From contig BROI01000015.1 in assembly GCA_027923505.1 (NCBI GenBank), positions 558,001-622,000 of the forward strand: a DNA stretch of 64,000 bases. Reading direction: 5' to 3'. Below are positions 1 to 64,000 of this stretch, piece after piece. The translations under genes and the position numbers were made by a program. The notes beneath the pieces are model-generated. The model saw only the letters and a program-made list of their open reading frames with translations. It was not told the origin of the DNA and ran no database searches. This DNA comes from Mayamaea pseudoterrestris. Taxonomy: Eukaryota. Each line of letters begins with the position of its first letter. Within the stretch, counting starts at the first letter, position 1.

Positions 1-1213
1 TCAATTTTGTTTCTTTGATGAAGCTTCCTTCCTTACCGCCATGAAGAGGCTTGCGAGGTCTACGTTGGTCTTCCACTTTGACGACCACCATATGCCCTGC
101 GAGCTTGCCATCATTGCAGGGGACAGCTTGTGTCATGTCCAGCTCCCTAGTATCTACAACATCTTCCTCATCTTCGCAACCGTCGACCACTTGGAATTTA
201 AATCGCTGAATTTTCTTTTCATGAATGACTTCCGATACTGGTGGCGTATGTCGCTTGTCGTCAACAGCCCCCGTTTTGTTAAAGCTAGCCTCTGCTTTAC
301 GAGAACGAAAGAGATGCGCAATCCTCAAGCGCTTCTTCTTGACTTGCACGACGCCATCTTTCCTCTGCCGCGGTGAGTCATCTAAAGGTCCATCAAGAAT
401 CTCATTTAGCGAACTCATAGACATCAAATCAAAGCAATCCGACTTGCTGCCGGCAATATTTTTCGCGGAGGGCAACTCGAATGTGTTGTTGAAACCCAGC
501 GTACTAATGTCTTGGTCGTCTTGATGCTCAGTATTGACGGTGGCCAGATCCAATCCTTCATTTAGAGCGAACACGCTCGACGGAAGGAGCACACGAAAGC
601 CCTTCCAAACGTTAGCGTCCGACACCTCAACTGACTCCAACGACATGATGACATGCTCACGCGCCTGTTTCTGGTCACTAGTTTGGGTATCCATACCCAA
701 GAGAAATCGCGCTTGATTCGCTAGCTCAAACGCCGATTCTGCCAATTGCAATCGCTGCTCGGGTTTGGTACTGGCGATGGCTCGGGTGAGCATGCTTGTG
801 GCAGCTTGCGCCTTTCGTTCTGCCTGCTTGCGCTTGTCTTCGTCAGCATTTGTTGTACTCAGCAAAGGAATAGACGTCGCGTTGACTCTTATATCGCCAC
901 CGTTGCTACTGCTCTCATTCAAAAGGAGAATTTTGGCCTTGTGCTTTTGCGTCTTCTTAGCGCTGTCGTTGGATGGAGAAGCAATCTTCCATACGGACCG
1001 TCGTGGTGTGTCTTCAACCCAGAGAGCCTCCTGTCCCATTTCTTGCGGTGAAATTGGCATGATGTATTGGTCCGGTGTTTGCAACGCTTCGTCTTGTCTT
1101 GTCTCTTCCTCGGCCTCTTTCAACTGCACCTCATCGACGACTTCGACAAAGAGTTTGCTATCCGTATGCAAGACAGTGGTGGGAAAAACTGCTTGTTCGC
1201 AACTTTCCGTCAT
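1..1213 (-). CDS. Hypothetical protein, 5' part; runs off the left window edge
   Basis: Manual translation from ATG 1213 (MTESCEQAVFPTT...) stays open to position 1 (about 404 codons). Absent from the ORF track because it has no stop in the window; charged, low-complexity sequence. Confidence 0.7.
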   Translation of the reverse strand, partial: MTESCEQAVFPTTVLHTDSKLFVEVVDEVQLKEAEEETRQDEALQTPDQYIMPISPQEMGQEALWVEDTPRRSVWKIASPSNDSAKKTQKHKAKILLLNESSSNGGDIRVNATSIPLLSTTNADEDKRKQAERKAQAATSMLTRAIASTKPEQRLQLAESAFELANQARFLLGMDTQTSDQKQAREHVIMSLESVEVSDANVWKGFRVLLPSSVFALNEGLDLATVNTEHQDDQDISTLGFNNTFELPSAKNIAGSKSDCFDLMSMSSLNEILDGPLDDSPRQRKDGVVQVKKKRLRIAHLFRSRKAEASFNKTGAVDDKRHTPPVSEVIHEKKIQRFKFQVVDGCEDEEDVVDTRELDMTQAVPCNDGKLAGHMVVVKVEDQRRPRKPLHGGKEGSFIKETKL

Positions 1214-1941
1214 CTCGTTCAGCGCACCAGAAGCTTTCAACGATTAAAACTGCTCTACTTGAAAGCTATACACACGCTGGCACGAGACTTTACTTGTCGG
1301 GTGCTTGAGATGCGCGATGCTCGATGCGCGGAAATTGTGGTCTAAAATGGGCGAGGAAGTGCGATGGGTATCCTTGTGGATCTCCCTCCGCGTGAACGAG
1401 CGAGCCGATAGTCGCGCCGGCCGACTCAGAAGGTGCTACCGGTACGACTACGACAAAAAAGTTGCCCACACTACAATTATCGCGCGATTGCTTATGTACT
1501 AACTGTCTAACTGTAAAGGTACGGTCATCACAGATCATCGGATATGTACATCTAAGACGTTGACCGCAGCTACAAAAAAGGTGATGCTCTCGTGGTCTAC
1601 TGCATGAACCTCGGATTTAAGTGGTCGGACAACGTGACGCACATTGTGCCCGGCCGCTCTCGATTGACATTCGGATAAAGAATTGACGGCAATATTCTTC
1701 GTGTCATTCGAGAATCGATGTTGCCTACTGGCGTATTTACAATGGCCCGATGAAGGTGCGTCAGTCATTTTTGACTTTCGTGGGTCACGGACGCGGAGTT
1801 ACCCGGCATATCTTGGGTCACGTTGTCAGCCTTTGCAACGAAGTTGCCCTCGTCCCTCGTCAAGAAACACTTTTGACGCTCTTTGAAAACAGACCAAGAG
1901 AATTTGTTGGCAAGAGAAGGCAGCGCGCAATTGATGGATAG

Positions 1942-2814
1942 ATGGAGACTCGATACAACAACCTCGAAGCTGACGCAGGTCCAAGCGAGAGCGACGAATC
2001 ATTCGAAATGTCGACAGGGGTCGATTTTTATTTGCGTGACGGTCAAGGCAACGGCAACTCTGATTCTGGTCGCAGTCTTAGCAACAATTGCAACCCCATG
2101 CACGGCGACATGGCAACAGAATATGCTTCCGCTCCTCCATCCCATGACGAGCGCACGGTCGTCAGCACCCATTCCACTAAAGGTACGGGTACGGACGAAC
2201 GCCCCATGAAGCGCATCCGACTGCAACATGCGCACGATTCGTCACTCCATCGAGCCTGCTGCAGGTCCGACGTGACAGTTGATGATCTTGCTCAGCTGCT
2301 TCTACAAGATCCATCTTCAGTAACTCGCCAAGTTCGATTAGTGTCACCCAAGATGGTGTTCAACCCATTCACGTACAAAGTTGAGCAAAGAGTAGTGGCT
2401 GAGCCATTCAAGTACGCTTTGAATCTAGCCATTCATCATGGAGCTAGCTTTGATGTTATTGAGATGCTAATGATTGCAGACCCATCCGTTCTTCTAAAGT
2501 GTGACGGCCTCCAGTGCGAGTCATCCCTTCTAATCCTTCTCAAGCGTTCGCCCAGCTCCTGCATGAAGGTTGACTTGCTGCTACAACAAGATCCCCGCTG
2601 CGCATCACTCACCGATCGGCATCAGAATACGGCGTTGCATGTTGCATGTTTTTCCGGAGCTTCCATGGAGGTTATAAGTCACTTGTGTTGCATTCATCGA
2701 GCTGCCATTGGGATGCGTGACTTTCATGGACGAACTCCTTTGCAAGTTGCGCAGAACCGCATCTCATCCTGCTCGGACGAAATTGTCCAGTTCTTGTGGT
2801 CGATGTCAGGTTGA
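1942..2814 (+). CDS. Ankyrin-repeat protein (diatom-type)
   Basis: 290-aa ORF with ankyrin-like motifs SLHRACC, YALNLAIHHGA, NTALHVACFSGAS and GRTPLQVA. Confidence 0.8.
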   Translation: METRYNNLEADAGPSESDESFEMSTGVDFYLRDGQGNGNSDSGRSLSNNCNPMHGDMATEYASAPPSHDERTVVSTHSTKGTGTDERPMKRIRLQHAHDSSLHRACCRSDVTVDDLAQLLLQDPSSVTRQVRLVSPKMVFNPFTYKVEQRVVAEPFKYALNLAIHHGASFDVIEMLMIADPSVLLKCDGLQCESSLLILLKRSPSSCMKVDLLLQQDPRCASLTDRHQNTALHVACFSGASMEVISHLCCIHRAAIGMRDFHGRTPLQVAQNRISSCSDEIVQFLWSMSG

Positions 2815-2993
2815 CAGATACAGTACTGCATTGTGCATTCGGTTGTATGACAGTTAACGATACTACGACCATACGTTTTCATTCCACTCAATCTGGTGGC
2901 ATTTCATTTGAACACGGCTACTACTTGATCCATTGACATTAAATAGCGTCGCTAGCAACTTGTAAGTAATCAAATTAGTACACCGTAGCGCAC

Positions 2994-4024
2994 TTACACC
3001 TTGTACTTGACTGCTTCTCGATCAAAGGCCTGGACAACTCGCTCCAAACCAACTGTATACGGGTGCTGCGGAAACTTGGACTGCAGCTCCAGCACCACCG
3101 CCGTTGCAGGCTTGGCTTGCTGCATACTGCAGCAAATCAAATTGATCAACGTGTCTGGCATTGTTTTAAACTCGGCAAAATCCTTGATGCATTCCTGAAG
3201 TTTGAATTCGGCTCCAGCGTAGTCGTCGTGTTGCATCAACGCGCAAGCAACTAAATTGAGAAGCAATGGGGAAGGTCCATACTGCTCTGAAAGCATACTG
3301 AGCGAATGCACGGCATCGGCTGCTCCCGTTGACCCACTCGCAATGTTCACGTATACGCTACCCAATTGCGTCAATACGGAATCCTCGTCGCTGGAACGAA
3401 GCCGCGAGAGTTGCTGACGAGCCAAATCAAGGCGATCAATACGAAGGTAAATCTGAAGTGACATGAGTCCATGCTCCATGGTGATGCTGCTTGTAGCAGT
3501 AGTCGCAGCTGCAGCATTGACACACTGGAGAGCCGCCTTGACTTGGCCGGCTGTCAAAAGCATGTGGCTGGCAGTGAGCTGAACGCTGGCATCGTTGCTG
3601 TGCGAGCCTGCAAGTGACTTAATACTGTCAAGCAGAGGCGCCTGCGCGGCTTCATTTCCCGAGGCAGCATCAAATTGCGCCTTAATACCTAAAACCTGCA
3701 GGCCTGAAAAGGAGATAAGGAGGGGTGATTTGCGAGTCAGCTTGATGAGTGCGCAAATAAATGAATCACCAATAGTTCTAACTAAAACTTTGCAATTCAT
3801 TCTCAACATAAATAGATAACATACCTGGCGTACTTCCTTTAAGACCAGAGTAGTTTCCAAGAGCCAAATCGGCTCGCGCAAGGAACTCTTCACGCTCTTT
3901 CTTCTTCCTTCAAAGCCGGACTCTCGGGTCGACGAGCGACGGATTTGGCCTCCTCGACGGCTAGGCCATAGTGACCTAGCCAAAACTGTGCTCGGAGAGT
4001 GTAGAGCTCATCAGGTTCCGACAT
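2994..4024 (-). CDS. COPE: Coatomer subunit epsilon; exons 4024-3825 and 3703-2994; exon 1 has an apparent 1-nt frameshift
   Basis: N-terminus MSEPDELYTLRAQFWLGHY from ATG 4024; GT..AG intron 3824-3704; exon 2 has QIYLRIDRLDLARQQL, DEDSVLTQL, PDTLINLI and FPQHPY, typical of epsilon-COP. Confidence 0.9.
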
Positions 4025-4097
4025 ACTTTTGATAATATGGAAAGTCGTTATAGAAGGCAAGGTTGCTGCAGCGATGTGGGCGGATATCGGATATCGT

Positions 4098-4321
4098 TGA
4101 AGTACCTATCGTAGGATGATATGTAAATGGAAATTATGATGGTATTTTAAAAGACTGCAATTGAAGATTGCCTCCATGGCGAGCCATCGCTTTAAAAGAG
4201 CGAGGATCGCAGATGTCGCAACAGGATCGCCCCTTCGCTAATACCCGACGGGCGTGTCCGTTGACTGTCCGGCTCGCCGTTGAGGCTGGGCCGGTGCATG
4301 TGAATCGTGTCAGATAGCACA
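4098..4321 (-). repeat. 3' LTR (224 bp, TG...CA on the minus strand)
   Basis: Minus strand begins TGTGCTATC directly after the purine tract GGGAGAG and ends GGTACTTCA. The roughly 60 bp from 4098 is nearly identical to the sequence from 9104. Confidence 0.85.
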
Positions 4322-4331
4322 CTCTCCCACA
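4322..4331 (-). other. Polypurine tract (plus-strand primer)
   Basis: Minus strand reads ...TGTGGGAGAG immediately before the LTR-start TG. Confidence 0.7.
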
Positions 4332-4467
4332 CTAAGAGCGACCATGAGGGTAGCTGGGGTAAAATGTCTTCCTTCTTGTTTGTAAAGTGGCAGCGGCCTT
4401 CCTGTCGCACAGGGTGCCGTAATTTAGCTCGATCTTGGTAGATTGAAGCAAGGGAGCTGCGCAAACC

Positions 4468-7400
4468 TTAGACGTCTTGCTGGTACGGCTTGATACGTCG
4501 AATATTAACTCGGTCAGTCACCATAGGCGAGAGGCGAATGGTAACCGTTCCATTAACGTGGACTTGTTCAATTGAATAAGGACCGATCCATCGTTCTTCG
4601 AGCTTGTTAGGGTCGTATACCTTCTTGAGGATCTGCTCGTCAACTTTAAAGTCATGAGTCAGTCTCGAACGGTTCGCTTGGAGCAAACGTTCATTGACAA
4701 TCGCTTCTCGTTTAACAGAGATAGCTAGAATGTCGGCAACCAAAGGTATATCCAGAAACATGTCGCGTTGAAAGACGACGGCGCCGGGAGAAAGGTTATC
4801 AAGAGCTCCACTTGATACAACTCGTGTTGCATGCATTGCTGTCGCGAGGCATTGATCGATTATATCGTCAGCTTCCATCAAATCCTCGGGCGGATGAGCG
4901 TGTACAAGTGTACGAAGCACGTTGCCAATAACGAGGTGACAGCGCTCGCAAATGCTGTTAGCAGTGGGCGTCTTGGCCGAAGCGGCATGCCATTCAATCC
5001 CATTGTGTTCAAGGATGGTTCCAAATGCTCCTTTAAACTCACTGCCTTGGTCGGCAACGAGTCGCATTGGTCGAGGATAGCGAGAGAGCCAGTTGTCTTC
5101 AAAGAGACGGCCGATATGATACGCCGACTTGTCCTGATAGCGAACAATTTCGACAAGGTTAGTAACTGGGTCAATCATCGTTAACGCTCTGAAATAACAG
5201 TCAATGCCGTTCACTGATACTTTCCATGGGCCGATGAGGTCAACGTGGACTTCATACCAAGGAGCGACGCGCACGTCTCTCGCTGGCAGCTCTCCATATT
5301 GGCGACTGCCTCCTTTGTTGCGTTGGCAAGTATCGCAAGCACCAACAAGATGCTCGACGCGCTGCTTGAGCTTAGGATGGTAAAAGTGCTGTTTGATGCT
5401 CGTTGTGAGGAGAGTCATTCCAGCGTGGGCCATTGAGAGGTGGTACCAAAGAATCAAGCGATCGAGGATCGCACTGGGGATGCAGATTCGCCAGCGTTCG
5501 TCTGCTTGGAATACAACAATCTGAACGTCTCCAAGTTGTTTGTATTGTATGGTTGTCGCGTCTTGGTTTTGGACTGCGGCCATTAGCGTTGCATCTTCTT
5601 GTTGATACTCTGCAATGGTTGAATACGACAGGGGATATCGCCCTTGTTCGTCGAACTCCGGATGGAGGAGCAGGCACTCTGCAAGCTCTGGTTCGTCCCG
5701 TAGGAGACAGTAACCTTCATTAGCAATTGATAGCTCTTCAATTTGCCTTTCCCCATGGTCGTTTGTTGTTGATTCAATTGAATGTGCAAGAACGCCGCCA
5801 TCGTGATGGCCATCGTTGACACCGTGTAAGTTGTCATCGTGATGGGTATGTCGCATGGGCACTGCTGCCTCTTGCGCTTCCTTTTGTCGGGCATCCTGTT
5901 GTTGCTTTAAAACATCAACAGGGCTCTCCCCCACTAGAGAGGTTTCCCTTGCCGTTGGAACCCTTGAAAGAGCATCTGCAACAGTGTTAAGCTCCCCTTT
6001 GAGATAAAGGAACTCGGGACCGAATTCCTCCAAGTACAGACGCCAGCGAAGGACGCGCTGCGTTTGGAAAGCGGTCAACTCGTGGGTGAGATTCTTATGA
6101 TCCGTATGGATTTGCAAGCGCGCACCAAGCAGCATCGAACGAAACGTTTTGAGCGTTTCAACAATACTTAGCAATTCCTTTTCAATGGTGGTATAATTGA
6201 CTTGGGCGCTGTTGAGCTTGCGCGAAAAGTAAGCGACCGGCACGCCATCTTGAAGGATGACGGCGCCGAGTTGATAATCAGACGCATCCGTTTTAATGAC
6301 GAATGGCTTGTTATGATCAGGATAACGAAGAAGAACATCGCTTGCTGCAACTGCTTTCATTTCTTCGAACGCCTTTTGTTGAGGCGCGCCCCATTGAAAG
6401 GACTTTTTGCCGACGAGATTCGTCAAAGGAGCAAGCATGTGCGACCGTCGCGGCCACATGGTTCGATAGTATGTAACAAGACCAAGGAATGAGCGCAACT
6501 GCTTGAGATTAGTAGGAGGCTTCATATCCACAATTGCTTGGACTTTCTTGGGCCAGGGTTTGAGTCCTGTCGGCGTGAGCCAGTACCCAAGCCAGTCGGT
6601 TTCCTTGACGCCCCATTCGCACTTGCTTGGATTGATTGTAAAGCCGCTATCCTCGAGTCGCTTTAAAACAGACTCTAACAGCGTTAAATGCTCCTTCCAA
6701 GTGTCGCTAAAGCAGCCGACGTCATCAAGGTACTTTTCAACGTCGCGCAACCCTTGTAAAACCTTCTCCATCACCTCTTGAGCAATATCGGGGGCTTGAT
6801 TGACGCCCATTGGCAAACGCAAGTATCGAAACAAACCGAACGGCGTTGCAATTGTACAGAGCTCGCTGCTTTCCTTGTCCAACTGGAAGGTATAATACTG
6901 CATTGAAATATCAAGCTTGGTAAAGAACTTGTATCCGCTGCGCCTCGCCAGCAGTTCATGGATCCGCGGCATCGGGAACGTGCGCCTCTTGATTACTTTG
7001 TTCAATGCTCTAAAGTCAGAGACAAAGCGTACAGTCTTGTCCTTCTTTGGTATAATAAAGGTGGGCGCCGCCCATTCGCTGCGGCCGCAAGGCTCAAGTA
7101 CACCGAGTTCGACGAGTCGATCGAGCTCTTCCTTGAAGGTTTGCTCATGCACTCGAGGCACTGGATAATGTCTTTTATGAACTGGTTTAGCTTGTGGATC
7201 AATGTCAATGTGGACTAGCTCGTGTGGGTATTTGCCAAGCTTGCCTGAAAAGAGAGCGGGAAAGCGTCGTAAGAGACGTTTTAAATCGGTACGTTGCTCC
7301 TCATTTAAATGAGTTGATTGATCGGCAACCTCGTCTGTCGACACTTTGTTATACTTAGCTGATAAAATCTCCTCGCTTGTATGCAGGTCTGGTTCAGTAT

Positions 7401-7953
7401 CAGAGAATAGAACAAACCGCTCAATCAAAGAGTCTCTGATTTGTTTTGGCCGATTGCTCAAATCCTCCATCGTCACCATTGGAGTCGATTGATTACCCCA
7501 ATTGATTTGTTTGTCTCCAAAGTCAATGGTCAATCCGAGCGCCGTTAAGACGTCTCGCCCCAGCAGCATGTCGTATCTGATATCCTGTTGGAAGACTCGC
7601 ACGGGGAAGTTGCCGATCCTTTTTGAAGTGCTAAACTCGGGAAGGAACGACTCGGCAAAATCAATCTTGGTAGAGCTTTCCAGTTTGCCAACTGCAGTTT
7701 GTGATATTAAACGTGGCGCTTTGCACTGAGGCAATCCATGTGCCGCTCTTTGGCTAATCCAACTTGTCGAGGCTCCTGAGTCGCAAAGGGCGGTAAGCGT
7801 GCGTTTGCAACGACTGCCATTAGCTTTACCAACGACCATAAGTACAACAGGAATGTAATCCGTAACTTTGTCGCTAGTAGCTTGTTGATTAACTTCGTCC
7901 GCTACAAGAGCGTCTTCCGTCGCACTGGCTGCCGCTGAGACCGCCGCCGTATC
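4468..7953 (-). CDS. pol: Retrotransposon Pol (aspartic protease, RT, RNase H, integrase)
   Basis: Protease LCDSGAS; RT KLDISMQY and YLDD; RNase H TDASDYQLGAVI; integrase HHCC (HLSMAH...CDTC), D-D-E (VHVDLIG, ADQGSEF, ICERCH) and GPY motif. The frame is open from 7953, directly after the gag stop. Confidence 0.95.
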   Translation of the reverse strand, partial: DTAAVSAAASATEDALVADEVNQQATSDKVTDYIPVVLMVVGKANGSRCKRTLTALCDSGASTSWISQRAAHGLPQCKAPRLISQTAVGKLESSTKIDFAESFLPEFSTSKRIGNFPVRVFQQDIRYDMLLGRDVLTALGLTIDFGDKQINWGNQSTPMVTMEDLSNRPKQIRDSLIERFVLFSDTEPDLHTSEEILSAKYNKVSTDEVADQSTHLNEEQRTDLKRLLRRFPALFSGKLGKYPHELVHIDIDPQAKPVHKRHYPVPRVHEQTFKEELDRLVELGVLEPCGRSEWAAPTFIIPKKDKTVRFVSDFRALNKVIKRRTFPMPRIHELLARRSGYKFFTKLDISMQYYTFQLDKESSELCTIATPFGLFRYLRLPMGVNQAPDIAQEVMEKVLQGLRDVEKYLDDVGCFSDTWKEHLTLLESVLKRLEDSGFTINPSKCEWGVKETDWLGYWLTPTGLKPWPKKVQAIVDMKPPTNLKQLRSFLGLVTYYRTMWPRRSHMLAPLTNLVGKKSFQWGAPQQKAFEEMKAVAASDVLLRYPDHNKPFVIKTDASDYQLGAVILQDGVPVAYFSRKLNSAQVNYTTIEKELLSIVETLKTFRSMLLGARLQIHTDHKNLTHELTAFQTQRVLRWRLYLEEFGPEFLYLKGELNTVADALSRVPTARETSLVGESPVDVLKQQQDARQKEAQEAAVPMRHTHHDDNLHGVNDGHHDGGVLAHSIESTTNDHGERQIEELSIANEGYCLLRDEPELAECLLLHPEFDEQGRYPLSYSTIAEYQQEDATLMAAVQNQDATTIQYKQLGDVQIVVFQADERWRICIPSAILDRLILWYHLSMAHAGMTLLTTSIKQHFYHPKLKQRVEHLVGACDTCQRNKGGSRQYGELPARDVRVAPWYEVHVDLIGPWKVSVNGIDCYFRALTMIDPVTNLVEIVRYQDKSAYHIGRLFEDNWLSRYPRPMRLVADQGSEFKGAFGTILEHNGIEWHAASAKTPTANSICERCHLVIGNVLRTLVHAHPPEDLMEADDIIDQCLATAMHATRVVSSGALDNLSPGAVVFQRDMFLDIPLVADILAISVKREAIVNERLLQANRSRLTHDFKVDEQILKKVYDPNKLEERWIGPYSIEQVHVNGTVTIRLSPMVTDRVNIRRIKPYQQDV

Positions 7954-9054
7954 TCATTCTTCAAAGACCGCTCCAATTGCTTGATCCCAATCAACCTCCG
8001 ACTCGCTCTCTTGCTCTTGCGCTGGCGCTGGTTCCTCTGTTGTAACATCCACTATCATGTGCTGGTCTTCATCAGCTCCTTGAGCAGCTCCGCCTCCATT
8101 GTTGCCGCCTCCATTGTTGTTTTTCTTTTTCAATTTCGACTTGTCGAGTTTGAAACCCGGCTTGTAGCGCGGGCCCTTGGGGTTGCCAAAACACTGCTCC
8201 CAAGTGTGGCCGCCATGGTATTTGCACACGTTGGCATCGTTGTTTGCTTTAAGCTTCTTGCGTGCGTTCCCGTTGCCTCCATGGTTGTTGTTTTGGCCGC
8301 CGCCGTTGCCACCGTTGCGACGCGAGCGTTTGCCGCTCCGACGGCTGCCTCCTTCGTTCGTGTCGACGGGAGTCCTGTTGCTTGCCTTTAAGTTGATCAT
8401 GTTATCCAACCAATGGGCAAACTGAATCAAAGAGAGGTCTGCAAGACGGCTCGTTAAAGATTGTTCTTCAAACTTGCTTTGCAGCCAAGTAGGAACCATC
8501 GCGAGTAGGAGATCCTTGATATCCTCGTCCGTATACTGGACGTCCGTCGGGTAAACTCCTTCGTCTTCTTGCGGCATATAAGCCATCAACTTGAACATGT
8601 TGCGCAACAAACTAATCGATTGGGTAACCGTATAGCCGTCCGGCAACTTGAGGTTCTTGAGGTACTCTTTCTGTCGACGCAAATCGTCGTCAACCACCAT
8701 GAGCTCCGAGAGGAATGCCTTGAGGGACTGATTCCACGCCACAATTGTATCGTCTGCTAGTACAGACTGGTCCCAGATATCACGAGGCGCTCCAAGGAGA
8801 CAAAGGCGAAAGGATTCCTTGCGGACCCTCATGCGATGGGCTGCCGGTCCATCAAAGGCGAGCTGCTCCATTGCACCAACCACCTCCTCGATCACTCGAA
8901 GGACTGAGACGACGTCTTCGTCACTGGCAATCTGAATCTTACGCTTGTGCTTGGATCCATCTTGCTTGGTAAACGTGAGATCTTGTTTCGGTAGCGACTC
9001 AAACTTGACGCGAGGCACCAAAGGGATCTTGACGTCGACTCCTCTAATCAACAT
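7954..9054 (-). CDS. gag: Retrotransposon Gag
   Basis: 366-aa ORF 50 nt inside the 5' LTR end; basic Gly/Asn-rich nucleocapsid-like region with a CKYHGGHTWEQC knuckle. Confidence 0.85.
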   Translation of the reverse strand: MLIRGVDVKIPLVPRVKFESLPKQDLTFTKQDGSKHKRKIQIASDEDVVSVLRVIEEVVGAMEQLAFDGPAAHRMRVRKESFRLCLLGAPRDIWDQSVLADDTIVAWNQSLKAFLSELMVVDDDLRRQKEYLKNLKLPDGYTVTQSISLLRNMFKLMAYMPQEDEGVYPTDVQYTDEDIKDLLLAMVPTWLQSKFEEQSLTSRLADLSLIQFAHWLDNMINLKASNRTPVDTNEGGSRRSGKRSRRNGGNGGGQNNNHGGNGNARKKLKANNDANVCKYHGGHTWEQCFGNPKGPRYKPGFKLDKSKLKKKNNNGGGNNGGGAAQGADEDQHMIVDVTTEEPAPAQEQESESEVDWDQAIGAVFEE

Positions 9055-9103
9055 GTTGTTTGTTTCCGTTTCCGATAGACAGTTGTCTATTTTGAATTCA
9101 AAG

Positions 9104-9230
9104 TGAAGTACCTATCGTAGGATGATATGTAAATGGAAATTATGGTGGTATTTTAAAAGACGGTTGAAGTGATGGCGAGCCATCGTTTAAAAGAGCGAGC
9201 ATGCAGATTCAACAGACCATGTGAAGCATG
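9104..9230 (-). repeat. 5' LTR, partial or degraded
   Basis: Matches the 3' LTR from TGAAGTACCTATCG for about 58 bp with 1 mismatch, then only patchily with many small deletions. Confidence 0.7.
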
Positions 9231-9638
9231 CCTACGGTTTGAAAAACGTGACATGGCGGGAGGTTTATTAGGTTGCTAGCAGAGGGCCAACGCTACCTCG
9301 GATGCAAAGTGAGACCTTCCATTATGTATCTGCGCATCATACAAAGCGACCAACAATGACAAGGATCGATGCGAGGTCATCAGGAGCAGAAGCCAGTATC
9401 TGAACAGAATGTTCATTTGAAAGAATTGTGTTGGCCTCCGCTGGGTGGCGCATCAACTATTTATTAGCATGTTGCTGGCAATAATGAGACATACCAGTCA
9501 TTAGCAGCTTAACTTGCTTTGAAATTAGATTAAAAAAATGTAGTCGAGTGACGGAAATGCTGCTTTGCATTACGTTTGTTCCCGTGCTCTGCTTGCACCC
9601 TTGTTGAATTGTCCAATGACACAAACCTGGGCCAGATC

Positions 9639-10888
9639 TTAGTAGTGCTGAAGAAGTGCATCCAAGTGCTGATGAGATCCAGTCATCAGACGCGGGTCCA
9701 ATGCATTACGTTGGAGCGACAGCTGGTTAGCAATGCTCTGAAGGCGTAGCTGATTTCGCAATCGCTCAATTTCGCGAAGTTGCTGCAACAGAGACATGGA
9801 CGCAAACGATGTTTGGTCAAATAGCGAAGGAGGCTGAGCTCGTGTGGATGCCGCCAAATTTTCTATGAGTGTCCGCTGCGCTAGCTCCCGCCGAATGAAC
9901 GGAAGCAGCTCATGTGCAATGGGTTGAGTGGTCCCAGTCGTGGCCAAGGTCATTGCATTGCTTCGCATGGTCTCCAATGTGCTGGTACTCGGGAACATAG
10001 CGACACGAGGAGGCGAGGACGCATCAACATCCTTGACACAGTCATCCTTGCTTGAATTATGGCAACTCATTTGAACCGCAAGGCGATGCTCACCTCGTCT
10101 AAAGTACGGGTGAAAGTACGCTCCCATTTCTGGTCCTCGAACGATGCGTGAAAAGCCCCATCGATTGAGCTTGCGCGTAAAGCTAGAGTATTTCGACTGC
10201 TTGTGAAAGTGCGTTGGAAGGATCTTGGATTCAAGAGCCGTTTTGCTGTAAATAACAAAACTCCGTCCATGCGGGAGCCACGAGATGACCTTGCCGTATT
10301 CGGGTGTATCCAAAATTTCCATCAGCTGCACCAAGGCAGAAGGACGAAGTGAGTCATGAGTAATGATGACCTCGGCAGGCTTTGCACGATTACAAAAAGG
10401 ACACCTCCACTCCCGGGCCTTGCAAATTGCATCGACCTAAGACTGTCAATGTACATCTTTGATAGCCCACGCGAGGCAGCAGAGCGCTTTTGCTACGTGT
10501 ACAGAAGCATGCATGCATTCATTTGTTCCTCCAGTATCCGAAACATGAATGGTCGACCAACACCGTGCACAACTGCACAACGCAAGCGCATACGAACTTT
10601 CCCCGCAACTTGTGACATCAACAATCAACACAAGAAGTTCGAGTTTCGAGTAGTCATTTAGCATTAGCAACTGATAAAGCAGCAACCAAGCGCACTCAAT
10701 CGAGGTACTAATATTACTCGCGTTCGTCGCAAAATGTCAGTACGTACTCGTTGAGGAAAGGTCATGGAGATGTCGTCTGCCTCTCGACTGACAATCGACG
10801 GCATATCGCCGATACTCTTGCACATGGAGTTGCCTAAGATGAAGGTTGCAGCACCGTTAGAAGCAATCGGGTTAAGATGGGAGTTCAT
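9639..10888 (-). CDS. Heat shock transcription factor (HSF DNA-binding domain); exons 10888-10748 and 10325-9639
   Basis: MTFPQR|LMEILD...ISWLPHGRSF...SKYSSFTRKLNRWGF...YFHPYFRRG; GT..AG phase-0 intron 10747-10326. Confidence 0.9.
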
Positions 10889-11301
10889 TTTGCTTGCAAC
10901 TGCGAATGTGTCGGTTGCTCTTCTTGTCTGCTAGAACTACGGTAGAATGAAAATTTTGCTGCGAATCACGCAAGATGCATCAATCGGATGAAGGCTGGCC
11001 ACATGCTCCGTGTGTAATACTCTCACTTGGACTTTCAAACGAACCTCCGAGGATGCGCCAGATTTTCAATGTTTTCTTTGGGCAATTGGATATTGAGCGG
11101 GGCAATAAAAGACGACGACCCATGTGCGATGCCATCCACTTGTTTACCTCCAATCAGAGCGTTTTGGGATCACAAGTTGTACATCCAACATGTTCCCAGC
11201 AAAAGTACGACTATTGCCTGCGTCGCTATGCAAACTGTATGCATGGTTCAGTCACAGTTGTGGTTCTTTCCAATGCAGCCTGATACGTTTCTCGCCCGAC
11301 T

Positions 11302-11463
11302 CACGTGTGCGCCTGCCCAGCCGTCACGTGGCGACCACTATCGGTCTTTCAGTAGTCGGTGGCCAACCACGGTCGGGCAGGCGCATAACTCAACGGACGG
11401 TTGAGCGCGCCTAATCCGACACTAGGGTTGGGGCTAATCGCAGAAAGTTCGCTGCGACACGTG
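11302..11463. promoter_or_regulatory. Cluster of three CACGTG (E-/G-box) motifs in the spacer between the two divergent HSF genes
   Basis: CACGTG at 11302, 11325 and 11458. Confidence 0.4.
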
Positions 11464-11590
11464 AAGCGACACAATCCATTGACCTCCGGCGATTATCTGG
11501 GATCAGCTGCTTCTCTATCGAGTCCCTGTCACCTTGCAAGAGCCTTCTCTTGATTATCTGGATTTGTTACTGTCTTGACGCCTTTGCAGA

Positions 11591-13015
11591 ATGCCTAGAG
11601 GACGAGAATCTGACGATGCGACATCCGAGGCAGTGGTTGAGATGTCGGATACGACTGCTCTACCTGTCGCAGCGGGCGATACGCCTGTCGAAACTCCCAT
11701 GAGCAAATCAGTCGAACTCGAGGATGGGGCAGTCAGCTTTCCGCACAAGGTAAGATTACGGAGGCTGGACGAGTGCTAGTCGTGTTGACAAAAGGCTTGC
11801 TTGCAGCGCGGATTCAAACGGACGGTGCGGAGGGAAGCAGCAGTTGAGGCGGCACGGCTGTGTGGCTGTCGCGCGAGCATACAGCGTTTCATGTCCCAAT
11901 AGTCTTTCATTGTATCTATTTCATCTCGCGCTTGCATAATGCATCTCAATCTAATATTATCGCATTTGCCTCTACATTATTTCAGTTGCATGAAATTTTG
12001 AGCGACGAGAGCAATAACGATATCATCGCTTGGCTCCCAAACGGCAAGGGCTTCCAGATTGTCAACAAGAAACGGTACGCGAGATCATTCCTTGTTTCGC
12101 TCGTTAACTTGCGTTGTAATTTACTCACAAATTTAATTCCAACAGATTTGCCGCAGAGACGCTTCCGCGCTATTTCAGCAAGAAATCGAAGTTCACCAGT
12201 TTTACGCGCAAGTTGAACCGCTGGAACTTTATTCGAGTTACAAGAGGAGCAGAGTCGTAAGTCATTTACTCTGCTTGAGCGGAGCGATTTTCTGATTCTC
12301 TTGGAGACTTATTTGTTTCATCTTCACTTATTTTCTTTGCAGAGGCGCATATTACCATGCGCAATTTCAGCGCGACGACCCAAAGATGGTTTCGCAAATG
12401 ACTTGCATTAACTCCAAGAGTCCGCAGCAACTGCAGCCCATGGATCCTGTTGCTTTGGGATTGGCGACTCCTTCAGGTGGTCAGTATCAGTGGCCGACTG
12501 ATCCTGCCGAACAAGCGCGGGCGGGTCAGTATTGGCAGCAGTGGATGCACTGGTTCCAGTCGCAGCAGAAGGACAAGAAGGAAGGCGAAGAAGGAGCCTT
12601 GGAGGATGTTACCAAGACGGACGACGGCGAAGACAAGAAGCCAAGCGCTGAAGGGGAGGCGCCGCAAGACATGCAAGCAATGATGGCGGCCTGGCAGTAC
12701 TACCAGTATTACTCCATGTCCTTGTGGCAGCAACAGCAGCAGAACCCACCCAACTCGCCGTTTCCGCCGCCTCCTGCGTCAGCTACTGCGACTGCTGCGG
12801 CCGCTGCCATGATGGAAGCTTCCACGGCTGCTGCAGTGGACGCGGCGACTGCCGCCGTTGCGGAAGCGCCTGCAGCCGATGCCATGGAAGTGGATGAAGC
12901 CGTTGCTGCAGCTGCCGCAGTCGCCGAAGGCGAGGAAGATGAAGAGGACAAGAAACTTGAGTCGAAGTCCAAGTCCGTTCCTTTGAAGAAGCAGATCAAG
13001 TCTCGCAAGGGATAA
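11591..13015 (+). CDS. Heat shock transcription factor; exons 11591-11749, 11986-12074, 12146-12256, 12343-13015
   Basis: Spliced product reads SFPHK|LHEILSD...IAWLPNGKGF...SKFTSFTRKLNRWNF...AYYHAQFQRD; all introns GT..AG; Q/W-rich then Ala/acidic tail. Confidence 0.9.
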
Positions 13016-13165
13016 GTATGTACTACAATGATTGGTTGCTGTCGTTTTCAGTTGGGATACGTGGAGTGATTGTGTATTCGATGCGGTGCATTTTCTCGTT
13101 CTTTGATTATAATTTAAGAACTATAATGCTTGTATACGCTTTGTGTCATGTATGTGTTCTATTCT

Positions 13166-14308
13166 TCAGTAGTTTCTACTCCAGTAGGCTGATATTAATT
13201 TCATGGAGCATTTCGAATGCTCTACAACGCCAATGTTCCGCAAGTCGCGATTTGTCAGCTGATATTTTGCACGTTCAAGTCGCTGAAGAAACGTTTCCGA
13301 GACAAGCCCCGGTAGTAGAGTCGCGACTGCGTAATCTCCATTTGGTTCCGCTCGAATCGACGATTGCAATGCACGTGCGTCGTCAAGATGCTTCTGAGCG
13401 CTCAATGCAATATCTCGAACAGCCTTCTGCAAGGCGGCAACGCACTCTTCGTCTCCCTGGCCCAATGCCGACAAGAGATATCGAGGAGACTTGACTCCAT
13501 AATTGCGACACAAATCGGCTGGAACAATAATTCTGCCGGTGATACTCATGACTGGAATGCTGGTTCGAAGAGCAATCGTCAAGCCATGTGTTAAACCCAC
13601 CAGTCGAGCTGCTTGATGGGCGATAGGATTTGTCAGTTCCGTCAACTTGCCACTCTCTAATACAAGCGACAGTAAATTAGCGCAGGATTGTTCCGCGTGC
13701 TTGTGCAAGTCCTCTAGCGATTCGTACTGCATGACAGTCAAGTCGTCTCGCCTACTTTGCAACAGCGTATTGAAGCGCTCCTTCTCCCAAGGTAAATTGT
13801 ATTCTTGCCGTAACGAGCGTAAAAGTCGAAGTGTTGGATGCTCTAGCAATGAGTCTTGCGAGGAAGCATCGTCAAAGACTCGGTCTATCTGCTGTTGCCA
13901 CCACTCCAAATGTTCCTCCGGACTGGAGTGAGGCGCAATTCGAGCCGTCGTTCCAAACCTCAAACCAGTTTCAACCCAAATGCTTCGTACGGCGTAATAT
14001 GACTGCACCATGGTAACATTTGCAAGCAGTCTTCCTGGTAGATAGCCGCTTGGATCATGTGAACGAACATTGTGAACGACGTGGTCAAGGTCGGCTTGTC
14101 TCTGAGAATTGCTGCTATGAGGAGCTGGAATGCGAAAGAAGCTAAAGCTGCTGACGCATCTACTTCGAGCAGCATTGACATGGTCAGCGACTGCTGCACA
14201 ACAAAGAGCTTTGCGACCCAGTAAAAACATGGTAATGGTGGCGACAAGGCTTCGAGGAGGTTTGTTTGATCTGTGAAAGTTGTTCGAAGAACACCGGATT
14301 TCATTCAT
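13166..14308 (-). CDS. NDUFAF6: Squalene/phytoene-synthase-fold protein, mitochondrial complex I assembly factor 6-like (start may be MFLLG at about 14230)
   Basis: VRSHDPSGYL, LEWWQQQID, EHPTLRLL, GLTIALR and IIVPADL match the NDUFAF6-type SQS/PSY family; no DDxxD motifs. Confidence 0.75.
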   Translation of the reverse strand: MNEIRCSSNNFHRSNKPPRSLVATITMFLLGRKALCCAAVADHVNAARSRCVSSFSFFRIPAPHSSNSQRQADLDHVVHNVRSHDPSGYLPGRLLANVTMVQSYYAVRSIWVETGLRFGTTARIAPHSSPEEHLEWWQQQIDRVFDDASSQDSLLEHPTLRLLRSLRQEYNLPWEKERFNTLLQSRRDDLTVMQYESLEDLHKHAEQSCANLLSLVLESGKLTELTNPIAHQAARLVGLTHGLTIALRTSIPVMSITGRIIVPADLCRNYGVKSPRYLLSALGQGDEECVAALQKAVRDIALSAQKHLDDARALQSSIRAEPNGDYAVATLLPGLVSETFLQRLERAKYQLTNRDLRNIGVVEHSKCSMKLISAYWSRNY

Positions 14309-14544
14309 TTTTTGATTGCCGATACGACGCGCAGATGGCAGCCCTGAAAAGGCCGAGCGTCAATGCTTGTTGATGCATTTTGCCTACCAGCTGGAGAAGG
14401 TAGAGTACGTTAACCTTTCTTCGTACACTTATATCAAAGAGTAGAATGCATGAACGTTGACAAAGCTGCGCTAAACCAACTAAAATAGGCAACGCCGATT
14501 CATTAACGCGTGACATGATGAGTTTATAGAAAGAGAATATTCGC

Positions 14545-15474
14545 CTACTTCTTTTTGCGCACCAAGTGCTTCTTGACTGCCTTTTGCTTGGGGAAGCGAC
14601 CATATGTTTCGCTTCTGTCAGGAACGCGGCCAGGTGGCTTGTGACGAATGCCCAAGCTGCTAATCATCTCCTCGTAGCGACTGGCATCATCCTTAATCAA
14701 AAAGTTTAGCAACCGACGACGCTTGTTCACAAGTGCAACAAGTCCGCGTCTCGTGGAAAAGTCCTTGGGATGTTCCTGCATGTGCTTGGTCAAGTAGGCA
14801 ATTCGCTCCGTCATGCCGGCGATTTGAAACTCGGCGCTTCCAGTGTCTGTCTCGGATCGGCGGTACTTTTGCTGCAATTGTTGCATGCGCTCTTGGCTTT
14901 GCTCGTACAGAGTCGGGCTAACGTCTAGAACAGCAACACCAGCAGTGTCATCGTCGTCCAAGTCTCCAATATTTACAATGAAATCGTCCGTGGACGGTTC
15001 ATCGTCGCTGTCATCCAATGCCTGCAGTGGAACGAATCGGTCGTTCTTTCGAACAGTCTGTGCAAGCTGCTGTAAGCGACGGAGTAGGAAATAGATGGAT
15101 GGTGAGACAATTATCGACATCGCGTATTATACAGTTTGTTATGCCTCTAATTTTATCAAGAGAAATGCCTGCAGCGTCCAACGAGCGACCTGCCATCGAA
15201 CAATCAAGTAAAGGTGCGATCCGACGACGAGTCGACAGCCATTACTATTGTCCTTTGATGGTAATTTGTACGGCCTATATATAATCAAAATTCCCATATA
15301 ACAGCTAACGTCAATATGACTCCTGCACCAGCATCAAGCTGTCAACAGCAGCCGAAGGTCATAACCCATCACAGCAGTTAAACTCACCGATTGCCTTGAT
15401 CCAATAGAAGGCGAAAAGGCCTCACAGTTAGACCACAGCAGTAAACAAGCAAACAGCGCTCGAGACGGGATCAT
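14545..15474 (-). CDS. rps15: Nucleus-encoded plastid 30S ribosomal protein S15; exons 15474-15388 and 15069-14545
   Basis: S15 core DTGSAEFQIA...HPKDFSTRRGL...KRRRLLNFL. Exon 1 encodes MIPSRALFACLLLWSNCEA-FSP (signal peptide + F); phase-0 GT..AG intron. Confidence 0.9.
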
Positions 15475-16016
15475 GGTTGACTCCTTCTATGTGAACGGAC
15501 GAACGATGGCGATGCGCTGTGATGGGTGGTGGGTTCAACGAACCAGCAAGTCCTTGACGACCAAGGGATCGTCGCTCAACTCGACTCAGCGCGCTTTCGC
15601 ATGCAAGCTGCCAAAGAACGTCAGTCCGCGGTCGACATTCGTGTGGCTGACACGATAGTGAATTGATCCAGTCTTGTTTGACGAAGCATTGCATTTTAGC
15701 TATTGTATGCTTCACAGGAATCTGGATTTGCGGCAGGGTCGATAAGTAGACTATCAACAGCACTATAGGATCACTGGTTTGTAAATTTATCTAAAGAATC
15801 ATCTATAGTACAAGTTTGCTAATGCGGCTCGCAAGACATACTTAAAAGCGCACAACCTTTACGTGCTGATTCCGGGCAACGAACAAACTGCAGAGCGCTT
15901 TAGCTGTACAAAGCCATTCTAAGCGTCCTAATTGTTTGCGCGGGAGCGACAGCGGTTGCAGCCAGTCGCCTTCCAATGCATACACTTTCAGTTGTAAGAC
16001 TCTCTTGTCTCGTGGA

Positions 16017-17410
16017 TCATATATGTTTAGCAACGGTAGCATTCTGGCGCGAGGCAATAAGCTCCTCCAGCGCAGCCTTTGCTTTATCCTGTTTATTGCG
16101 TACAGATAAGAGTCAGTGAGATGAATCCTGGCAGTAAGCAGCGAGATGTTGCGCACCACACGTACCTTGCAGGAGTGGCCCGTTGTGCATTGACCATACA
16201 AATTGTCCTTGGCAATGTCAATCAAGTGATCCGTTAGATACTGATTGATCCCTTTGATCTGTGAGCGATTGAGTCGAAAAAGGTTCTCGACTGTATCCCA
16301 GTACATGTAGGTAAGAAACGGGGTCGTCGCCTCGAGCTGCGACCGCGTCAAGTCAACGTGCAGCATGCCAGCCGAGGTTGGTGTCCGACTTCGGATAGCT
16401 TCAAATGTATGCGTCTCGATGAAATCAAGGCAATCCAATGCATGCTTCGCTCCACACCCCTTGTCGGCTGGCATGTCGCGCAAGGTGACGACAATTTTGT
16501 CGTGCGCAAATATCGGAACATCCGATTCGACCGTACCAACTGGAAACCCAACAGTGATTCCAGGCGTTATGCATAGTTTGTCATGCTTGATACCCGTCAA
16601 GACTCCATACGAGTATTCCGGCTGATCCATCCAGTGCCACTCAATGTGTCGTCTCGTGCACCAGTAGGTCCATCGAATGTTGGGCTCCTCAAACCGATGT
16701 ATTGCTCGCTCCTGTATATGCTGCAGCAAGTCAATATGCAATCCGTCGTCTGCGTCTAGTCGCGTCTCTAATACATGCTTTGTTTCGCTGTCGGCCATGA
16801 CTTGGTCGAGCAATTTTCGATTGCCAGTGAGAATGTTAACCTTTCGAAGCTCCTGCGGCTCGGCGCCGCCACGCCATGCGCCAGGAAATTGTCGATTGAT
16901 GCGAAAGTTCTTGTTGGAAAGTACAAGGTAAAAGTTTGAATGTGGTGCGAGAAGTGTTTGAAGCAGATGTAAAATGGCCTCGTCCAGATTGGGATCGGCC
17001 TGCAGAATCCAAATGAAGCGTTGAGAAGACTGCTGTTTCATGGTTGGAAAGCAAAAGACTTCAAAGAGTTTTAAACGCGCCCATGCTAGTGATTGAAGTG
17101 CAGACTGTTCCTGCATGAATCGCGTGTGTACAATGTGCACCAATGGCCATTTTGCAGCGTTCAAATCTTCACTTCCGAACAATGATGGCACGTGATGATT
17201 CAGGTGGCTGCTTTCAGTCGCAGCATTTAATGGAAGCAGAAAATATATCAGGCACCCACATGTTAACGATATTATGAGTATTAATGTGCATATAAGCTGC
17301 GGAGACCTTTGATTGCTGTGATATTTGCTGTCCTCCGATTGCAGTGGCAGTTCCAGTGCTGCCGACGAATCCTTGTTGATCGAGTAGATGTTTTGCGTCC
17401 GTCGCTGCAT
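16017..17410 (-). CDS. Type II membrane glycosyltransferase-like protein (putative rhamnosyltransferase family); intron 16165-16089
   Basis: N-terminal TM helix; RLKLFEVFCFPTMKQQ...FIWIL and TRLDADDGL (DxD) motifs; splicing gives a stop at 16017. Confidence 0.7.
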
Positions 17411-17724
17411 ATTGTTCGGTATCTTATTCAGATATTGTTCAACGAGCGACTTTATGCATTATATATGCTTCTTGGCAATCATTAAGGCCTTGTTGGCTTC
17501 GTAATTTCGCGCTATGGCAAGCGATTCGATCATGGTCGTTAAGGTCGCATGCTCACTCGCTTTTCTCGTGAACCATGGACGCGTCTTAGCGGTATAAATA
17601 ATGTCTTTTCAGTCGCGCTCTTAGATTTGAAGAATTTCGACGCAATGATGTGTATCACCATGACATTTCGTCGGCGCGGACTTGTTCATAAGACAAGTTG
17701 TATGAAGACTGAAAAAGCATAAGC

Positions 17725-18939
17725 ATGTTTCGTATAGCTATCAGCAGAGTGCACGGATCGCGTAGAAGGACTATTTTGACAAGCAGAACAGCTCAACATC
17801 GACCTTTGACGTCGATTAATAGATACGACCTCCTCGTCGTCCGTCACAACAACGTTTTCCACGTCAAACATTCACAACAGCCATATGTACGGCTCCTATC
17901 AATGCACCAAAGCAGATCACGATATAATCACGACGCTATACACCATAAAGGGCCGTCACAGCCTTGGGCTGGGTCGCAGCAGCAGCTGCTGCTACCGACA
18001 AGATCATTTGCTGCTCTTCTCGCTTGTTTCGTTGTACCTTCAATGGTAGTCGCATCAACGACGTTCAACGAGCCGCTAGAGCCATCTTCAGATGAAAGTT
18101 ATGCGAAAGACGAGGAAGATCCGTTTAGTTTGGATAAACTGCCGGAAGAAGACGAGGATACGGACTGTTTTCTTTGCCTCACGAATCGCAACGGACCATG
18201 TCGTGACTACTGGCGACCACTCGAGTATTGCGTCAAGAATCAAAGCTCGTCAAGTGATAATGACGAAAGTATTTGTGATCGTTACGTTAAACCATTTGAG
18301 CAATGCTGGTCGAAACATGCAGCACTCTACTTGCTCATTTCGCACGCCGTCACGCAGGCAACGCAAGTGAACAAGATTGAACGAGAATACGAAACAATTG
18401 TTCATGACAAATTGAAATCTTCATTTGATCCAATCATTGATTGGACCGTTTACGAGGAGTTTTGCCGACACGATGACGGCAGCGAGCAAGAGTCACTAAA
18501 AATCAATCGATCCGTTCTTGCCCAGTCGACTTGCAGTGACAGTGGCAGCTCGACCAAGCCATTGTGGGCCATGTTTCATGATCGCCAGCTTGAGCCGATG
18601 GTGGTTAACGTGTCGGCGTTGGTGCCTTTGCGATGTGATTTTGGCAGCGACGAGCACTCGGCATTAAGATCGCATGACAGCAAGGAAACAATTGCGGCAG
18701 CGACTTTTGGCTTGCGAGCAGCATATGCGTTAGACCAAGATGATAATCTTATAGGATATTTAGAGATTGCCGGCAATGAAATGGAGGGGGTCGGCTCCAC
18801 ACCGGTCAATAGAAAGCTGCTCATAACGCTTCTTCCTGGCTACACTGAGAGCATTCGAATAAAGGCGCTCTATGCAGACGACACGCACACCAAGCTTGTA
18901 TCAACCGAAATTACTCCTCTAAGTAGGTTTAATAAATGA
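17725..18939 (+). CDS. Protein with a GCK/CHCH-like twin-Cys domain, probably mitochondrial
   Basis: CFLCLTNRNGPCRDYWRPLEYC...CDRYVKPFEQCWSKH (two Cx9C); Arg/Ser-rich N-terminus followed by a hydrophobic segment. Confidence 0.6.
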   Translation: MFRIAISRVHGSRRRTILTSRTAQHRPLTSINRYDLLVVRHNNVFHVKHSQQPYVRLLSMHQSRSRYNHDAIHHKGPSQPWAGSQQQLLLPTRSFAALLACFVVPSMVVASTTFNEPLEPSSDESYAKDEEDPFSLDKLPEEDEDTDCFLCLTNRNGPCRDYWRPLEYCVKNQSSSSDNDESICDRYVKPFEQCWSKHAALYLLISHAVTQATQVNKIEREYETIVHDKLKSSFDPIIDWTVYEEFCRHDDGSEQESLKINRSVLAQSTCSDSGSSTKPLWAMFHDRQLEPMVVNVSALVPLRCDFGSDEHSALRSHDSKETIAAATFGLRAAYALDQDDNLIGYLEIAGNEMEGVGSTPVNRKLLITLLPGYTESIRIKALYADDTHTKLVSTEITPLSRFNK

Positions 18940-19624
18940 ATTACAGAACATCGCATCTTTTAATCTTATCGTCGTTGGAGCGAATGAGTGAGTGCGTGCA
19001 TCATAAGAACGTTTCCGACATCTTTACGAAGGACCCTTGCTCTCATTATAGTTGCGCATTTTGTGCACACTGACCATCGTCACAGTAAAGATCAAAATGA
19101 AGATGATGTGTCCGAGCCGTTGGGAAGACGAAGCAGGGCTCAAAGCTGAAGGCATGAAGAAGATGAGCAGTGAGAGCGGTGCTATGGTCGGTGACTTGAA
19201 AATTTTAATGATAGGTTTGCAGCAGAAATCAGAAATATAACTTCGTTCTCAACACACAGTGAGTACTATTTAGACAGCTCCAATAGTATAAAAGATGTCT
19301 TCTTCATGTTTCTCGTCCCTTTATATGCACACCGCATTGGCAAGCAGATAGCTTACCTCATACATTGTGACCATCAGTTCCTTGCCTGCGCGTGCAGTTC
19401 TCGTAAAGCAGTAGCTACACTGTGTGCAAACAACGAAGCGTTAGTTGCAAAGAAGCAAAATCAGGCAGTTGTGCACGACCGCTACATGGTAGCCATCATG
19501 CGATATGACGCTTCTAATCACAGAATTGGATATCAGAAACCGTAGTAATTGATGTTCATTGTAGAATCCTCGGCCATGTACCAGCAATTCCGTATCATGC
19601 ATCGACTGACGTACCATATCTCGC

Positions 19625-21337
19625 TCATTGCTCTGGTAGGTCATTCATTCGTCTCCTCGCAAGCACGTAATCGAAAAAGTGCACTTGGCCTTGAGTGGCG
19701 GCAATTTCATGCCAATACGGTACATGCAGCACGCGGTGCAGCGTCGATGTCTTGCTGGCATCCAAAAAAGGAGCCCTTGCTATTATGGTGCTACTCTGGG
19801 GTATGCAATCACTACCCGGCTGTAGGTCAACAATCCATTCGCACTTGTCCAAGCTCACGTAACGTGACGTTTCCTCCAAGTTGCGATCATTAAAGGGCTG
19901 CAAAACCATGTGACTTTGCGAAAGCGATCCAAATTCGGAAAATGGCTGAGGCAGTTGTCCCTTGAATGACGAAGGCAGAAAACCAAGTTGTACATGATCG
20001 GGCAAGAAAAAGCTGGATGGAAATCGATACCATTCCCCGCACGTGCACACCAACAATTCATCCTGACTACCAGTAGCATCAATGTCTTGCCGAGCCAGCG
20101 CCGCATAAAGGTGCAAGGGTGCCGTGTAATATTTTGTCAAAGCCGCCGTTCGTGCCAACGATAGCATCACAGCTGGAATCCAAACCATGGCGTGGCAAAG
20201 CATCCTCGTACGCCCGCTCAACTCCTTGCGCCTCGAAAAAGCTCCAATCAATCGTCCTGCTGCATTGCATGCAGCATCCAACGTCAACGTCGCGCCCAAA
20301 CACAAGAGTGGATACAAGGGAAACAAAAAGCGCTCCTCCTTGTGTGGTCGCGAAAACGTCATCGCAACCCATACCCACATGCTCAAAAGCATTAGCCAAA
20401 CATTCCAGTCTCGTCGCTGCGTAAAGTATGAAACAACGATAGCCGGCGCTCCGAATACTCCGGCAAGATTGGCGTTTACCAAAATATTTTTGATGTAATA
20501 TGAAATAGGTTCTACGCCGTAGAGCGAGTCGCTTCCACTCCCTGCATTGTACTGGAAAATGTTGAATGTTGGCGACGTCCAAACGCCATAGTACTGCTTG
20601 TCAACCATCATAACCATAGCTTGTATTGTCGTCGTCGTGACAACGAGAAAAATCAATGCTTTAAGCATTCCTCTGGCCTGCGCAAGCTGCATGAAAACTC
20701 TCACTCCAATCGGCACCAAAATGGCCGCTCCAAACGGCCATCCGGTTGCCAGCGTCGCAACAATCGCCGCCATGCAGAATGAAAGATGCTTACGTTGCAG
20801 CGCGAGCCCAAAACATACAAGTGAGACGGCAGTCCATGTACTTGATGGCAAAAAGGCTCCAGCCGAGTGTGTCATGCCAGGATTTACAAGCAGCAGCAAG
20901 GCGGTCCAAAGCACCACTCTTCCGCGAAGCTTTGTATCTGTATAGAGACATGATAGCCAGTAGATTTCTGCAAGCCCCGTTGCCAATGCAATGGTTGACC
21001 TCAGCATGATGAATAGAGCAAGCTTTTCGGTAACAACTTCGTCATGTGGCGCTAGAAGCTGCAATGCAGGCAGCACCCACTCGCGACGCTCCGCAATCAA
21101 AACTCGATAGACTCGCGCAATGCCATAGAGCGGCATAAGATACGCATACGTCCGCAATGCATACTCGTGCGCGTATTCCCAAACTTGAAGGCCGCTTTGG
21201 TAGAGCAAGTAGTGCAAGGGCTCCCAGTAATTGTAGACTTCATCGCAGTCGGATATCGGTAGGCGATTGGCGAGAAGAATGCGATAGCTCAAGTACAGCG
21301 GGATGGCAATATGATAGAGAGTCACGTGCGGCGGCAT
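19625..21337 (-). CDS. ALG9: Dol-P-Man alpha-1,2-mannosyltransferase (GT22)
   Basis: ISDCDEVYNYWEPLHYL, WEYAHEYALR, PHKEERFLFPLYP and EWYRFPSSFFLP motifs. Confidence 0.95.
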   Translation of the reverse strand: MPPHVTLYHIAIPLYLSYRILLANRLPISDCDEVYNYWEPLHYLLYQSGLQVWEYAHEYALRTYAYLMPLYGIARVYRVLIAERREWVLPALQLLAPHDEVVTEKLALFIMLRSTIALATGLAEIYWLSCLYTDTKLRGRVVLWTALLLLVNPGMTHSAGAFLPSSTWTAVSLVCFGLALQRKHLSFCMAAIVATLATGWPFGAAILVPIGVRVFMQLAQARGMLKALIFLVVTTTTIQAMVMMVDKQYYGVWTSPTFNIFQYNAGSGSDSLYGVEPISYYIKNILVNANLAGVFGAPAIVVSYFTQRRDWNVWLMLLSMWVWVAMTFSRPHKEERFLFPLYPLLCLGATLTLDAACNAAGRLIGAFSRRKELSGRTRMLCHAMVWIPAVMLSLARTAALTKYYTAPLHLYAALARQDIDATGSQDELLVCTCGEWYRFPSSFFLPDHVQLGFLPSSFKGQLPQPFSEFGSLSQSHMVLQPFNDRNLEETSRYVSLDKCEWIVDLQPGSDCIPQSSTIIARAPFLDASKTSTLHRVLHVPYWHEIAATQGQVHFFDYVLARRRMNDLPEQ

Positions 21338-21457
21338 GATTGATTCGATAGTAAGGGACTACCGTAGAAGATGGAAGCTTTCTGATGCTGCAAAATCGGC
21401 CATGGTGGTTTGGTTTTGTGGTCTTGCGCGCGCAAGCGTTGGATCCGTTTCCATTTA

Positions 21458-21466
21458 AAACCCTAA
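21458..21466 (+). promoter_or_regulatory. Telo-box-like AAACCCTAA in the divergent spacer between ALG9 and the 21683 gene
   Basis: Exact AAACCCTAA; function inferred only by analogy. Confidence 0.3.
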
Positions 21467-21682
21467 CCTTTTCTTTCCCGGAGTCGCGGTTGAATCTTCG
21501 TCGACAAACTCACAAAGGACTTCGTTGATGTGAGACCATTCGGCCGGAAACGCCACAATTTCGGCGGGAATACAAGCTTGTCTTGGCGAGAATGCTTTTG
21601 GAGACGGAAATGATGATGACAATCGTTTCTCATTTAACTCGCATCTTACGAGTGTTGAAAGTAACGCGCAATACAAAACACC

Positions 21683-23575
21683 ATGAGGTTTCCCTTCCGC
21701 CTTGCCATTTCTGTTTTGTCATTGGCAACGGTGGCTTCAAGCATAGCCTCCATTGACCAAGATTCAACTCGCATGAGCATCTTCCAGAAAATCAAGGCTG
21801 TCATCGATCCTGCTTTTCTCCGAAGCCGCCGACGACTTGGCCAGGACAATCAAGACAATGAGTCCAATAAGAACAACAACAAAGATGCGGAGGCCAAGCC
21901 TTCCGAAACGTCTGCCAACGCCCGCGATATTTCCATTACCTTCTCCATCTTGGCGGTCCAGTCCAACACAACGACACCGCGGCTGCAGCAAGTCCGACCG
22001 CCAATGGTGGAGTGCGCTGTGACGCGCTTGCTCTGCCAGGAAACAGACTTGAACATTACGGCAACGTCCAACGACCCTTCCTCTACCAGTGCTTGCCGCG
22101 CCATTCGCTCATCGAAGAGTTCGCCGCAGGCCATTTTTGGGCAGCGCACTGAAAACGCCATGTTATCGGCCCAAGCTAATGCTGAGAAGGCCATCATCAT
22201 GCAGCGCCAGCACGGCTTGGCTTACAGCGAATGGACGATCACCTACAAAGCATTCTTTTACAATGTGCAAGACGAAACGGCAACACTTAGTGTTAACAGA
22301 GACGCTGCAGAGCTTCAGGCTCTTGTTCAGTACACGACGGATGCCTACGTTCAAGACGGAACAATGGACAAGCTGTTAAAGTACTGCTACGAGGAAATAC
22401 AAGACAACGACAATGAAGCTCAGAAGAAAATGGAACTTGAGATTTACAGCAGCAGTGTTGGAGATGAGCTAGACACCTTTGCTGCCTTTGCTGCTGAGCC
22501 GACCATCACTGAAGACTCGAAACCTGCCTGGCTAGAGTGGTTCGCCGAGCAAGATCTGGCGCTAGTGATTGGATTGGCGGTTGCGGCTGGAATCTTGTTG
22601 CTGTTAACCTTGTGGCTCACCATCTTTTGCTGCCGTCGACGAAGCGCTTCCCCAACAATGAACAAAAAGAGGTCAAAGAGTGACCTGATTAGACCCCTTC
22701 CGCTGCAAAAGGCAACGACCGTTACAACAGTCAAACAGTCGGACCACAGCAGTTGCGATGACGATGAAGTAATAACCTTTCAAGAGGAAGATATTTTTCA
22801 GTCTCAAGCTGCAGCAAGAGTCCTTGATTTGCTAGAGCATGGATCAGAATCAAGCATGACGGAAGGGAACTTTGATGACGATGCCGTCTTTTCTCTCTGT
22901 GATCATCGTGACTACGGATGTGGCCCTGCACCACCGCCAGTAATGTATGTTCCGACAGGTGGGGCCTTGGCAATGAACAAGCAGGAAGAATTCGTCAGTG
23001 ACGAAGAAGAAGGCGAGTGGTTTGATGGCGACGAAGACAACGACGACGAAATCTCCACACTTTCCGTACCGAACGCGTTAGAGCATGGTCGTGTAAATGC
23101 ACCAGCTCATGTCCAACGCGAACTTCTTATGACGAACGTAACACGCGGGAATAGTGTTGGACTTGCACTGTATTCCACTGACATGAGCCACATGCCGTCC
23201 TCTGACGATGATACAGTCACAGAAGCGTCTCAGGGATACGCTTCTGAAGGAGACGCAGGGCTCACTCTGCTGGCCCACGAGGAGGATGAAAGCAGTGTCG
23301 CGACGTCTCCAATTTTGAGAAGGAGCCAATCGATGGACAGTGAACGGATGCCTGCACATGACAACAAAGTGTCTATGAATCTGCAGGGAGATTCTGATTT
23401 TGCAAGATTAAGACCAATAGATCTGGCAATCTTTCGCGGTGGAGATATTCATGTCAAGGACTTGGATTCAGGGAGAGTCCTGCCGCTGGAATTGGCGGTA
23501 AACTTGAAAGGCATTCACGTTAAGAATCTGGATTCTGGACGAGTTTTGCCGCTCGAGTCGGCAGCGTCATTTTAA
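21683..23575 (+). CDS. Single-pass type I membrane protein with a long acidic cytoplasmic tail
   Basis: Signal peptide, RRRL motif, one TM helix (LALVIGLAVAAGILLLLTLWLTIF) followed by CCRRR; duplicated C-terminal motif. Confidence 0.8.
   Translation: MRFPFRLAISVLSLATVASSIASIDQDSTRMSIFQKIKAVIDPAFLRSRRRLGQDNQDNESNKNNNKDAEAKPSETSANARDISITFSILAVQSNTTTPRLQQVRPPMVECAVTRLLCQETDLNITATSNDPSSTSACRAIRSSKSSPQAIFGQRTENAMLSAQANAEKAIIMQRQHGLAYSEWTITYKAFFYNVQDETATLSVNRDAAELQALVQYTTDAYVQDGTMDKLLKYCYEEIQDNDNEAQKKMELEIYSSSVGDELDTFAAFAAEPTITEDSKPAWLEWFAEQDLALVIGLAVAAGILLLLTLWLTIFCCRRRSASPTMNKKRSKSDLIRPLPLQKATTVTTVKQSDHSSCDDDEVITFQEEDIFQSQAAARVLDLLEHGSESSMTEGNFDDDAVFSLCDHRDYGCGPAPPPVMYVPTGGALAMNKQEEFVSDEEEGEWFDGDEDNDDEISTLSVPNALEHGRVNAPAHVQRELLMTNVTRGNSVGLALYSTDMSHMPSSDDDTVTEASQGYASEGDAGLTLLAHEEDESSVATSPILRRSQSMDSERMPAHDNKVSMNLQGDSDFARLRPIDLAIFRGGDIHVKDLDSGRVLPLELAVNLKGIHVKNLDSGRVLPLESAASF
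23447..23557 (+). repeat. Coding tandem repeat, 2 x IHVK(D/N)LDSGRVLPLE, 66-nt period
   Basis: Copies at 23447-23491 and 23513-23557. Confidence 0.9.
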
Positions 23576-23930
23576 TTCCTGGCAGTATACATCTATAATC
23601 AGTACATTCATTGTAACCAGCTTTTTGTATTCATCTATGTCCACTTTGTTCGGAGACATTATTTCCTGGCACAACCAGGTGTATCATACATGTGAGGCTT
23701 CGTTTGCCAAAGCCAACTTGAGTTAGGCTGGCAATTTAAACGAGAAGGGAAGCTACCTGTACAAGAAGAATTCTTAGTTGCTTGCGAATTCGGTTTGAAA
23801 CTATAGAGCGGAGGGAAGAAAGAGGCCACCAATCTCTCGTCTTTTTGTAAAACCTCACCCGAAGAGGCTCAAGGCATCAATTAAGACTTTTCAACTTGAC
23901 GGTACGAGTAAAGGTAAGTTCCAGCCGAAT

Positions 23931-25055
23931 TTGACATGTGTCACACTATTTGCAACGGACAAATTTGAACCGTTCCGCCCATTGTCGCCGAACGATGCTT
24001 CCCATTTTTCAAACCATGACATTGTAATCTTGGACTGTTTCCGCAACAAGAATTCACTTCTTAGCATTGTCTTCAACATGATTTCTATTGCAAGTGCTTC
24101 GGACGACGATGGGTCTTTTGAACAAACAATGGGCAGGTGGCGGTTCCCCAGTCTCGCAAATGCCTGCACGTCCAACGCTTGTGGAGCTGTGCTTCTAGGA
24201 GACGATGGTGTCTGCATGGTCAACGATGATTACGAACAAGGCAAGAGCGGAGCGTCAGAGCAAAGACGAACGAGAGTGCGTCTGATTACGCGGGCTGCTC
24301 AATCCATCGACTCTGCCGTTGAAACAGTCGTGGATCGATTGCTTCCCGCCAAGAACACTTTATTACAAACCGCAGCAAACCATACGCGTGGCGTACGAGA
24401 AGCAACCGCTTCCGTCACGCGCTCAAGTGTTATTAATGGCGATGCAGAAGACTATAAAGGAAGCATTCATCCCGCATGTGCCGGGTGGACTGGAGTCCTG
24501 GATGACGCGGCGCTCTTGGAGAGCATTGCCGGTAATTTCCAAGAAGTTAGTCGACCGAAGAAAATTAAACCAAGCGGTGGTCAAGTTATAAAAGTAAAAG
24601 ACAAGAAGGAACATCCTTGTTTGATACCGGATGAGGAAAATTGTCTCTCAGTGAAGGACCAGGTGGCATTGGTGACATTTACACCAAGAGTTAAGACACC
24701 ATCGGAAACGTCCTGTTTATCCGATAACACAACATTGGATACTCTTCCTGTTGTAACGAAGAAACGAAACTGGCTCGGTTGGCTTCGTCGCAAAAAGCCT
24801 GTACGAGGTAATAAGCGAGACTCTACAGGCATTAACCTGCGAGCGTTGTCAAAACGAGTCGACGTGGAAAGATTCACTGGCCTGCGAGCATTGTCCACAA
24901 AAGTTGATGTGGAACAGTTCACTGGCAATGCATCGGCTACTGGTACAGCACGTTATATTCACGACGATGAGTGTACGCTGACGAAAGAGTCCGCCTCGAC
25001 TCACACCATCCGAATCCATCGGGTCCCCACTGATCTGTTTATTGCCAATGATTGA
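23931..25055 (+). CDS. Hypothetical protein (start probably MISIASA at 24078)
   Basis: 374-aa ORF with no recognised domain; contains a 15-aa tandem repeat. Confidence 0.6.
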   Translation: MTCVTLFATDKFEPFRPLSPNDASHFSNHDIVILDCFRNKNSLLSIVFNMISIASASDDDGSFEQTMGRWRFPSLANACTSNACGAVLLGDDGVCMVNDDYEQGKSGASEQRRTRVRLITRAAQSIDSAVETVVDRLLPAKNTLLQTAANHTRGVREATASVTRSSVINGDAEDYKGSIHPACAGWTGVLDDAALLESIAGNFQEVSRPKKIKPSGGQVIKVKDKKEHPCLIPDEENCLSVKDQVALVTFTPRVKTPSETSCLSDNTTLDTLPVVTKKRNWLGWLRRKKPVRGNKRDSTGINLRALSKRVDVERFTGLRALSTKVDVEQFTGNASATGTARYIHDDECTLTKESASTHTIRIHRVPTDLFIAND

Positions 25056-25329
25056 ATAACGAATGTGCGTAATGCTGTGTATTAGTCCTTAGGTTTTATG
25101 TTTCTTGAAGTCACAATCTCTATCTTGCTCGGTTTGGAGAAATAAATACAGGTACTGGAGTAGGAGATAATATTTCCGGCATAGTCATAGCTAGCGTACC
25201 TTTGAAAACGTCATGGCATCGTATCGGCAATGGATTTGAACCATCAAAGTAACCAAACCCGCGCGGACGATCTTTCTTGCTTTGATCTGTCATCATCAGC
25301 TCAACGTTGCCTTACCTTTTCCTTACACC

Positions 25330-26652
25330 ATGAAGTTTGGTATCGGTGCCTTGGCTGTGTCTTTAATTGCTACCAGCAACCTCGAAACATCGTGCGCCTT
25401 TCAGCCGCATAGCGTTGCCTTTACGTCGTCGGCACGAACCGTTAATCATCGCCTCTCCACGAAACATTCAGCAAGCTTACTGTCATTGTCGCGTCAATCT
25501 AATACTTCACGCACCGGCCTTTCCATGAGCGGCTACTCGGTCGGAATCGTTGGTGCCACTGGTGCGGTGGGCAAGGAGATTCGTTCCTGTCTTGAAACAC
25601 GCAAGTTTCCGGTGGAACGACTGCGCATCTTTGGAAGTGAACGATCGGCTGGAAGCAAAGTGGAAACTGAATCTTATGGAAGTATTACTGTCGAGCTCTT
25701 TTCACAGGAAGCCGCTAGAGAATGTGATGTTTGCTTCCTGGCTGTCAATGGTGACTTTAGCTTGGAACATGCCGAGGCATTGACAAAGGGCGATGGATGT
25801 GTCGTTATTGACAATTCGGTTAGTAGCTACTCTAGCTGATTTGAACATTGCCTGTCCGAGTCAAAACCAGTCGATATACTCATACGTTCTTTCGTCCAGT
25901 CCGCCTTTCGCAGAGAACCCAATGTCCCTCTAGTAGTTCCAGAGATCAATGGCGAGGAAACGAAAAAGTCCAAGCTAATTGCCAATCCAAACTGCACGAC
26001 AGCCATTGGCCTCATGGCGCTCTGGCCTCTTCACAAGCTTTTTGGACTCAAAAAAATTATCATGTCCACCTATCAGGCAGCTAGTGGAGCAGGACAGCCG
26101 GGCATGGATGAGTTGCTGGATGGAACTAGGACGGTCCTTGCGGAGGAAGGAGCAACTGCCAAGAACAGCATTTTCGCACACCCTCTACCATTCAATGTCA
26201 TTCCTCATATCGACAAGTTTCAAGACAACGGATATACGAAGGAGGAAATGAAGGTTGTTTGGGAAAGCCGCAAGATTTGCGGACTCGACGAAGAGTTTCC
26301 CATTAGTTGCACGGCCGTTCGCATTCCGACTCTGCGGGCTCACTCGGAATCCATTATTGTCGAAACGGAGCGACCAGTCGACTTGGAAGCCGCGCGCAAG
26401 GCTTTGGCGGATGCTCCTGGTGTCAAATTAGTTGATGATACTGCAAACAACCAATACCCAATGCCGCTCACGGCGACGGGTCAATACGACATTGAGGTAG
26501 GACGGTTGCGTAAAAGCTTGATTTTTGGTGATCATGGTTTGGAGTTCTTTGTTTGTGGAGATCAACTGCTGCGAGGAGCTGCACTTAATGCCGTCTTGGT
26601 GGCGGAAGAAATGGCGAACAATGGTTCTTTACAAGCCAAGGCTTTGGCTTAA
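25330..26652 (+). CDS. asd: Aspartate-semialdehyde dehydrogenase, plastid-targeted; intron 25819-25899
   Basis: [38 protein letters not shown] and [12 protein letters not shown]; presequence ...TSCA-FQP. Confidence 0.95.
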
Positions 26653-26717
26653 AGCTACCTAATATAAAACTTTCACGTAGTGCTATCAGATGCAGTACAC
26701 AGTTATTTAGCGTTCCT

Positions 26718-28492
<1,775 letters not shown>

Positions 28493-28530
28493 CTAGTAGC
28501 TTCAATCGCAAGCATTATATTACTTCTAGT

Positions 28531-31500
28531 CTACCGTAAATACAGCTGAGGTTTTCCTGGGGTTGTGTTTTCGATCTTGCCCTCTGGCAAGCCAGCGGCC
28601 GCTTCAGTGTCCACATCCAAGTTGATGAGGTCAACCTCCGTCAAATCTAGCTGTACCTGCACATACTTTAAGCATTCCGAAAAGACTGATTTTTGGTCAA
28701 ACGGTAACTGAACGTCCATGGCAGCAGTTCCTACCTCCTCGACTTCCTTCTTCGTAAACGATGCAAGCTGCATGCAAAGCTTGATCATTTTCTTGTCATC
28801 AATGTTCTCGCTCGCCCAAGTCTTCATGTCGTTCATAAGGGAAGCCGGAAAACCAATCTCGGCGCTATATTGCTGCGCCATCCACTCGAGCAACTTGACC
28901 TTCCAAGCCGGATAACTGTCCGTGACCAAAATTGATGCCTTACTCCATCCCTTCTTGGCCTTTCCTGCTTGACTGCGGAACGACTTGATCGAGTCACGAA
29001 GGAACTTGGCTTGGCGCGACAAGATAGGATCTTCCTTTTCGTCGACGGGCCAAGGGGCTTGCACAGCAAAACCTTCCTTCCCTAGAATCTTCCATAGCAT
29101 CTCCGACCTGTAGAAAGAGCATATGTGTGATGAGGCCGATCAAGTTCCAAACTCTAGCAAAAGTCCCCAATAAAGTGATATAATCGTACCAATGAGGGCA
29201 AATGGGGCAAATCAGAATCACCAACGTTTCGGCCCAGCGCCGAATCACATCTTTATGCATGGGAATGTCGCTGTCCTTACTCCATGCCCTGTAATCATTA
29301 CGAGCGTTCAGGAGCTCGTACCAACAGGCTTTCAGGCCATCCTTAAAGTGCATGTTAGCAAAGCACTCGCTAGTTATTGCGATTGCTCGATTGATTTCAT
29401 TGAGCAAAATCTTGTCCATCAGTTTTAGCTCGCCGTTTGTTCGCAAACTGGCTGAGTTAATCGTCTCCGAAATCCAGGTCTCTTCCGTCACTAGCGACAG
29501 CACGGTAACGTCCGCAATATCTCGCGAAAAGTTGGCATCATCCATGTTGTCTCCTGCGTCGGCGCAAGCAAGACGAGTAGCATCGGCAGTGTACTTTTCA
29601 ACCGTCTCGTCCAGCATCAAAAAGTTGCCCTTCGACTTGCTCATCTTTTCAGCGTCAACGAGCACATGACCGTTGCAATAGTAGCCTTTCGGCCAAAGCT
29701 CCGGTTCATTATCCCAGACTGCAGCATGGTTATACAACGCCATGGTCAAATGGTTCCCAATAAGATCCTTCGCAGACACGCGCAAGTTCATGGGATACCA
29801 ATAGCGGAACTCATCTCGCATCTTGTCCAGCGTTTCTTGTGCAATTCTAGTTTCGGGAAGGGGCCCCTTGCGATAAATATAATCAAACACTTCTTTTGTC
29901 AAGTCTTCTGGTTGCACCTTGCCAGGCGATTTGGTACTGTCGCCGACAAGGTTGTCAATTCCCTGCAAAGTATTCGCGATCAGATAGAAAGACATGTAAA
30001 TTGTCGAATCGGACAGACTTTCGATTACCCATTGCTTGTCCCAAGGCAAAAAGGTACCGAGTCCAAATTGACGAGTGCATGCCCACTCTTTTAACCATCC
30101 AACGACATACTCGTAACGATCCCTCGCACCATACGCGTTAAATTCCTCGCCATTCAGCACATGCGCCCTGACAGCATCCGTCCATGACTCTTCGCCATAC
30201 GCCAAGTACCATTGATCTGTCGCTGCCACAACGCACTCATCGTTCGTGCGCGAAACAACAATTGACTCGGGTTCGAAATAGAGGCAGGCATCTCCAGCGT
30301 CGATCATTTCTTGACGAATGATCGGTTTCGCCTCTGACACCTTCTTGCCACTGTGTGGACCGACGGTCATGACGCCAATTGTGAAACCTTTCAAGTAAGT
30401 TTCGTCTTTTGCTTGAGTCAACTTGGCCTTGTCATTAAACGACTGGATCTTAAGTTTTTCACACATGAACACGGCACTCGCCTCGCCATAGCCTTCAATC
30501 GAAATGATAGGAACGACTTCATAAGGCAAAACCATGTCATCCGTAATGTCATACTTGGCCCGGAAATCGACCTTGTCCTGCAACGCTTTTAACGAAACGT
30601 AGTCGTCTGGAGCGTCGCTGGGCACTGAAGTTACGACTCCCGTACCCTTGCCCATGCTGATGGTGAGCAGTGGAAGCGTATATACCTTTTCATACTTGGC
30701 TAGCGGTGCTTTGAGCGGAAGTCCCAACAGCTCGTGGCCGGTGAACGATTCGAGACAGTCGATTTTGCCAAACTCCTTGGTGTAATGAACATTGTCCTTC
30801 CAAACTTGACAGGATATGCCGCGGGCTGCGCGATGGGACATGATGAAAATTTCGTTCGTCGAGTCGATTCGAAAAGCACCGTATTCTCCCTCGGGCAAGA
30901 CAAAACAGTTGGTTTGTCCGTACATGGTTTCCGGTCTCAAGGTAGCTGGTACCAAGTAGACTGGCAAGTCTGGATATTTGCTTAGCAATGCCGCCATTTT
31001 CTCGTGACGAGCTTGACCGTGATCCGGCTGCAAAACGCGCAGCTTGATTAAAACATACTCCTGCGGGCCAACTCCTTCTCCAACACTTCGATCATGATCA
31101 GCGCAGACTTGCTGATCCACCAATGAGTATACATTGTTGCGCTTGCCAAACATGATTTTGTTCTTTTCGCGCAGGACTTGAAACTGCCATTGGATAAAAG
31201 CGTCGTAGTAGGGATTGACAAAGGTTGTAATAAAGGAACGTCTCCAGTCGACACCAGCGCCAAATTTCTTCAAATGCTCCACTCCAATCGGTGGAAAGTA
31301 GTGCAACCAATGAATCGCGTCGGTAAAGAGAGGAATCTCGTCAAGTGGCACCATTTTCGCAAGAATGTTCCACTGACGAACAATGCCCGTCCCAGTCTTT
31401 TGCACAAGCTTCGTCTTGTTACCCTTGCTCTTGTCCTTGGTTGAAGCAGAGACAACTGCCGCCTGAGCAATCTCTTCCTCCATTTGCGCGCGAACAGAGT

Positions 31501-31921
31501 CATCTTCCTCGGGAAAGCGCGGCGGGCATCCATACAGTTCAATCTCCGTCTTGAGCTTGTTGGCCGCCGCTTGAATCGGCATGCCCGTACAGTGAAAGGC
31601 AAAGGGAAACAGCACATTCTTGCCTTGGTGACGCTCAAATTGTGCCCGAAACATGGCCTTGGTCAAACTAAAGCCATGGCCAATGTGCAAATGGCCGTTC
31701 GAGTACGGATAAGGAAAGGTGACCATAAAGGACTCGCGCGATGGATCAGGATCGGCTTCAAAAACCTTGGCGTCCTCCCAAAGCTTTTGGACTTTAATTT
31801 CGTTCGCGCGAAGAGCGTCTCGCTTGGCTGTTCCTCGTTTGACTTGCTGCTGTTCTTGTTCGACTTTCAACGATGCCATTTCCGTGGTAGGAAGATCAGA
31901 CGTGGTGGCTGATGTCGACAT
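28531..31921 (-). CDS. LARS1: Cytosolic leucyl-tRNA synthetase; intron 29189-29108
   Basis: [43 protein letters not shown] and KMSKS; the splice joins PHW to SEMLW. Confidence 0.96.
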
Positions 31922-32224
31922 TTGCTCCTTGCTTCGTTTCTAATCAAACTGCTCTTCTTGAAGAACCTGCTCTTCGACTTAGTATGTTTTGAATTCACTT
32001 CGAAGGTCTCGTCAAAGTGTAAGCTTGGTAAAGAGATGGAGCTTTCTTTATCGACGACCGAATGAGCTGCGTTTGTCATCGCGACGTTGAGGAAGAAACG
32101 TCTTGCGGTTATGAGCCAATTCATGTCATGGGATACAAAGTCACAGTAGCTAATTTCATTGTGGCAGGATGCAGTTAAAGTCAACTACCAACATTACAAT
32201 AAAAGGTTATACTATCGGCAGCGG

Positions 32225-32400
32225 TTGTCGTTCAAAAGAACGCAAAAAGGCCGTTCACGAACATTCGTACTGCACCCATGGCGTCAAAACCATCATCCTC
32301 CAATTCCAGCAGCACTTGTCGTTCAGAAGAACGCAAAAAGGCCGTTCACTAACGTTCGTACTGCACCCATGGCGTCAAACCCATCATCCTCCTCCAATTC
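32225..32400 (-). repeat. Tandem duplication of the last ~25 codons plus stop of the ankyrin gene (91-nt period)
   Basis: Copies at 32225-32306 and 32316-32400, with a few substitutions and one 3-nt indel. Confidence 0.9.
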
Positions 32401-33833
32401 ATCCGCCGCGTTCTCCATGGGAGCACCAGATAGTCCCTCGGGCTTAGGAACAGCGTTTGACTCGTCATCCGCATCCTTGGCATCGCCTGCGCAGGTCGAG
32501 TTTCGAGCTTTCTTGCCAGCAGCAGGAATTACTACGTCCAGCTCATCATAATCATCTTCACTGGCAGTTCTATCGTTGGACAGGTCAAGTGCTTGTTGCT
32601 CGCTGGATGTAGCGGAAGCTACTGGAGGAGGCAAGGCCGCGGCGCTGCCGCTCGGACGGGGTCGGTTGCGAAATGCCTCCTCTGCATAATTCAAGTAATC
32701 AAGCAGCTGAAACTTGGGTTTTTTCAACTTTGATGCAAGAGACAAAGCGGTGTCGCCCTGATTGGTCTTGGCAACGATAGCGTCTGGATACAGATCCAGA
32801 ATCATCTCCATGGTCTTGAGAGTGCACTTGTCGTTAGCGGCACCAACATGCGCTGGTAAATATCCCTTGGCGTTTTTGATGAGGCAGGCCGCTCCATTGT
32901 CCAAGCCCGCCACGAACGCAATCAAGTGTCGTTTTTGCGTCCGCGAACTCAACATGTTATGGAGGAGGGTGTCACCATCCTCGTCTTGTTTGGTAGGATT
33001 GCTGTGGGCTTGTACAAAGGCCTGTTGTTCAAAGAGCATGGGGTGAGAGGTGAGATTGCGAAAGACGAGTTGCCCTCCAATGCAGCCAACATACTTTCGC
33101 AAGCTCCAATCTCTTTTCAGGTGGCCACGAACTTTCCAACAAAGCGGTACTTAAAGCAAGCGTTTCTAATGGAATTTGCTTGGCGCCATCCGCAACGCTG
33201 GCAGCGCGTTTATTGACTTGCAAAACTTCTTTCATGAAGTGAATCCGAGCGTCCAAGTTGTACAGGTTGCCATTAGACATTGCTTGATGCAAGACAGTAT
33301 TATGCTTGCTTTTGGTCGAAATCTTTACAATGGCAAGGCAAGGGTTGTCCTTGATGCGTTCAAGAGCGCTTTGCCACTCTCCGCGATTTAAGTCGTCGAG
33401 CAAAGCCTTGATTTCGACCATGGTCGGTTCATGTCCTCCGCGGATTGCGTCCGTCTAATAATTTTTAAAAAGCAGGAAGTGATATGAGTCAGATATGCCA
33501 TTATTTCAAACTTGTTCCGCTATTCGTAAAGGCAATCAAGGCGGCGCAACAGTAGTCGAAAGACATGCAGCGTCGAAGGTGAACAGCGTACCGCACGCTA
33601 CAAATTCGGCGTACGATTGCCGAGCAGTTTGAAAGAAGCACTCGACGAAAAACTCGACCGGAACTCGATCAGATTAATGTTTACATTACATTCGCAGATC
33701 AAGGAGTCGGTACGGTGACGCCGGTGACGGGGAAACGAATAAACGAGCAAATGCAGCGGCGCATCAGCTGCAGCAGGCCATCCTCATTACGGCGCCGCAT
33801 TTATCCATCACTTACCGCAGTTACGTCGGCCAT
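32323..33833 (-). CDS. Ankyrin-repeat protein; exons 33833-33816, 33454 to about 33095, about 33022 to 32323
   Basis: NTVLHQAM, GDTLLH, GYLPAHVG and GDTALSLA. An 18-nt first exon (MADVTA|gtaagt) is in frame with exon 2; a second GT..AG intron links the two track ORFs. Confidence 0.75.
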
Positions 33834-34317
33834 TATGATTAATAGGGAAAGAAGGGAAAGTACTGTATTATATCGCGCCTTGTTGCTGCTGCTGATGGCA
33901 GCAACAATAATAATAATGCGACTGTTGTTGCTGCTCATTCCTTTTTTGCGATGCACTACCGGTACGACATGCAACGAGCGACCAGGGTCAGACTCGAAGT
34001 GGAAGATACAAAACATATACGTAGCTTTGGTACGCAAAACGTGTTCTGTGTGTCAAGAGGTTGTCATTGCTTCGTAGTCAGACCAATTTAAACCGGTACT
34101 CCTCGTGTCGCACCACTTTACCGTTTATCATGGCAATCGAGTCTTCTATTACAACAACATTTGGCATTCTTTATCATTTATTTACGGTATACAGGTGTAT
34201 CTGTCCTTCTTTAGCGATGTACTGATATTATACTGTACTATAGTTGGTCTACATATCATCGCCTTGGTCTTGAACGAACATGTACACTTGCTCGACGCAA
34301 ACGACCTCATACGCATC

Positions 34318-35429
34318 CTATTCCGACGCCTTTTGCAACGACACTTGCGCTCCCTTCAGCCCCGCTTCCTCCACCGAAACACTTCCATCAGCCAATGGCT
34401 TGGGAGGAAAGCCAGCGACCAGCCGAAAGCGGCCGGATACTTCGTTGTTTGAACCGCCCGCTGCATGAACAATTCGCGCAGCCAATTCACTCACGCTGGC
34501 ATTCAACGCTGTGCGAACAACCAGTCGCTGACCGTTCAGCAAACGCACCTGAATCTGCGTTCCTGGTAGACTCTCGTTGACTGCCGCTGGAGCAGGCGCA
34601 GTAGCCAGTTCGTCCGCGTCAAAAACATTGGAGCCACCAGCACCACTACTCGAGGCGCTCGTTCCAAGCGACGCACCCTGTCCCATAAATGATTTAAACG
34701 ACTCCTTGTAGTCTTCCTTGCGCTTGTCAATGAGTCCAATGACAACATCTCCCTCCACGGCGAGTTCGCGGGGCGTTTGGCCCGACGCAAGGCTCCGCAA
34801 AAAATTGGCATTAGCAGGGTCGTCCAATCGGCGGTAGGGGCCGTCGTCAACCACGAATCCGTCGCGGTACTATATAAATAAACGAGTAAAAGTGGTAAGG
34901 ACATGAATTAGTACTTCATAGGAGACGCGAGATAAATGGCACGCAAGATTGACATCGCCACCCCATATTTCATTACTACTTACCATGGTGATTGAGGTCC
35001 GACGAGCTTCGCCCGAGTCTTCGGCAGACACACCTTCTGCCTGCTGGAAAATGTCGTCTGGATTGGGACGGACGGCGAGGCCACTGTAAACAGAAAGAGA
35101 ATGAAATGTAGTTAAGTTTTTGAGTTTCGTGTTAGCTGATTCGCCATCAAGTCGACAGAAATGCAGCAGGAGCACAAGTTCACTCGTGAATAATTCACCA
35201 AATCACATGACCATATCTGAGTCTGTAATTGACCTCCTGTTTTCATTCATCATGAACGATCGTGTTGCTTCGTTCGCATGATCTCGCATGGATGGATGGC
35301 GCCGCTTATTATTGTTACGTACCTGCCACCCCCACGGTCTCCAATCCCTCCTACAAAGCGGTTATTTTCGTCATCTTCACTGTCACTATCATCCTGACGA
35401 TTACTATGGAGGCCGTGAATGTTGCTCAT
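34318..35429 (-). CDS. SEP + UBX domain p97/Cdc48 cofactor (p47/Shp1-like), 3 exons
   Basis: MSNIHGL...NRFVGGIGDRGGGS|GLAV...ITM|YRDGFVVDDGPYR (SEP); SHP-like FMGQGASLG; UBX TQIQVRL...AGFPPKPL. Confidence 0.88.
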
Positions 35430-35753
35430 GGCTGTTTGTTTCGTTCAACGAGAGTTCTGCCTGTCGTTTGCGTTCAATCCTCCATCCACGCGGATCTTTC
35501 CTCGTCCATCGAAATGTCGCAGTGAGTGCTGGTACGACTCAGAAGTTGAAGTGGACGCAAGATCCAATCAACCGCGCCGCCGATGATGAGCGCGTGATGA
35601 TGGATGGACAATGAGAAAACAGGCCGTTCCATACGATCAAGTCGCTCGTTTTTCCAATTAATTGCAGATCCTGATCATATATACAGGACTGATCTCTTTG
35701 AATCGCATTGGATCGCAAGCACTTTACAATTAACTTTTAATTCTTTCGCGAAC

Positions 35754-37410
35754 ATGAAATTCTCGGCAGTAGTTCTACTTTGCGTCCTCCAGTCGACCGG
35801 CGCCTTTGTCAACGTGCAGAGAATCACGAAACCATCGTTTGTCTCCACTCGTTTCAGCACTGCAACTCCAGACAGCGCGACTGTTACTGACGATGACAAG
35901 CGCAAAACGAAAAAGGATGAACGCCTGCGCATGATGAAGTCGGATCAGTTTCACAGAAAAGGCTTCAAGGAGGTTCGAGACGACGTGGAAGCTACTATGC
36001 AGCAGCAGTTTCAGAGTAATATTGTCAAGAATTTGCGGGAAAGCAACTACTTGATGGAGAAGGATGGAGTCAAGGTTTACTTGGCCAAGGTGCGTTGTGC
36101 AATCTTTTATATGTCGAGGCTCGATTGATGCAGTCTGTTTCTTCATTTCCACGGCGATGCGTCCAAGGTCTCATTGTTTTTAATTAATGTTTTCTCGCAG
36201 GACTTTGGATTTTGCTGGGGAGTGGAGCGCAGTATTGCGCTGGCCTACGAAGCAGTCAATCACTTTCCAGATAAGAAGATCCATATCACCAACGAGCTCA
36301 TTCACAACCCCGAGGTTAATGACAAGCTTCATGACATGAATGTTCAGTTTATTGAGAAGGCTGGCGATGATGGAAGCAAGAATTTCGAAGGAATTCAGGA
36401 TGGCGACGTTGTCATTCTGCCTGCGTTTGGTGCGTCCTTTGAAGAAATGGAGTTCTTTGACAAGAAGGTAAGGAGTGTAAATGTTTGGTGGACTTTGTCG
36501 TTACCTGCCCGAACGATACTCACAGCTATAATCCGATGTAAAGAATGTTGAAGTTGTCGACACAACCTGCCCATGGGTGTCCAAAGTCTGGAATACGGTT
36601 GACAAACACCAAAAGCAAGGCATGACGTCCGTCATTCACGGCAAGTACGCGCATGAGGAGACGGTGGCCACAGTCTCTTTCTGCGAAGACTACATTTGCG
36701 TCAAGGATAAGAAAGAGGCACAGATGGTGGCCGATTACATAGTCAATGGCGGAGACAAGGATGCCTTTTTGAAGCACTTTGAAAAGGCCGTGAGCAAGGG
36801 ATTCGACCCGGACACAATGTTAAGCAAGATAGGATTGGCGAATCAAACTACGATGTACAAGAAGGAAACGCGGGAAATTGGGCAGCTTTTCCAGAAGGCG
36901 ATTATGAAGAAATACGGACCTGTTGAAGCAAAAGACCATTACCTTGAGTTTGATACAATTTGTGATGCTACGCAGGTAAGTTGAGTGTGGATAGTTATGG
37001 TAGCGTCGCTGACATTGATTGGCCAAAACATTCAAACATTTTTGAATGGTTTTATACAGGAGCGTCAAGATGCGGTGTCCGAGCTCGTCGAGAACGTGAA
37101 CGACTACGGCCTTGATTTCATTCTGGTGATTGGAGGATGGGACTCGTCGAACACGGCGCACTTGTTGGAGATTCCTGTTAAGGCGGGCATTCGCGCCTTT
37201 CACATTAACCAAGCTAGTTGCATCGGTGCTGATAATACTATCACACACAGAACGATGGACGGTCAGATTATTACGGAGCCGTTTATTCAAGATATGGGCA
37301 AGGAGGTTGTCATGGGAGTGACATCCGGAGCCTCGACGCCCGACGCTGCTATCCAGGACTCCTTGAGTAACATCTTCCTCTTGAAAAAGTCGCGAGACGC
37401 GTCTGCCTAA
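35754..37410 (+). CDS. ispH: 4-hydroxy-3-methylbut-2-enyl diphosphate reductase, plastid-targeted; introns 36090-36200, 36468-36543, 36976-37059
   Basis: [39 protein letters not shown] and TSGASTPD; presequence STGA-FV. Confidence 0.96.
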
Positions 37411-37869
37411 TACTGTCGCCGGCTTTGCCGCATCAGCTTCGCTTTCTGTCATTGGCGCAATGTTAAATCACAATAAATTTCATATTCTTGTTGTTTTCAG
37501 TCGCCCAAACACATAGTCAAACGAATGCAATATGAGTCGACTGTGTTGACGTATTAAGTCGCTCGCAGCAGTAACTGTACATGTACTGTAGTTCGCACCT
37601 AGGATGAAATACTTGATTCTGCTTTAAAAGCGCAATGTTGAATATAGCTGCGTTATAAGATTCTCTATATTCGAGCAATGTAGTTTTGTAATGATGTTGA
37701 TTTTTAAGACTTTGCGTACCGGTAGCATGCAGACATCAAACAGGTGTTACTGCCACGGGAAGGATAGCTAGTCCACATGGGGGAGAAAGGGTTCGAGTTA
37801 ACTCGCACCGCGCGGCTCCGCCTCCGCATTTTTTTCATCCGCCATCACAATCCGCAGCATTGATCGACC

Positions 37870-39492
37870 ATGGCGTCCAGCGACGGCCGCCCTATCATGG
37901 GACGCTCAACTACCTCCCACGGCAACTCCCTTCGCCCTCGGGCGACTTCAGAGATGTGCTGCAATCTCTGCCGCAAGCCGTTCACGACGACCATCTTTGT
38001 TCTCGCGTGCGACTGCGCGTTTTGTGAAGGTACGTGCGTCCATGGCCGACAACGATTCCGATCGAGCCGTCATTGCGCGACTACAGCTTGCTTGTCAATG
38101 TTAATAAGCGAGAGCAATGTATTTGGCTGGATAATCTTGTGCAGATGTGTCGTTTCTGGCGTGAATTGCATTGCCAATCATTCAGATGCTGTCATCCTCG
38201 CTCGGTTCGCTCGTCTGATATCCATGTCATTGCTGCGCCGCCGCTTTCATCTTTGCACGGCTACTATGCATTTGAACAATTCTTGGCGCCTTTACGAGAT
38301 CTTGTTGAGACTGTTCCTTCGATCGGCCTTGAGACGTTGCAGTCTTCTCCGCCTTTCCTCTTTCCGAGCGAACGCTATACCTCGAATCGTTCCGACAGCA
38401 ATGAGATTGACTGCCGCCTTTTACTAATGCCGCCGCCTTTATTCTATTCTTTTAGAATGCACCTACGATCATTTCACGAAATATTCGGACTGTCCTACAT
38501 GCAAGAAAGTCTTGACGAAGGCGGACTTTGCGGAGTTTCAGGTAGCGGAGCCGTCGGCCACTTCGGAGGCCAATTACAAGAATTGCATGCAGTTCATCTT
38601 TACCAAGCGAGCCTCCGGAGGCAAAGGGCTTACCAATGTTGACGCGTGCTCTCGCGCTCTCAAACAGATTGATTCGAATACGCGCGCTGTCAAGTTCCTT
38701 TTCCGTCAGTTCACGAAGGAGAAAACGAACGACCAGCTGAAGATTGATTCGATGAAGCACGAGAATCACACTCTCAAGGAGGAGCTCACGCACCACAAGA
38801 CGCTTTTGCATACCCATCAGCAGGACGCGGATCATAAGCTTGCCGATATGCAGACTCAGTTGGCGAATACAACCATGGCGCTCCAGGAGCAGAAGAAACA
38901 AAATGCTCAGCTTCGCGAGATGTATGCCAAGAAATGTGACGACTTGCCTCCAGCGTCGTCTCATACTCACGGGTCCGGAGGACGACGCGGCCCGTCGAGC
39001 CACTCCAGTCAGCAGCAGCAGCAATTCGGGACGCAGGTGCAGCCGACGCAGGGCCATTCACGTCAGCAGCACCGTTCGAACCAGCATCAAGTGCAGCCAC
39101 AGTTTGCTCCTCACCATCGCAACCCGCAGCAGCAGCAGCCTCAGCCTCCGATGCGGAACATGGCTCCTCGCGTCTCTCTTGGCGTCAATACTGTCCGTCC
39201 TGTTTCTGCCGCTACGCGCAACGGATACGAGCCGTTCACGCCAATCCAGGTGCCGCCTCAGTATCGCTCGACTGGGTCCGGAGGGTCGACTGGTTCCGCT
39301 CACTCTCGCACTAGCAGCAACGGCGGAGGACGTATGCATGATTCCCGCGAGCAGTATGCCTTCCACGGTGGCGCTCCAGGCGGCGGCGGCAGCAAGTACT
39401 CGTCAGGATCGGGATTTACTCCAAGCAGTCGCTTCCAGACCGGTGCAAGCTTTGGCAGCAACCAAAGTTACGCTTCCTTTGGACAGCGCTAA
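37870..39492 (+). CDS. RING + coiled-coil protein, HEI10/RNF212-like; intron 38030-38455
   Basis: Spliced RING CNLC-x-CDCAFCEEC-x-CPTCKKVL, then a coiled coil and a Q/S/G-rich disordered tail. Confidence 0.65.
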
Positions 39493-40256
39493 ACACTCAC
39501 ACGCCTCTAAATCGCTCTGCGATTTCAAGTATTGTGCTTTTGGTCGCTCTTTGAACCTGCACGAAAATACTTTGCGTCCTTTCTCTACCTCTCTGGCAGA
39601 TTTGTCGTCTGCCGTGCACGTCCAAGCCCTCCATCAAGCTCTTGACATTCGAGTCAAACACATGTCTACTTCAACTGGCGAGGTGTAGACTGTATTGAAT
39701 GAATGTACATAGATAGCTCAAATTAAAGTGAAACGATATTGATAAAATGTCATTTAGGCTCGTAGTACCTGAGCTGGAAGCAGCGACAGACTCATGTCGT
39801 CGCTATTACTGATACCATGAACTTGGGCAATCAACGTCTCAGTAAATACCGGCACACGCAAGCCTCGCTTGCGCTCGATGTATAGCGATGTTGATTCTCT
39901 TTGTGGAGAGAGATAAGGGAAAATTGTTAGCTAACCACCTTCATGCGTCCAGCGGCGAGAAACACGACTCAACATAAAGAGTCATGGTGCGACAAATGGC
40001 ACACTCGGAACCGCGCGACTATCGAGCTCGTCACCATGAAACAATCGGCTCACGACGAGGCCTTTTTCGCTAGCTTGTACCTCCTTTAGACCGTTGAAGT
40101 AAACTGATCGAATTAAGCGTGTGATACTAGGAGAAGCGATCAGTTTTGATCAAATCGCACCAACACACAAGTCGCCCAAACTCGAATCGTCGACAACCGA
40201 CAACGCCATTGCCGTGCAAAATCAAGTATCCATCGGCACCTGAACGAGGAAAGTAA

Positions 40257-43200
40257 ATGTCTCATCAGCAAAATATTCACCAGGACGGAGCTTCAGACTC
40301 GTTTGGGCATTTGGCTGTGAATCACGTGCATTGTCACCATTTGGAGGATGACCCAGCGGAAGCTCTCTTGTCTCCGGCAACACCCTTGAGCATTTCACCA
40401 AACACGCCAGCGTATGCTACTTTGCCTGCTTCTGCTTCAGCTGAATCTCACGATCATCATGGTTCCACATCGCCGTGGATTCCTCCCGTTGCGCCTGCCG
40501 TCCTGGTGGTGGAGGAGCGCGGCAATGATGGCGACGGAGACGACTCTTCGGCCAACTCGAACCGCTCCGGCCGATATGCCTACCCAGTGGCTACCTTTGT
40601 GCGAGACTTGGTACGAACGGGCATGGAGAATGTGCACAACGTTCGCATCGCCGCGAGTGCTCATGCTACAGATGTTGCAGTCAATACGGGGCGAACGGCA
40701 AACCATTTAATGCTCAATGCCATGCAGAGCGAGCCTGCACTTTATTCAGGATCGTCTCAACATTCTGCCATGCCTGTCACTGCATATTCCGCACGAGACT
40801 TTAATATGCCAATGGCTCTCAATGACGATGCTGAATTTATTCTCGTTGACGGAGACTTGATTGCCATTCCTCCGCCGCCAAACGCCATGGAACAGGAAGG
40901 CATTGAGGCTATGCTGCACCAGCAGTCGGGTGCGAATCGGGCATGCCGGCCGACAAGGTTTCGCAGAGGGGTACGCAAGCTCAACAAGCTCTTTCGGCGA
41001 AAAAGAGAGGATAAGGAGCGTTTGGCACTGCCGCCGCAGGAGATTGAAGCAATCACGTCATCATTGTCGACGGCGACAATGACGAGTGACGCGGCTATTG
41101 TTCCTACTGTAACGTCAATTACGCAAAGTGAAAGCAACCAGTCGGATGCTGCGAACATCAACCCTATTTCGAGAAGGCAAGCCGGGGCCTCAATTGGAGA
41201 TCCTTCACCGACGACGTCGACCGCTTCGTCAGTGCAATCGAAGAAGAATCGAAAAAAGATGCTAACTTGGCGACAACCTCAGCAGCCACTGTCCGAAACT
41301 ACTCGGGAAGGTGCTGACTTTAGGCATGAACAATTTGCAAACGCGGCGGCGTCTACTTCTGGTCTCTCTCCGTTCTTGTCAGAGACTCCTTTTGCTAATG
41401 GCTCTGCGAACGTAGCGAGCGCTGCATATGGGACTGCCACGGCTAGTTTTGTTGGGACTGCAGATCAATTGCTAGAGGCAGATGTGTTGGGTGCGTCGAT
41501 GTCGGCGGAAGCGTACGTTGAATTTGATGATCCCTATTCGAAAAAGGATGAAGGCTCTAGCAGTCAACTAATGAGCTTGGTTCCTCGCGACGCCGACTAC
41601 AAGGTTGACAAGGCGGATGCTTTGGATGTTGAATCCATGCTACGCCGAGCAGCATATGAAACAACGAATGACATTGACATGTTTGAGCCGACCACTCCTC
41701 TACTGAAGCGACAGCTAACTGGAAAAACAACTGGATCGTCAATTCCACTGAGCCTTTCGTGTGCCCAAGACGATTCATCGCATGTCCATAATGACATGCT
41801 GAAGGTAGTAATGGTCGGTTGTCTGTTCGAGAAGACGTGGCTTGCACGAGCAATTCGAGACACTGCTAAGCGACCGCGTAAACGATCGACACTTGGAGTT
41901 GACGTCCATACTTGGTCCCCGGCGGACTCTGAAGGCGATCCTATAAAGTTAAGCATTTGGGATGTACAGGGTACCACAAGCACACTCGATGGATGTCCAA
42001 ACTTTGGAGGCCACCCCGCGACTCAGTCGTTGTTTTTCTCAGGCCAAACGCTGTACATCTTGGTGTACGACCTAGCAATCAATAATCCAAAGACGCAGGC
42101 AAAGAGACCAGTAGAGTTTGATTATGATGACGAGGATGACGACTATGACGACGAATTTGTGCAGGAAGAAGCCGATCGGCGTGCTGATCGTGCCCTACAG
42201 GCTGACATTCAAAGTCGCGTTCTAAGTTGGGTGCAGTCTATTGCAAAACGCGGGCCAAAATCCGCCATTCTTCCCGTAGCAGTGGTACCTGAATCAATGA
42301 ATATTGATGAAGCGAGACGGCGGAGTATTGTAATGCAGAGTCTTATTGAAGAGTATGTTGATCGCATTGCTGGCGACGCAGACGCGCCCAAGCTTCTTAC
42401 AGGTGAGGAGGATGTTCTTTGCGTTCGATACTCGGATGGTCAAGGCATTGAACAATTGCGAGAAATGATTTACGCAATTGCTACCGACAAGACACAGAGT
42501 GTATTCGAACATGTGGGAACGCCGGTTCCAGCCGGCACGGCACAAGTGTATGATATGATTCGCCGACTTAAGCAGGACCATAAGCTTATTCTCGTTGACC
42601 ATCTCTTCGGTGAGGTGGATAAGTTTTTAGACTTTGACGGACTTGTTCGCATTTTAGAGTTTCTCGACAGCATTGGCGAGATTCTTTATTATTCGACCGG
42701 CGATGAAGTTCTGTCGCGGTATGTCATTTTATCACGAAAATGGTTGGTATCGGCACTGTCTTGCATTCTCCGCAACGATTTGAACCGGGAGTTGGAAGAA
42801 ACGAGGCGATTTATGAACATGCAATGCTTGTATTCCAGTCACAAATTCCAAGAAAATGATATTGTTAAAATGCTTGCCAGTGGCACGACTTCCAGCTGCC
42901 CCTTATTGAGTGACAGCGATGCTAACATGCTTTGGCAGTCAATGAGTTTTATGAGGGAGGCGGCGGATCACTACTCGCAGCTCGATGAGAACAGTACAAC
43001 AGCTCCGTCAATGTTCTATTTTCTTGAGAGACTCTTGGTACATAGCGGAATCTTCGTACCGCTTGGGATAAACCAAGCTTCTCTTGACAAATCTGAGGTC
43101 TTTTTCGTTCCAAGCATCTTGGCGCAAGTTGATGCTCGCGACATCTGGAGTTTTAAGTCAAGTGACAGCTGGATGTGTGTGCTCAGCAACTCATGGCTGT

Positions 43201-44744
43201 TTCGTCAAGGAGCACCGTCAAACTTGATGGAAATTTTGTCAGTAGACCTTTTGAAAGGACTGTTTTCGTTTTCCAAATCATTCCAGCCCATCTGTCGTCC
43301 TCAGGCACCCAAACGCGCGAAGACGGTTCCTATTCGCGGTCCATCATTTCATGAATTTTACGAGGATCATGACGATCAGATTGTTGGACGCGTTAGAATA
43401 CATCAGATCATGTGCTGGCAAACATCAATGCTCGTCAAGATCGGAACAGTATTTGCCGATAAAGAGTCTGACCAGCTTCGCGAAAGTTTTGTTGAAATTC
43501 TTGTGACGGTGGTTGACCAGACTTCCAACATTTGCGTTGCCTCTGATGCGATGCGCTCTGGAATGCATCGAGTAATTGTCAGTGGGAAGGGACAGGTTGG
43601 TCACCATGGTCGAAAGCTTTGGGAAGGTGGATACCAGGTTGTTTTGGACTCGATTCGATCGACTCTTGAAAGCTATGCTAACGTTGATGCCCAGATAGTT
43701 TGCCCAGAGTGCCTCGCCCATTCGTTACCGCACAGTGCCTGTACGTGGAGCCAAGACAGCGTTTTGGCCGTCGCTGAAGGCGGAAGTGCTTTGGTGCGTT
43801 GCATGCGAGGACATCGCGTTGACAGCAATCTCATTTGTGGAAGGTGCAGGGATCACTCAGCAGCAGTCACTCCACTCGACGCAGCTGGGATCCGCCACGC
43901 GAAACCAGTTTCCGATATGCTTGCGAGTGTTGTTCTTGTGGGCCTGTATGACCCTCATTCTAAATGTATCGCAAGCGTTGGGTCTGGCTTTATCGTCGAT
44001 CGTAAGCATGGTCTCATTGTGACTGCTGGTCATGTCGTCTTCGACATGGAAGGCAGGCATTTTGGAACGAAGTATTTTGGAATAAAAGACGCCAAGGTAG
44101 TAATTGGACTTTGCAGCGAGGTCGGCGACAATGCAGTTTTTAGATACTTTGCGGAGGTTGTTGCGGATGATATTCACAATGTTGATGCAACAGTGCTTCA
44201 AATTTATTCTCGAATGGAAAATGATGTCGACGATGATGGACCGGGCTGTGCTGGTCAGTCTGAACGAAAGCTTGGTCTCCCAGCCATGCAGGACGAAACT
44301 CTACGATCGCTAAAGCTTACCACTCGTTACGAGCTTGAGGAGGCGGTTCGAATTCTCGGTTTTAATCAAGGAGGCGAAGGAATATTTGAAAAAGGCAAGC
44401 ATATAAACCGCTCGTTCGATTTTGCTAAGGGATACGTTTGCAAGATTTTCAGGGCCTCCATGTCCGACGATAGCAGCCATAGCTCAGATTCGAGTTCTCA
44501 TTGCACCTTTACGCCACGGGAAGAAATTGTTGTTATGTGTCCTACCATTTCTGGTCACAGCGGAGGTCCTTGTGTGAACGATGATGGCAAAGTGGTTGGC
44601 ATCTTAAGTCGAGCTGACCCTGTCGATCGACAGCGATGCTATATTGTCCCAGCTAACGAGATCAAGGGGCTTGTGGCCAAAGCTCGTACACATGTGATGA
44701 GATCAGCTGCTAGCAATCAAGCCTCGTTGTCGAAGTCAATTTGA
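40257..44744 (+). CDS. ROCO-family protein: disordered N-terminus, degenerate Roc, COR, Zn module, trypsin-like serine protease
   Basis: Roc: LKVVMVG..EKTWLAR, STLGVDV, IWDVQG, TQSLFFS...LYILVYDL. COR: YVILSRKWLVSAL, FFVPSIL. Zn: CPEC...VRCMRGH. Protease: GSGF, TAGHVV, VDAT, GHSGGP. Confidence 0.85.
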   Translation: MSHQQNIHQDGASDSFGHLAVNHVHCHHLEDDPAEALLSPATPLSISPNTPAYATLPASASAESHDHHGSTSPWIPPVAPAVLVVEERGNDGDGDDSSANSNRSGRYAYPVATFVRDLVRTGMENVHNVRIAASAHATDVAVNTGRTANHLMLNAMQSEPALYSGSSQHSAMPVTAYSARDFNMPMALNDDAEFILVDGDLIAIPPPPNAMEQEGIEAMLHQQSGANRACRPTRFRRGVRKLNKLFRRKREDKERLALPPQEIEAITSSLSTATMTSDAAIVPTVTSITQSESNQSDAANINPISRRQAGASIGDPSPTTSTASSVQSKKNRKKMLTWRQPQQPLSETTREGADFRHEQFANAAASTSGLSPFLSETPFANGSANVASAAYGTATASFVGTADQLLEADVLGASMSAEAYVEFDDPYSKKDEGSSSQLMSLVPRDADYKVDKADALDVESMLRRAAYETTNDIDMFEPTTPLLKRQLTGKTTGSSIPLSLSCAQDDSSHVHNDMLKVVMVGCLFEKTWLARAIRDTAKRPRKRSTLGVDVHTWSPADSEGDPIKLSIWDVQGTTSTLDGCPNFGGHPATQSLFFSGQTLYILVYDLAINNPKTQAKRPVEFDYDDEDDDYDDEFVQEEADRRADRALQADIQSRVLSWVQSIAKRGPKSAILPVAVVPESMNIDEARRRSIVMQSLIEEYVDRIAGDADAPKLLTGEEDVLCVRYSDGQGIEQLREMIYAIATDKTQSVFEHVGTPVPAGTAQVYDMIRRLKQDHKLILVDHLFGEVDKFLDFDGLVRILEFLDSIGEILYYSTGDEVLSRYVILSRKWLVSALSCILRNDLNRELEETRRFMNMQCLYSSHKFQENDIVKMLASGTTSSCPLLSDSDANMLWQSMSFMREAADHYSQLDENSTTAPSMFYFLERLLVHSGIFVPLGINQASLDKSEVFFVPSILAQVDARDIWSFKSSDSWMCVLSNSWLFRQGAPSNLMEILSVDLLKGLFSFSKSFQPICRPQAPKRAKTVPIRGPSFHEFYEDHDDQIVGRVRIHQIMCWQTSMLVKIGTVFADKESDQLRESFVEILVTVVDQTSNICVASDAMRSGMHRVIVSGKGQVGHHGRKLWEGGYQVVLDSIRSTLESYANVDAQIVCPECLAHSLPHSACTWSQDSVLAVAEGGSALVRCMRGHRVDSNLICGRCRDHSAAVTPLDAAGIRHAKPVSDMLASVVLVGLYDPHSKCIASVGSGFIVDRKHGLIVTAGHVVFDMEGRHFGTKYFGIKDAKVVIGLCSEVGDNAVFRYFAEVVADDIHNVDATVLQIYSRMENDVDDDGPGCAGQSERKLGLPAMQDETLRSLKLTTRYELEEAVRILGFNQGGEGIFEKGKHINRSFDFAKGYVCKIFRASMSDDSSHSSDSSSHCTFTPREEIVVMCPTISGHSGGPCVNDDGKVVGILSRADPVDRQRCYIVPANEIKGLVAKARTHVMRSAASNQASLSKSI

Positions 44745-45189
44745 TAGCTGAGAGGACATGCTTAAAAAAATACCACACGGAGTGCTTGATACCCAACGAA
44801 GCGACACCCGTCCATCGCTGCAGAAGCTGCCGGCCCCGGCAGCAGTAGCATATATATCTGTACCAGTAAAAGCACCAGTCGAGCAAAAATATCACCTCTC
44901 AGCTATTTAAATTCGTGCATTGCATTCGTATGCCCGAAGCTCTTTTCTAATGCCAAGTCCGCCTCATAAAGTGCGCAATGCCCCAATACTAATCTACAGT
45001 ACTCGGACCATAGTCTTGCTTTAAACTAATTCATTTGTTTAACGAGTCCGGTTTTGGTCCCGTAATGCAATTGGAAAAGGGATTCACCCTATACCGGTGG
45101 GATAATGTCGTGCCGCGCCGACGCGGTGGGACGCACGAATGCCAATCATCCTCATTTTTTTTCTTCCATCGTCGAGCAAGAGGCTCATC

Positions 45190-47130
45190 ATGCTACGACG
45201 GGCATGGAACAAGCACAAGCCTCACGATGACGATGATTTAACATTATCACCAACGAAACAAGATGTGAGTCATGCAAGTAACGGTGAACCAACGAATATG
45301 GCGACGATGACGAGTGACTCGCTGCTGCAGCATGACGACGAACATGCCGATGAATGCACGCGCAAGGGAACAATATGGCAATGCTGGAGATTGCTACTGC
45401 AGCGCGCACTTCGACCAAGTAACTATAAGCTCCAAAAAGAGTACAAGTCCATGTGTCGTTGTTTTGTCTTGGTCGTTTGCCTAGCAATCATTGCTCTTTT
45501 TCATTCATCGATTCTTCGACAACGGCTACTGCAGCTTGGAGAAGATTCCCTTCTGAGGCCATTGCTGTCGATTCATATTCAGCCATCTAGTATAATGGAA
45601 ACGAAGGACTCATTGGAGACTGGAAAGTTTTGCCTGCCCAAGCATGGCATGTGGAAGTGCTACGACTGTGGCAAAGACGACAATGAGAAGAATGACAAAC
45701 ACACGCAATCCAAAATGGCGATAACAGCTACTACAAGTAGCAGCAGCAGCAGCACTCAAACATGGCATCGCAAGCCAAAGAGGGAACGCTGCAAGAAACT
45801 ACAACCCCGCGGCAAATGCAAACCCTTTTTGATTCCACGTCGAGACGTTCCAGTGCGAGTTCGCCCGTCACCGTACGACGGCACCAGTCGCTCGACACAG
45901 TCAACGCGCACGCTGGGATTGCGGCCACGGTTCTTCTACGAGCAGCAACCCACTTGCGCGACTCTGGATGATTGCTGGGATTTGAGTCGTTGCATGCAGC
46001 TGCTGACAGAAAACGATAGCGACATGCCCGTTCTGACAGTCTACTTGAATGAAACTGACAAGCAGCACTATTTGCTTGACTACTTGACGAGACAAGCAGT
46101 AGCCAACTCGTCACTATCGTCCTTTCGACTGGAGCGAGTCAATGATCACTCCAAAGCTTGCTTGGTCTTGGTCACGCCACAAACATACGAGACTGCCAAT
46201 GACCTTTTATCATCGGAGCATTGGCGACACACGTACCGCCGCAAGCATCGCCACCACCAACACGGAACGAACCATTTGTTGTGGCACACCTCCTACTTTT
46301 TCCTGAACGACACCAAAACGATTGACTTGCCGTTTTCGCTCTCGTGGCACGCCGCGCACGCCGCTTTGGCCAGCGCCTCCTTGGATCGCGCCAGTCACCG
46401 ACCAAACTACGACATGGTGCTGCCACTGCCGCGCATGTGGGGACGAGCGGAGGCGCCGCAGTTGGTGCTGGACAATGTGCGACAGTCGCAGCAACGACGT
46501 AAGTGGCTACTGGGGTTTCGCGGCAAGATTCAGGCGACGCCGCACGTTTACTACCATCATCGTTGGCTGGCGGCGGAGTATTGGTTAAACGACGAACATG
46601 AAGACAACGACATTATCGTGGACGTCAAGTGCCAGCGCGAGCAACTACCTTCAGGTCGCAAAGTGGTTGAAAAGGACTACGACAACCAGTTTAGTTACGC
46701 CAACTTTTTATGGGACACATACTTTGGATTTGCTCCTGGAGGATCTGGCGTTGGATCATTTCGGTTTGGCGAAATCTTGTCGACCGGAGGCATTCCCGTC
46801 ATCTTGCCCGACTATGTGCCTCCCTTTGCACCAGAAGTGGACTGGTCCGAATGCGTCATTGTGGTGAGCGAGGCGCGCATCATTGACTTGCCAAACATAT
46901 TGCGAAGAATACCGTTGCATGAAGTAACGCGGCGACAAGAGGCTTGCTGGAAGCTCCTCCAAGTGACACTTGGTGATACAACGAACGGCATGTTTCTCGG
47001 CAAGAAAAAAGAAGCTGGCCTTTGGCACGACGATGAGCGAGTGACCTTTCGTCTCGCCATGGAACTTTGGGTTGCGCGCATTGTCAACGCTATGACAATG
47101 AAACAACGCGTGGAACGTCTCGTAGGTTAA
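45190..47130 (+). CDS. Exostosin-family glycosyltransferase (GT47), type II membrane
   Basis: N-terminal TM helix; RKWLLGFRG, FGFAPGGSG..SFRFGEILSTGGIPVI and PFAPEVDWSEC. Confidence 0.88.
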   Translation: MLRRAWNKHKPHDDDDLTLSPTKQDVSHASNGEPTNMATMTSDSLLQHDDEHADECTRKGTIWQCWRLLLQRALRPSNYKLQKEYKSMCRCFVLVVCLAIIALFHSSILRQRLLQLGEDSLLRPLLSIHIQPSSIMETKDSLETGKFCLPKHGMWKCYDCGKDDNEKNDKHTQSKMAITATTSSSSSSTQTWHRKPKRERCKKLQPRGKCKPFLIPRRDVPVRVRPSPYDGTSRSTQSTRTLGLRPRFFYEQQPTCATLDDCWDLSRCMQLLTENDSDMPVLTVYLNETDKQHYLLDYLTRQAVANSSLSSFRLERVNDHSKACLVLVTPQTYETANDLLSSEHWRHTYRRKHRHHQHGTNHLLWHTSYFFLNDTKTIDLPFSLSWHAAHAALASASLDRASHRPNYDMVLPLPRMWGRAEAPQLVLDNVRQSQQRRKWLLGFRGKIQATPHVYYHHRWLAAEYWLNDEHEDNDIIVDVKCQREQLPSGRKVVEKDYDNQFSYANFLWDTYFGFAPGGSGVGSFRFGEILSTGGIPVILPDYVPPFAPEVDWSECVIVVSEARIIDLPNILRRIPLHEVTRRQEACWKLLQVTLGDTTNGMFLGKKKEAGLWHDDERVTFRLAMELWVARIVNAMTMKQRVERLVG

Positions 47131-47814
47131 GAAGAGACTCATAACATTTTTGTTTGTTTTTGCCATAGTTGCTGCAGTGTAGCTCGCTGGTTGCGTAGGA
47201 CGCAGACGAGTTGAAAGGCCGCCTCATCATTGCCGATACTGACATCATCTTGCAGCGCTCCATGCACGGCAAGTTTGGTCGTTGGCATGTTTGCCTTGTA
47301 TATTGCCGCCGTCATCGATGCACAACGACAGTAGCTTGTCGGACCTGCCTAATCGGGTCACACTCATCGTCTTCGTCACCCATAATAATTGGATACCGGT
47401 CCTCGTCACTGTATAGTTTGTTGGAAGCATTGTCAACTTCGTCACAGTCTTCACTAGTCGCGACATTGTCTTCGTATTATCAACTTCCTCCTCCTCCTTG
47501 TCGTCATCTTCGTCAAATTTCACCAGACAATGGAACAGTCCATTCGTTGCGCGTGCGGTCCACAACACTCGCCTGCAGCACATTGGAACTGAAGTCGCGA
47601 TAGTAAAAGGCCAAGTCATACAAGGCTGGTGAGAAAAAAATACTTGGTGATTGATTAAGCTGCAGCGGTATCCGAGCCCCGCTACACCGACGACGCGACA
47701 GACACGCTCCTGGAATATCGTGCAAGTGCACGAACGAACTTTGATATGGGTCCACCATGTAGGTTGTTCATTCTTGAATAATTTCTGGTCACAAAACTTT
47801 ACTGTATCGCTCCT

Positions 47815-50800
47815 TCATATGGTCCACCGTGCCCCAAGCTCGTCCATTGTCGGTATAAAAGCAATGATCGCAGCAATTGCCGTTGATTTCGCTCGTCGCG
47901 AGAGCAGAAAATGCACTGCTCGTTCACAGGCCAAAGCTCTGACAAAAATTGCGTTTCGATTCTGCGCAGACGCAATGGCATTGTCAAACGCACTCAAGAC
48001 CTTGCTCACATCAACAGCCGGCGACTTGTAAGCCAGATACTGCGCGCGCAGCAAGGCAGAATAGTGGTGGCAATTGTTGTACCCTTGTTTTAAGTAGCCA
48101 TCAAGCTTTCGAATCATTGATTCAGCCTTGCTGCGGTAGCGCTTGCTCGTTGTTGTTTGTTTTGTAGCCAACGAAAGAGCAATCATTCCCAAGAGGAAGA
48201 CTACCGGAGGCAAATCGTCCTGTTCTTTGCTTGGGCTGGTTTCCATCATTTCTAAAAGCTTGTCAAATAGGCCTTGCATTACTCCATGGTCGTCGTACAT
48301 GAAAGCGGACACCACCCGGCATAGTAGAATGTTTTTCGTAACTTTCGTCGAACCAACTATGTCGTCGAGGCTCTTGATGCCTTTCACACTCGTCAGGGAC
48401 ACTTTCCCATTCTCTACCAAGCACTTAGTGAGATCTACAAAGGGGGCGACGACGGGAATAAGACACTCGTAGTTGTGGTCGTGCAGCAAAACCAGTAGTT
48501 CACCAAAATTGTTTTCAAGGTCGGCAAGGTAAGATCCGACAAAAAACATGGACCAGAAAGAATGAACATAGTTCGCAACAATGCACGATGGGAGAAAATC
48601 GGTAGATTGTAATTGTAAATACGACTGGCGTAAACTGTTCGTCGAGTGGTCACCTTCGGTACTAAACCAAAGCGAAATACCCGAGGTAACCACACTCGCA
48701 CGACCATCGAACAACACGTGTCGTCCATCTTTCGCCAACGCAAGCCCATAAGTTACGAATCGCTTCGCCTCGTTTACCTTGCCGAAGTCCTTAAGCAAGG
48801 ATCCCCAGTAAACGAAGCATAGTGAGCTGAGCGAATAATGCGGACCGTTATCAAGAATCGCTTGGAAGGCCCGCAAGACTGCCATTTCGTGATAAATGCA
48901 GCCCTTTAACATTGTGCATTCGACTAGACGTTCAAGAAGATCCATCCGGTCTTTAAGTTTAGAATTTGTTTTTGTCGGTGTTGCTTTCCAAACATCCCAA
49001 TCAAACCTTGAAAGTCGTTTCTCGATATCGCTCATCTGTTTTTTGAGCTGAACAGCCAAAAAGTTTGTCGGAAAAAGCTCGCCGAGCTCATTCAATTCAT
49101 TGATTATAAATGTCACTGCCTCGCTCAAGTTATATCTTTTCATCATAATCGATATTCGCGTATGGACCGCCACCTTCTTGTCTCCGTAAGCTTTAGCATG
49201 ACGGATCACCTCGGTGCAGCTCTCATTGCTGTGCTTCAAATGCCCGCACTCCAATTCTGCAACCGCCAGCTTTGTTTCAAGAGACCTTCTCCACGACAGA
49301 TTGGTCTGCCAAGATGAGGGACCAAGACAAGCAATCGCACTTCTCAAAAACTCGGCCATAGCGAAAGAATCACCATCTTTCAAGCAGATGTCTGCAGCGC
49401 GAGTGTTCAGTTCAGCTAAATCTTTCGCCAACGAAGTGAGGGATAAATCATTGTCTGGTTTCAATAAACATTTCTGCCGAGCCTCTATTCCGATGTTCAG
49501 ATGATACATTGCGCGATTTAATATGCAACTAGATTCTCTGCTTTGCGGTGGAAGCACCTTGATACGGACTAGGTAAAAGCGTTGCAATCGACGACCGACT
49601 TGCCACTGCAGGTCCATCATCTTCCCTGTCGTTGCCAAGGCGTCCATCACTGTGTCTCTAACCGTATTATCGAATGCAAAAATGGAACCATGCGTATTCG
49701 TCAGCAAACCTCGTGCACAAGCATAAAGAAGCTGTTGCTGAACTGACTGGACCGGCTGCCGAACCAAAAAGGCAATCGAATCTGCCCCAAATAAAGGCAA
49801 ATACACTGCTGCCACCTGCAGCAAGATTTGAACAGACTCAGGCAACGCTGAAAACTGTAGCTTCACCAAGTGCCGCAAGACAGCCGCGTCGTCGCCACGG
49901 CGTGAAGGTGATTGGGCCAAGTCGCTAGCCTCGTCAATTGCATCAAGTCGCGGGACAGGGATCGAAGAGATACTCAAGGCTGTCTTGTAATTCATCTCTC
50001 TTGCAACTCGTAGCAGTGCTAGTACACTTCCAATATGGCCATTGGTTCGCGTGTAAACGACTTGTGCGACATTGTCGGGGCATACACCATCTTTCCAGGT
50101 AGGATCAGTCTGAACGACCAGAGACACGTTACTGTAAGACCAGTTCGGCAGACGCTTCATATGCGTCCCACTTTGCTTCTGATGCAGTAGCCAGGCCGCC
50201 AAGGCATCTGAATAGTTGAGAACATTTCGGCATACTGCTATAATTGCGAGCGGCTTGTCCGAAAATGCTACTTGAACGCGCTGAATGAATGCTCGCGCGT
50301 GTGGGGTAGCATATTGTAGATCGTCAATGATGAGAACAAGTAAGGGTGCCACGGCAGATGCCGATTTGTTTATTGCTTCATGACGCTGCTTCTCAACTCG
50401 TCGAAGAACCCAGCGAAGTAGTTGCAACATGGCGCCGTCAGTTTGATCGATGCTCCGCATGGTAGACGACATGGCATGTATCAGATCCCCTTCGTCGTCA
50501 GACCCATTTCGCAATGTTATATGCGGCTGGAGCAATTGGATGACTGACTGTGAAAGGCCTGAAAGCTCATTCCGAAGATTGCTTCGTATAAATACATCAA
50601 GTCCTCTCCAAAACGCCGAATAAGGGTGCGAAATCTTGTCATGGGCCACCAAGCTTACCCTGATGCAAAATTTCTCTTGCATTGACAGCTCGTGCAAGAA
50701 ACGAGTCTTTCCAGAAGCTTCTGAACCCTGGATAATCACTGATATCGCTTTGGCTGGTCCTGTCGTTTGCTGTCGGACTAATTCTTGAATCGCTTTCATA

Positions 50801-51024
50801 AACTTGGTCCGACCAACAAATGTCGAATCAATTTGGTTGTTTTTCTTATCATGCGCCAAATCTAGTCCATCACTATAGCATATTGACCTTGTAAGCGCGC
50901 TATGGTCTGAACCCGTAATGCTCAAGTCTTCCGAGGACGTTGTCGACGTACGCGTTCGATTTGTTGATGCAGAGTTGTCCAAACAGTTCAGCTTCTCAAG
51001 CGATGACCTTGCTGGTTCGCACAT
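47815..51024 (-). CDS. STAND-class AAA ATPase with a helical/TPR-like C-terminus (COG3899-like); 3' end probably frameshifted
   Basis: FVGR, Walker A GSEASGKT, PYSAF, Walker B LVLIIDDLQYA, RTNGH, LQVAA and C-terminal RALACERA. Confidence 0.8.
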   Translation of the reverse strand: MCEPARSSLEKLNCLDNSASTNRTRTSTTSSEDLSITGSDHSALTRSICYSDGLDLAHDKKNNQIDSTFVGRTKFMKAIQELVRQQTTGPAKAISVIIQGSEASGKTRFLHELSMQEKFCIRVSLVAHDKISHPYSAFWRGLDVFIRSNLRNELSGLSQSVIQLLQPHITLRNGSDDEGDLIHAMSSTMRSIDQTDGAMLQLLRWVLRRVEKQRHEAINKSASAVAPLLVLIIDDLQYATPHARAFIQRVQVAFSDKPLAIIAVCRNVLNYSDALAAWLLHQKQSGTHMKRLPNWSYSNVSLVVQTDPTWKDGVCPDNVAQVVYTRTNGHIGSVLALLRVAREMNYKTALSISSIPVPRLDAIDEASDLAQSPSRRGDDAAVLRHLVKLQFSALPESVQILLQVAAVYLPLFGADSIAFLVRQPVQSVQQQLLYACARGLLTNTHGSIFAFDNTVRDTVMDALATTGKMMDLQWQVGRRLQRFYLVRIKVLPPQSRESSCILNRAMYHLNIGIEARQKCLLKPDNDLSLTSLAKDLAELNTRAADICLKDGDSFAMAEFLRSAIACLGPSSWQTNLSWRRSLETKLAVAELECGHLKHSNESCTEVIRHAKAYGDKKVAVHTRISIMMKRYNLSEAVTFIINELNELGELFPTNFLAVQLKKQMSDIEKRLSRFDWDVWKATPTKTNSKLKDRMDLLERLVECTMLKGCIYHEMAVLRAFQAILDNGPHYSLSSLCFVYWGSLLKDFGKVNEAKRFVTYGLALAKDGRHVLFDGRASVVTSGISLWFSTEGDHSTNSLRQSYLQLQSTDFLPSCIVANYVHSFWSMFFVGSYLADLENNFGELLVLLHDHNYECLIPVVAPFVDLTKCLVENGKVSLTSVKGIKSLDDIVGSTKVTKNILLCRVVSAFMYDDHGVMQGLFDKLLEMMETSPSKEQDDLPPVVFLLGMIALSLATKQTTTSKRYRSKAESMIRKLDGYLKQGYNNCHHYSALLRAQYLAYKSPAVDVSKVLSAFDNAIASAQNRNAIFVRALACERAVHFLLSRRAKSTAIAAIIAFIPTMDELGARWTI

Positions 51025-51570
51025 AGTTTATGCAAGTTGACAGTGAAGGTCAGTGGTCGTAATCGTTAATTGCTCGAAAGTCAGAGTTCTTGCTTGACAG
51101 TAGCCTGCCAGAGATCAATGGAGACGAGTACGAGTGGGAGGGCCGAGGACGAGTATTTGCTTCACTCGCGAACACTTCTATTCATCTCTATCACTGCACT
51201 CTTCTTTGCCGCTACTCGGGAAAAAATCGAGCCTAATAATGAGTATGAAGTCTGATTCATTCAGTTGCACCCCCGCGTGTGCTTTCACGGAACAAAGCTC
51301 ATGGATGGAATGAAACATGTGTGTGTCGCACCGTTGCAATTTGAGTCCCGGTCATTATTTCAAATGATAAGCCCCTTGAAAAAGACCGGCCATTGCAAGC
51401 AAGGCTTATGTTCGCACATTGAATGACATTCGTTGTGGTCGTGGATGGCGACGGAGTCTTCCCGTTTCTGACTGTGACTTTTGTAACGCCGATCCTTCGC
51501 GCCGTCGGCAGAATTCGTCATGCTCATTGCTCATTAACAGCCAAGTTCATGCAAGCAACCCAAGCCGATC

Positions 51571-52512
51571 ATGCCTCTTCGTTTAAACAAGCTTCTTGGA
51601 AGCAGCATGCACAAGCTAAAGCAGCCTGTGCATGATGACTACGACGACGACAATATTTCGCTTTGCTCCGATATGGAACGATCGACGCACAATCATGCGA
51701 ACATGATGATGCCTCTGGAGCCTACAGACTTGATCAATCTGCAAGTGCAAGGCAAACCCACCTTTCAGGCATATCATTGCGTCAGCGACTATGCCGGTGA
51801 GGACAGTGACATTTCGGATGACGACGACTCGTTTGCTGGCGACGCTCCTACCCAAGAACGCACAAGCACATCGCCTACCGTTACCGATGGAACTTTTAGT
51901 TTATTTGCGTCTGAAGGAAATGAAACTGAGAGCTACTATCACCATGAAGCTTCAATAAAACCAGCACAATTCAACCCGATTGCCTGCATGGAGAATGAAG
52001 TGACCGGAACTATTTGGATCGAAGCAACAGATGACCAGACTCGTCACTTGGAATTGGAGATTTTGACGCGGTCGGAAGCAGCATCCCGTCATCAACGACA
52101 TCAATCCAGCAAGTCACAATCACGCAAGAGTCGCAGCAGTCGCGACAAGAATTCATGCAACGACGGAAACGAGGCTTCAACATTGTTGGACAACGGTAGC
52201 CGTCACAGTCGACGCACCTCCCACACTGCCTCGAGTCGACTTGAACGCATTGCCAATTCCCAAAACAACAAAAACAATGATGAGAGCGACAAAGACAATA
52301 TGACATCAAGTCGAAGCCGGCGCAGCCGCGTGAAGCGTACAAAGTCGACGGATGATACGTTGACATGCGCAGGGAATGAGCTGCAGAGCAGTGGTAGCTC
52401 TCACCATCGACAGCAGCCATCCCGCGACTTTGAGCATCGTCGGACAAAGTCTTCGCAGTGTATAAATCTTGGAACTGCAGTAAGTGTGCCGTGTGAAACG
52501 GTGGGGATTTGA
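51571..52512 (+). CDS. Hypothetical disordered Ser/Arg/Asp-rich protein
   Basis: 313-aa ORF with no recognised domain. Confidence 0.6.
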   Translation: MPLRLNKLLGSSMHKLKQPVHDDYDDDNISLCSDMERSTHNHANMMMPLEPTDLINLQVQGKPTFQAYHCVSDYAGEDSDISDDDDSFAGDAPTQERTSTSPTVTDGTFSLFASEGNETESYYHHEASIKPAQFNPIACMENEVTGTIWIEATDDQTRHLELEILTRSEAASRHQRHQSSKSQSRKSRSSRDKNSCNDGNEASTLLDNGSRHSRRTSHTASSRLERIANSQNNKNNDESDKDNMTSSRSRRSRVKRTKSTDDTLTCAGNELQSSGSSHHRQQPSRDFEHRRTKSSQCINLGTAVSVPCETVGI

Positions 52513-53225
52513 TTGAGTTGTACAAATTGGATTATAGATAGCATTCGCGCGGGAGATATTCCGGTGTAACATACAATAGCAGTGACGCTCATATAAACAG
52601 AGTTACGTAGTGGCATCCAAGCCTACTAACTACCGGTAGCCAAATGTTGATTCTAGAAATAGTACAATCAATAGACAACACATCGAGGGACAAAGTGTGT
52701 GCCTCTCGTTGACAGGGATGCTGCTGTGAAGACAGAAAGGCAAAGTGTTTGAGTCCAGCCTTTCAGCTTAGCTACATAGATATGAGATGTTTCCCAAGAG
52801 TTAGCCAAAACTGACCGCTCATACCATTTGACCACTATATCCACTTGTGCGGTACTGGCTTGCTGCTAACAGTATTGGTGTTAGCATGCGACTTCCCCGC
52901 TAGCAGCAGACAGGTCCCACTGTTTGATCTTATATACGCATTTCTCAACAAGTTCCAAGCCCAAAACTATTCATCGCATACCACTTTGACCGTCTACATT
53001 CTCTTTGTATCGCATTGCCAGGGTATTGGGCCGCTGGTCATAGTATCAGTTTCTGGGTTATGGGCTCAACACATTGTCGCTCCACGACTACCGTGTGACC
53101 CAACGCATCCAACGGACACCTCCACATTGAATCCCTTCCCAGAAATCCTTCCGACCGCGCATTCGAAGGGCCATCGAGCTGCTTCCTTTTTCTACCAGTT
53201 CGTCTCCGTATACGGTGTTACTACC

Positions 53226-54617
53226 ATGCCGACGCAGATTGAAATCAACACAGATTACCAAAACGCGGAGCGCTTCCCTGCATGGGTGGCCTTGAGCGTG
53301 TTTTCTGCCGTTTGTTTGGCGGCTGTCAATTCCGGGTCAAGCGGCACAGCCAGAGATGCGGCTGACAAGTGGGTCCTGAGCGTCGTTTGCCTCAGCATGA
53401 TTCTCAGCGTCGTGTCAGTTGGAATGTACTTGATGATGCGAAGTGTGTTTGTTGGAGAAATGTTTGAAATGGGATTGGTAAGTGGAACGAAGATTTGGGG
53501 TGGACTTAGACGCTCATTTTCTTTGCTGCAAGGTAGCGCTATCGGCCGCCAGCAGTGACAGCTACAATTTGCACCTCAAAGTCTAATTCAACGTAACATG
53601 TCTAATCTTCTTTTATATGTACAGACTATCCTTCTCTTGGCCTTTTGGGGAGCTGGGCTACCGGTCATTATGAATCCGAACAATATCATCGCGGTACGTC
53701 GATCATCAGGAGATAATCTGGGATTGGCTATTAACTGCGCGGAAAGCTCCTTGAGACGCTTGCATTGAATTGAACCTTGATATGGTGGGCGGTGCTGGTT
53801 GCCGGTTGGCAGTCTGGACGGTTTATAGTAATTGCCACACTAATAAACGGATCGTGTGCCAGGCGTTCTCACACTGACGTTGCACACTTTCAATAGGTCG
53901 ACAAACTTGGTTTTGTGGAGAATGCCAACCTTTACTTTTCAAGTTGGATGTCACTGGCTGCCATTGTCTACATTTTTGGATCGCTGGCGCAGGAGTACAC
54001 TGGCATGTCTGTACGCGACGTGGCACCTAACCGCAAGAATGGTCTCTGGTATGGGCTCTGCGCGAGTAGTATTGTCGTCATGGCAACCTCCGTTCGTTTA
54101 TTCACCAGTCGCCAATGTGGAGACGACTTGCAGGGCTCAACGCGGTACTGCAAGCGAACCAAGTTCGCCATTAGCGTTGGCGCGATTAGTTTCGTGGCGA
54201 GCGCCGTTATAGCCTATTTGCTGAGCATGGGATTGAGTGGAATAATGGAGTTTATCGCTTGCTGCTTTCTTTTGTTCTTGTGGTGCTTTGGAGTCGGTTG
54301 TAAGTTAAAGGCGTGAGATGTGCACATGATTCCGTCGCGTGGAAGAGCGGGGTTTGGTATTTCTATTATTTGCCTCTCACACAAGTCGTTTCTTCCTATA
54401 CTGAAAAGTCATAACCTTCGGATCGGCTCCCGGTAGCGTCATTGGCAATCTGTACTTTGCGACCTGGGTGAGCTTTGTGTTGGTCGTAGTCTTGTTCGGC
54501 CAATCGTTTCGAGCATTCATGAGCCCGGCGGCAGCCCAGACGGAAGAGTCACAAGAACAGCAGTCGGGAGAGAATGGGGACCAAGTTCCAGAGATACCGG
54601 ACGAGGAAGATATTTAA
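53226..54617 (+). CDS. Multi-pass membrane protein with an internal repeat; exons 53226-53477, 53625-53693, 53897-54299, 54409-54617
   Basis: GT..AG introns keep the frame; about 8 hydrophobic helices; repeated NLYF(S/A)(S/T)W motif. Confidence 0.75.
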
Positions 54618-54898
54618 AGTATGTGTAGTTAAAATGGGTTTACGTTTGCTGAATAGAAGACGGCGTCTACGTTACGACTTACTTGTTAACGCGAATTGGG
54701 TTTGGCAGTGAACGCTCCTGCCTTGCGTTGCTATAGAAACATTACGTGCATACAAATTCCATGCTGAAAAAGATACAGAAGATCATTCTAATAATGCAGT
54801 AGCTAAATTGACTGTGCAGAGTCATACTTTATTATGTCGGCCAATTGAATATCACCTCACGTTTTACGGTCACGACCCTTATTCGTCCATATTTTAGC

Positions 54899-55444
54899 CT
54901 ATTCTTCTCCATACTCATCACCAGCTCCTTCCTGCAACACCTGGTTCAGTTCAATCGTCAGTTCATAATACTCATCGCCCTTTAAAATACTTTGCGTGAC
55001 GCTCGCCGCACAATCCAACTGCAAAACCTCCAACATGCCGCGACACATGCCAGCCAACAACTGATTGTACTCGAGATCTATAAACTCCTCTGGCGGCTCC
55101 ACAAAAATGGTAAACGGATTTTCCACAAACTGAATGAGAAAGCTCTTGTTGGGTTCCTTCCATTTTGCTTCGCAGCTCATGCCCAAAAACATTTTAAGAG
55201 CCGTCACAATGGCTTCGGCTGTTCCTTCTCCAAAGCTTCGCGGAATTGTCGTACTCGAATTCTTGGCGAGAAACTCCTCCATTGCTCGCAATCCCATGCT
55301 GACTCCCATCTTTTCCAGTTCCTCTTGGACAAGATTAGGTTTTTCAAGGTCGCGCAGTAACTCACTGACCAAGGCGCCGTACGTCAAGGCAAAGAGCTCT
55401 GCATTTGCTTTGGGCTGCTTTTGCCACAGAACATTTGCTTGCAT
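54899..55444 (-). CDS. BET3: TRAPP complex subunit Bet3
   Basis: NAELFALTYGALV, LEKMG..MGLRAMEEFLAK, ENPFTIFVE and GMCRGMLE. Confidence 0.92.
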   Translation of the reverse strand: MQANVLWQKQPKANAELFALTYGALVSELLRDLEKPNLVQEELEKMGVSMGLRAMEEFLAKNSSTTIPRSFGEGTAEAIVTALKMFLGMSCEAKWKEPNKSFLIQFVENPFTIFVEPPEEFIDLEYNQLLAGMCRGMLEVLQLDCAASVTQSILKGDEYYELTIELNQVLQEGAGDEYGEE

Positions 55445-55917
55445 TCTTCAAGAAATGTAATGGGTAATTTGATGCTAGCTGCTCAAGCTAAAGATCGAGG
55501 ACGGTATATTGGCTGGATCTGAATGAGCGACAATGCATGACGCGGAATCGAAGTTTTATGTCGCAGCGTTATTGACTCTTGGCGAGGTCATCGAGTAAGA
55601 TCCGCTTTCTCCACGACCAAACCTGACATGCTGCTGCTATACAAGATAGCCTCTGTAGCAATGTACAGATAGGAGTCCTGGTTTGATGCATTGTAGTGAT
55701 TTGGGACCTGGTGTAAATGAAACTCTTGGCGACGACGGACGACGAAATGACTCGCGCAAAACGCAAAACATACACTACAACTCAAAATGGGCTGATACTA
55801 TCAGTTAAAAAAGAAAAGTTTGTATTAAATATGTAATCGTTGATCGTCACTAAGCATCCATTTTTGAAGTCGTTGAACCGAGGGACTTTGGTTGCCAAAA
55901 ATTTGATGGCCCCTTCA

Positions 55918-56196
55918 TCACAATGTCTTGACCTTGATCGCCGCCTTGGTCGGACTCAGACCAGCAGCCTTGGCTATAAAGGATCCTCCTCGTACATGAT
56001 GCTTCAAGACTTGAGAGGTGGCGTAATATTGCTCCAAAATTTGACGTTCTCGAAACTCAATCCAAGCTTCTCGGAGGGAATGGAGCTCCGACATGCTGCT
56101 CATGTCATCGTCAACGTCAATCGATGACTGAAAGGCCAGCCGCTGTGTAGCGTCATGTGCTGGCAGAGTGGTTGGATGTTGGAGGTACTCGTTCAT
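55918..56196 (-). CDS. Small hypothetical protein
   Basis: 92-aa ATG-initiated ORF with protein-like composition in an otherwise empty spacer; no domain recognised. Confidence 0.35.
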   Translation of the reverse strand: MNEYLQHPTTLPAHDATQRLAFQSSIDVDDDMSSMSELHSLREAWIEFRERQILEQYYATSQVLKHHVRGGSFIAKAAGLSPTKAAIKVKTL

Positions 56197-56534
56197 AGTA
56201 TAATAGTCAGGAGACTCTGAAGTTATCGTGGACGAAATTGCTTTGATGCAAACAAACTCTCTGCTCGACCGCTCTGCATCGCGACTTCGCAGGTCGTGCT
56301 TCTTTGGCCTTTCTGACCAAGGATTTGGTGATGAATCACATCATGAAAAGACAATTGCCTCTCATTCGTCATGACATTTTTGGCACGATCGCATGACGCT
56401 CCGTGGAATAACCCTACTACGGTAGCTACTCTTGAGTTTCACTAATCGTATTGGTACTCTGTACGAGTAGTAGTCCCTGGTATTTTAAAGCACTTGTTAA
56501 CACCCTCAACTTACAGTTAGTGTTTCTCTTGTCC

Positions 56535-57944
56535 TTAATTGTCGCCATTTATTTTGGCTCGACTCCTGAAATAGGCTGCAGTGGATGACGTGTCCGTCGC
56601 TTTGGTGGTTGTCGCTGCCAGCCCTTTCCATGCATCCTTGTATATACTCTTGGTATTTTTGCCTACAAAACATATGCGATGCTCGTCGATGCGACGGAGA
56701 TCAGTCATTGGATCGGGTGGATTGTCAATCAAATCAGCCACCGCTTGGAATGAACCTTCATGAAACCTGGCAGACTGCTCGAGCTCATGCAGTTCATGCT
56801 GGAGCTGTGAAAGCTGTCCAAGCTTGACCACTTGCTCGTAAGTCAGTGGACGTAAAGTATCTTCGTCACCAGAAATGCCGGCTTGCTGGTGCTGCTGCTG
56901 CTCGTACCGTCTCCGTTTCTCCTCCAGCACCTTGCAATTGTCGATGCGCGCAAGTAGCTTGTGTCGCTTCTTCTTCTGCGATCCCGTCAGTAGTCGCTGC
57001 TGCGCCAACTTTGGAAACCAAATGGATCTCAACTCGCGACGTTCCTCCTCCGACATGTGACCGACGTAGCGTGGTTCCATTTGCAACACTGCAAATACCA
57101 CGAGTGCCGTGGCAACGGAAAGATTAAGCGAATCGGCAAAGCCATAGAGTGGTAGATAGACTCTGAGATCCGCCTGATCCAAAAAGAGCTGTGTGACACC
57201 AACAGCTTCCGTTCCAAAGACTAGGGCAATCTTGTTTGGGAAAACGGGCCACGAGTTAGCTTCCACCAAGTCTGGAACAGTCAGTGGCACAGCTTCCTGT
57301 GATAGATCCGTCGCCCATATTGCATGGCCAGTAGCTTTTAGCTTGTCAATGCATTCTTGCGTCGAGTCAAAGTTTGTAATGGTGAGCCAGTCCGTCGCAT
57401 TTTGCGCAAACAGGTGATGAGCACGTCGATTGGCTACTTCCTCCTTGGTCAATGCTACTTTGGCTTGCTTTGGGTGTATCTTCTTGTCACTTGCGCTTGC
57501 AGCAGTACATTCTTCTGCATCATTGTCAACATCAATATCCATTGTCATGGTTGGTGGATCGACAATGTACACATTCTGTACGCCGAGCGCTTCGGCCGTT
57601 CGAAGAATTGCCGAGTAATTCCAGTCATTGGAGCATCGTTCAATGACAACAGTTATTCCAGAGGTTCGATAGCGAATAACCCCTTCCGCCTTGCGAATCA
57701 TTCGTAGATCTAAATCTGCAGCATCCATAATTTTTGGCGTCATGGTGTTGTTCTTGTTTATTGCAGACGTCATTTCTGTGGATGTTGCCGATGACTCGAT
57801 GACTATATTATGTTCATCACTTCGACGTTTCCTTTCGTCTTGTCTACGACGTAACTGCTCTTTGAGAATATCCAAGGCCCATGGTAGTGCCCACGCACTC
57901 GCAGCCCCAATGACAAACCAGGCAGACCGGCTAGTCGTCGCCAT
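56535..57944 (-). CDS. SpoU/TrmH-family RNA 2'-O-methyltransferase with an N-terminal hydrophobic anchor
   Basis: NYSAILRTAEALGV, ALVFGTEAVGV and LPLYGFADSLNLSVA (SPOUT motifs). Confidence 0.88.
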   Translation of the reverse strand: MATTSRSAWFVIGAASAWALPWALDILKEQLRRRQDERKRRSDEHNIVIESSATSTEMTSAINKNNTMTPKIMDAADLDLRMIRKAEGVIRYRTSGITVVIERCSNDWNYSAILRTAEALGVQNVYIVDPPTMTMDIDVDNDAEECTAASASDKKIHPKQAKVALTKEEVANRRAHHLFAQNATDWLTITNFDSTQECIDKLKATGHAIWATDLSQEAVPLTVPDLVEANSWPVFPNKIALVFGTEAVGVTQLFLDQADLRVYLPLYGFADSLNLSVATALVVFAVLQMEPRYVGHMSEEERRELRSIWFPKLAQQRLLTGSQKKKRHKLLARIDNCKVLEEKRRRYEQQQHQQAGISGDEDTLRPLTYEQVVKLGQLSQLQHELHELEQSARFHEGSFQAVADLIDNPPDPMTDLRRIDEHRICFVGKNTKSIYKDAWKGLAATTTKATDTSSTAAYFRSRAKINGDN

Positions 57945-58140
57945 GGTTGATTTTTGAAAAAGTGATGGTGCTCGCCGTCGTCGCTTGCATGTCCCGGTAC
58001 GACAAGTCGTACTGGTATTGAATCCCTGCGGTGCGTGCTGGCTCCATCTTGGAGGCGCACAACACAAAGTTGCTGGATCATCTAAAGAAAGTGTCCCTTA
58101 GCTCAAAGCGAAACATTAGTCTCGACGCTAAATCTATATT

Positions 58141-61100
58141 ATGACTAGTCGCGCTCAGTTATTCAAGTCGTTCAAGCCCCGTGGTCGCCATAGCAGTAAG
58201 CATGAGAGTTCCGACGAGGAGGATGACGATCCTCAACGCAAGCAGCGGTCGGGAAGCTTGCGACGAGCGGCCAACGCAGTCAGTAACATGACACGAAAAA
58301 TGGGAGCGTCATCAGATGATGATGACGATGATAATGATGATGTCATTCATCAAGATTACGGCGACAGAAGAATCGTTCAGGAGGAAAAGCAAGCCGTTGA
58401 TTCTGCCGACGATGATCCCTTTCGTCGTCGGCCTCCTGTTACCACAAGCACTAATCGCTCCACCAGACGTCCGTCTCGGTCAGCAACCACCAAGACCAAG
58501 GCTGCAGCGGGGGACCGAGAGCGTCACATTTACGACTATCTTCCGGACCAATTTCTCCACCAACCAAAGCAAGCGGAACCAATTCTCTACTTTTTGCCAA
58601 AACTCTTGGCCATTCACCATCGGGCTCGCACTGGGGCTGGCGAAACACCGCAGGACATGACAGGAGCCGCCCAGGGATTGCCGCTGCTGAAGCTTTTGCA
58701 GGCGGCCGAGGAGGATGTTCGTCTGCATCGGGCTCGCGTGCAGGCTGGTGTTTCGCATGATCCCCGACTGGTCCGCACCTACAAGCTCACGGATGATGCT
58801 CACTACCGGGAGCGACAGGAACGACTCGAGCAGCGACTTGCGCTTATTCGAGAGTTGGAGGAGCAAGCTGAAACTATTTTGAAGAACTTGGACGAGTCGG
58901 CGCCACAGAGCGCAAGCAGCAACACGCAGGGAATGACCATGGCGGAACTTACGGAGAAGCAGCTGCAGCACTGGCAGCGAGCCTTGGAACTATACGTTTA
59001 TGCGCCTAGTCAAGATGGTGCGTCCAGTGCTGCTCGACAGGCTCGTAGATTGGACTGGCAGCCGCTCTTTGAGCAATTACTTGCTGGGGTGGCGGACGAT
59101 CAGGACATGGCAGATATTTTGGGACAGGCGTCGGACATGTGCGAGCAATTAGTCTTGTCAACTCGTCGGATGGTCCAGGACGCAGCAGAAACTGTTCGTG
59201 AATATGAAACGGCTCATGTCATTCGTCTCGAGGCGCATCAACTGTTTGCGCGGGGATGCTTGCAGCAGGTGCGTGACATTGAGGATCAGTTCAGAAGCTC
59301 GGGCCGGGCTGCATTACAGATTGGTCATCAGCTGGAACATGCCGAGCTCAAGCGGAGTCAGTGCGAAGCGGCCAGCGTCTTGATTCGCCGGTGGTGGATT
59401 TTGGAAGCGTTGGCGGAACAGGAAGCTGCAACTGGAACTCTTATTGACGTGGAGCAAGAAATTGTCATGGGATCCGTTCCGGCCCGTGCCTGCAAGTTGG
59501 ATCAATTATTTACACAGCCCGAGAACTCGCTACATGCCGCGAGGGCATTAAAATCACTGCGTGCTGTGGTGCGGTCGAAGGGTAGTTCAGTGGCGGCTGG
59601 CGGATCAGCCGTTGCAGGAGGAACAAGTGGTGTTACCAACACGGATAAATCGTCGTCTAGAAGATTTGCGTTGACGGCGTCTTTAATTACAAGAATTAGC
59701 GACGCTCTAGAGAAACGCCTCTTGGATGCTTTCACAAGAGTCTATAAGGCTGGAGGCACGTACGACTTTTCAGCCAAGCAGAAACCCGGTTCAATCGACT
59801 GGCGCGAGTTACGTTCCCTGGCGCAGGCACTCTTGTTCTTTGATTCAGCTAGAAGTTTACACAAGCGTTTCATTGACATGGTTGTCTCCTCGAGATTTCC
59901 GGAACTGTTTCGAGAGAAAGAAAATGCTGCCGAGTTTAACATGGATGCCACCCGCAGCAAGCTCTCAGCTTTGTTCCATAAAGTCAGTGACGTGTGCACA
60001 GCCGAATTCGAACTAATTGCTCATGTTTTTGGCTCGGACGAAGTCGGAGGGAGCCGCACAGACCTGTTGGAAGGCAGTGAGGAAATGCATTTGGTGGTCG
60101 CCCGAGCACTGTTGCAGAGAGTTGTCAGTGATCCGAGCAATGGCCTGCAAGCTCGCATTAACGATCTGCTGTCGAGTATCGATCGGGAAGGAGACTTTGA
60201 GGCCGGCGCAAAGAAGCTTGATACATTTGTGGTAATCCACGAAAAAGCAGCCGGACTGTTTAGCTTATTAAGAGACGCTGCAGACAAAATGCTTCCCGAC
60301 GAAGATGACGTGCCTGATGGGCTTCAGTCGGAACACATTCTTGCTGCCCGACATGCTGTCGAGTCGCTCAAGGGATTTTTAACATCGCAGGAATTAGCGC
60401 TTTCAAATACACATCGCCAAGGGTATATTAATTTGGAGTTGCGATTATTGCATCATCATTGCTGCAATGGATTAGACCAGGCTGGATGTACCCTGGTAAA
60501 GGGACCGCCGCCACGCCCGAATACTAGCCTCGCTGAAAAGGGCATTCTTGAAGAGTATAGAGCTCCAGTGATGCCATTGTACAAGGACACCCTGGCAAGA
60601 AGTGGTTTTACAGGTATTCTATCTGGTCCATTGAAGCAAAGTGTCCTGCGACAACCGTTAATATGTGCGACGGATTCCTTGTCGAGGGCCAGACTCATGT
60701 TTGGAACTGGAAAAAGAGGCGATACCACCGCTCGAGTGGTCATGTGTATCTATACGCAAATATGCTCCTTCTATGGTGAAGGCTTGCTATACCCAATCAT
60801 GGAAACGCTTCGAGAGATGTTGCCGTCGAGTGCGCCTACGCAGCCGCCACAGCTTCCTTTCGACGAGGAAATGGAAGCTCCGGATCTAGGCGTCCAACCA
60901 GCCTTCTGGGTTGCGCTGGAGCGAGTTCACTCGGCAGCCAAAGCGTTTGACAGGGAACTTTGGGCCGAGAACCGCGTGGATGGTCACCGAGTTTGGGAAA
61001 CTCTTCGGGAATGTCACGACAGTGCTTCGCTCGCCATTGCTCGAGATGAGCGCCTCCACTTTTATACGGAACTGGAGCGTCGAGGTGAGGCGGCCATACT

Positions 61101-61785
61101 TCAAGCTTTAGACACTATTAGTGCGCACATTCAGTGGGTTCTGGTGGCTGGGGGTGAAGCAATGCTTGCGACGGGTGGTACCCGCATTTTCAACCAGCTG
61201 ACTGGTCAGTCCGGTGGACCGTATGCCATTCCCTCAGGGTCGTCACTCGAGACACCCAACTCCCCCGCTGTGAAGTCATTGACCTACTGCCTTCGGGTAC
61301 AATTTGTGCACGTGCAAGCAGCACTGACTCCTCAATCATTGGCCAGCTTTTGGACCGCACTTTCTATGCGACTATATGATATTCTCGTGGCGCGTCTGCT
61401 GCAGCATTACACGGTCACGACGGTTGGTGCCGTAATCTTGTCTCGCGACGTTGAAGCATTGCGGAGTGTTGCCATGTTGGCTGGAACTGACCACGAACAT
61501 TGGGACATGCTGCGCGAACTCTTGACATTGTTCATGACGCCTCCGGATGCCATCAAGGCCATGCTCATTGGTCCAGAAGGAGAGACTTCTAAGGGACTAT
61601 TTGCAAAGGCTGGACGCGACAAGTGCTTGGTATTTCTCAGCCGACGGAACGACTACCGATACAAGACAGCTGCTGGCTTAAAGAAGAGTGGCTGGGTGTC
61701 GGAGCTATTGAGCGAGTTGAACACGACGGATCCGACAGACCATCACGTGAACATTGGTCTTTTTGCGGCGGGACGCCGAGCATGA
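58141..61785 (+). CDS. SEC10: Exocyst complex component Sec10-like
   Basis: Coiled coil ALQIGHQLEHAELKR, EFELIAHVF, and C-terminal YTVTTVGAVILSRDV typical of Sec10/EXOC5. Confidence 0.75.
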   Translation: MTSRAQLFKSFKPRGRHSSKHESSDEEDDDPQRKQRSGSLRRAANAVSNMTRKMGASSDDDDDDNDDVIHQDYGDRRIVQEEKQAVDSADDDPFRRRPPVTTSTNRSTRRPSRSATTKTKAAAGDRERHIYDYLPDQFLHQPKQAEPILYFLPKLLAIHHRARTGAGETPQDMTGAAQGLPLLKLLQAAEEDVRLHRARVQAGVSHDPRLVRTYKLTDDAHYRERQERLEQRLALIRELEEQAETILKNLDESAPQSASSNTQGMTMAELTEKQLQHWQRALELYVYAPSQDGASSAARQARRLDWQPLFEQLLAGVADDQDMADILGQASDMCEQLVLSTRRMVQDAAETVREYETAHVIRLEAHQLFARGCLQQVRDIEDQFRSSGRAALQIGHQLEHAELKRSQCEAASVLIRRWWILEALAEQEAATGTLIDVEQEIVMGSVPARACKLDQLFTQPENSLHAARALKSLRAVVRSKGSSVAAGGSAVAGGTSGVTNTDKSSSRRFALTASLITRISDALEKRLLDAFTRVYKAGGTYDFSAKQKPGSIDWRELRSLAQALLFFDSARSLHKRFIDMVVSSRFPELFREKENAAEFNMDATRSKLSALFHKVSDVCTAEFELIAHVFGSDEVGGSRTDLLEGSEEMHLVVARALLQRVVSDPSNGLQARINDLLSSIDREGDFEAGAKKLDTFVVIHEKAAGLFSLLRDAADKMLPDEDDVPDGLQSEHILAARHAVESLKGFLTSQELALSNTHRQGYINLELRLLHHHCCNGLDQAGCTLVKGPPPRPNTSLAEKGILEEYRAPVMPLYKDTLARSGFTGILSGPLKQSVLRQPLICATDSLSRARLMFGTGKRGDTTARVVMCIYTQICSFYGEGLLYPIMETLREMLPSSAPTQPPQLPFDEEMEAPDLGVQPAFWVALERVHSAAKAFDRELWAENRVDGHRVWETLRECHDSASLAIARDERLHFYTELERRGEAAILQALDTISAHIQWVLVAGGEAMLATGGTRIFNQLTGQSGGPYAIPSGSSLETPNSPAVKSLTYCLRVQFVHVQAALTPQSLASFWTALSMRLYDILVARLLQHYTVTTVGAVILSRDVEALRSVAMLAGTDHEHWDMLRELLTLFMTPPDAIKAMLIGPEGETSKGLFAKAGRDKCLVFLSRRNDYRYKTAAGLKKSGWVSELLSELNTTDPTDHHVNIGLFAAGRRA

Positions 61786-62081
61786 GCGAGGAAAAAAGTT
61801 AAAAAAGTGGCGCTCGGACGTGCTTCACGTGTATAGATGCTTACTTTTATTAAAGTTGACAGTATGTATACATTGAAAGAGCTGTCATATGTAAGCAAAA
61901 CTTTTCTAGAGTATTTATAGAGACGGTGGCAAGTCTTGCAGCTGTATGAATTATTGTAAGATTGAGCGAGGCTTCAAAATTGGTATGCTCGCTCATGTTG
62001 ATGTCATTGAAATGTTGAATATAGATATGATGGTATTGCGCAAGCCCGCAGGCCACACAATGCCGCTTGTAGCAGTGCAGC

Positions 62082-62699
62082 TCATACAGTCAGGCTTTTG
62101 AGAGCATCCCGCAAACGTTCCGTCTCGTTGGAAGATTCACGCGGCAAAATCTTTGAGCCCAAGACGAAAATTGGCAGTATCGTCGAATCGGCTTGCGTGG
62201 GTGGCGAAATGGACCGCAGGCGCTGTCGCTTAATCTGCGGCACCGGATAAGGATCTCCAGTCACAACTCGAGTCTGATGCGGTAGTGACTTGGTATGCCG
62301 CGATTGCGTGCCACCATTGGTAACGGATGTATTACAGGATGATGTCTCATCTTGCATCAAAATGTCCACAAAGTGTCCCCATGGTGAAGTCGAGGCCAAA
62401 GATTCACAGCAGTTATCAAGTGAGTCAAGTCGTACTCGAGGCGCCGGAGAAACTTCCAAATCTGCCAAGCACGGGGTCGGAGATGCGCGCTTCAGCAAAG
62501 CCTTGGACTGCATGGAAGATGTATCCAAGCAGCTGCTGCTACTGCTACTCGACGCTGTCACGTTGTTTGTTTGCATGTCTTCGTCTGACACTTGACGCGG
62601 TGTCGCCCGGGAAATGGATTCCATGGCTTCACCAGGCTTACTGAGGAGCATGAGATTTGACTGCCGGCGTTGGCGTCGGACGAGAGAATTCTTCGGCAT
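62082..62699 (-). CDS. Hypothetical Ser-rich protein with a SPWGHFVD motif
   Basis: 205-aa ATG-initiated ORF, mostly disordered. Confidence 0.6.
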   Translation of the reverse strand: MPKNSLVRRQRRQSNLMLLSKPGEAMESISRATPRQVSDEDMQTNNVTASSSSSSSCLDTSSMQSKALLKRASPTPCLADLEVSPAPRVRLDSLDNCCESLASTSPWGHFVDILMQDETSSCNTSVTNGGTQSRHTKSLPHQTRVVTGDPYPVPQIKRQRLRSISPPTQADSTILPIFVLGSKILPRESSNETERLRDALKSLTV

Positions 62700-63793
62700 G
62701 GTATAGTGTTAATGTAACGGAGAGAAGCTGTCGAGGTGAATATGAGAGAAAATTTCTTTTCGCGCAACAATTCTTTGATGGCAAGCTAATCAACACCAAG
62801 ATACGTGAGTGTAATCGAGACAAATATTGGGTTTGCCCCTCCGAGGCATCAACACGAACGAAAGTGTCGGCTTTGACACTCATCTTTGAAGGCATCAACA
62901 CTCGTGCGCGCCTTGGCATCGGCATCAATGACGATGCACCTCGTTGATGGCGAGGTTCGTCGCGACCGTCAGTCGTGCTTTCCTTGCCGGTCATTGATTG
63001 ATAAAGACTTAGTTATACCCTACGAACTTTATGACGTAGATCCGGAAATATGTCACATAAGGTTCAAGATATTATTCTATCGCACCGGTACTTACAGTTC
63101 CGAGAAACTGCTTGCAACACGCGGCATTATCGAGCCCCTTCTGCTTCCATTGGCCATGAGCATGCTCGCATGAACGACGATACAATAGACAATAAGGCTA
63201 CTCACCAGAATATGAGCTACTCAACTCCTCGTCCCATTCACAATCTGCATCGAGAAATTAGGTCAACGCCGGATGAAGCAGAGCCGACTTACAGCTTTGA
63301 AAGGGAATCCTTTCTCCTTGCGTCACCCGAACTCGAAAAGGAGGATGAGTTTCACCGGAGATTGCAGCATGCTACCCATAAGACAACTGGAGGTGGCGGC
63401 GGCGGAAATGTTAATGCAGCAAACACAGCAATCAATAGCGGCGGTGGAAGTTTTTGGAGAAGCAGCAGCGCCGAGTCGTCGCAACCTTTGTTTACTAGTG
63501 CTGTGCAGCACACACCTACTCGCACTAGCAACAACACTGTTAACATCGAAACAAAAAAGAGTAAGAGTGCTGGACTCTTGTCTGCGGCTCTTTTAGATGG
63601 CAATTTTAAAAATAATAATGATCATGGAAGCATGTCAACGGTGCGTAGAAGAAAGGGGAACAGAAATTTTCTGTTCGCAAGCTTCATTCCTCATTCGATT
63701 ACTTTTTTGTCACCTTTGCAGCCAACTCCGTTCATAGCAAATCAAAGTCCTGAGCAGCATCATACCTATCGTCGGAACGATTCATCGGTTTCG

Positions 63794-64000
63794 ATGAGTA
63801 GCGCTTCGTCCAGGGGCGACAAGAAGGGAGTCACAAAGCAACGACTTTCTGATCGACGAAACAAGCTGGATGCGCTTTCGAATGAATTTGATATGGGACA
63901 TATCATTGACGAAGACTTGGAACACGTCAACCATGAAGGGAATGAGCATGTAATGCAGCTACCGAATTTTGCAGAGATTAGTCCAGTCAGTGTTCCGCTG
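63794..64000 (+). CDS. Partial CDS running off the right edge
   Basis: MSSASSRGDKKG...SPVSVPL is open to the window end; may have an upstream exon (candidate acceptor at about 63721). Confidence 0.5.
   Translation, partial: MSSASSRGDKKGVTKQRLSDRRNKLDALSNEFDMGHIIDEDLEHVNHEGNEHVMQLPNFAEISPVSVPL

Follow-up and report, generated by a model that had tools for sequence, protein, structure and literature searches.

LRRK2 is the Parkinson's-disease protein, and the gene described here encodes a relative of it in a diatom, in which a protein-cutting enzyme replaces the kinase and the GTP-binding site appears eroded. Proteins that join ROCO modules to a C-terminal peptidase or trypsin have already been published for brown algae, other SAR lineages, and bacteria. 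The brown-algal "group 3" ROCOs combine LRR-ROC-COR with a peptidase domain (IPR009003) at the C-terminus and are nested within ROCOs from other SAR lineages that also bear peptidase domains (Teng et al. 2024, PMC11378527), and the trees of that study may already include diatom members. In bacteria, trypsin is one of at least 24 effector domains located C-terminal to LRR-AP-GTPase-COR modules, and these proteins are predicted conflict systems (Kaur, Iyer, Burroughs, and Aravind 2021, PMC8195603). The first-pass annotation of this DNA named no characterised eukaryotic Roc-COR-trypsin protein; this stands in so far as the relevant passages of both papers describe no experimental characterisation of the brown-algal/SAR or bacterial ROCO-peptidases, but the architecture itself is in print.

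We analysed a window of 64,000 nucleotides from Mayamaea pseudoterrestris, and all coordinates given below are on its + strand. The gene occupies 40257..44744, exactly where it had been placed, as an intronless reading frame of 1495 aa (stop included). The encoded protein consists, in order, of a disordered N-terminus, Roc, COR-A, COR-B, a Cys2-Cys-His module, and an HtrA/DegP-like serine protease. Pfam at E ≤ 1 detects neither LRR nor kinase nor PDZ in it. Judging from the uninterrupted frame and the colinear orthologues, the locus is a single gene that codes for one protein. Orthologues are colinear with the entire frame; P0002 aligns in one HSP (its residues 21-1582 against window positions 40323-44714), and Met1 is aligned in at least 90% of 40 rows. 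The proposed fusion of ROCO and trypsin-like parts in one gene is also borne out by MMETSP relatives of "type:complete", among which P0030 joins Roc, COR-A, and Trypsin_2, while P0069 and P0077 join COR-A and Trypsin_2. It is extremely unlikely that the locus is a pseudogene or that the frame joins two neighbouring genes by read-through: the single-transcript reading of the query rests only on the unbroken frame and orthologue colinearity, but 1495 codons run without interruption, the residues needed for catalysis and structure have been kept, MMETSP contains single transcripts of homologues, and the AF2 model of the Roc-to-C-terminus part packs the domains together (pLDDT 84.8, pTM 0.80).

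Similar to LRRK1/LRRK2, MbRoco2, and CtRoco, the protein carries the Roc, COR-A, and COR-B folds in the same order (Z 22.5-25.9 over 310-494 residues). The Roc (Ras-of-complex) G-domain (residues 510-744, 41784..42488) was recognised by Pfam, family profile, and fold match, with AF2 pLDDT mostly >85 and an acidic low-confidence insert at ~609-645. The helical COR-A (residues 754-955, 42516..43121) was recognised by Pfam, fold match, and LRRK2 alignment, and COR-B (residues 956-1139, 43122..43673), a β-sheet with helices and a low-confidence loop at 1011-1029 in the AF2 model, by structure alignment with LRRK1/LRRK2. On the single protein, both Pfam matches are under their cut-offs: Roc at residues 525-609 (E 3.7e-4, 21.2 bits, cut-off 27, compared with 51.6-58.8 bits in eight LRR-type paralogues) and COR-A at residues 797-847 (E 5.6e-6, 26.8 bits, cut-off 35.3). 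A 58-sequence family profile searched against the PDB matches the Roc-COR of LRRK2 (E 6.4e-20), LRRK1 (8.9e-19), MbRoco2 4wnr (8.4e-15), and CtRoco 3dpu (1.3e-11), with E 7e-11 to LRRK2 Roc for the Roc stretch. Foldseek with the AF2 model retrieved LRRK1 (2.2e-19), CtRoco 6hlu (2.7e-14), and MarP 3lt3 (1.7e-12), and VIA aligned the model with 4wnr (Z 25.9, rmsd 3.2 Å, 310 residues) and with the Roc-COR of LRRK1 (Z 23.7, 494 residues) and LRRK2 (Z 22.5, 492 residues). MbRoco2 RocCOR-deltaC aligns to model positions 6-456, corresponding to residues 505-955, whereas LRRK1 8e05_A matches positions 9-700 and residues 1329-1867 of LRRK2 8fo9_A match positions 10-700. Roc and COR, which the first reading had suspected, are therefore sub-threshold on one sequence yet firmly established at the level of the family profile and the predicted fold. 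Unlike those four proteins, the query has a protease instead of a kinase, a non-canonical P-loop, and a Cys2-Cys-His module after COR-B, and it lacks LRR, ANK, ARM, and WD40 repeats.

The P-loop-like VMVGCLFEKT starts at residue 518 (window position 41808). In the alignments, its core, G521-C-L-F-E-K-T527 (41817..41837), has Glu525 in place of the Gly before Lys and is shortened by one residue, and a motif scan of the entire protein found no GxxxxGK[ST]. Across 160 family rows, the Gly position is occupied by D in 81, E in 21, and G in 31; the P-loop is canonical in 22 rows and has D/E preceding K[ST] in 87, while the Lys is kept in 140 and the Ser/Thr in 128. The Gly-to-Asp change is a one-nucleotide step. 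In a midpoint-rooted FastTree of 58 rows, which has no outgroup and an arbitrary root, canonical P-loops are basal in the LRR-less clade and degenerate ones form the crown, although the crown member P0029 has the P-loop Gly. The G3/switch II DxxG is retained as D569-V-Q-G572 (41961..41972), within WDVQG at residue 568 (window position 41958), and across the 160 rows its D is kept in 137 and its G in 121; after it, the query has another residue where the LRR-type DFAGQ has its Gln, and then the insert NFGGHPATQSLFFS. The G4 equivalent, V676-V-P-E679 (42282..42293), was located by alignment with the LRR-type paralogues and with LRRK2, whose THLD was placed by eye at this position of the profile alignment. 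All 13 LRR-type rows end this motif in D, and all have a canonical P-loop and [ST]xxD; of the 41 LRR-less rows, 11 end it in D, 9 in E, and 21 in another residue. We found no published description of the degenerate P-loop (GC-LFEKT) and eroded G4 of the LRR-less clade.

With Glu in place of the P-loop Gly, a loop shortened by one residue, and an eroded G4 [ST]xxD, the query Roc is probably not a canonical GTP-binding timer; more likely it is a pseudo- or atypical G-domain that has been retained for structural reasons. We consider it reasonably probable, taking the explanation as a whole, that the locus is a genuine diatom gene with a single exon and that its product is a divergent member of the ROCO family with proteolysis as its output, in which Roc-COR acts as a scaffold or atypical switch for an active protease; the degenerate P-loop and eroded G4 are the reason for reading Roc in this way. 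The retention of the P-loop Lys, the Ser/Thr, and DxxG would not be expected after a complete loss of nucleotide or phosphate binding and counts against this explanation, as do Glu679, an acidic residue at the G4 Asp position of the query, the one-nucleotide step from Gly to Asp, and the Gly of P0029; the site may still work in an altered manner. The P-loop Lys, the Ser/Thr, and DxxG, conserved family-wide, together with Glu679 and the Roc-COR homology and fold, would suit a bona fide ROCO switch, in which GTP and COR dimerisation pair the proteases for caspase-like proximity activation and trigger defence or cell death. According to the Wauters 2019 review (PMC6337361), CtRoco dimerises through COR-B and LRRK2 exists largely as a dimer, and the bacterial counterparts ending in trypsin are predicted conflict effectors (PMC8195603). 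Such a GTP- or COR-driven switch, which the earlier reading had favoured, is nevertheless doubtful here and in our view unlikely: in addition to the missing Gly, the altered G4, and the sub-threshold Roc score, the LRR sensor is missing, and among the best 120 matches listed the orthologues seem to be conserved, one per genome, at 50-75% identity, unlike fast-diversifying receptors. Furthermore, the solved relatives of the protease are of the HtrA/DegP type, which are known to act as trimers or larger cages rather than dimers.

Between COR-B and the protease lies the Cys2-Cys-His module (residues 1142-1199, 43680..43853; pLDDT 87-95), with CPEC at residue 1149 (window position 43701). Among the non-gap rows of an alignment of 224, C1149 and C1152 are each conserved in 206/206, C1182 in 205/206, and H1186 in 206/208, and all four are invariant in the 58 rows of a smaller alignment, which is consistent with a putative zinc site. 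The CPEC...C..GH...CxxC module first noted here is thus conserved in these four positions, but the final CxxC of the query is not. The HtrA/DegP-like serine protease follows (residues 1218-1465, 43908..44651), identified by fold match and by Pfam Trypsin_2 at residues 1242-1449 (E 7.1e-15, 56.4 bits, exceeding the cut-off of 27.6). The triad predicted from TAGHVV (residue 1256, window position 44022), VDAT (1309, 44181), and GHSGGP (1433, 44553) is intact as His1259 (44031-44033), Asp1310 (44184-44186), and Ser1435 (44559-44561), conserved in 210/216, 210/211, and 202/206 non-gap rows, respectively. Like HtrA/DegP/DegS/DegQ and MarP (Rv3671c), the domain has a chymotrypsin fold, a His-Asp-Ser triad, and G-x-S-G-G (Z 21.5-23.4, rmsd 2.3-3.0 Å, ~190 residues). 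VIA aligned it best with DegP 3otp_C (Z 23.4, rmsd 2.8 Å, 195 residues), DegS, HtrA1, and MamO match too, and the family profile matches HtrA1 at E 3.8e-8. In contrast to these enzymes, the regulatory module of the query is an N-terminal Roc-COR, the protease contains two low-confidence loop inserts, and the Pfam scan found no PDZ (at E ≤ 1, none after the protease), signal peptide, or membrane anchor; the NCBIfam scores are far under the family cut-offs (MarP 32.9 vs 250, DegP 25.7 vs 416). The chain ends in a helix (residues 1466-1492, 44652..44732; H967-993 in the AF2 model).

With DegP, DegQ, DegS, and HtrA1 as the nearest protease folds, eroded GTPase motifs, and conserved orthologues present in pennate and some centric diatoms (best 120 matches listed), the protein could also be a constitutive HtrA-like quality-control protease with a fossil Roc-COR as oligomerisation platform and no part in signalling or defence. 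We regard this as highly improbable. Roc and COR are as well conserved as the protease and the Cys2-Cys-His module is invariant, which speaks against a mere inert relic; a PDZ that could sense substrates or peptides is missing, and sister clades carry LRR, WWE, and U-box, sensor or adaptor domains typical of regulated systems. In the protease-output ROCO that we favour, Roc-COR would serve as a scaffold or allosteric regulator, possibly dimerising, that holds or releases the protease, and Ser1435 would then cleave cytosolic substrates.

The first part of a second ROCO-protease gene lies at 63170..64000, and the gene continues beyond the window end. This LRR-type paralogue, P0253 (1827 aa), begins 18.4 kb downstream on the same strand; its residues 1-249 are identical to the frame at 63170 (249/249, one 27-codon gap), and its precomputed Pfam domains are LRR, Roc, Ras, COR-A, and Trypsin_2. 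Because this LRR-bearing gene lies in the same window, the first-pass statement that LRR and kinase are absent holds for the gene at 40257..44744, but for LRR not for the system of the genome. The LRR-type diatom paralogues (such as P0253, P0108, and the Nitzschia inconspicua "Miro domain containing protein" P0248) share with the query the Roc-COR-CCCH-protease core, the triad, and the CCCH module; unlike the query, they have N-terminal LRRs, the P-loop GMAM[TAMV]GKT (GMAMMGKT, canonical, in P0253), DFAGQ (present in P0253), and [ST]xxD. From COR-A to the C-terminus, the query and P0253 are 38.9% identical over 718 aa. Both types are named in at least five other taxa (N. inconspicua, Bacillariaceae sp. 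SGILL, Cylindrotheca fusiformis, Nitzschia sp. Nitz4, and Epithemia clementina), and in bacteria eroded STAND modules are paired with active ones (PMC8195603). By analogy, the eroded LRR-less protein might work with its GTP-competent LRR-type paralogue, for example by COR-COR hetero-association, as helper, decoy, or substrate. This is improbable, as five unrelated ORFs separate the two genes here, and in N. inconspicua and E. clementina they are situated on contigs that differ in length, so that the linkage is not conserved.

In the query, ~500 disordered residues stand where LRRs would be, preceding Roc. The N-terminal region (residues 1-505, 40257..41771) has no Pfam match, and the disorder first estimated at ~510 aa is borne out by the AF2 model of residues 1-600, with a mean pLDDT of 52.9 and 329 of 600 residues below 50. 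Within residues 1-500, pLDDT exceeds 80 only at 190-225. This sole confidently folded element (residues 190-226, with a basic helix at 242-255; 40824..41021; pLDDT 84-86 in blocks 190-220) is a β-hairpin (strands 193-197 and 200-204) followed by a helix (210-226), with the conserved EFxLxDGDLVAIP, and the basic helix carries the conserved RMRRGVRK. Further short conserved islands are PPVAPA (~76-81), YPVATFV (~109-115), and the region 396-500. Identity among 28 orthologues is 0.12-0.30 in residues 1-400 vs 0.43-0.73 across 501-1495. Input to the protease-output ROCO might come through these short elements, a purely inferential step, or through partner proteins, instead of LRR ligand sensing.

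This protein resembles the brown-algal/SAR ROCO-peptidases, which likewise place a PA-clan serine peptidase after a Roc-COR tandem in a stramenopile lineage; unlike "group 3", the query has no LRR, an eroded P-loop and G4, and a long disordered N-terminus. No brown-algal sequence occurs among the best 120 matches listed in either the query-type or the LRR-type search. The bacterial LRR-AP-GTPase(Roc)-COR proteins follow the same design, with a Roc-COR switch whose C-terminal effector may be trypsin-like, but they are prokaryotic and bear LRRs; a low-sensitivity search for prokaryotic relatives gave 46 pattern matches, of which 0 were confirmed. A 50%-identity library contains 447 relatives, and all named ones are diatoms. 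The family thus comprises at least 447 clusters at 50% identity with a constant Roc-COR-Zn-protease core and a variable N-terminus (LRR, WWE/U-box, or disordered): among 34 distant members scanned, Trypsin_2 was present in all 34, LRR in 8, and WWE and/or U-box in 7.

The ORF at 40257..44744 (+) is uninterrupted over 1495 codons, and its product is a homologous but divergent ROCO protein with an HtrA-like protease output. The first-pass annotation had read it as a Roc-COR unit joined to an intact trypsin-like protease with neither LRR nor kinase, and the ORF itself, together with Pfam, profile and AlphaFold2 (AF2) fold evidence, confirms this. With the single sequence, Pfam placed Trypsin_2 at residues 1242-1449 above its cut-off (E 7.1e-15); COR-A at 797-847 (E 5.6e-6; 26.8 bits, cut-off 35.3) and Roc at 525-609 (E 3.7e-4; 21.2 bits, cut-off 27) were sub-threshold, and no LRR, kinase or PDZ domain appeared at E <= 1. 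The PDB search with the single sequence gave a best E of 0.068, which is not significant and was superseded by a profile search with our 58-sequence family alignment. This profile matched LRRK2 (E 6.4e-20) over two stretches, corresponding to the Roc and to the end of the Roc with COR-A, as well as LRRK1 (8.9e-19), M. barkeri Roco2 (4wnr, 8.4e-15), C. tepidum Roco (3dpu, 1.3e-11) and HtrA1 (3.8e-8).

The AF2 model of residues 500-1495, computed with the same alignment, has a mean pLDDT of 84.8 and a pTM of 0.80. Foldseek retrieved LRRK1 (2.2e-19), LRRK2, CtRoco (6hlu, 2.7e-14), MarP Rv3671c (1.7e-12, TM 0.72 on the target) and DegP/DegS/HtrA1 with this model. In VIA-align superpositions, where the model residue number is the full-length number minus 499, model residues 6-456 align with the RocCOR-deltaC structure of MbRoco2 (4wnr) with a Z of 25.9 and an rmsd of 3.2 Å over 310 of 323 residues; together with the profile match to the LRRK2 Roc stretch (E 7e-11), this identifies a Ras-like Roc G-domain fold. 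Model residues 9-700 align with LRRK1 (8e05_A, Z 23.7, 494 residues) and 10-700 with LRRK2 residues 1329-1867 (8fo9_A, Z 22.5, 492 residues), and these alignments and the profile place COR-A and COR-B directly C-terminal of the Roc. The boundaries derived from the model are 510-744 for the Roc, 754-955 for COR-A, 956-1139 for COR-B, 1142-1199 for a Cys/His module, 1218-1465 for the protease and 1466-1492 for a C-terminal helix.

The protease domain is represented by model residues 712-981, which superpose on DegP (3otp_C) with a Z of 23.4 and an rmsd of 2.8 Å over 195 residues. The motifs read earlier from the sequence were found where they had been placed, TAGHVV at residue 1256, VDAT at 1309, GHSGGP at 1433 and CPEC at 1149. 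Conservation was counted in 224 family rows, taken from a set of 244 proteins and chosen because they span the C-terminal region, and is given per non-gap row. The catalytic triad is nearly invariant, with His1259 in 210 of 216, Asp1310 in 210 of 211 and Ser1435 in 202 of 206; five family rows carry Arg at the catalytic His position. The chymotrypsin fold, the His-Asp-Ser triad and the Trypsin_2 match are those of HtrA proteases (MEROPS S1C). The defining feature of that family is one or more C-terminal PDZ domains. Neither Pfam (E <= 1) nor the AF2 model revealed a PDZ domain, the protein ending about 30 residues past the protease domain, and NCBIfam returned HtrA/DegP/MarP models only, far under their cut-offs; hence, the protein carries an HtrA-like protease domain and is not an HtrA family member. 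PADLOC detected weak protease-domain similarity to RT-Protease_XI only (E 3.7e-6) and assigned no system.

Between COR-B and the protease, C1149 and C1152 (206/206 each), C1182 (205/206) and H1186 (206/208) are conserved. The CPEC...C..GH...CxxC module of the first-pass annotation thus stands in its first four positions, but its last CxxC is not conserved in the family, so the module is better written C-x2-C-x29-C-x3-H. Such a Cys2-Cys-His (CCCH) arrangement is a putative zinc site.

The Roc, by comparison with canonical G domains, is eroded. The pattern GxxxxGK[ST] has no match anywhere in the protein; its P-loop is G521-C-L-F-E-K-T527, with Glu for Gly before the Lys and a loop one residue shorter than in the relatives, and the protein is therefore filed as a homologous but divergent ROCO and not as a demonstrated ROCO GTPase. 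The switch II DxxG motif (G3) is present as D569-V-Q-G572. At G4 (NKxD; THLD in LRRK2), the protein has V-V-P-E where 13 of 13 LRR-type rows show [ST]-x-x-D, and the last equivalent position in the 41 LRR-less rows is D in 11, E in 9 and another residue in 21. The G4 register was read by eye from the family alignment and the HMMER alignment to the LRRK2 THLD is two residues off, but either way there is no conserved Asp in the LRR-less clade. G4-G5 are described as variable in Rocs in the available part of a ROCO review (Wauters 2019, PMC6337361).

Among 160 family rows with a detectable Roc region, the P-loop is canonical in 22, has Asp or Glu before K[ST] in 87 and another residue there in 14, and is without K[ST] in 37, seven of which have no residues aligned at the P-loop. 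The residue before the Lys is Asp in 81, Glu in 21 and Gly in 31, while the P-loop Lys is kept in 140, the Ser/Thr in 128, the DxxG Asp in 137 and the DxxG Gly in 121. The retained Lys-Ser/Thr and DxxG count against a complete loss of phosphate binding, and we therefore only lean towards a pseudo- or atypical GTPase for this Roc. A FastTree phylogeny (LG+gamma, 1034 columns, all 58 alignment rows) holds an LRR clade with entirely canonical P-loops and an LRR-less clade in which the basal branches P0101, P0092, P0155 and P0167 are canonical and the crown, with the exception of P0029, is degenerate; with the midpoint root, which is arbitrary, the LRRs would have been lost first and the P-loop eroded later.

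ROCO research has dealt almost wholly with members whose output is a kinase (LRRK2 and DAPK1, for example), and there is continuing debate over the way in which Roc-COR governs an effector. We favour a mechanism in which Roc-COR would act as a scaffold or an atypical switch regulating a candidate active protease. The earlier proposal, that GTP and COR dimerisation drive a proximity switch with protease output, would be a less likely alternative; the non-canonical P-loop and G4 speak against it, and the Lys-Ser/Thr and DxxG kept in the family speak for it.

Reading the gene as a single protein is sound, as judged from the sequence by orthologue colinearity, the alignment of the start codon and complete transcript entries of relatives. 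In tblastn, residues 21-1582 of the orthologue P0002 fall in one HSP on 40323-44714, and the orthologues are colinear with the full ORF; Met1 is aligned in at least 90% of 40 rows. Among single-transcript MMETSP entries marked 'type:complete', P0030 contains Roc, COR-A and Trypsin_2, and P0069 and P0077 contain COR-A and Trypsin_2. A pseudogene or a two-gene read-through was rejected, and LRR exons hidden upstream were ruled out by the colinearity from about residue 21, the position of Met1 and the disordered N-terminus. A search of sequencing runs listed no RNA run with this sequence. Contigs of four runs from one study (kind unrecorded, 60-79% of sampled words), compared with 38000-47500, lie only in short pieces over the ORF with no joint inside it, and contigs of an unrecorded kind of run bear on the sequence only and not on transcripts, transcript ends or expression. 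Over 40200-45700, many single-base differences to the contigs of four coded runs were seen, in 95-99% identity classes and with 144 differences beyond those listed, consistent with allelic or strain variation.

The roughly 510 residues of N-terminus had been called disordered, rightly so in view of low pLDDT and low identity, apart from a few short conserved elements. Residues 1-600 have a mean pLDDT of 52.9 (AF2, 40 aligned sequences), and within residues 1-500 only 190-225 is confident (pLDDT 84-86); this segment, with the conserved element EFxLxDGDLVAIP, folds into a β-hairpin and a helix and is followed by a basic helix at 242-255. In residues 1-400, the identity of 28 orthologues is as low as 0.12-0.30; it is 0.43-0.45 in residues 401-500 and 0.36-0.73 in the rest of the protein.

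Residues 500-1495, used as query in a word-indexed search, matched 153 of 6095 candidate proteins at E <= 1e-3, with a best identity of 74%, and every named source is a diatom (Seminavis robusta, Nitzschia, Epithemia, Cylindrotheca, Pseudo-nitzschia and Odontella). When a library of 50%-identity representatives was scanned exhaustively with HMMER, 447 proteins scored at E <= 1e-3, of which 348 reached <= 1e-10 and 219 reached <= 1e-30, and a protein-atlas search gave one cluster of 70 members, with Trypsin_2 in 100% and Roc in 26%. Pfam identified Trypsin_2 in 34 of 34 more distant members, LRR families in eight, each with Roc at 51.6-58.8 bits, and WWE and/or U-box N-termini in seven, which make up a third branch of the family (P0182, P0183, P0195, P0203, P0204, P0209 and P0214). 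This spectrum and the alignment rows show that the constant unit is Roc-COR-CCCH-protease and the variable part is the N-terminus. Three of four U-box-type rows in the alignment have Arg for the catalytic His; in P0182, P0204 and P0209, which have this Arg, the P-loop Lys is also replaced (..MGTT..). One member from Seminavis robusta, P0019, bears the public name 'NADH dehydrogenase (ubiquinone) complex I, assembly factor 6' and has precomputed Trypsin_2, Roc and COR-A, so the name is probably a mis-annotation or the product of a merged gene model. In prokaryote genomes, two protease peptide patterns of low sensitivity gave 46 matches, none of which was confirmed.

A search with the LRR-type member P0108, which itself matches LeoA in PADLOC (4.3e-7, not a system assignment), found a paralogue, P0253, of 1827 residues, whose precomputed domains are LRR, Roc, Ras, COR-A and Trypsin_2. 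Its residues 1-249 are identical to a 3'-open ORF at 63170-64000 (+), save for one gap of 27 codons, and the gene continues past the window end; the 81 nt that its gene model leaves out, in frame and at about 63641-63721, are presumably an intron. P0253 has the canonical P-loop GMAMMGKT and a DFAGQ motif. Apart from this gene, tblastn of family members found no further paralogue in the window, and 63170-64000 itself was missed there because it holds only the non-conserved N-terminus of P0253. Both types are thus present in this genome, on the same strand and 18.4 kb apart, with five unrelated ORFs in between. They also occur together, by name, in Nitzschia inconspicua, Bacillariaceae sp. SGILL, Cylindrotheca fusiformis, Nitzschia sp. 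Nitz4 and Epithemia clementina, and the LRR type is further found in Thalassiosira, Skeletonema, Chaetoceros and Odontella. In N. inconspicua and E. clementina, the contigs with the two genes differ in length, so the linkage is not general.

A partnership of the two paralogues is another, unlikely reading; the co-occurrence of both types speaks for it, and their lack of linkage in two species against it. In its most far-reaching form, which we regard as a long shot, diatoms would possess a two-component ROCO-protease, in which an LRR-bearing, GTP-competent sensor of the P0253 type is associated through COR with an LRR-less, nucleotide-independent pseudo-GTPase partner and the HtrA-like proteases are the executioner of regulated cell death or an antiviral response. 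If true, the system would parallel paired sensor/helper NLRs on a ROCO basis and could be a protease pathway behind diatom bloom collapse, and the WWE/U-box clade would connect the system to ADP-ribose and ubiquitin signalling. One genome with two paralogues, one of which keeps the canonical GTPase motifs and the LRRs while its sister has lost both, offers a direct test of Roc-COR with and without nucleotide cycling. The conserved eukaryotic family is also a natural comparison set, with the same Roc-COR core and a putative protease output, and it provides a candidate regulated cytosolic protease for diatoms, where the machinery of stress- and virus-induced cell death is poorly defined. This value is tempered by the fact that in-silico surveys already include the architecture and that any function is here only predicted.

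The Roc-COR-protease architecture is of a known but uncharacterised kind. In the available portion of their paper, Teng et al. (2024, PMC11378527) list three 'group 3' ROCOs of brown algae that carry a peptidase (IPR009003) at the C-terminus, and at most four ROCOs per diatom species. Our protein has Roc-COR and a PA-clan peptidase but is without the LRR of this group and its SAR relatives (LRR-ROC-COR with IPR009003), an LRR being present in P0253, and it is only a possible member; the likeness is one of described architecture and not of brown-algal sequences. Diatom ROCO proteins are mentioned in the accessible text of Zambounis et al. (2012, PMC3341825), and that of Kaur et al. (2021, PMC8195603) describes bacterial LRR-AP-GTPase-COR proteins, predicted conflict systems, with at least 24 alternative C-terminal effector domains, trypsin among them. 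The word 'protease' is absent from the available part of the Wauters 2019 review (PMC6337361). In the literature other than subscription journals and bioRxiv supplements, we found only the two in-silico mentions, by Teng et al. and Kaur et al., and no experimental study of a ROCO-protease from a diatom or another eukaryote, and within the same scope no paper pairs 'pseudoGTPase' with 'Roco'. We did not find three of the details in print: that an LRR-less form has an eroded G-domain, that the CCCH linker module is invariant, and that an LRR-type paralogue resides in the same genome.

The window, with a GC content of about 49%, has the appearance of eukaryotic nuclear DNA, and the neighbours of the ORF include a class I aminoacyl-tRNA synthetase, an Alg9 mannosyltransferase, an exostosin GT47, an exocyst Sec10, a SpoU methylase and a Ty3/Gypsy-type pol ORF. 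The last, at 4468-7839 (-), is open over 1123 residues, contains aspartyl protease, RT, RNase H, integrase zinc-binding and integrase core domains, and resembles a retrotransposon copy whose pol is uninterrupted. Just upstream of the ROCO gene, an N-terminal ORF at 37870-38427 (+) is Cys-rich (C-x2-C ... C-x-C-x3-C) and one at 38512-39492 (+) is Gln/Ser-rich and coiled-coil in look; neither has a Pfam match, and a single RING-like coiled-coil gene may contain both as exons. Both are placed outside the ROCO gene because they lie in a different frame and the orthologues stop short of them. On the other side, 3 kb away, a 1069-residue ORF at 47815-51024 (-) begins with an AAA_16 ATPase domain that falls slightly short of its cut-off of 32.6 bits (E 1.7e-7, 32.3 bits), with no second domain recognised, and may encode a STAND-like NTPase.
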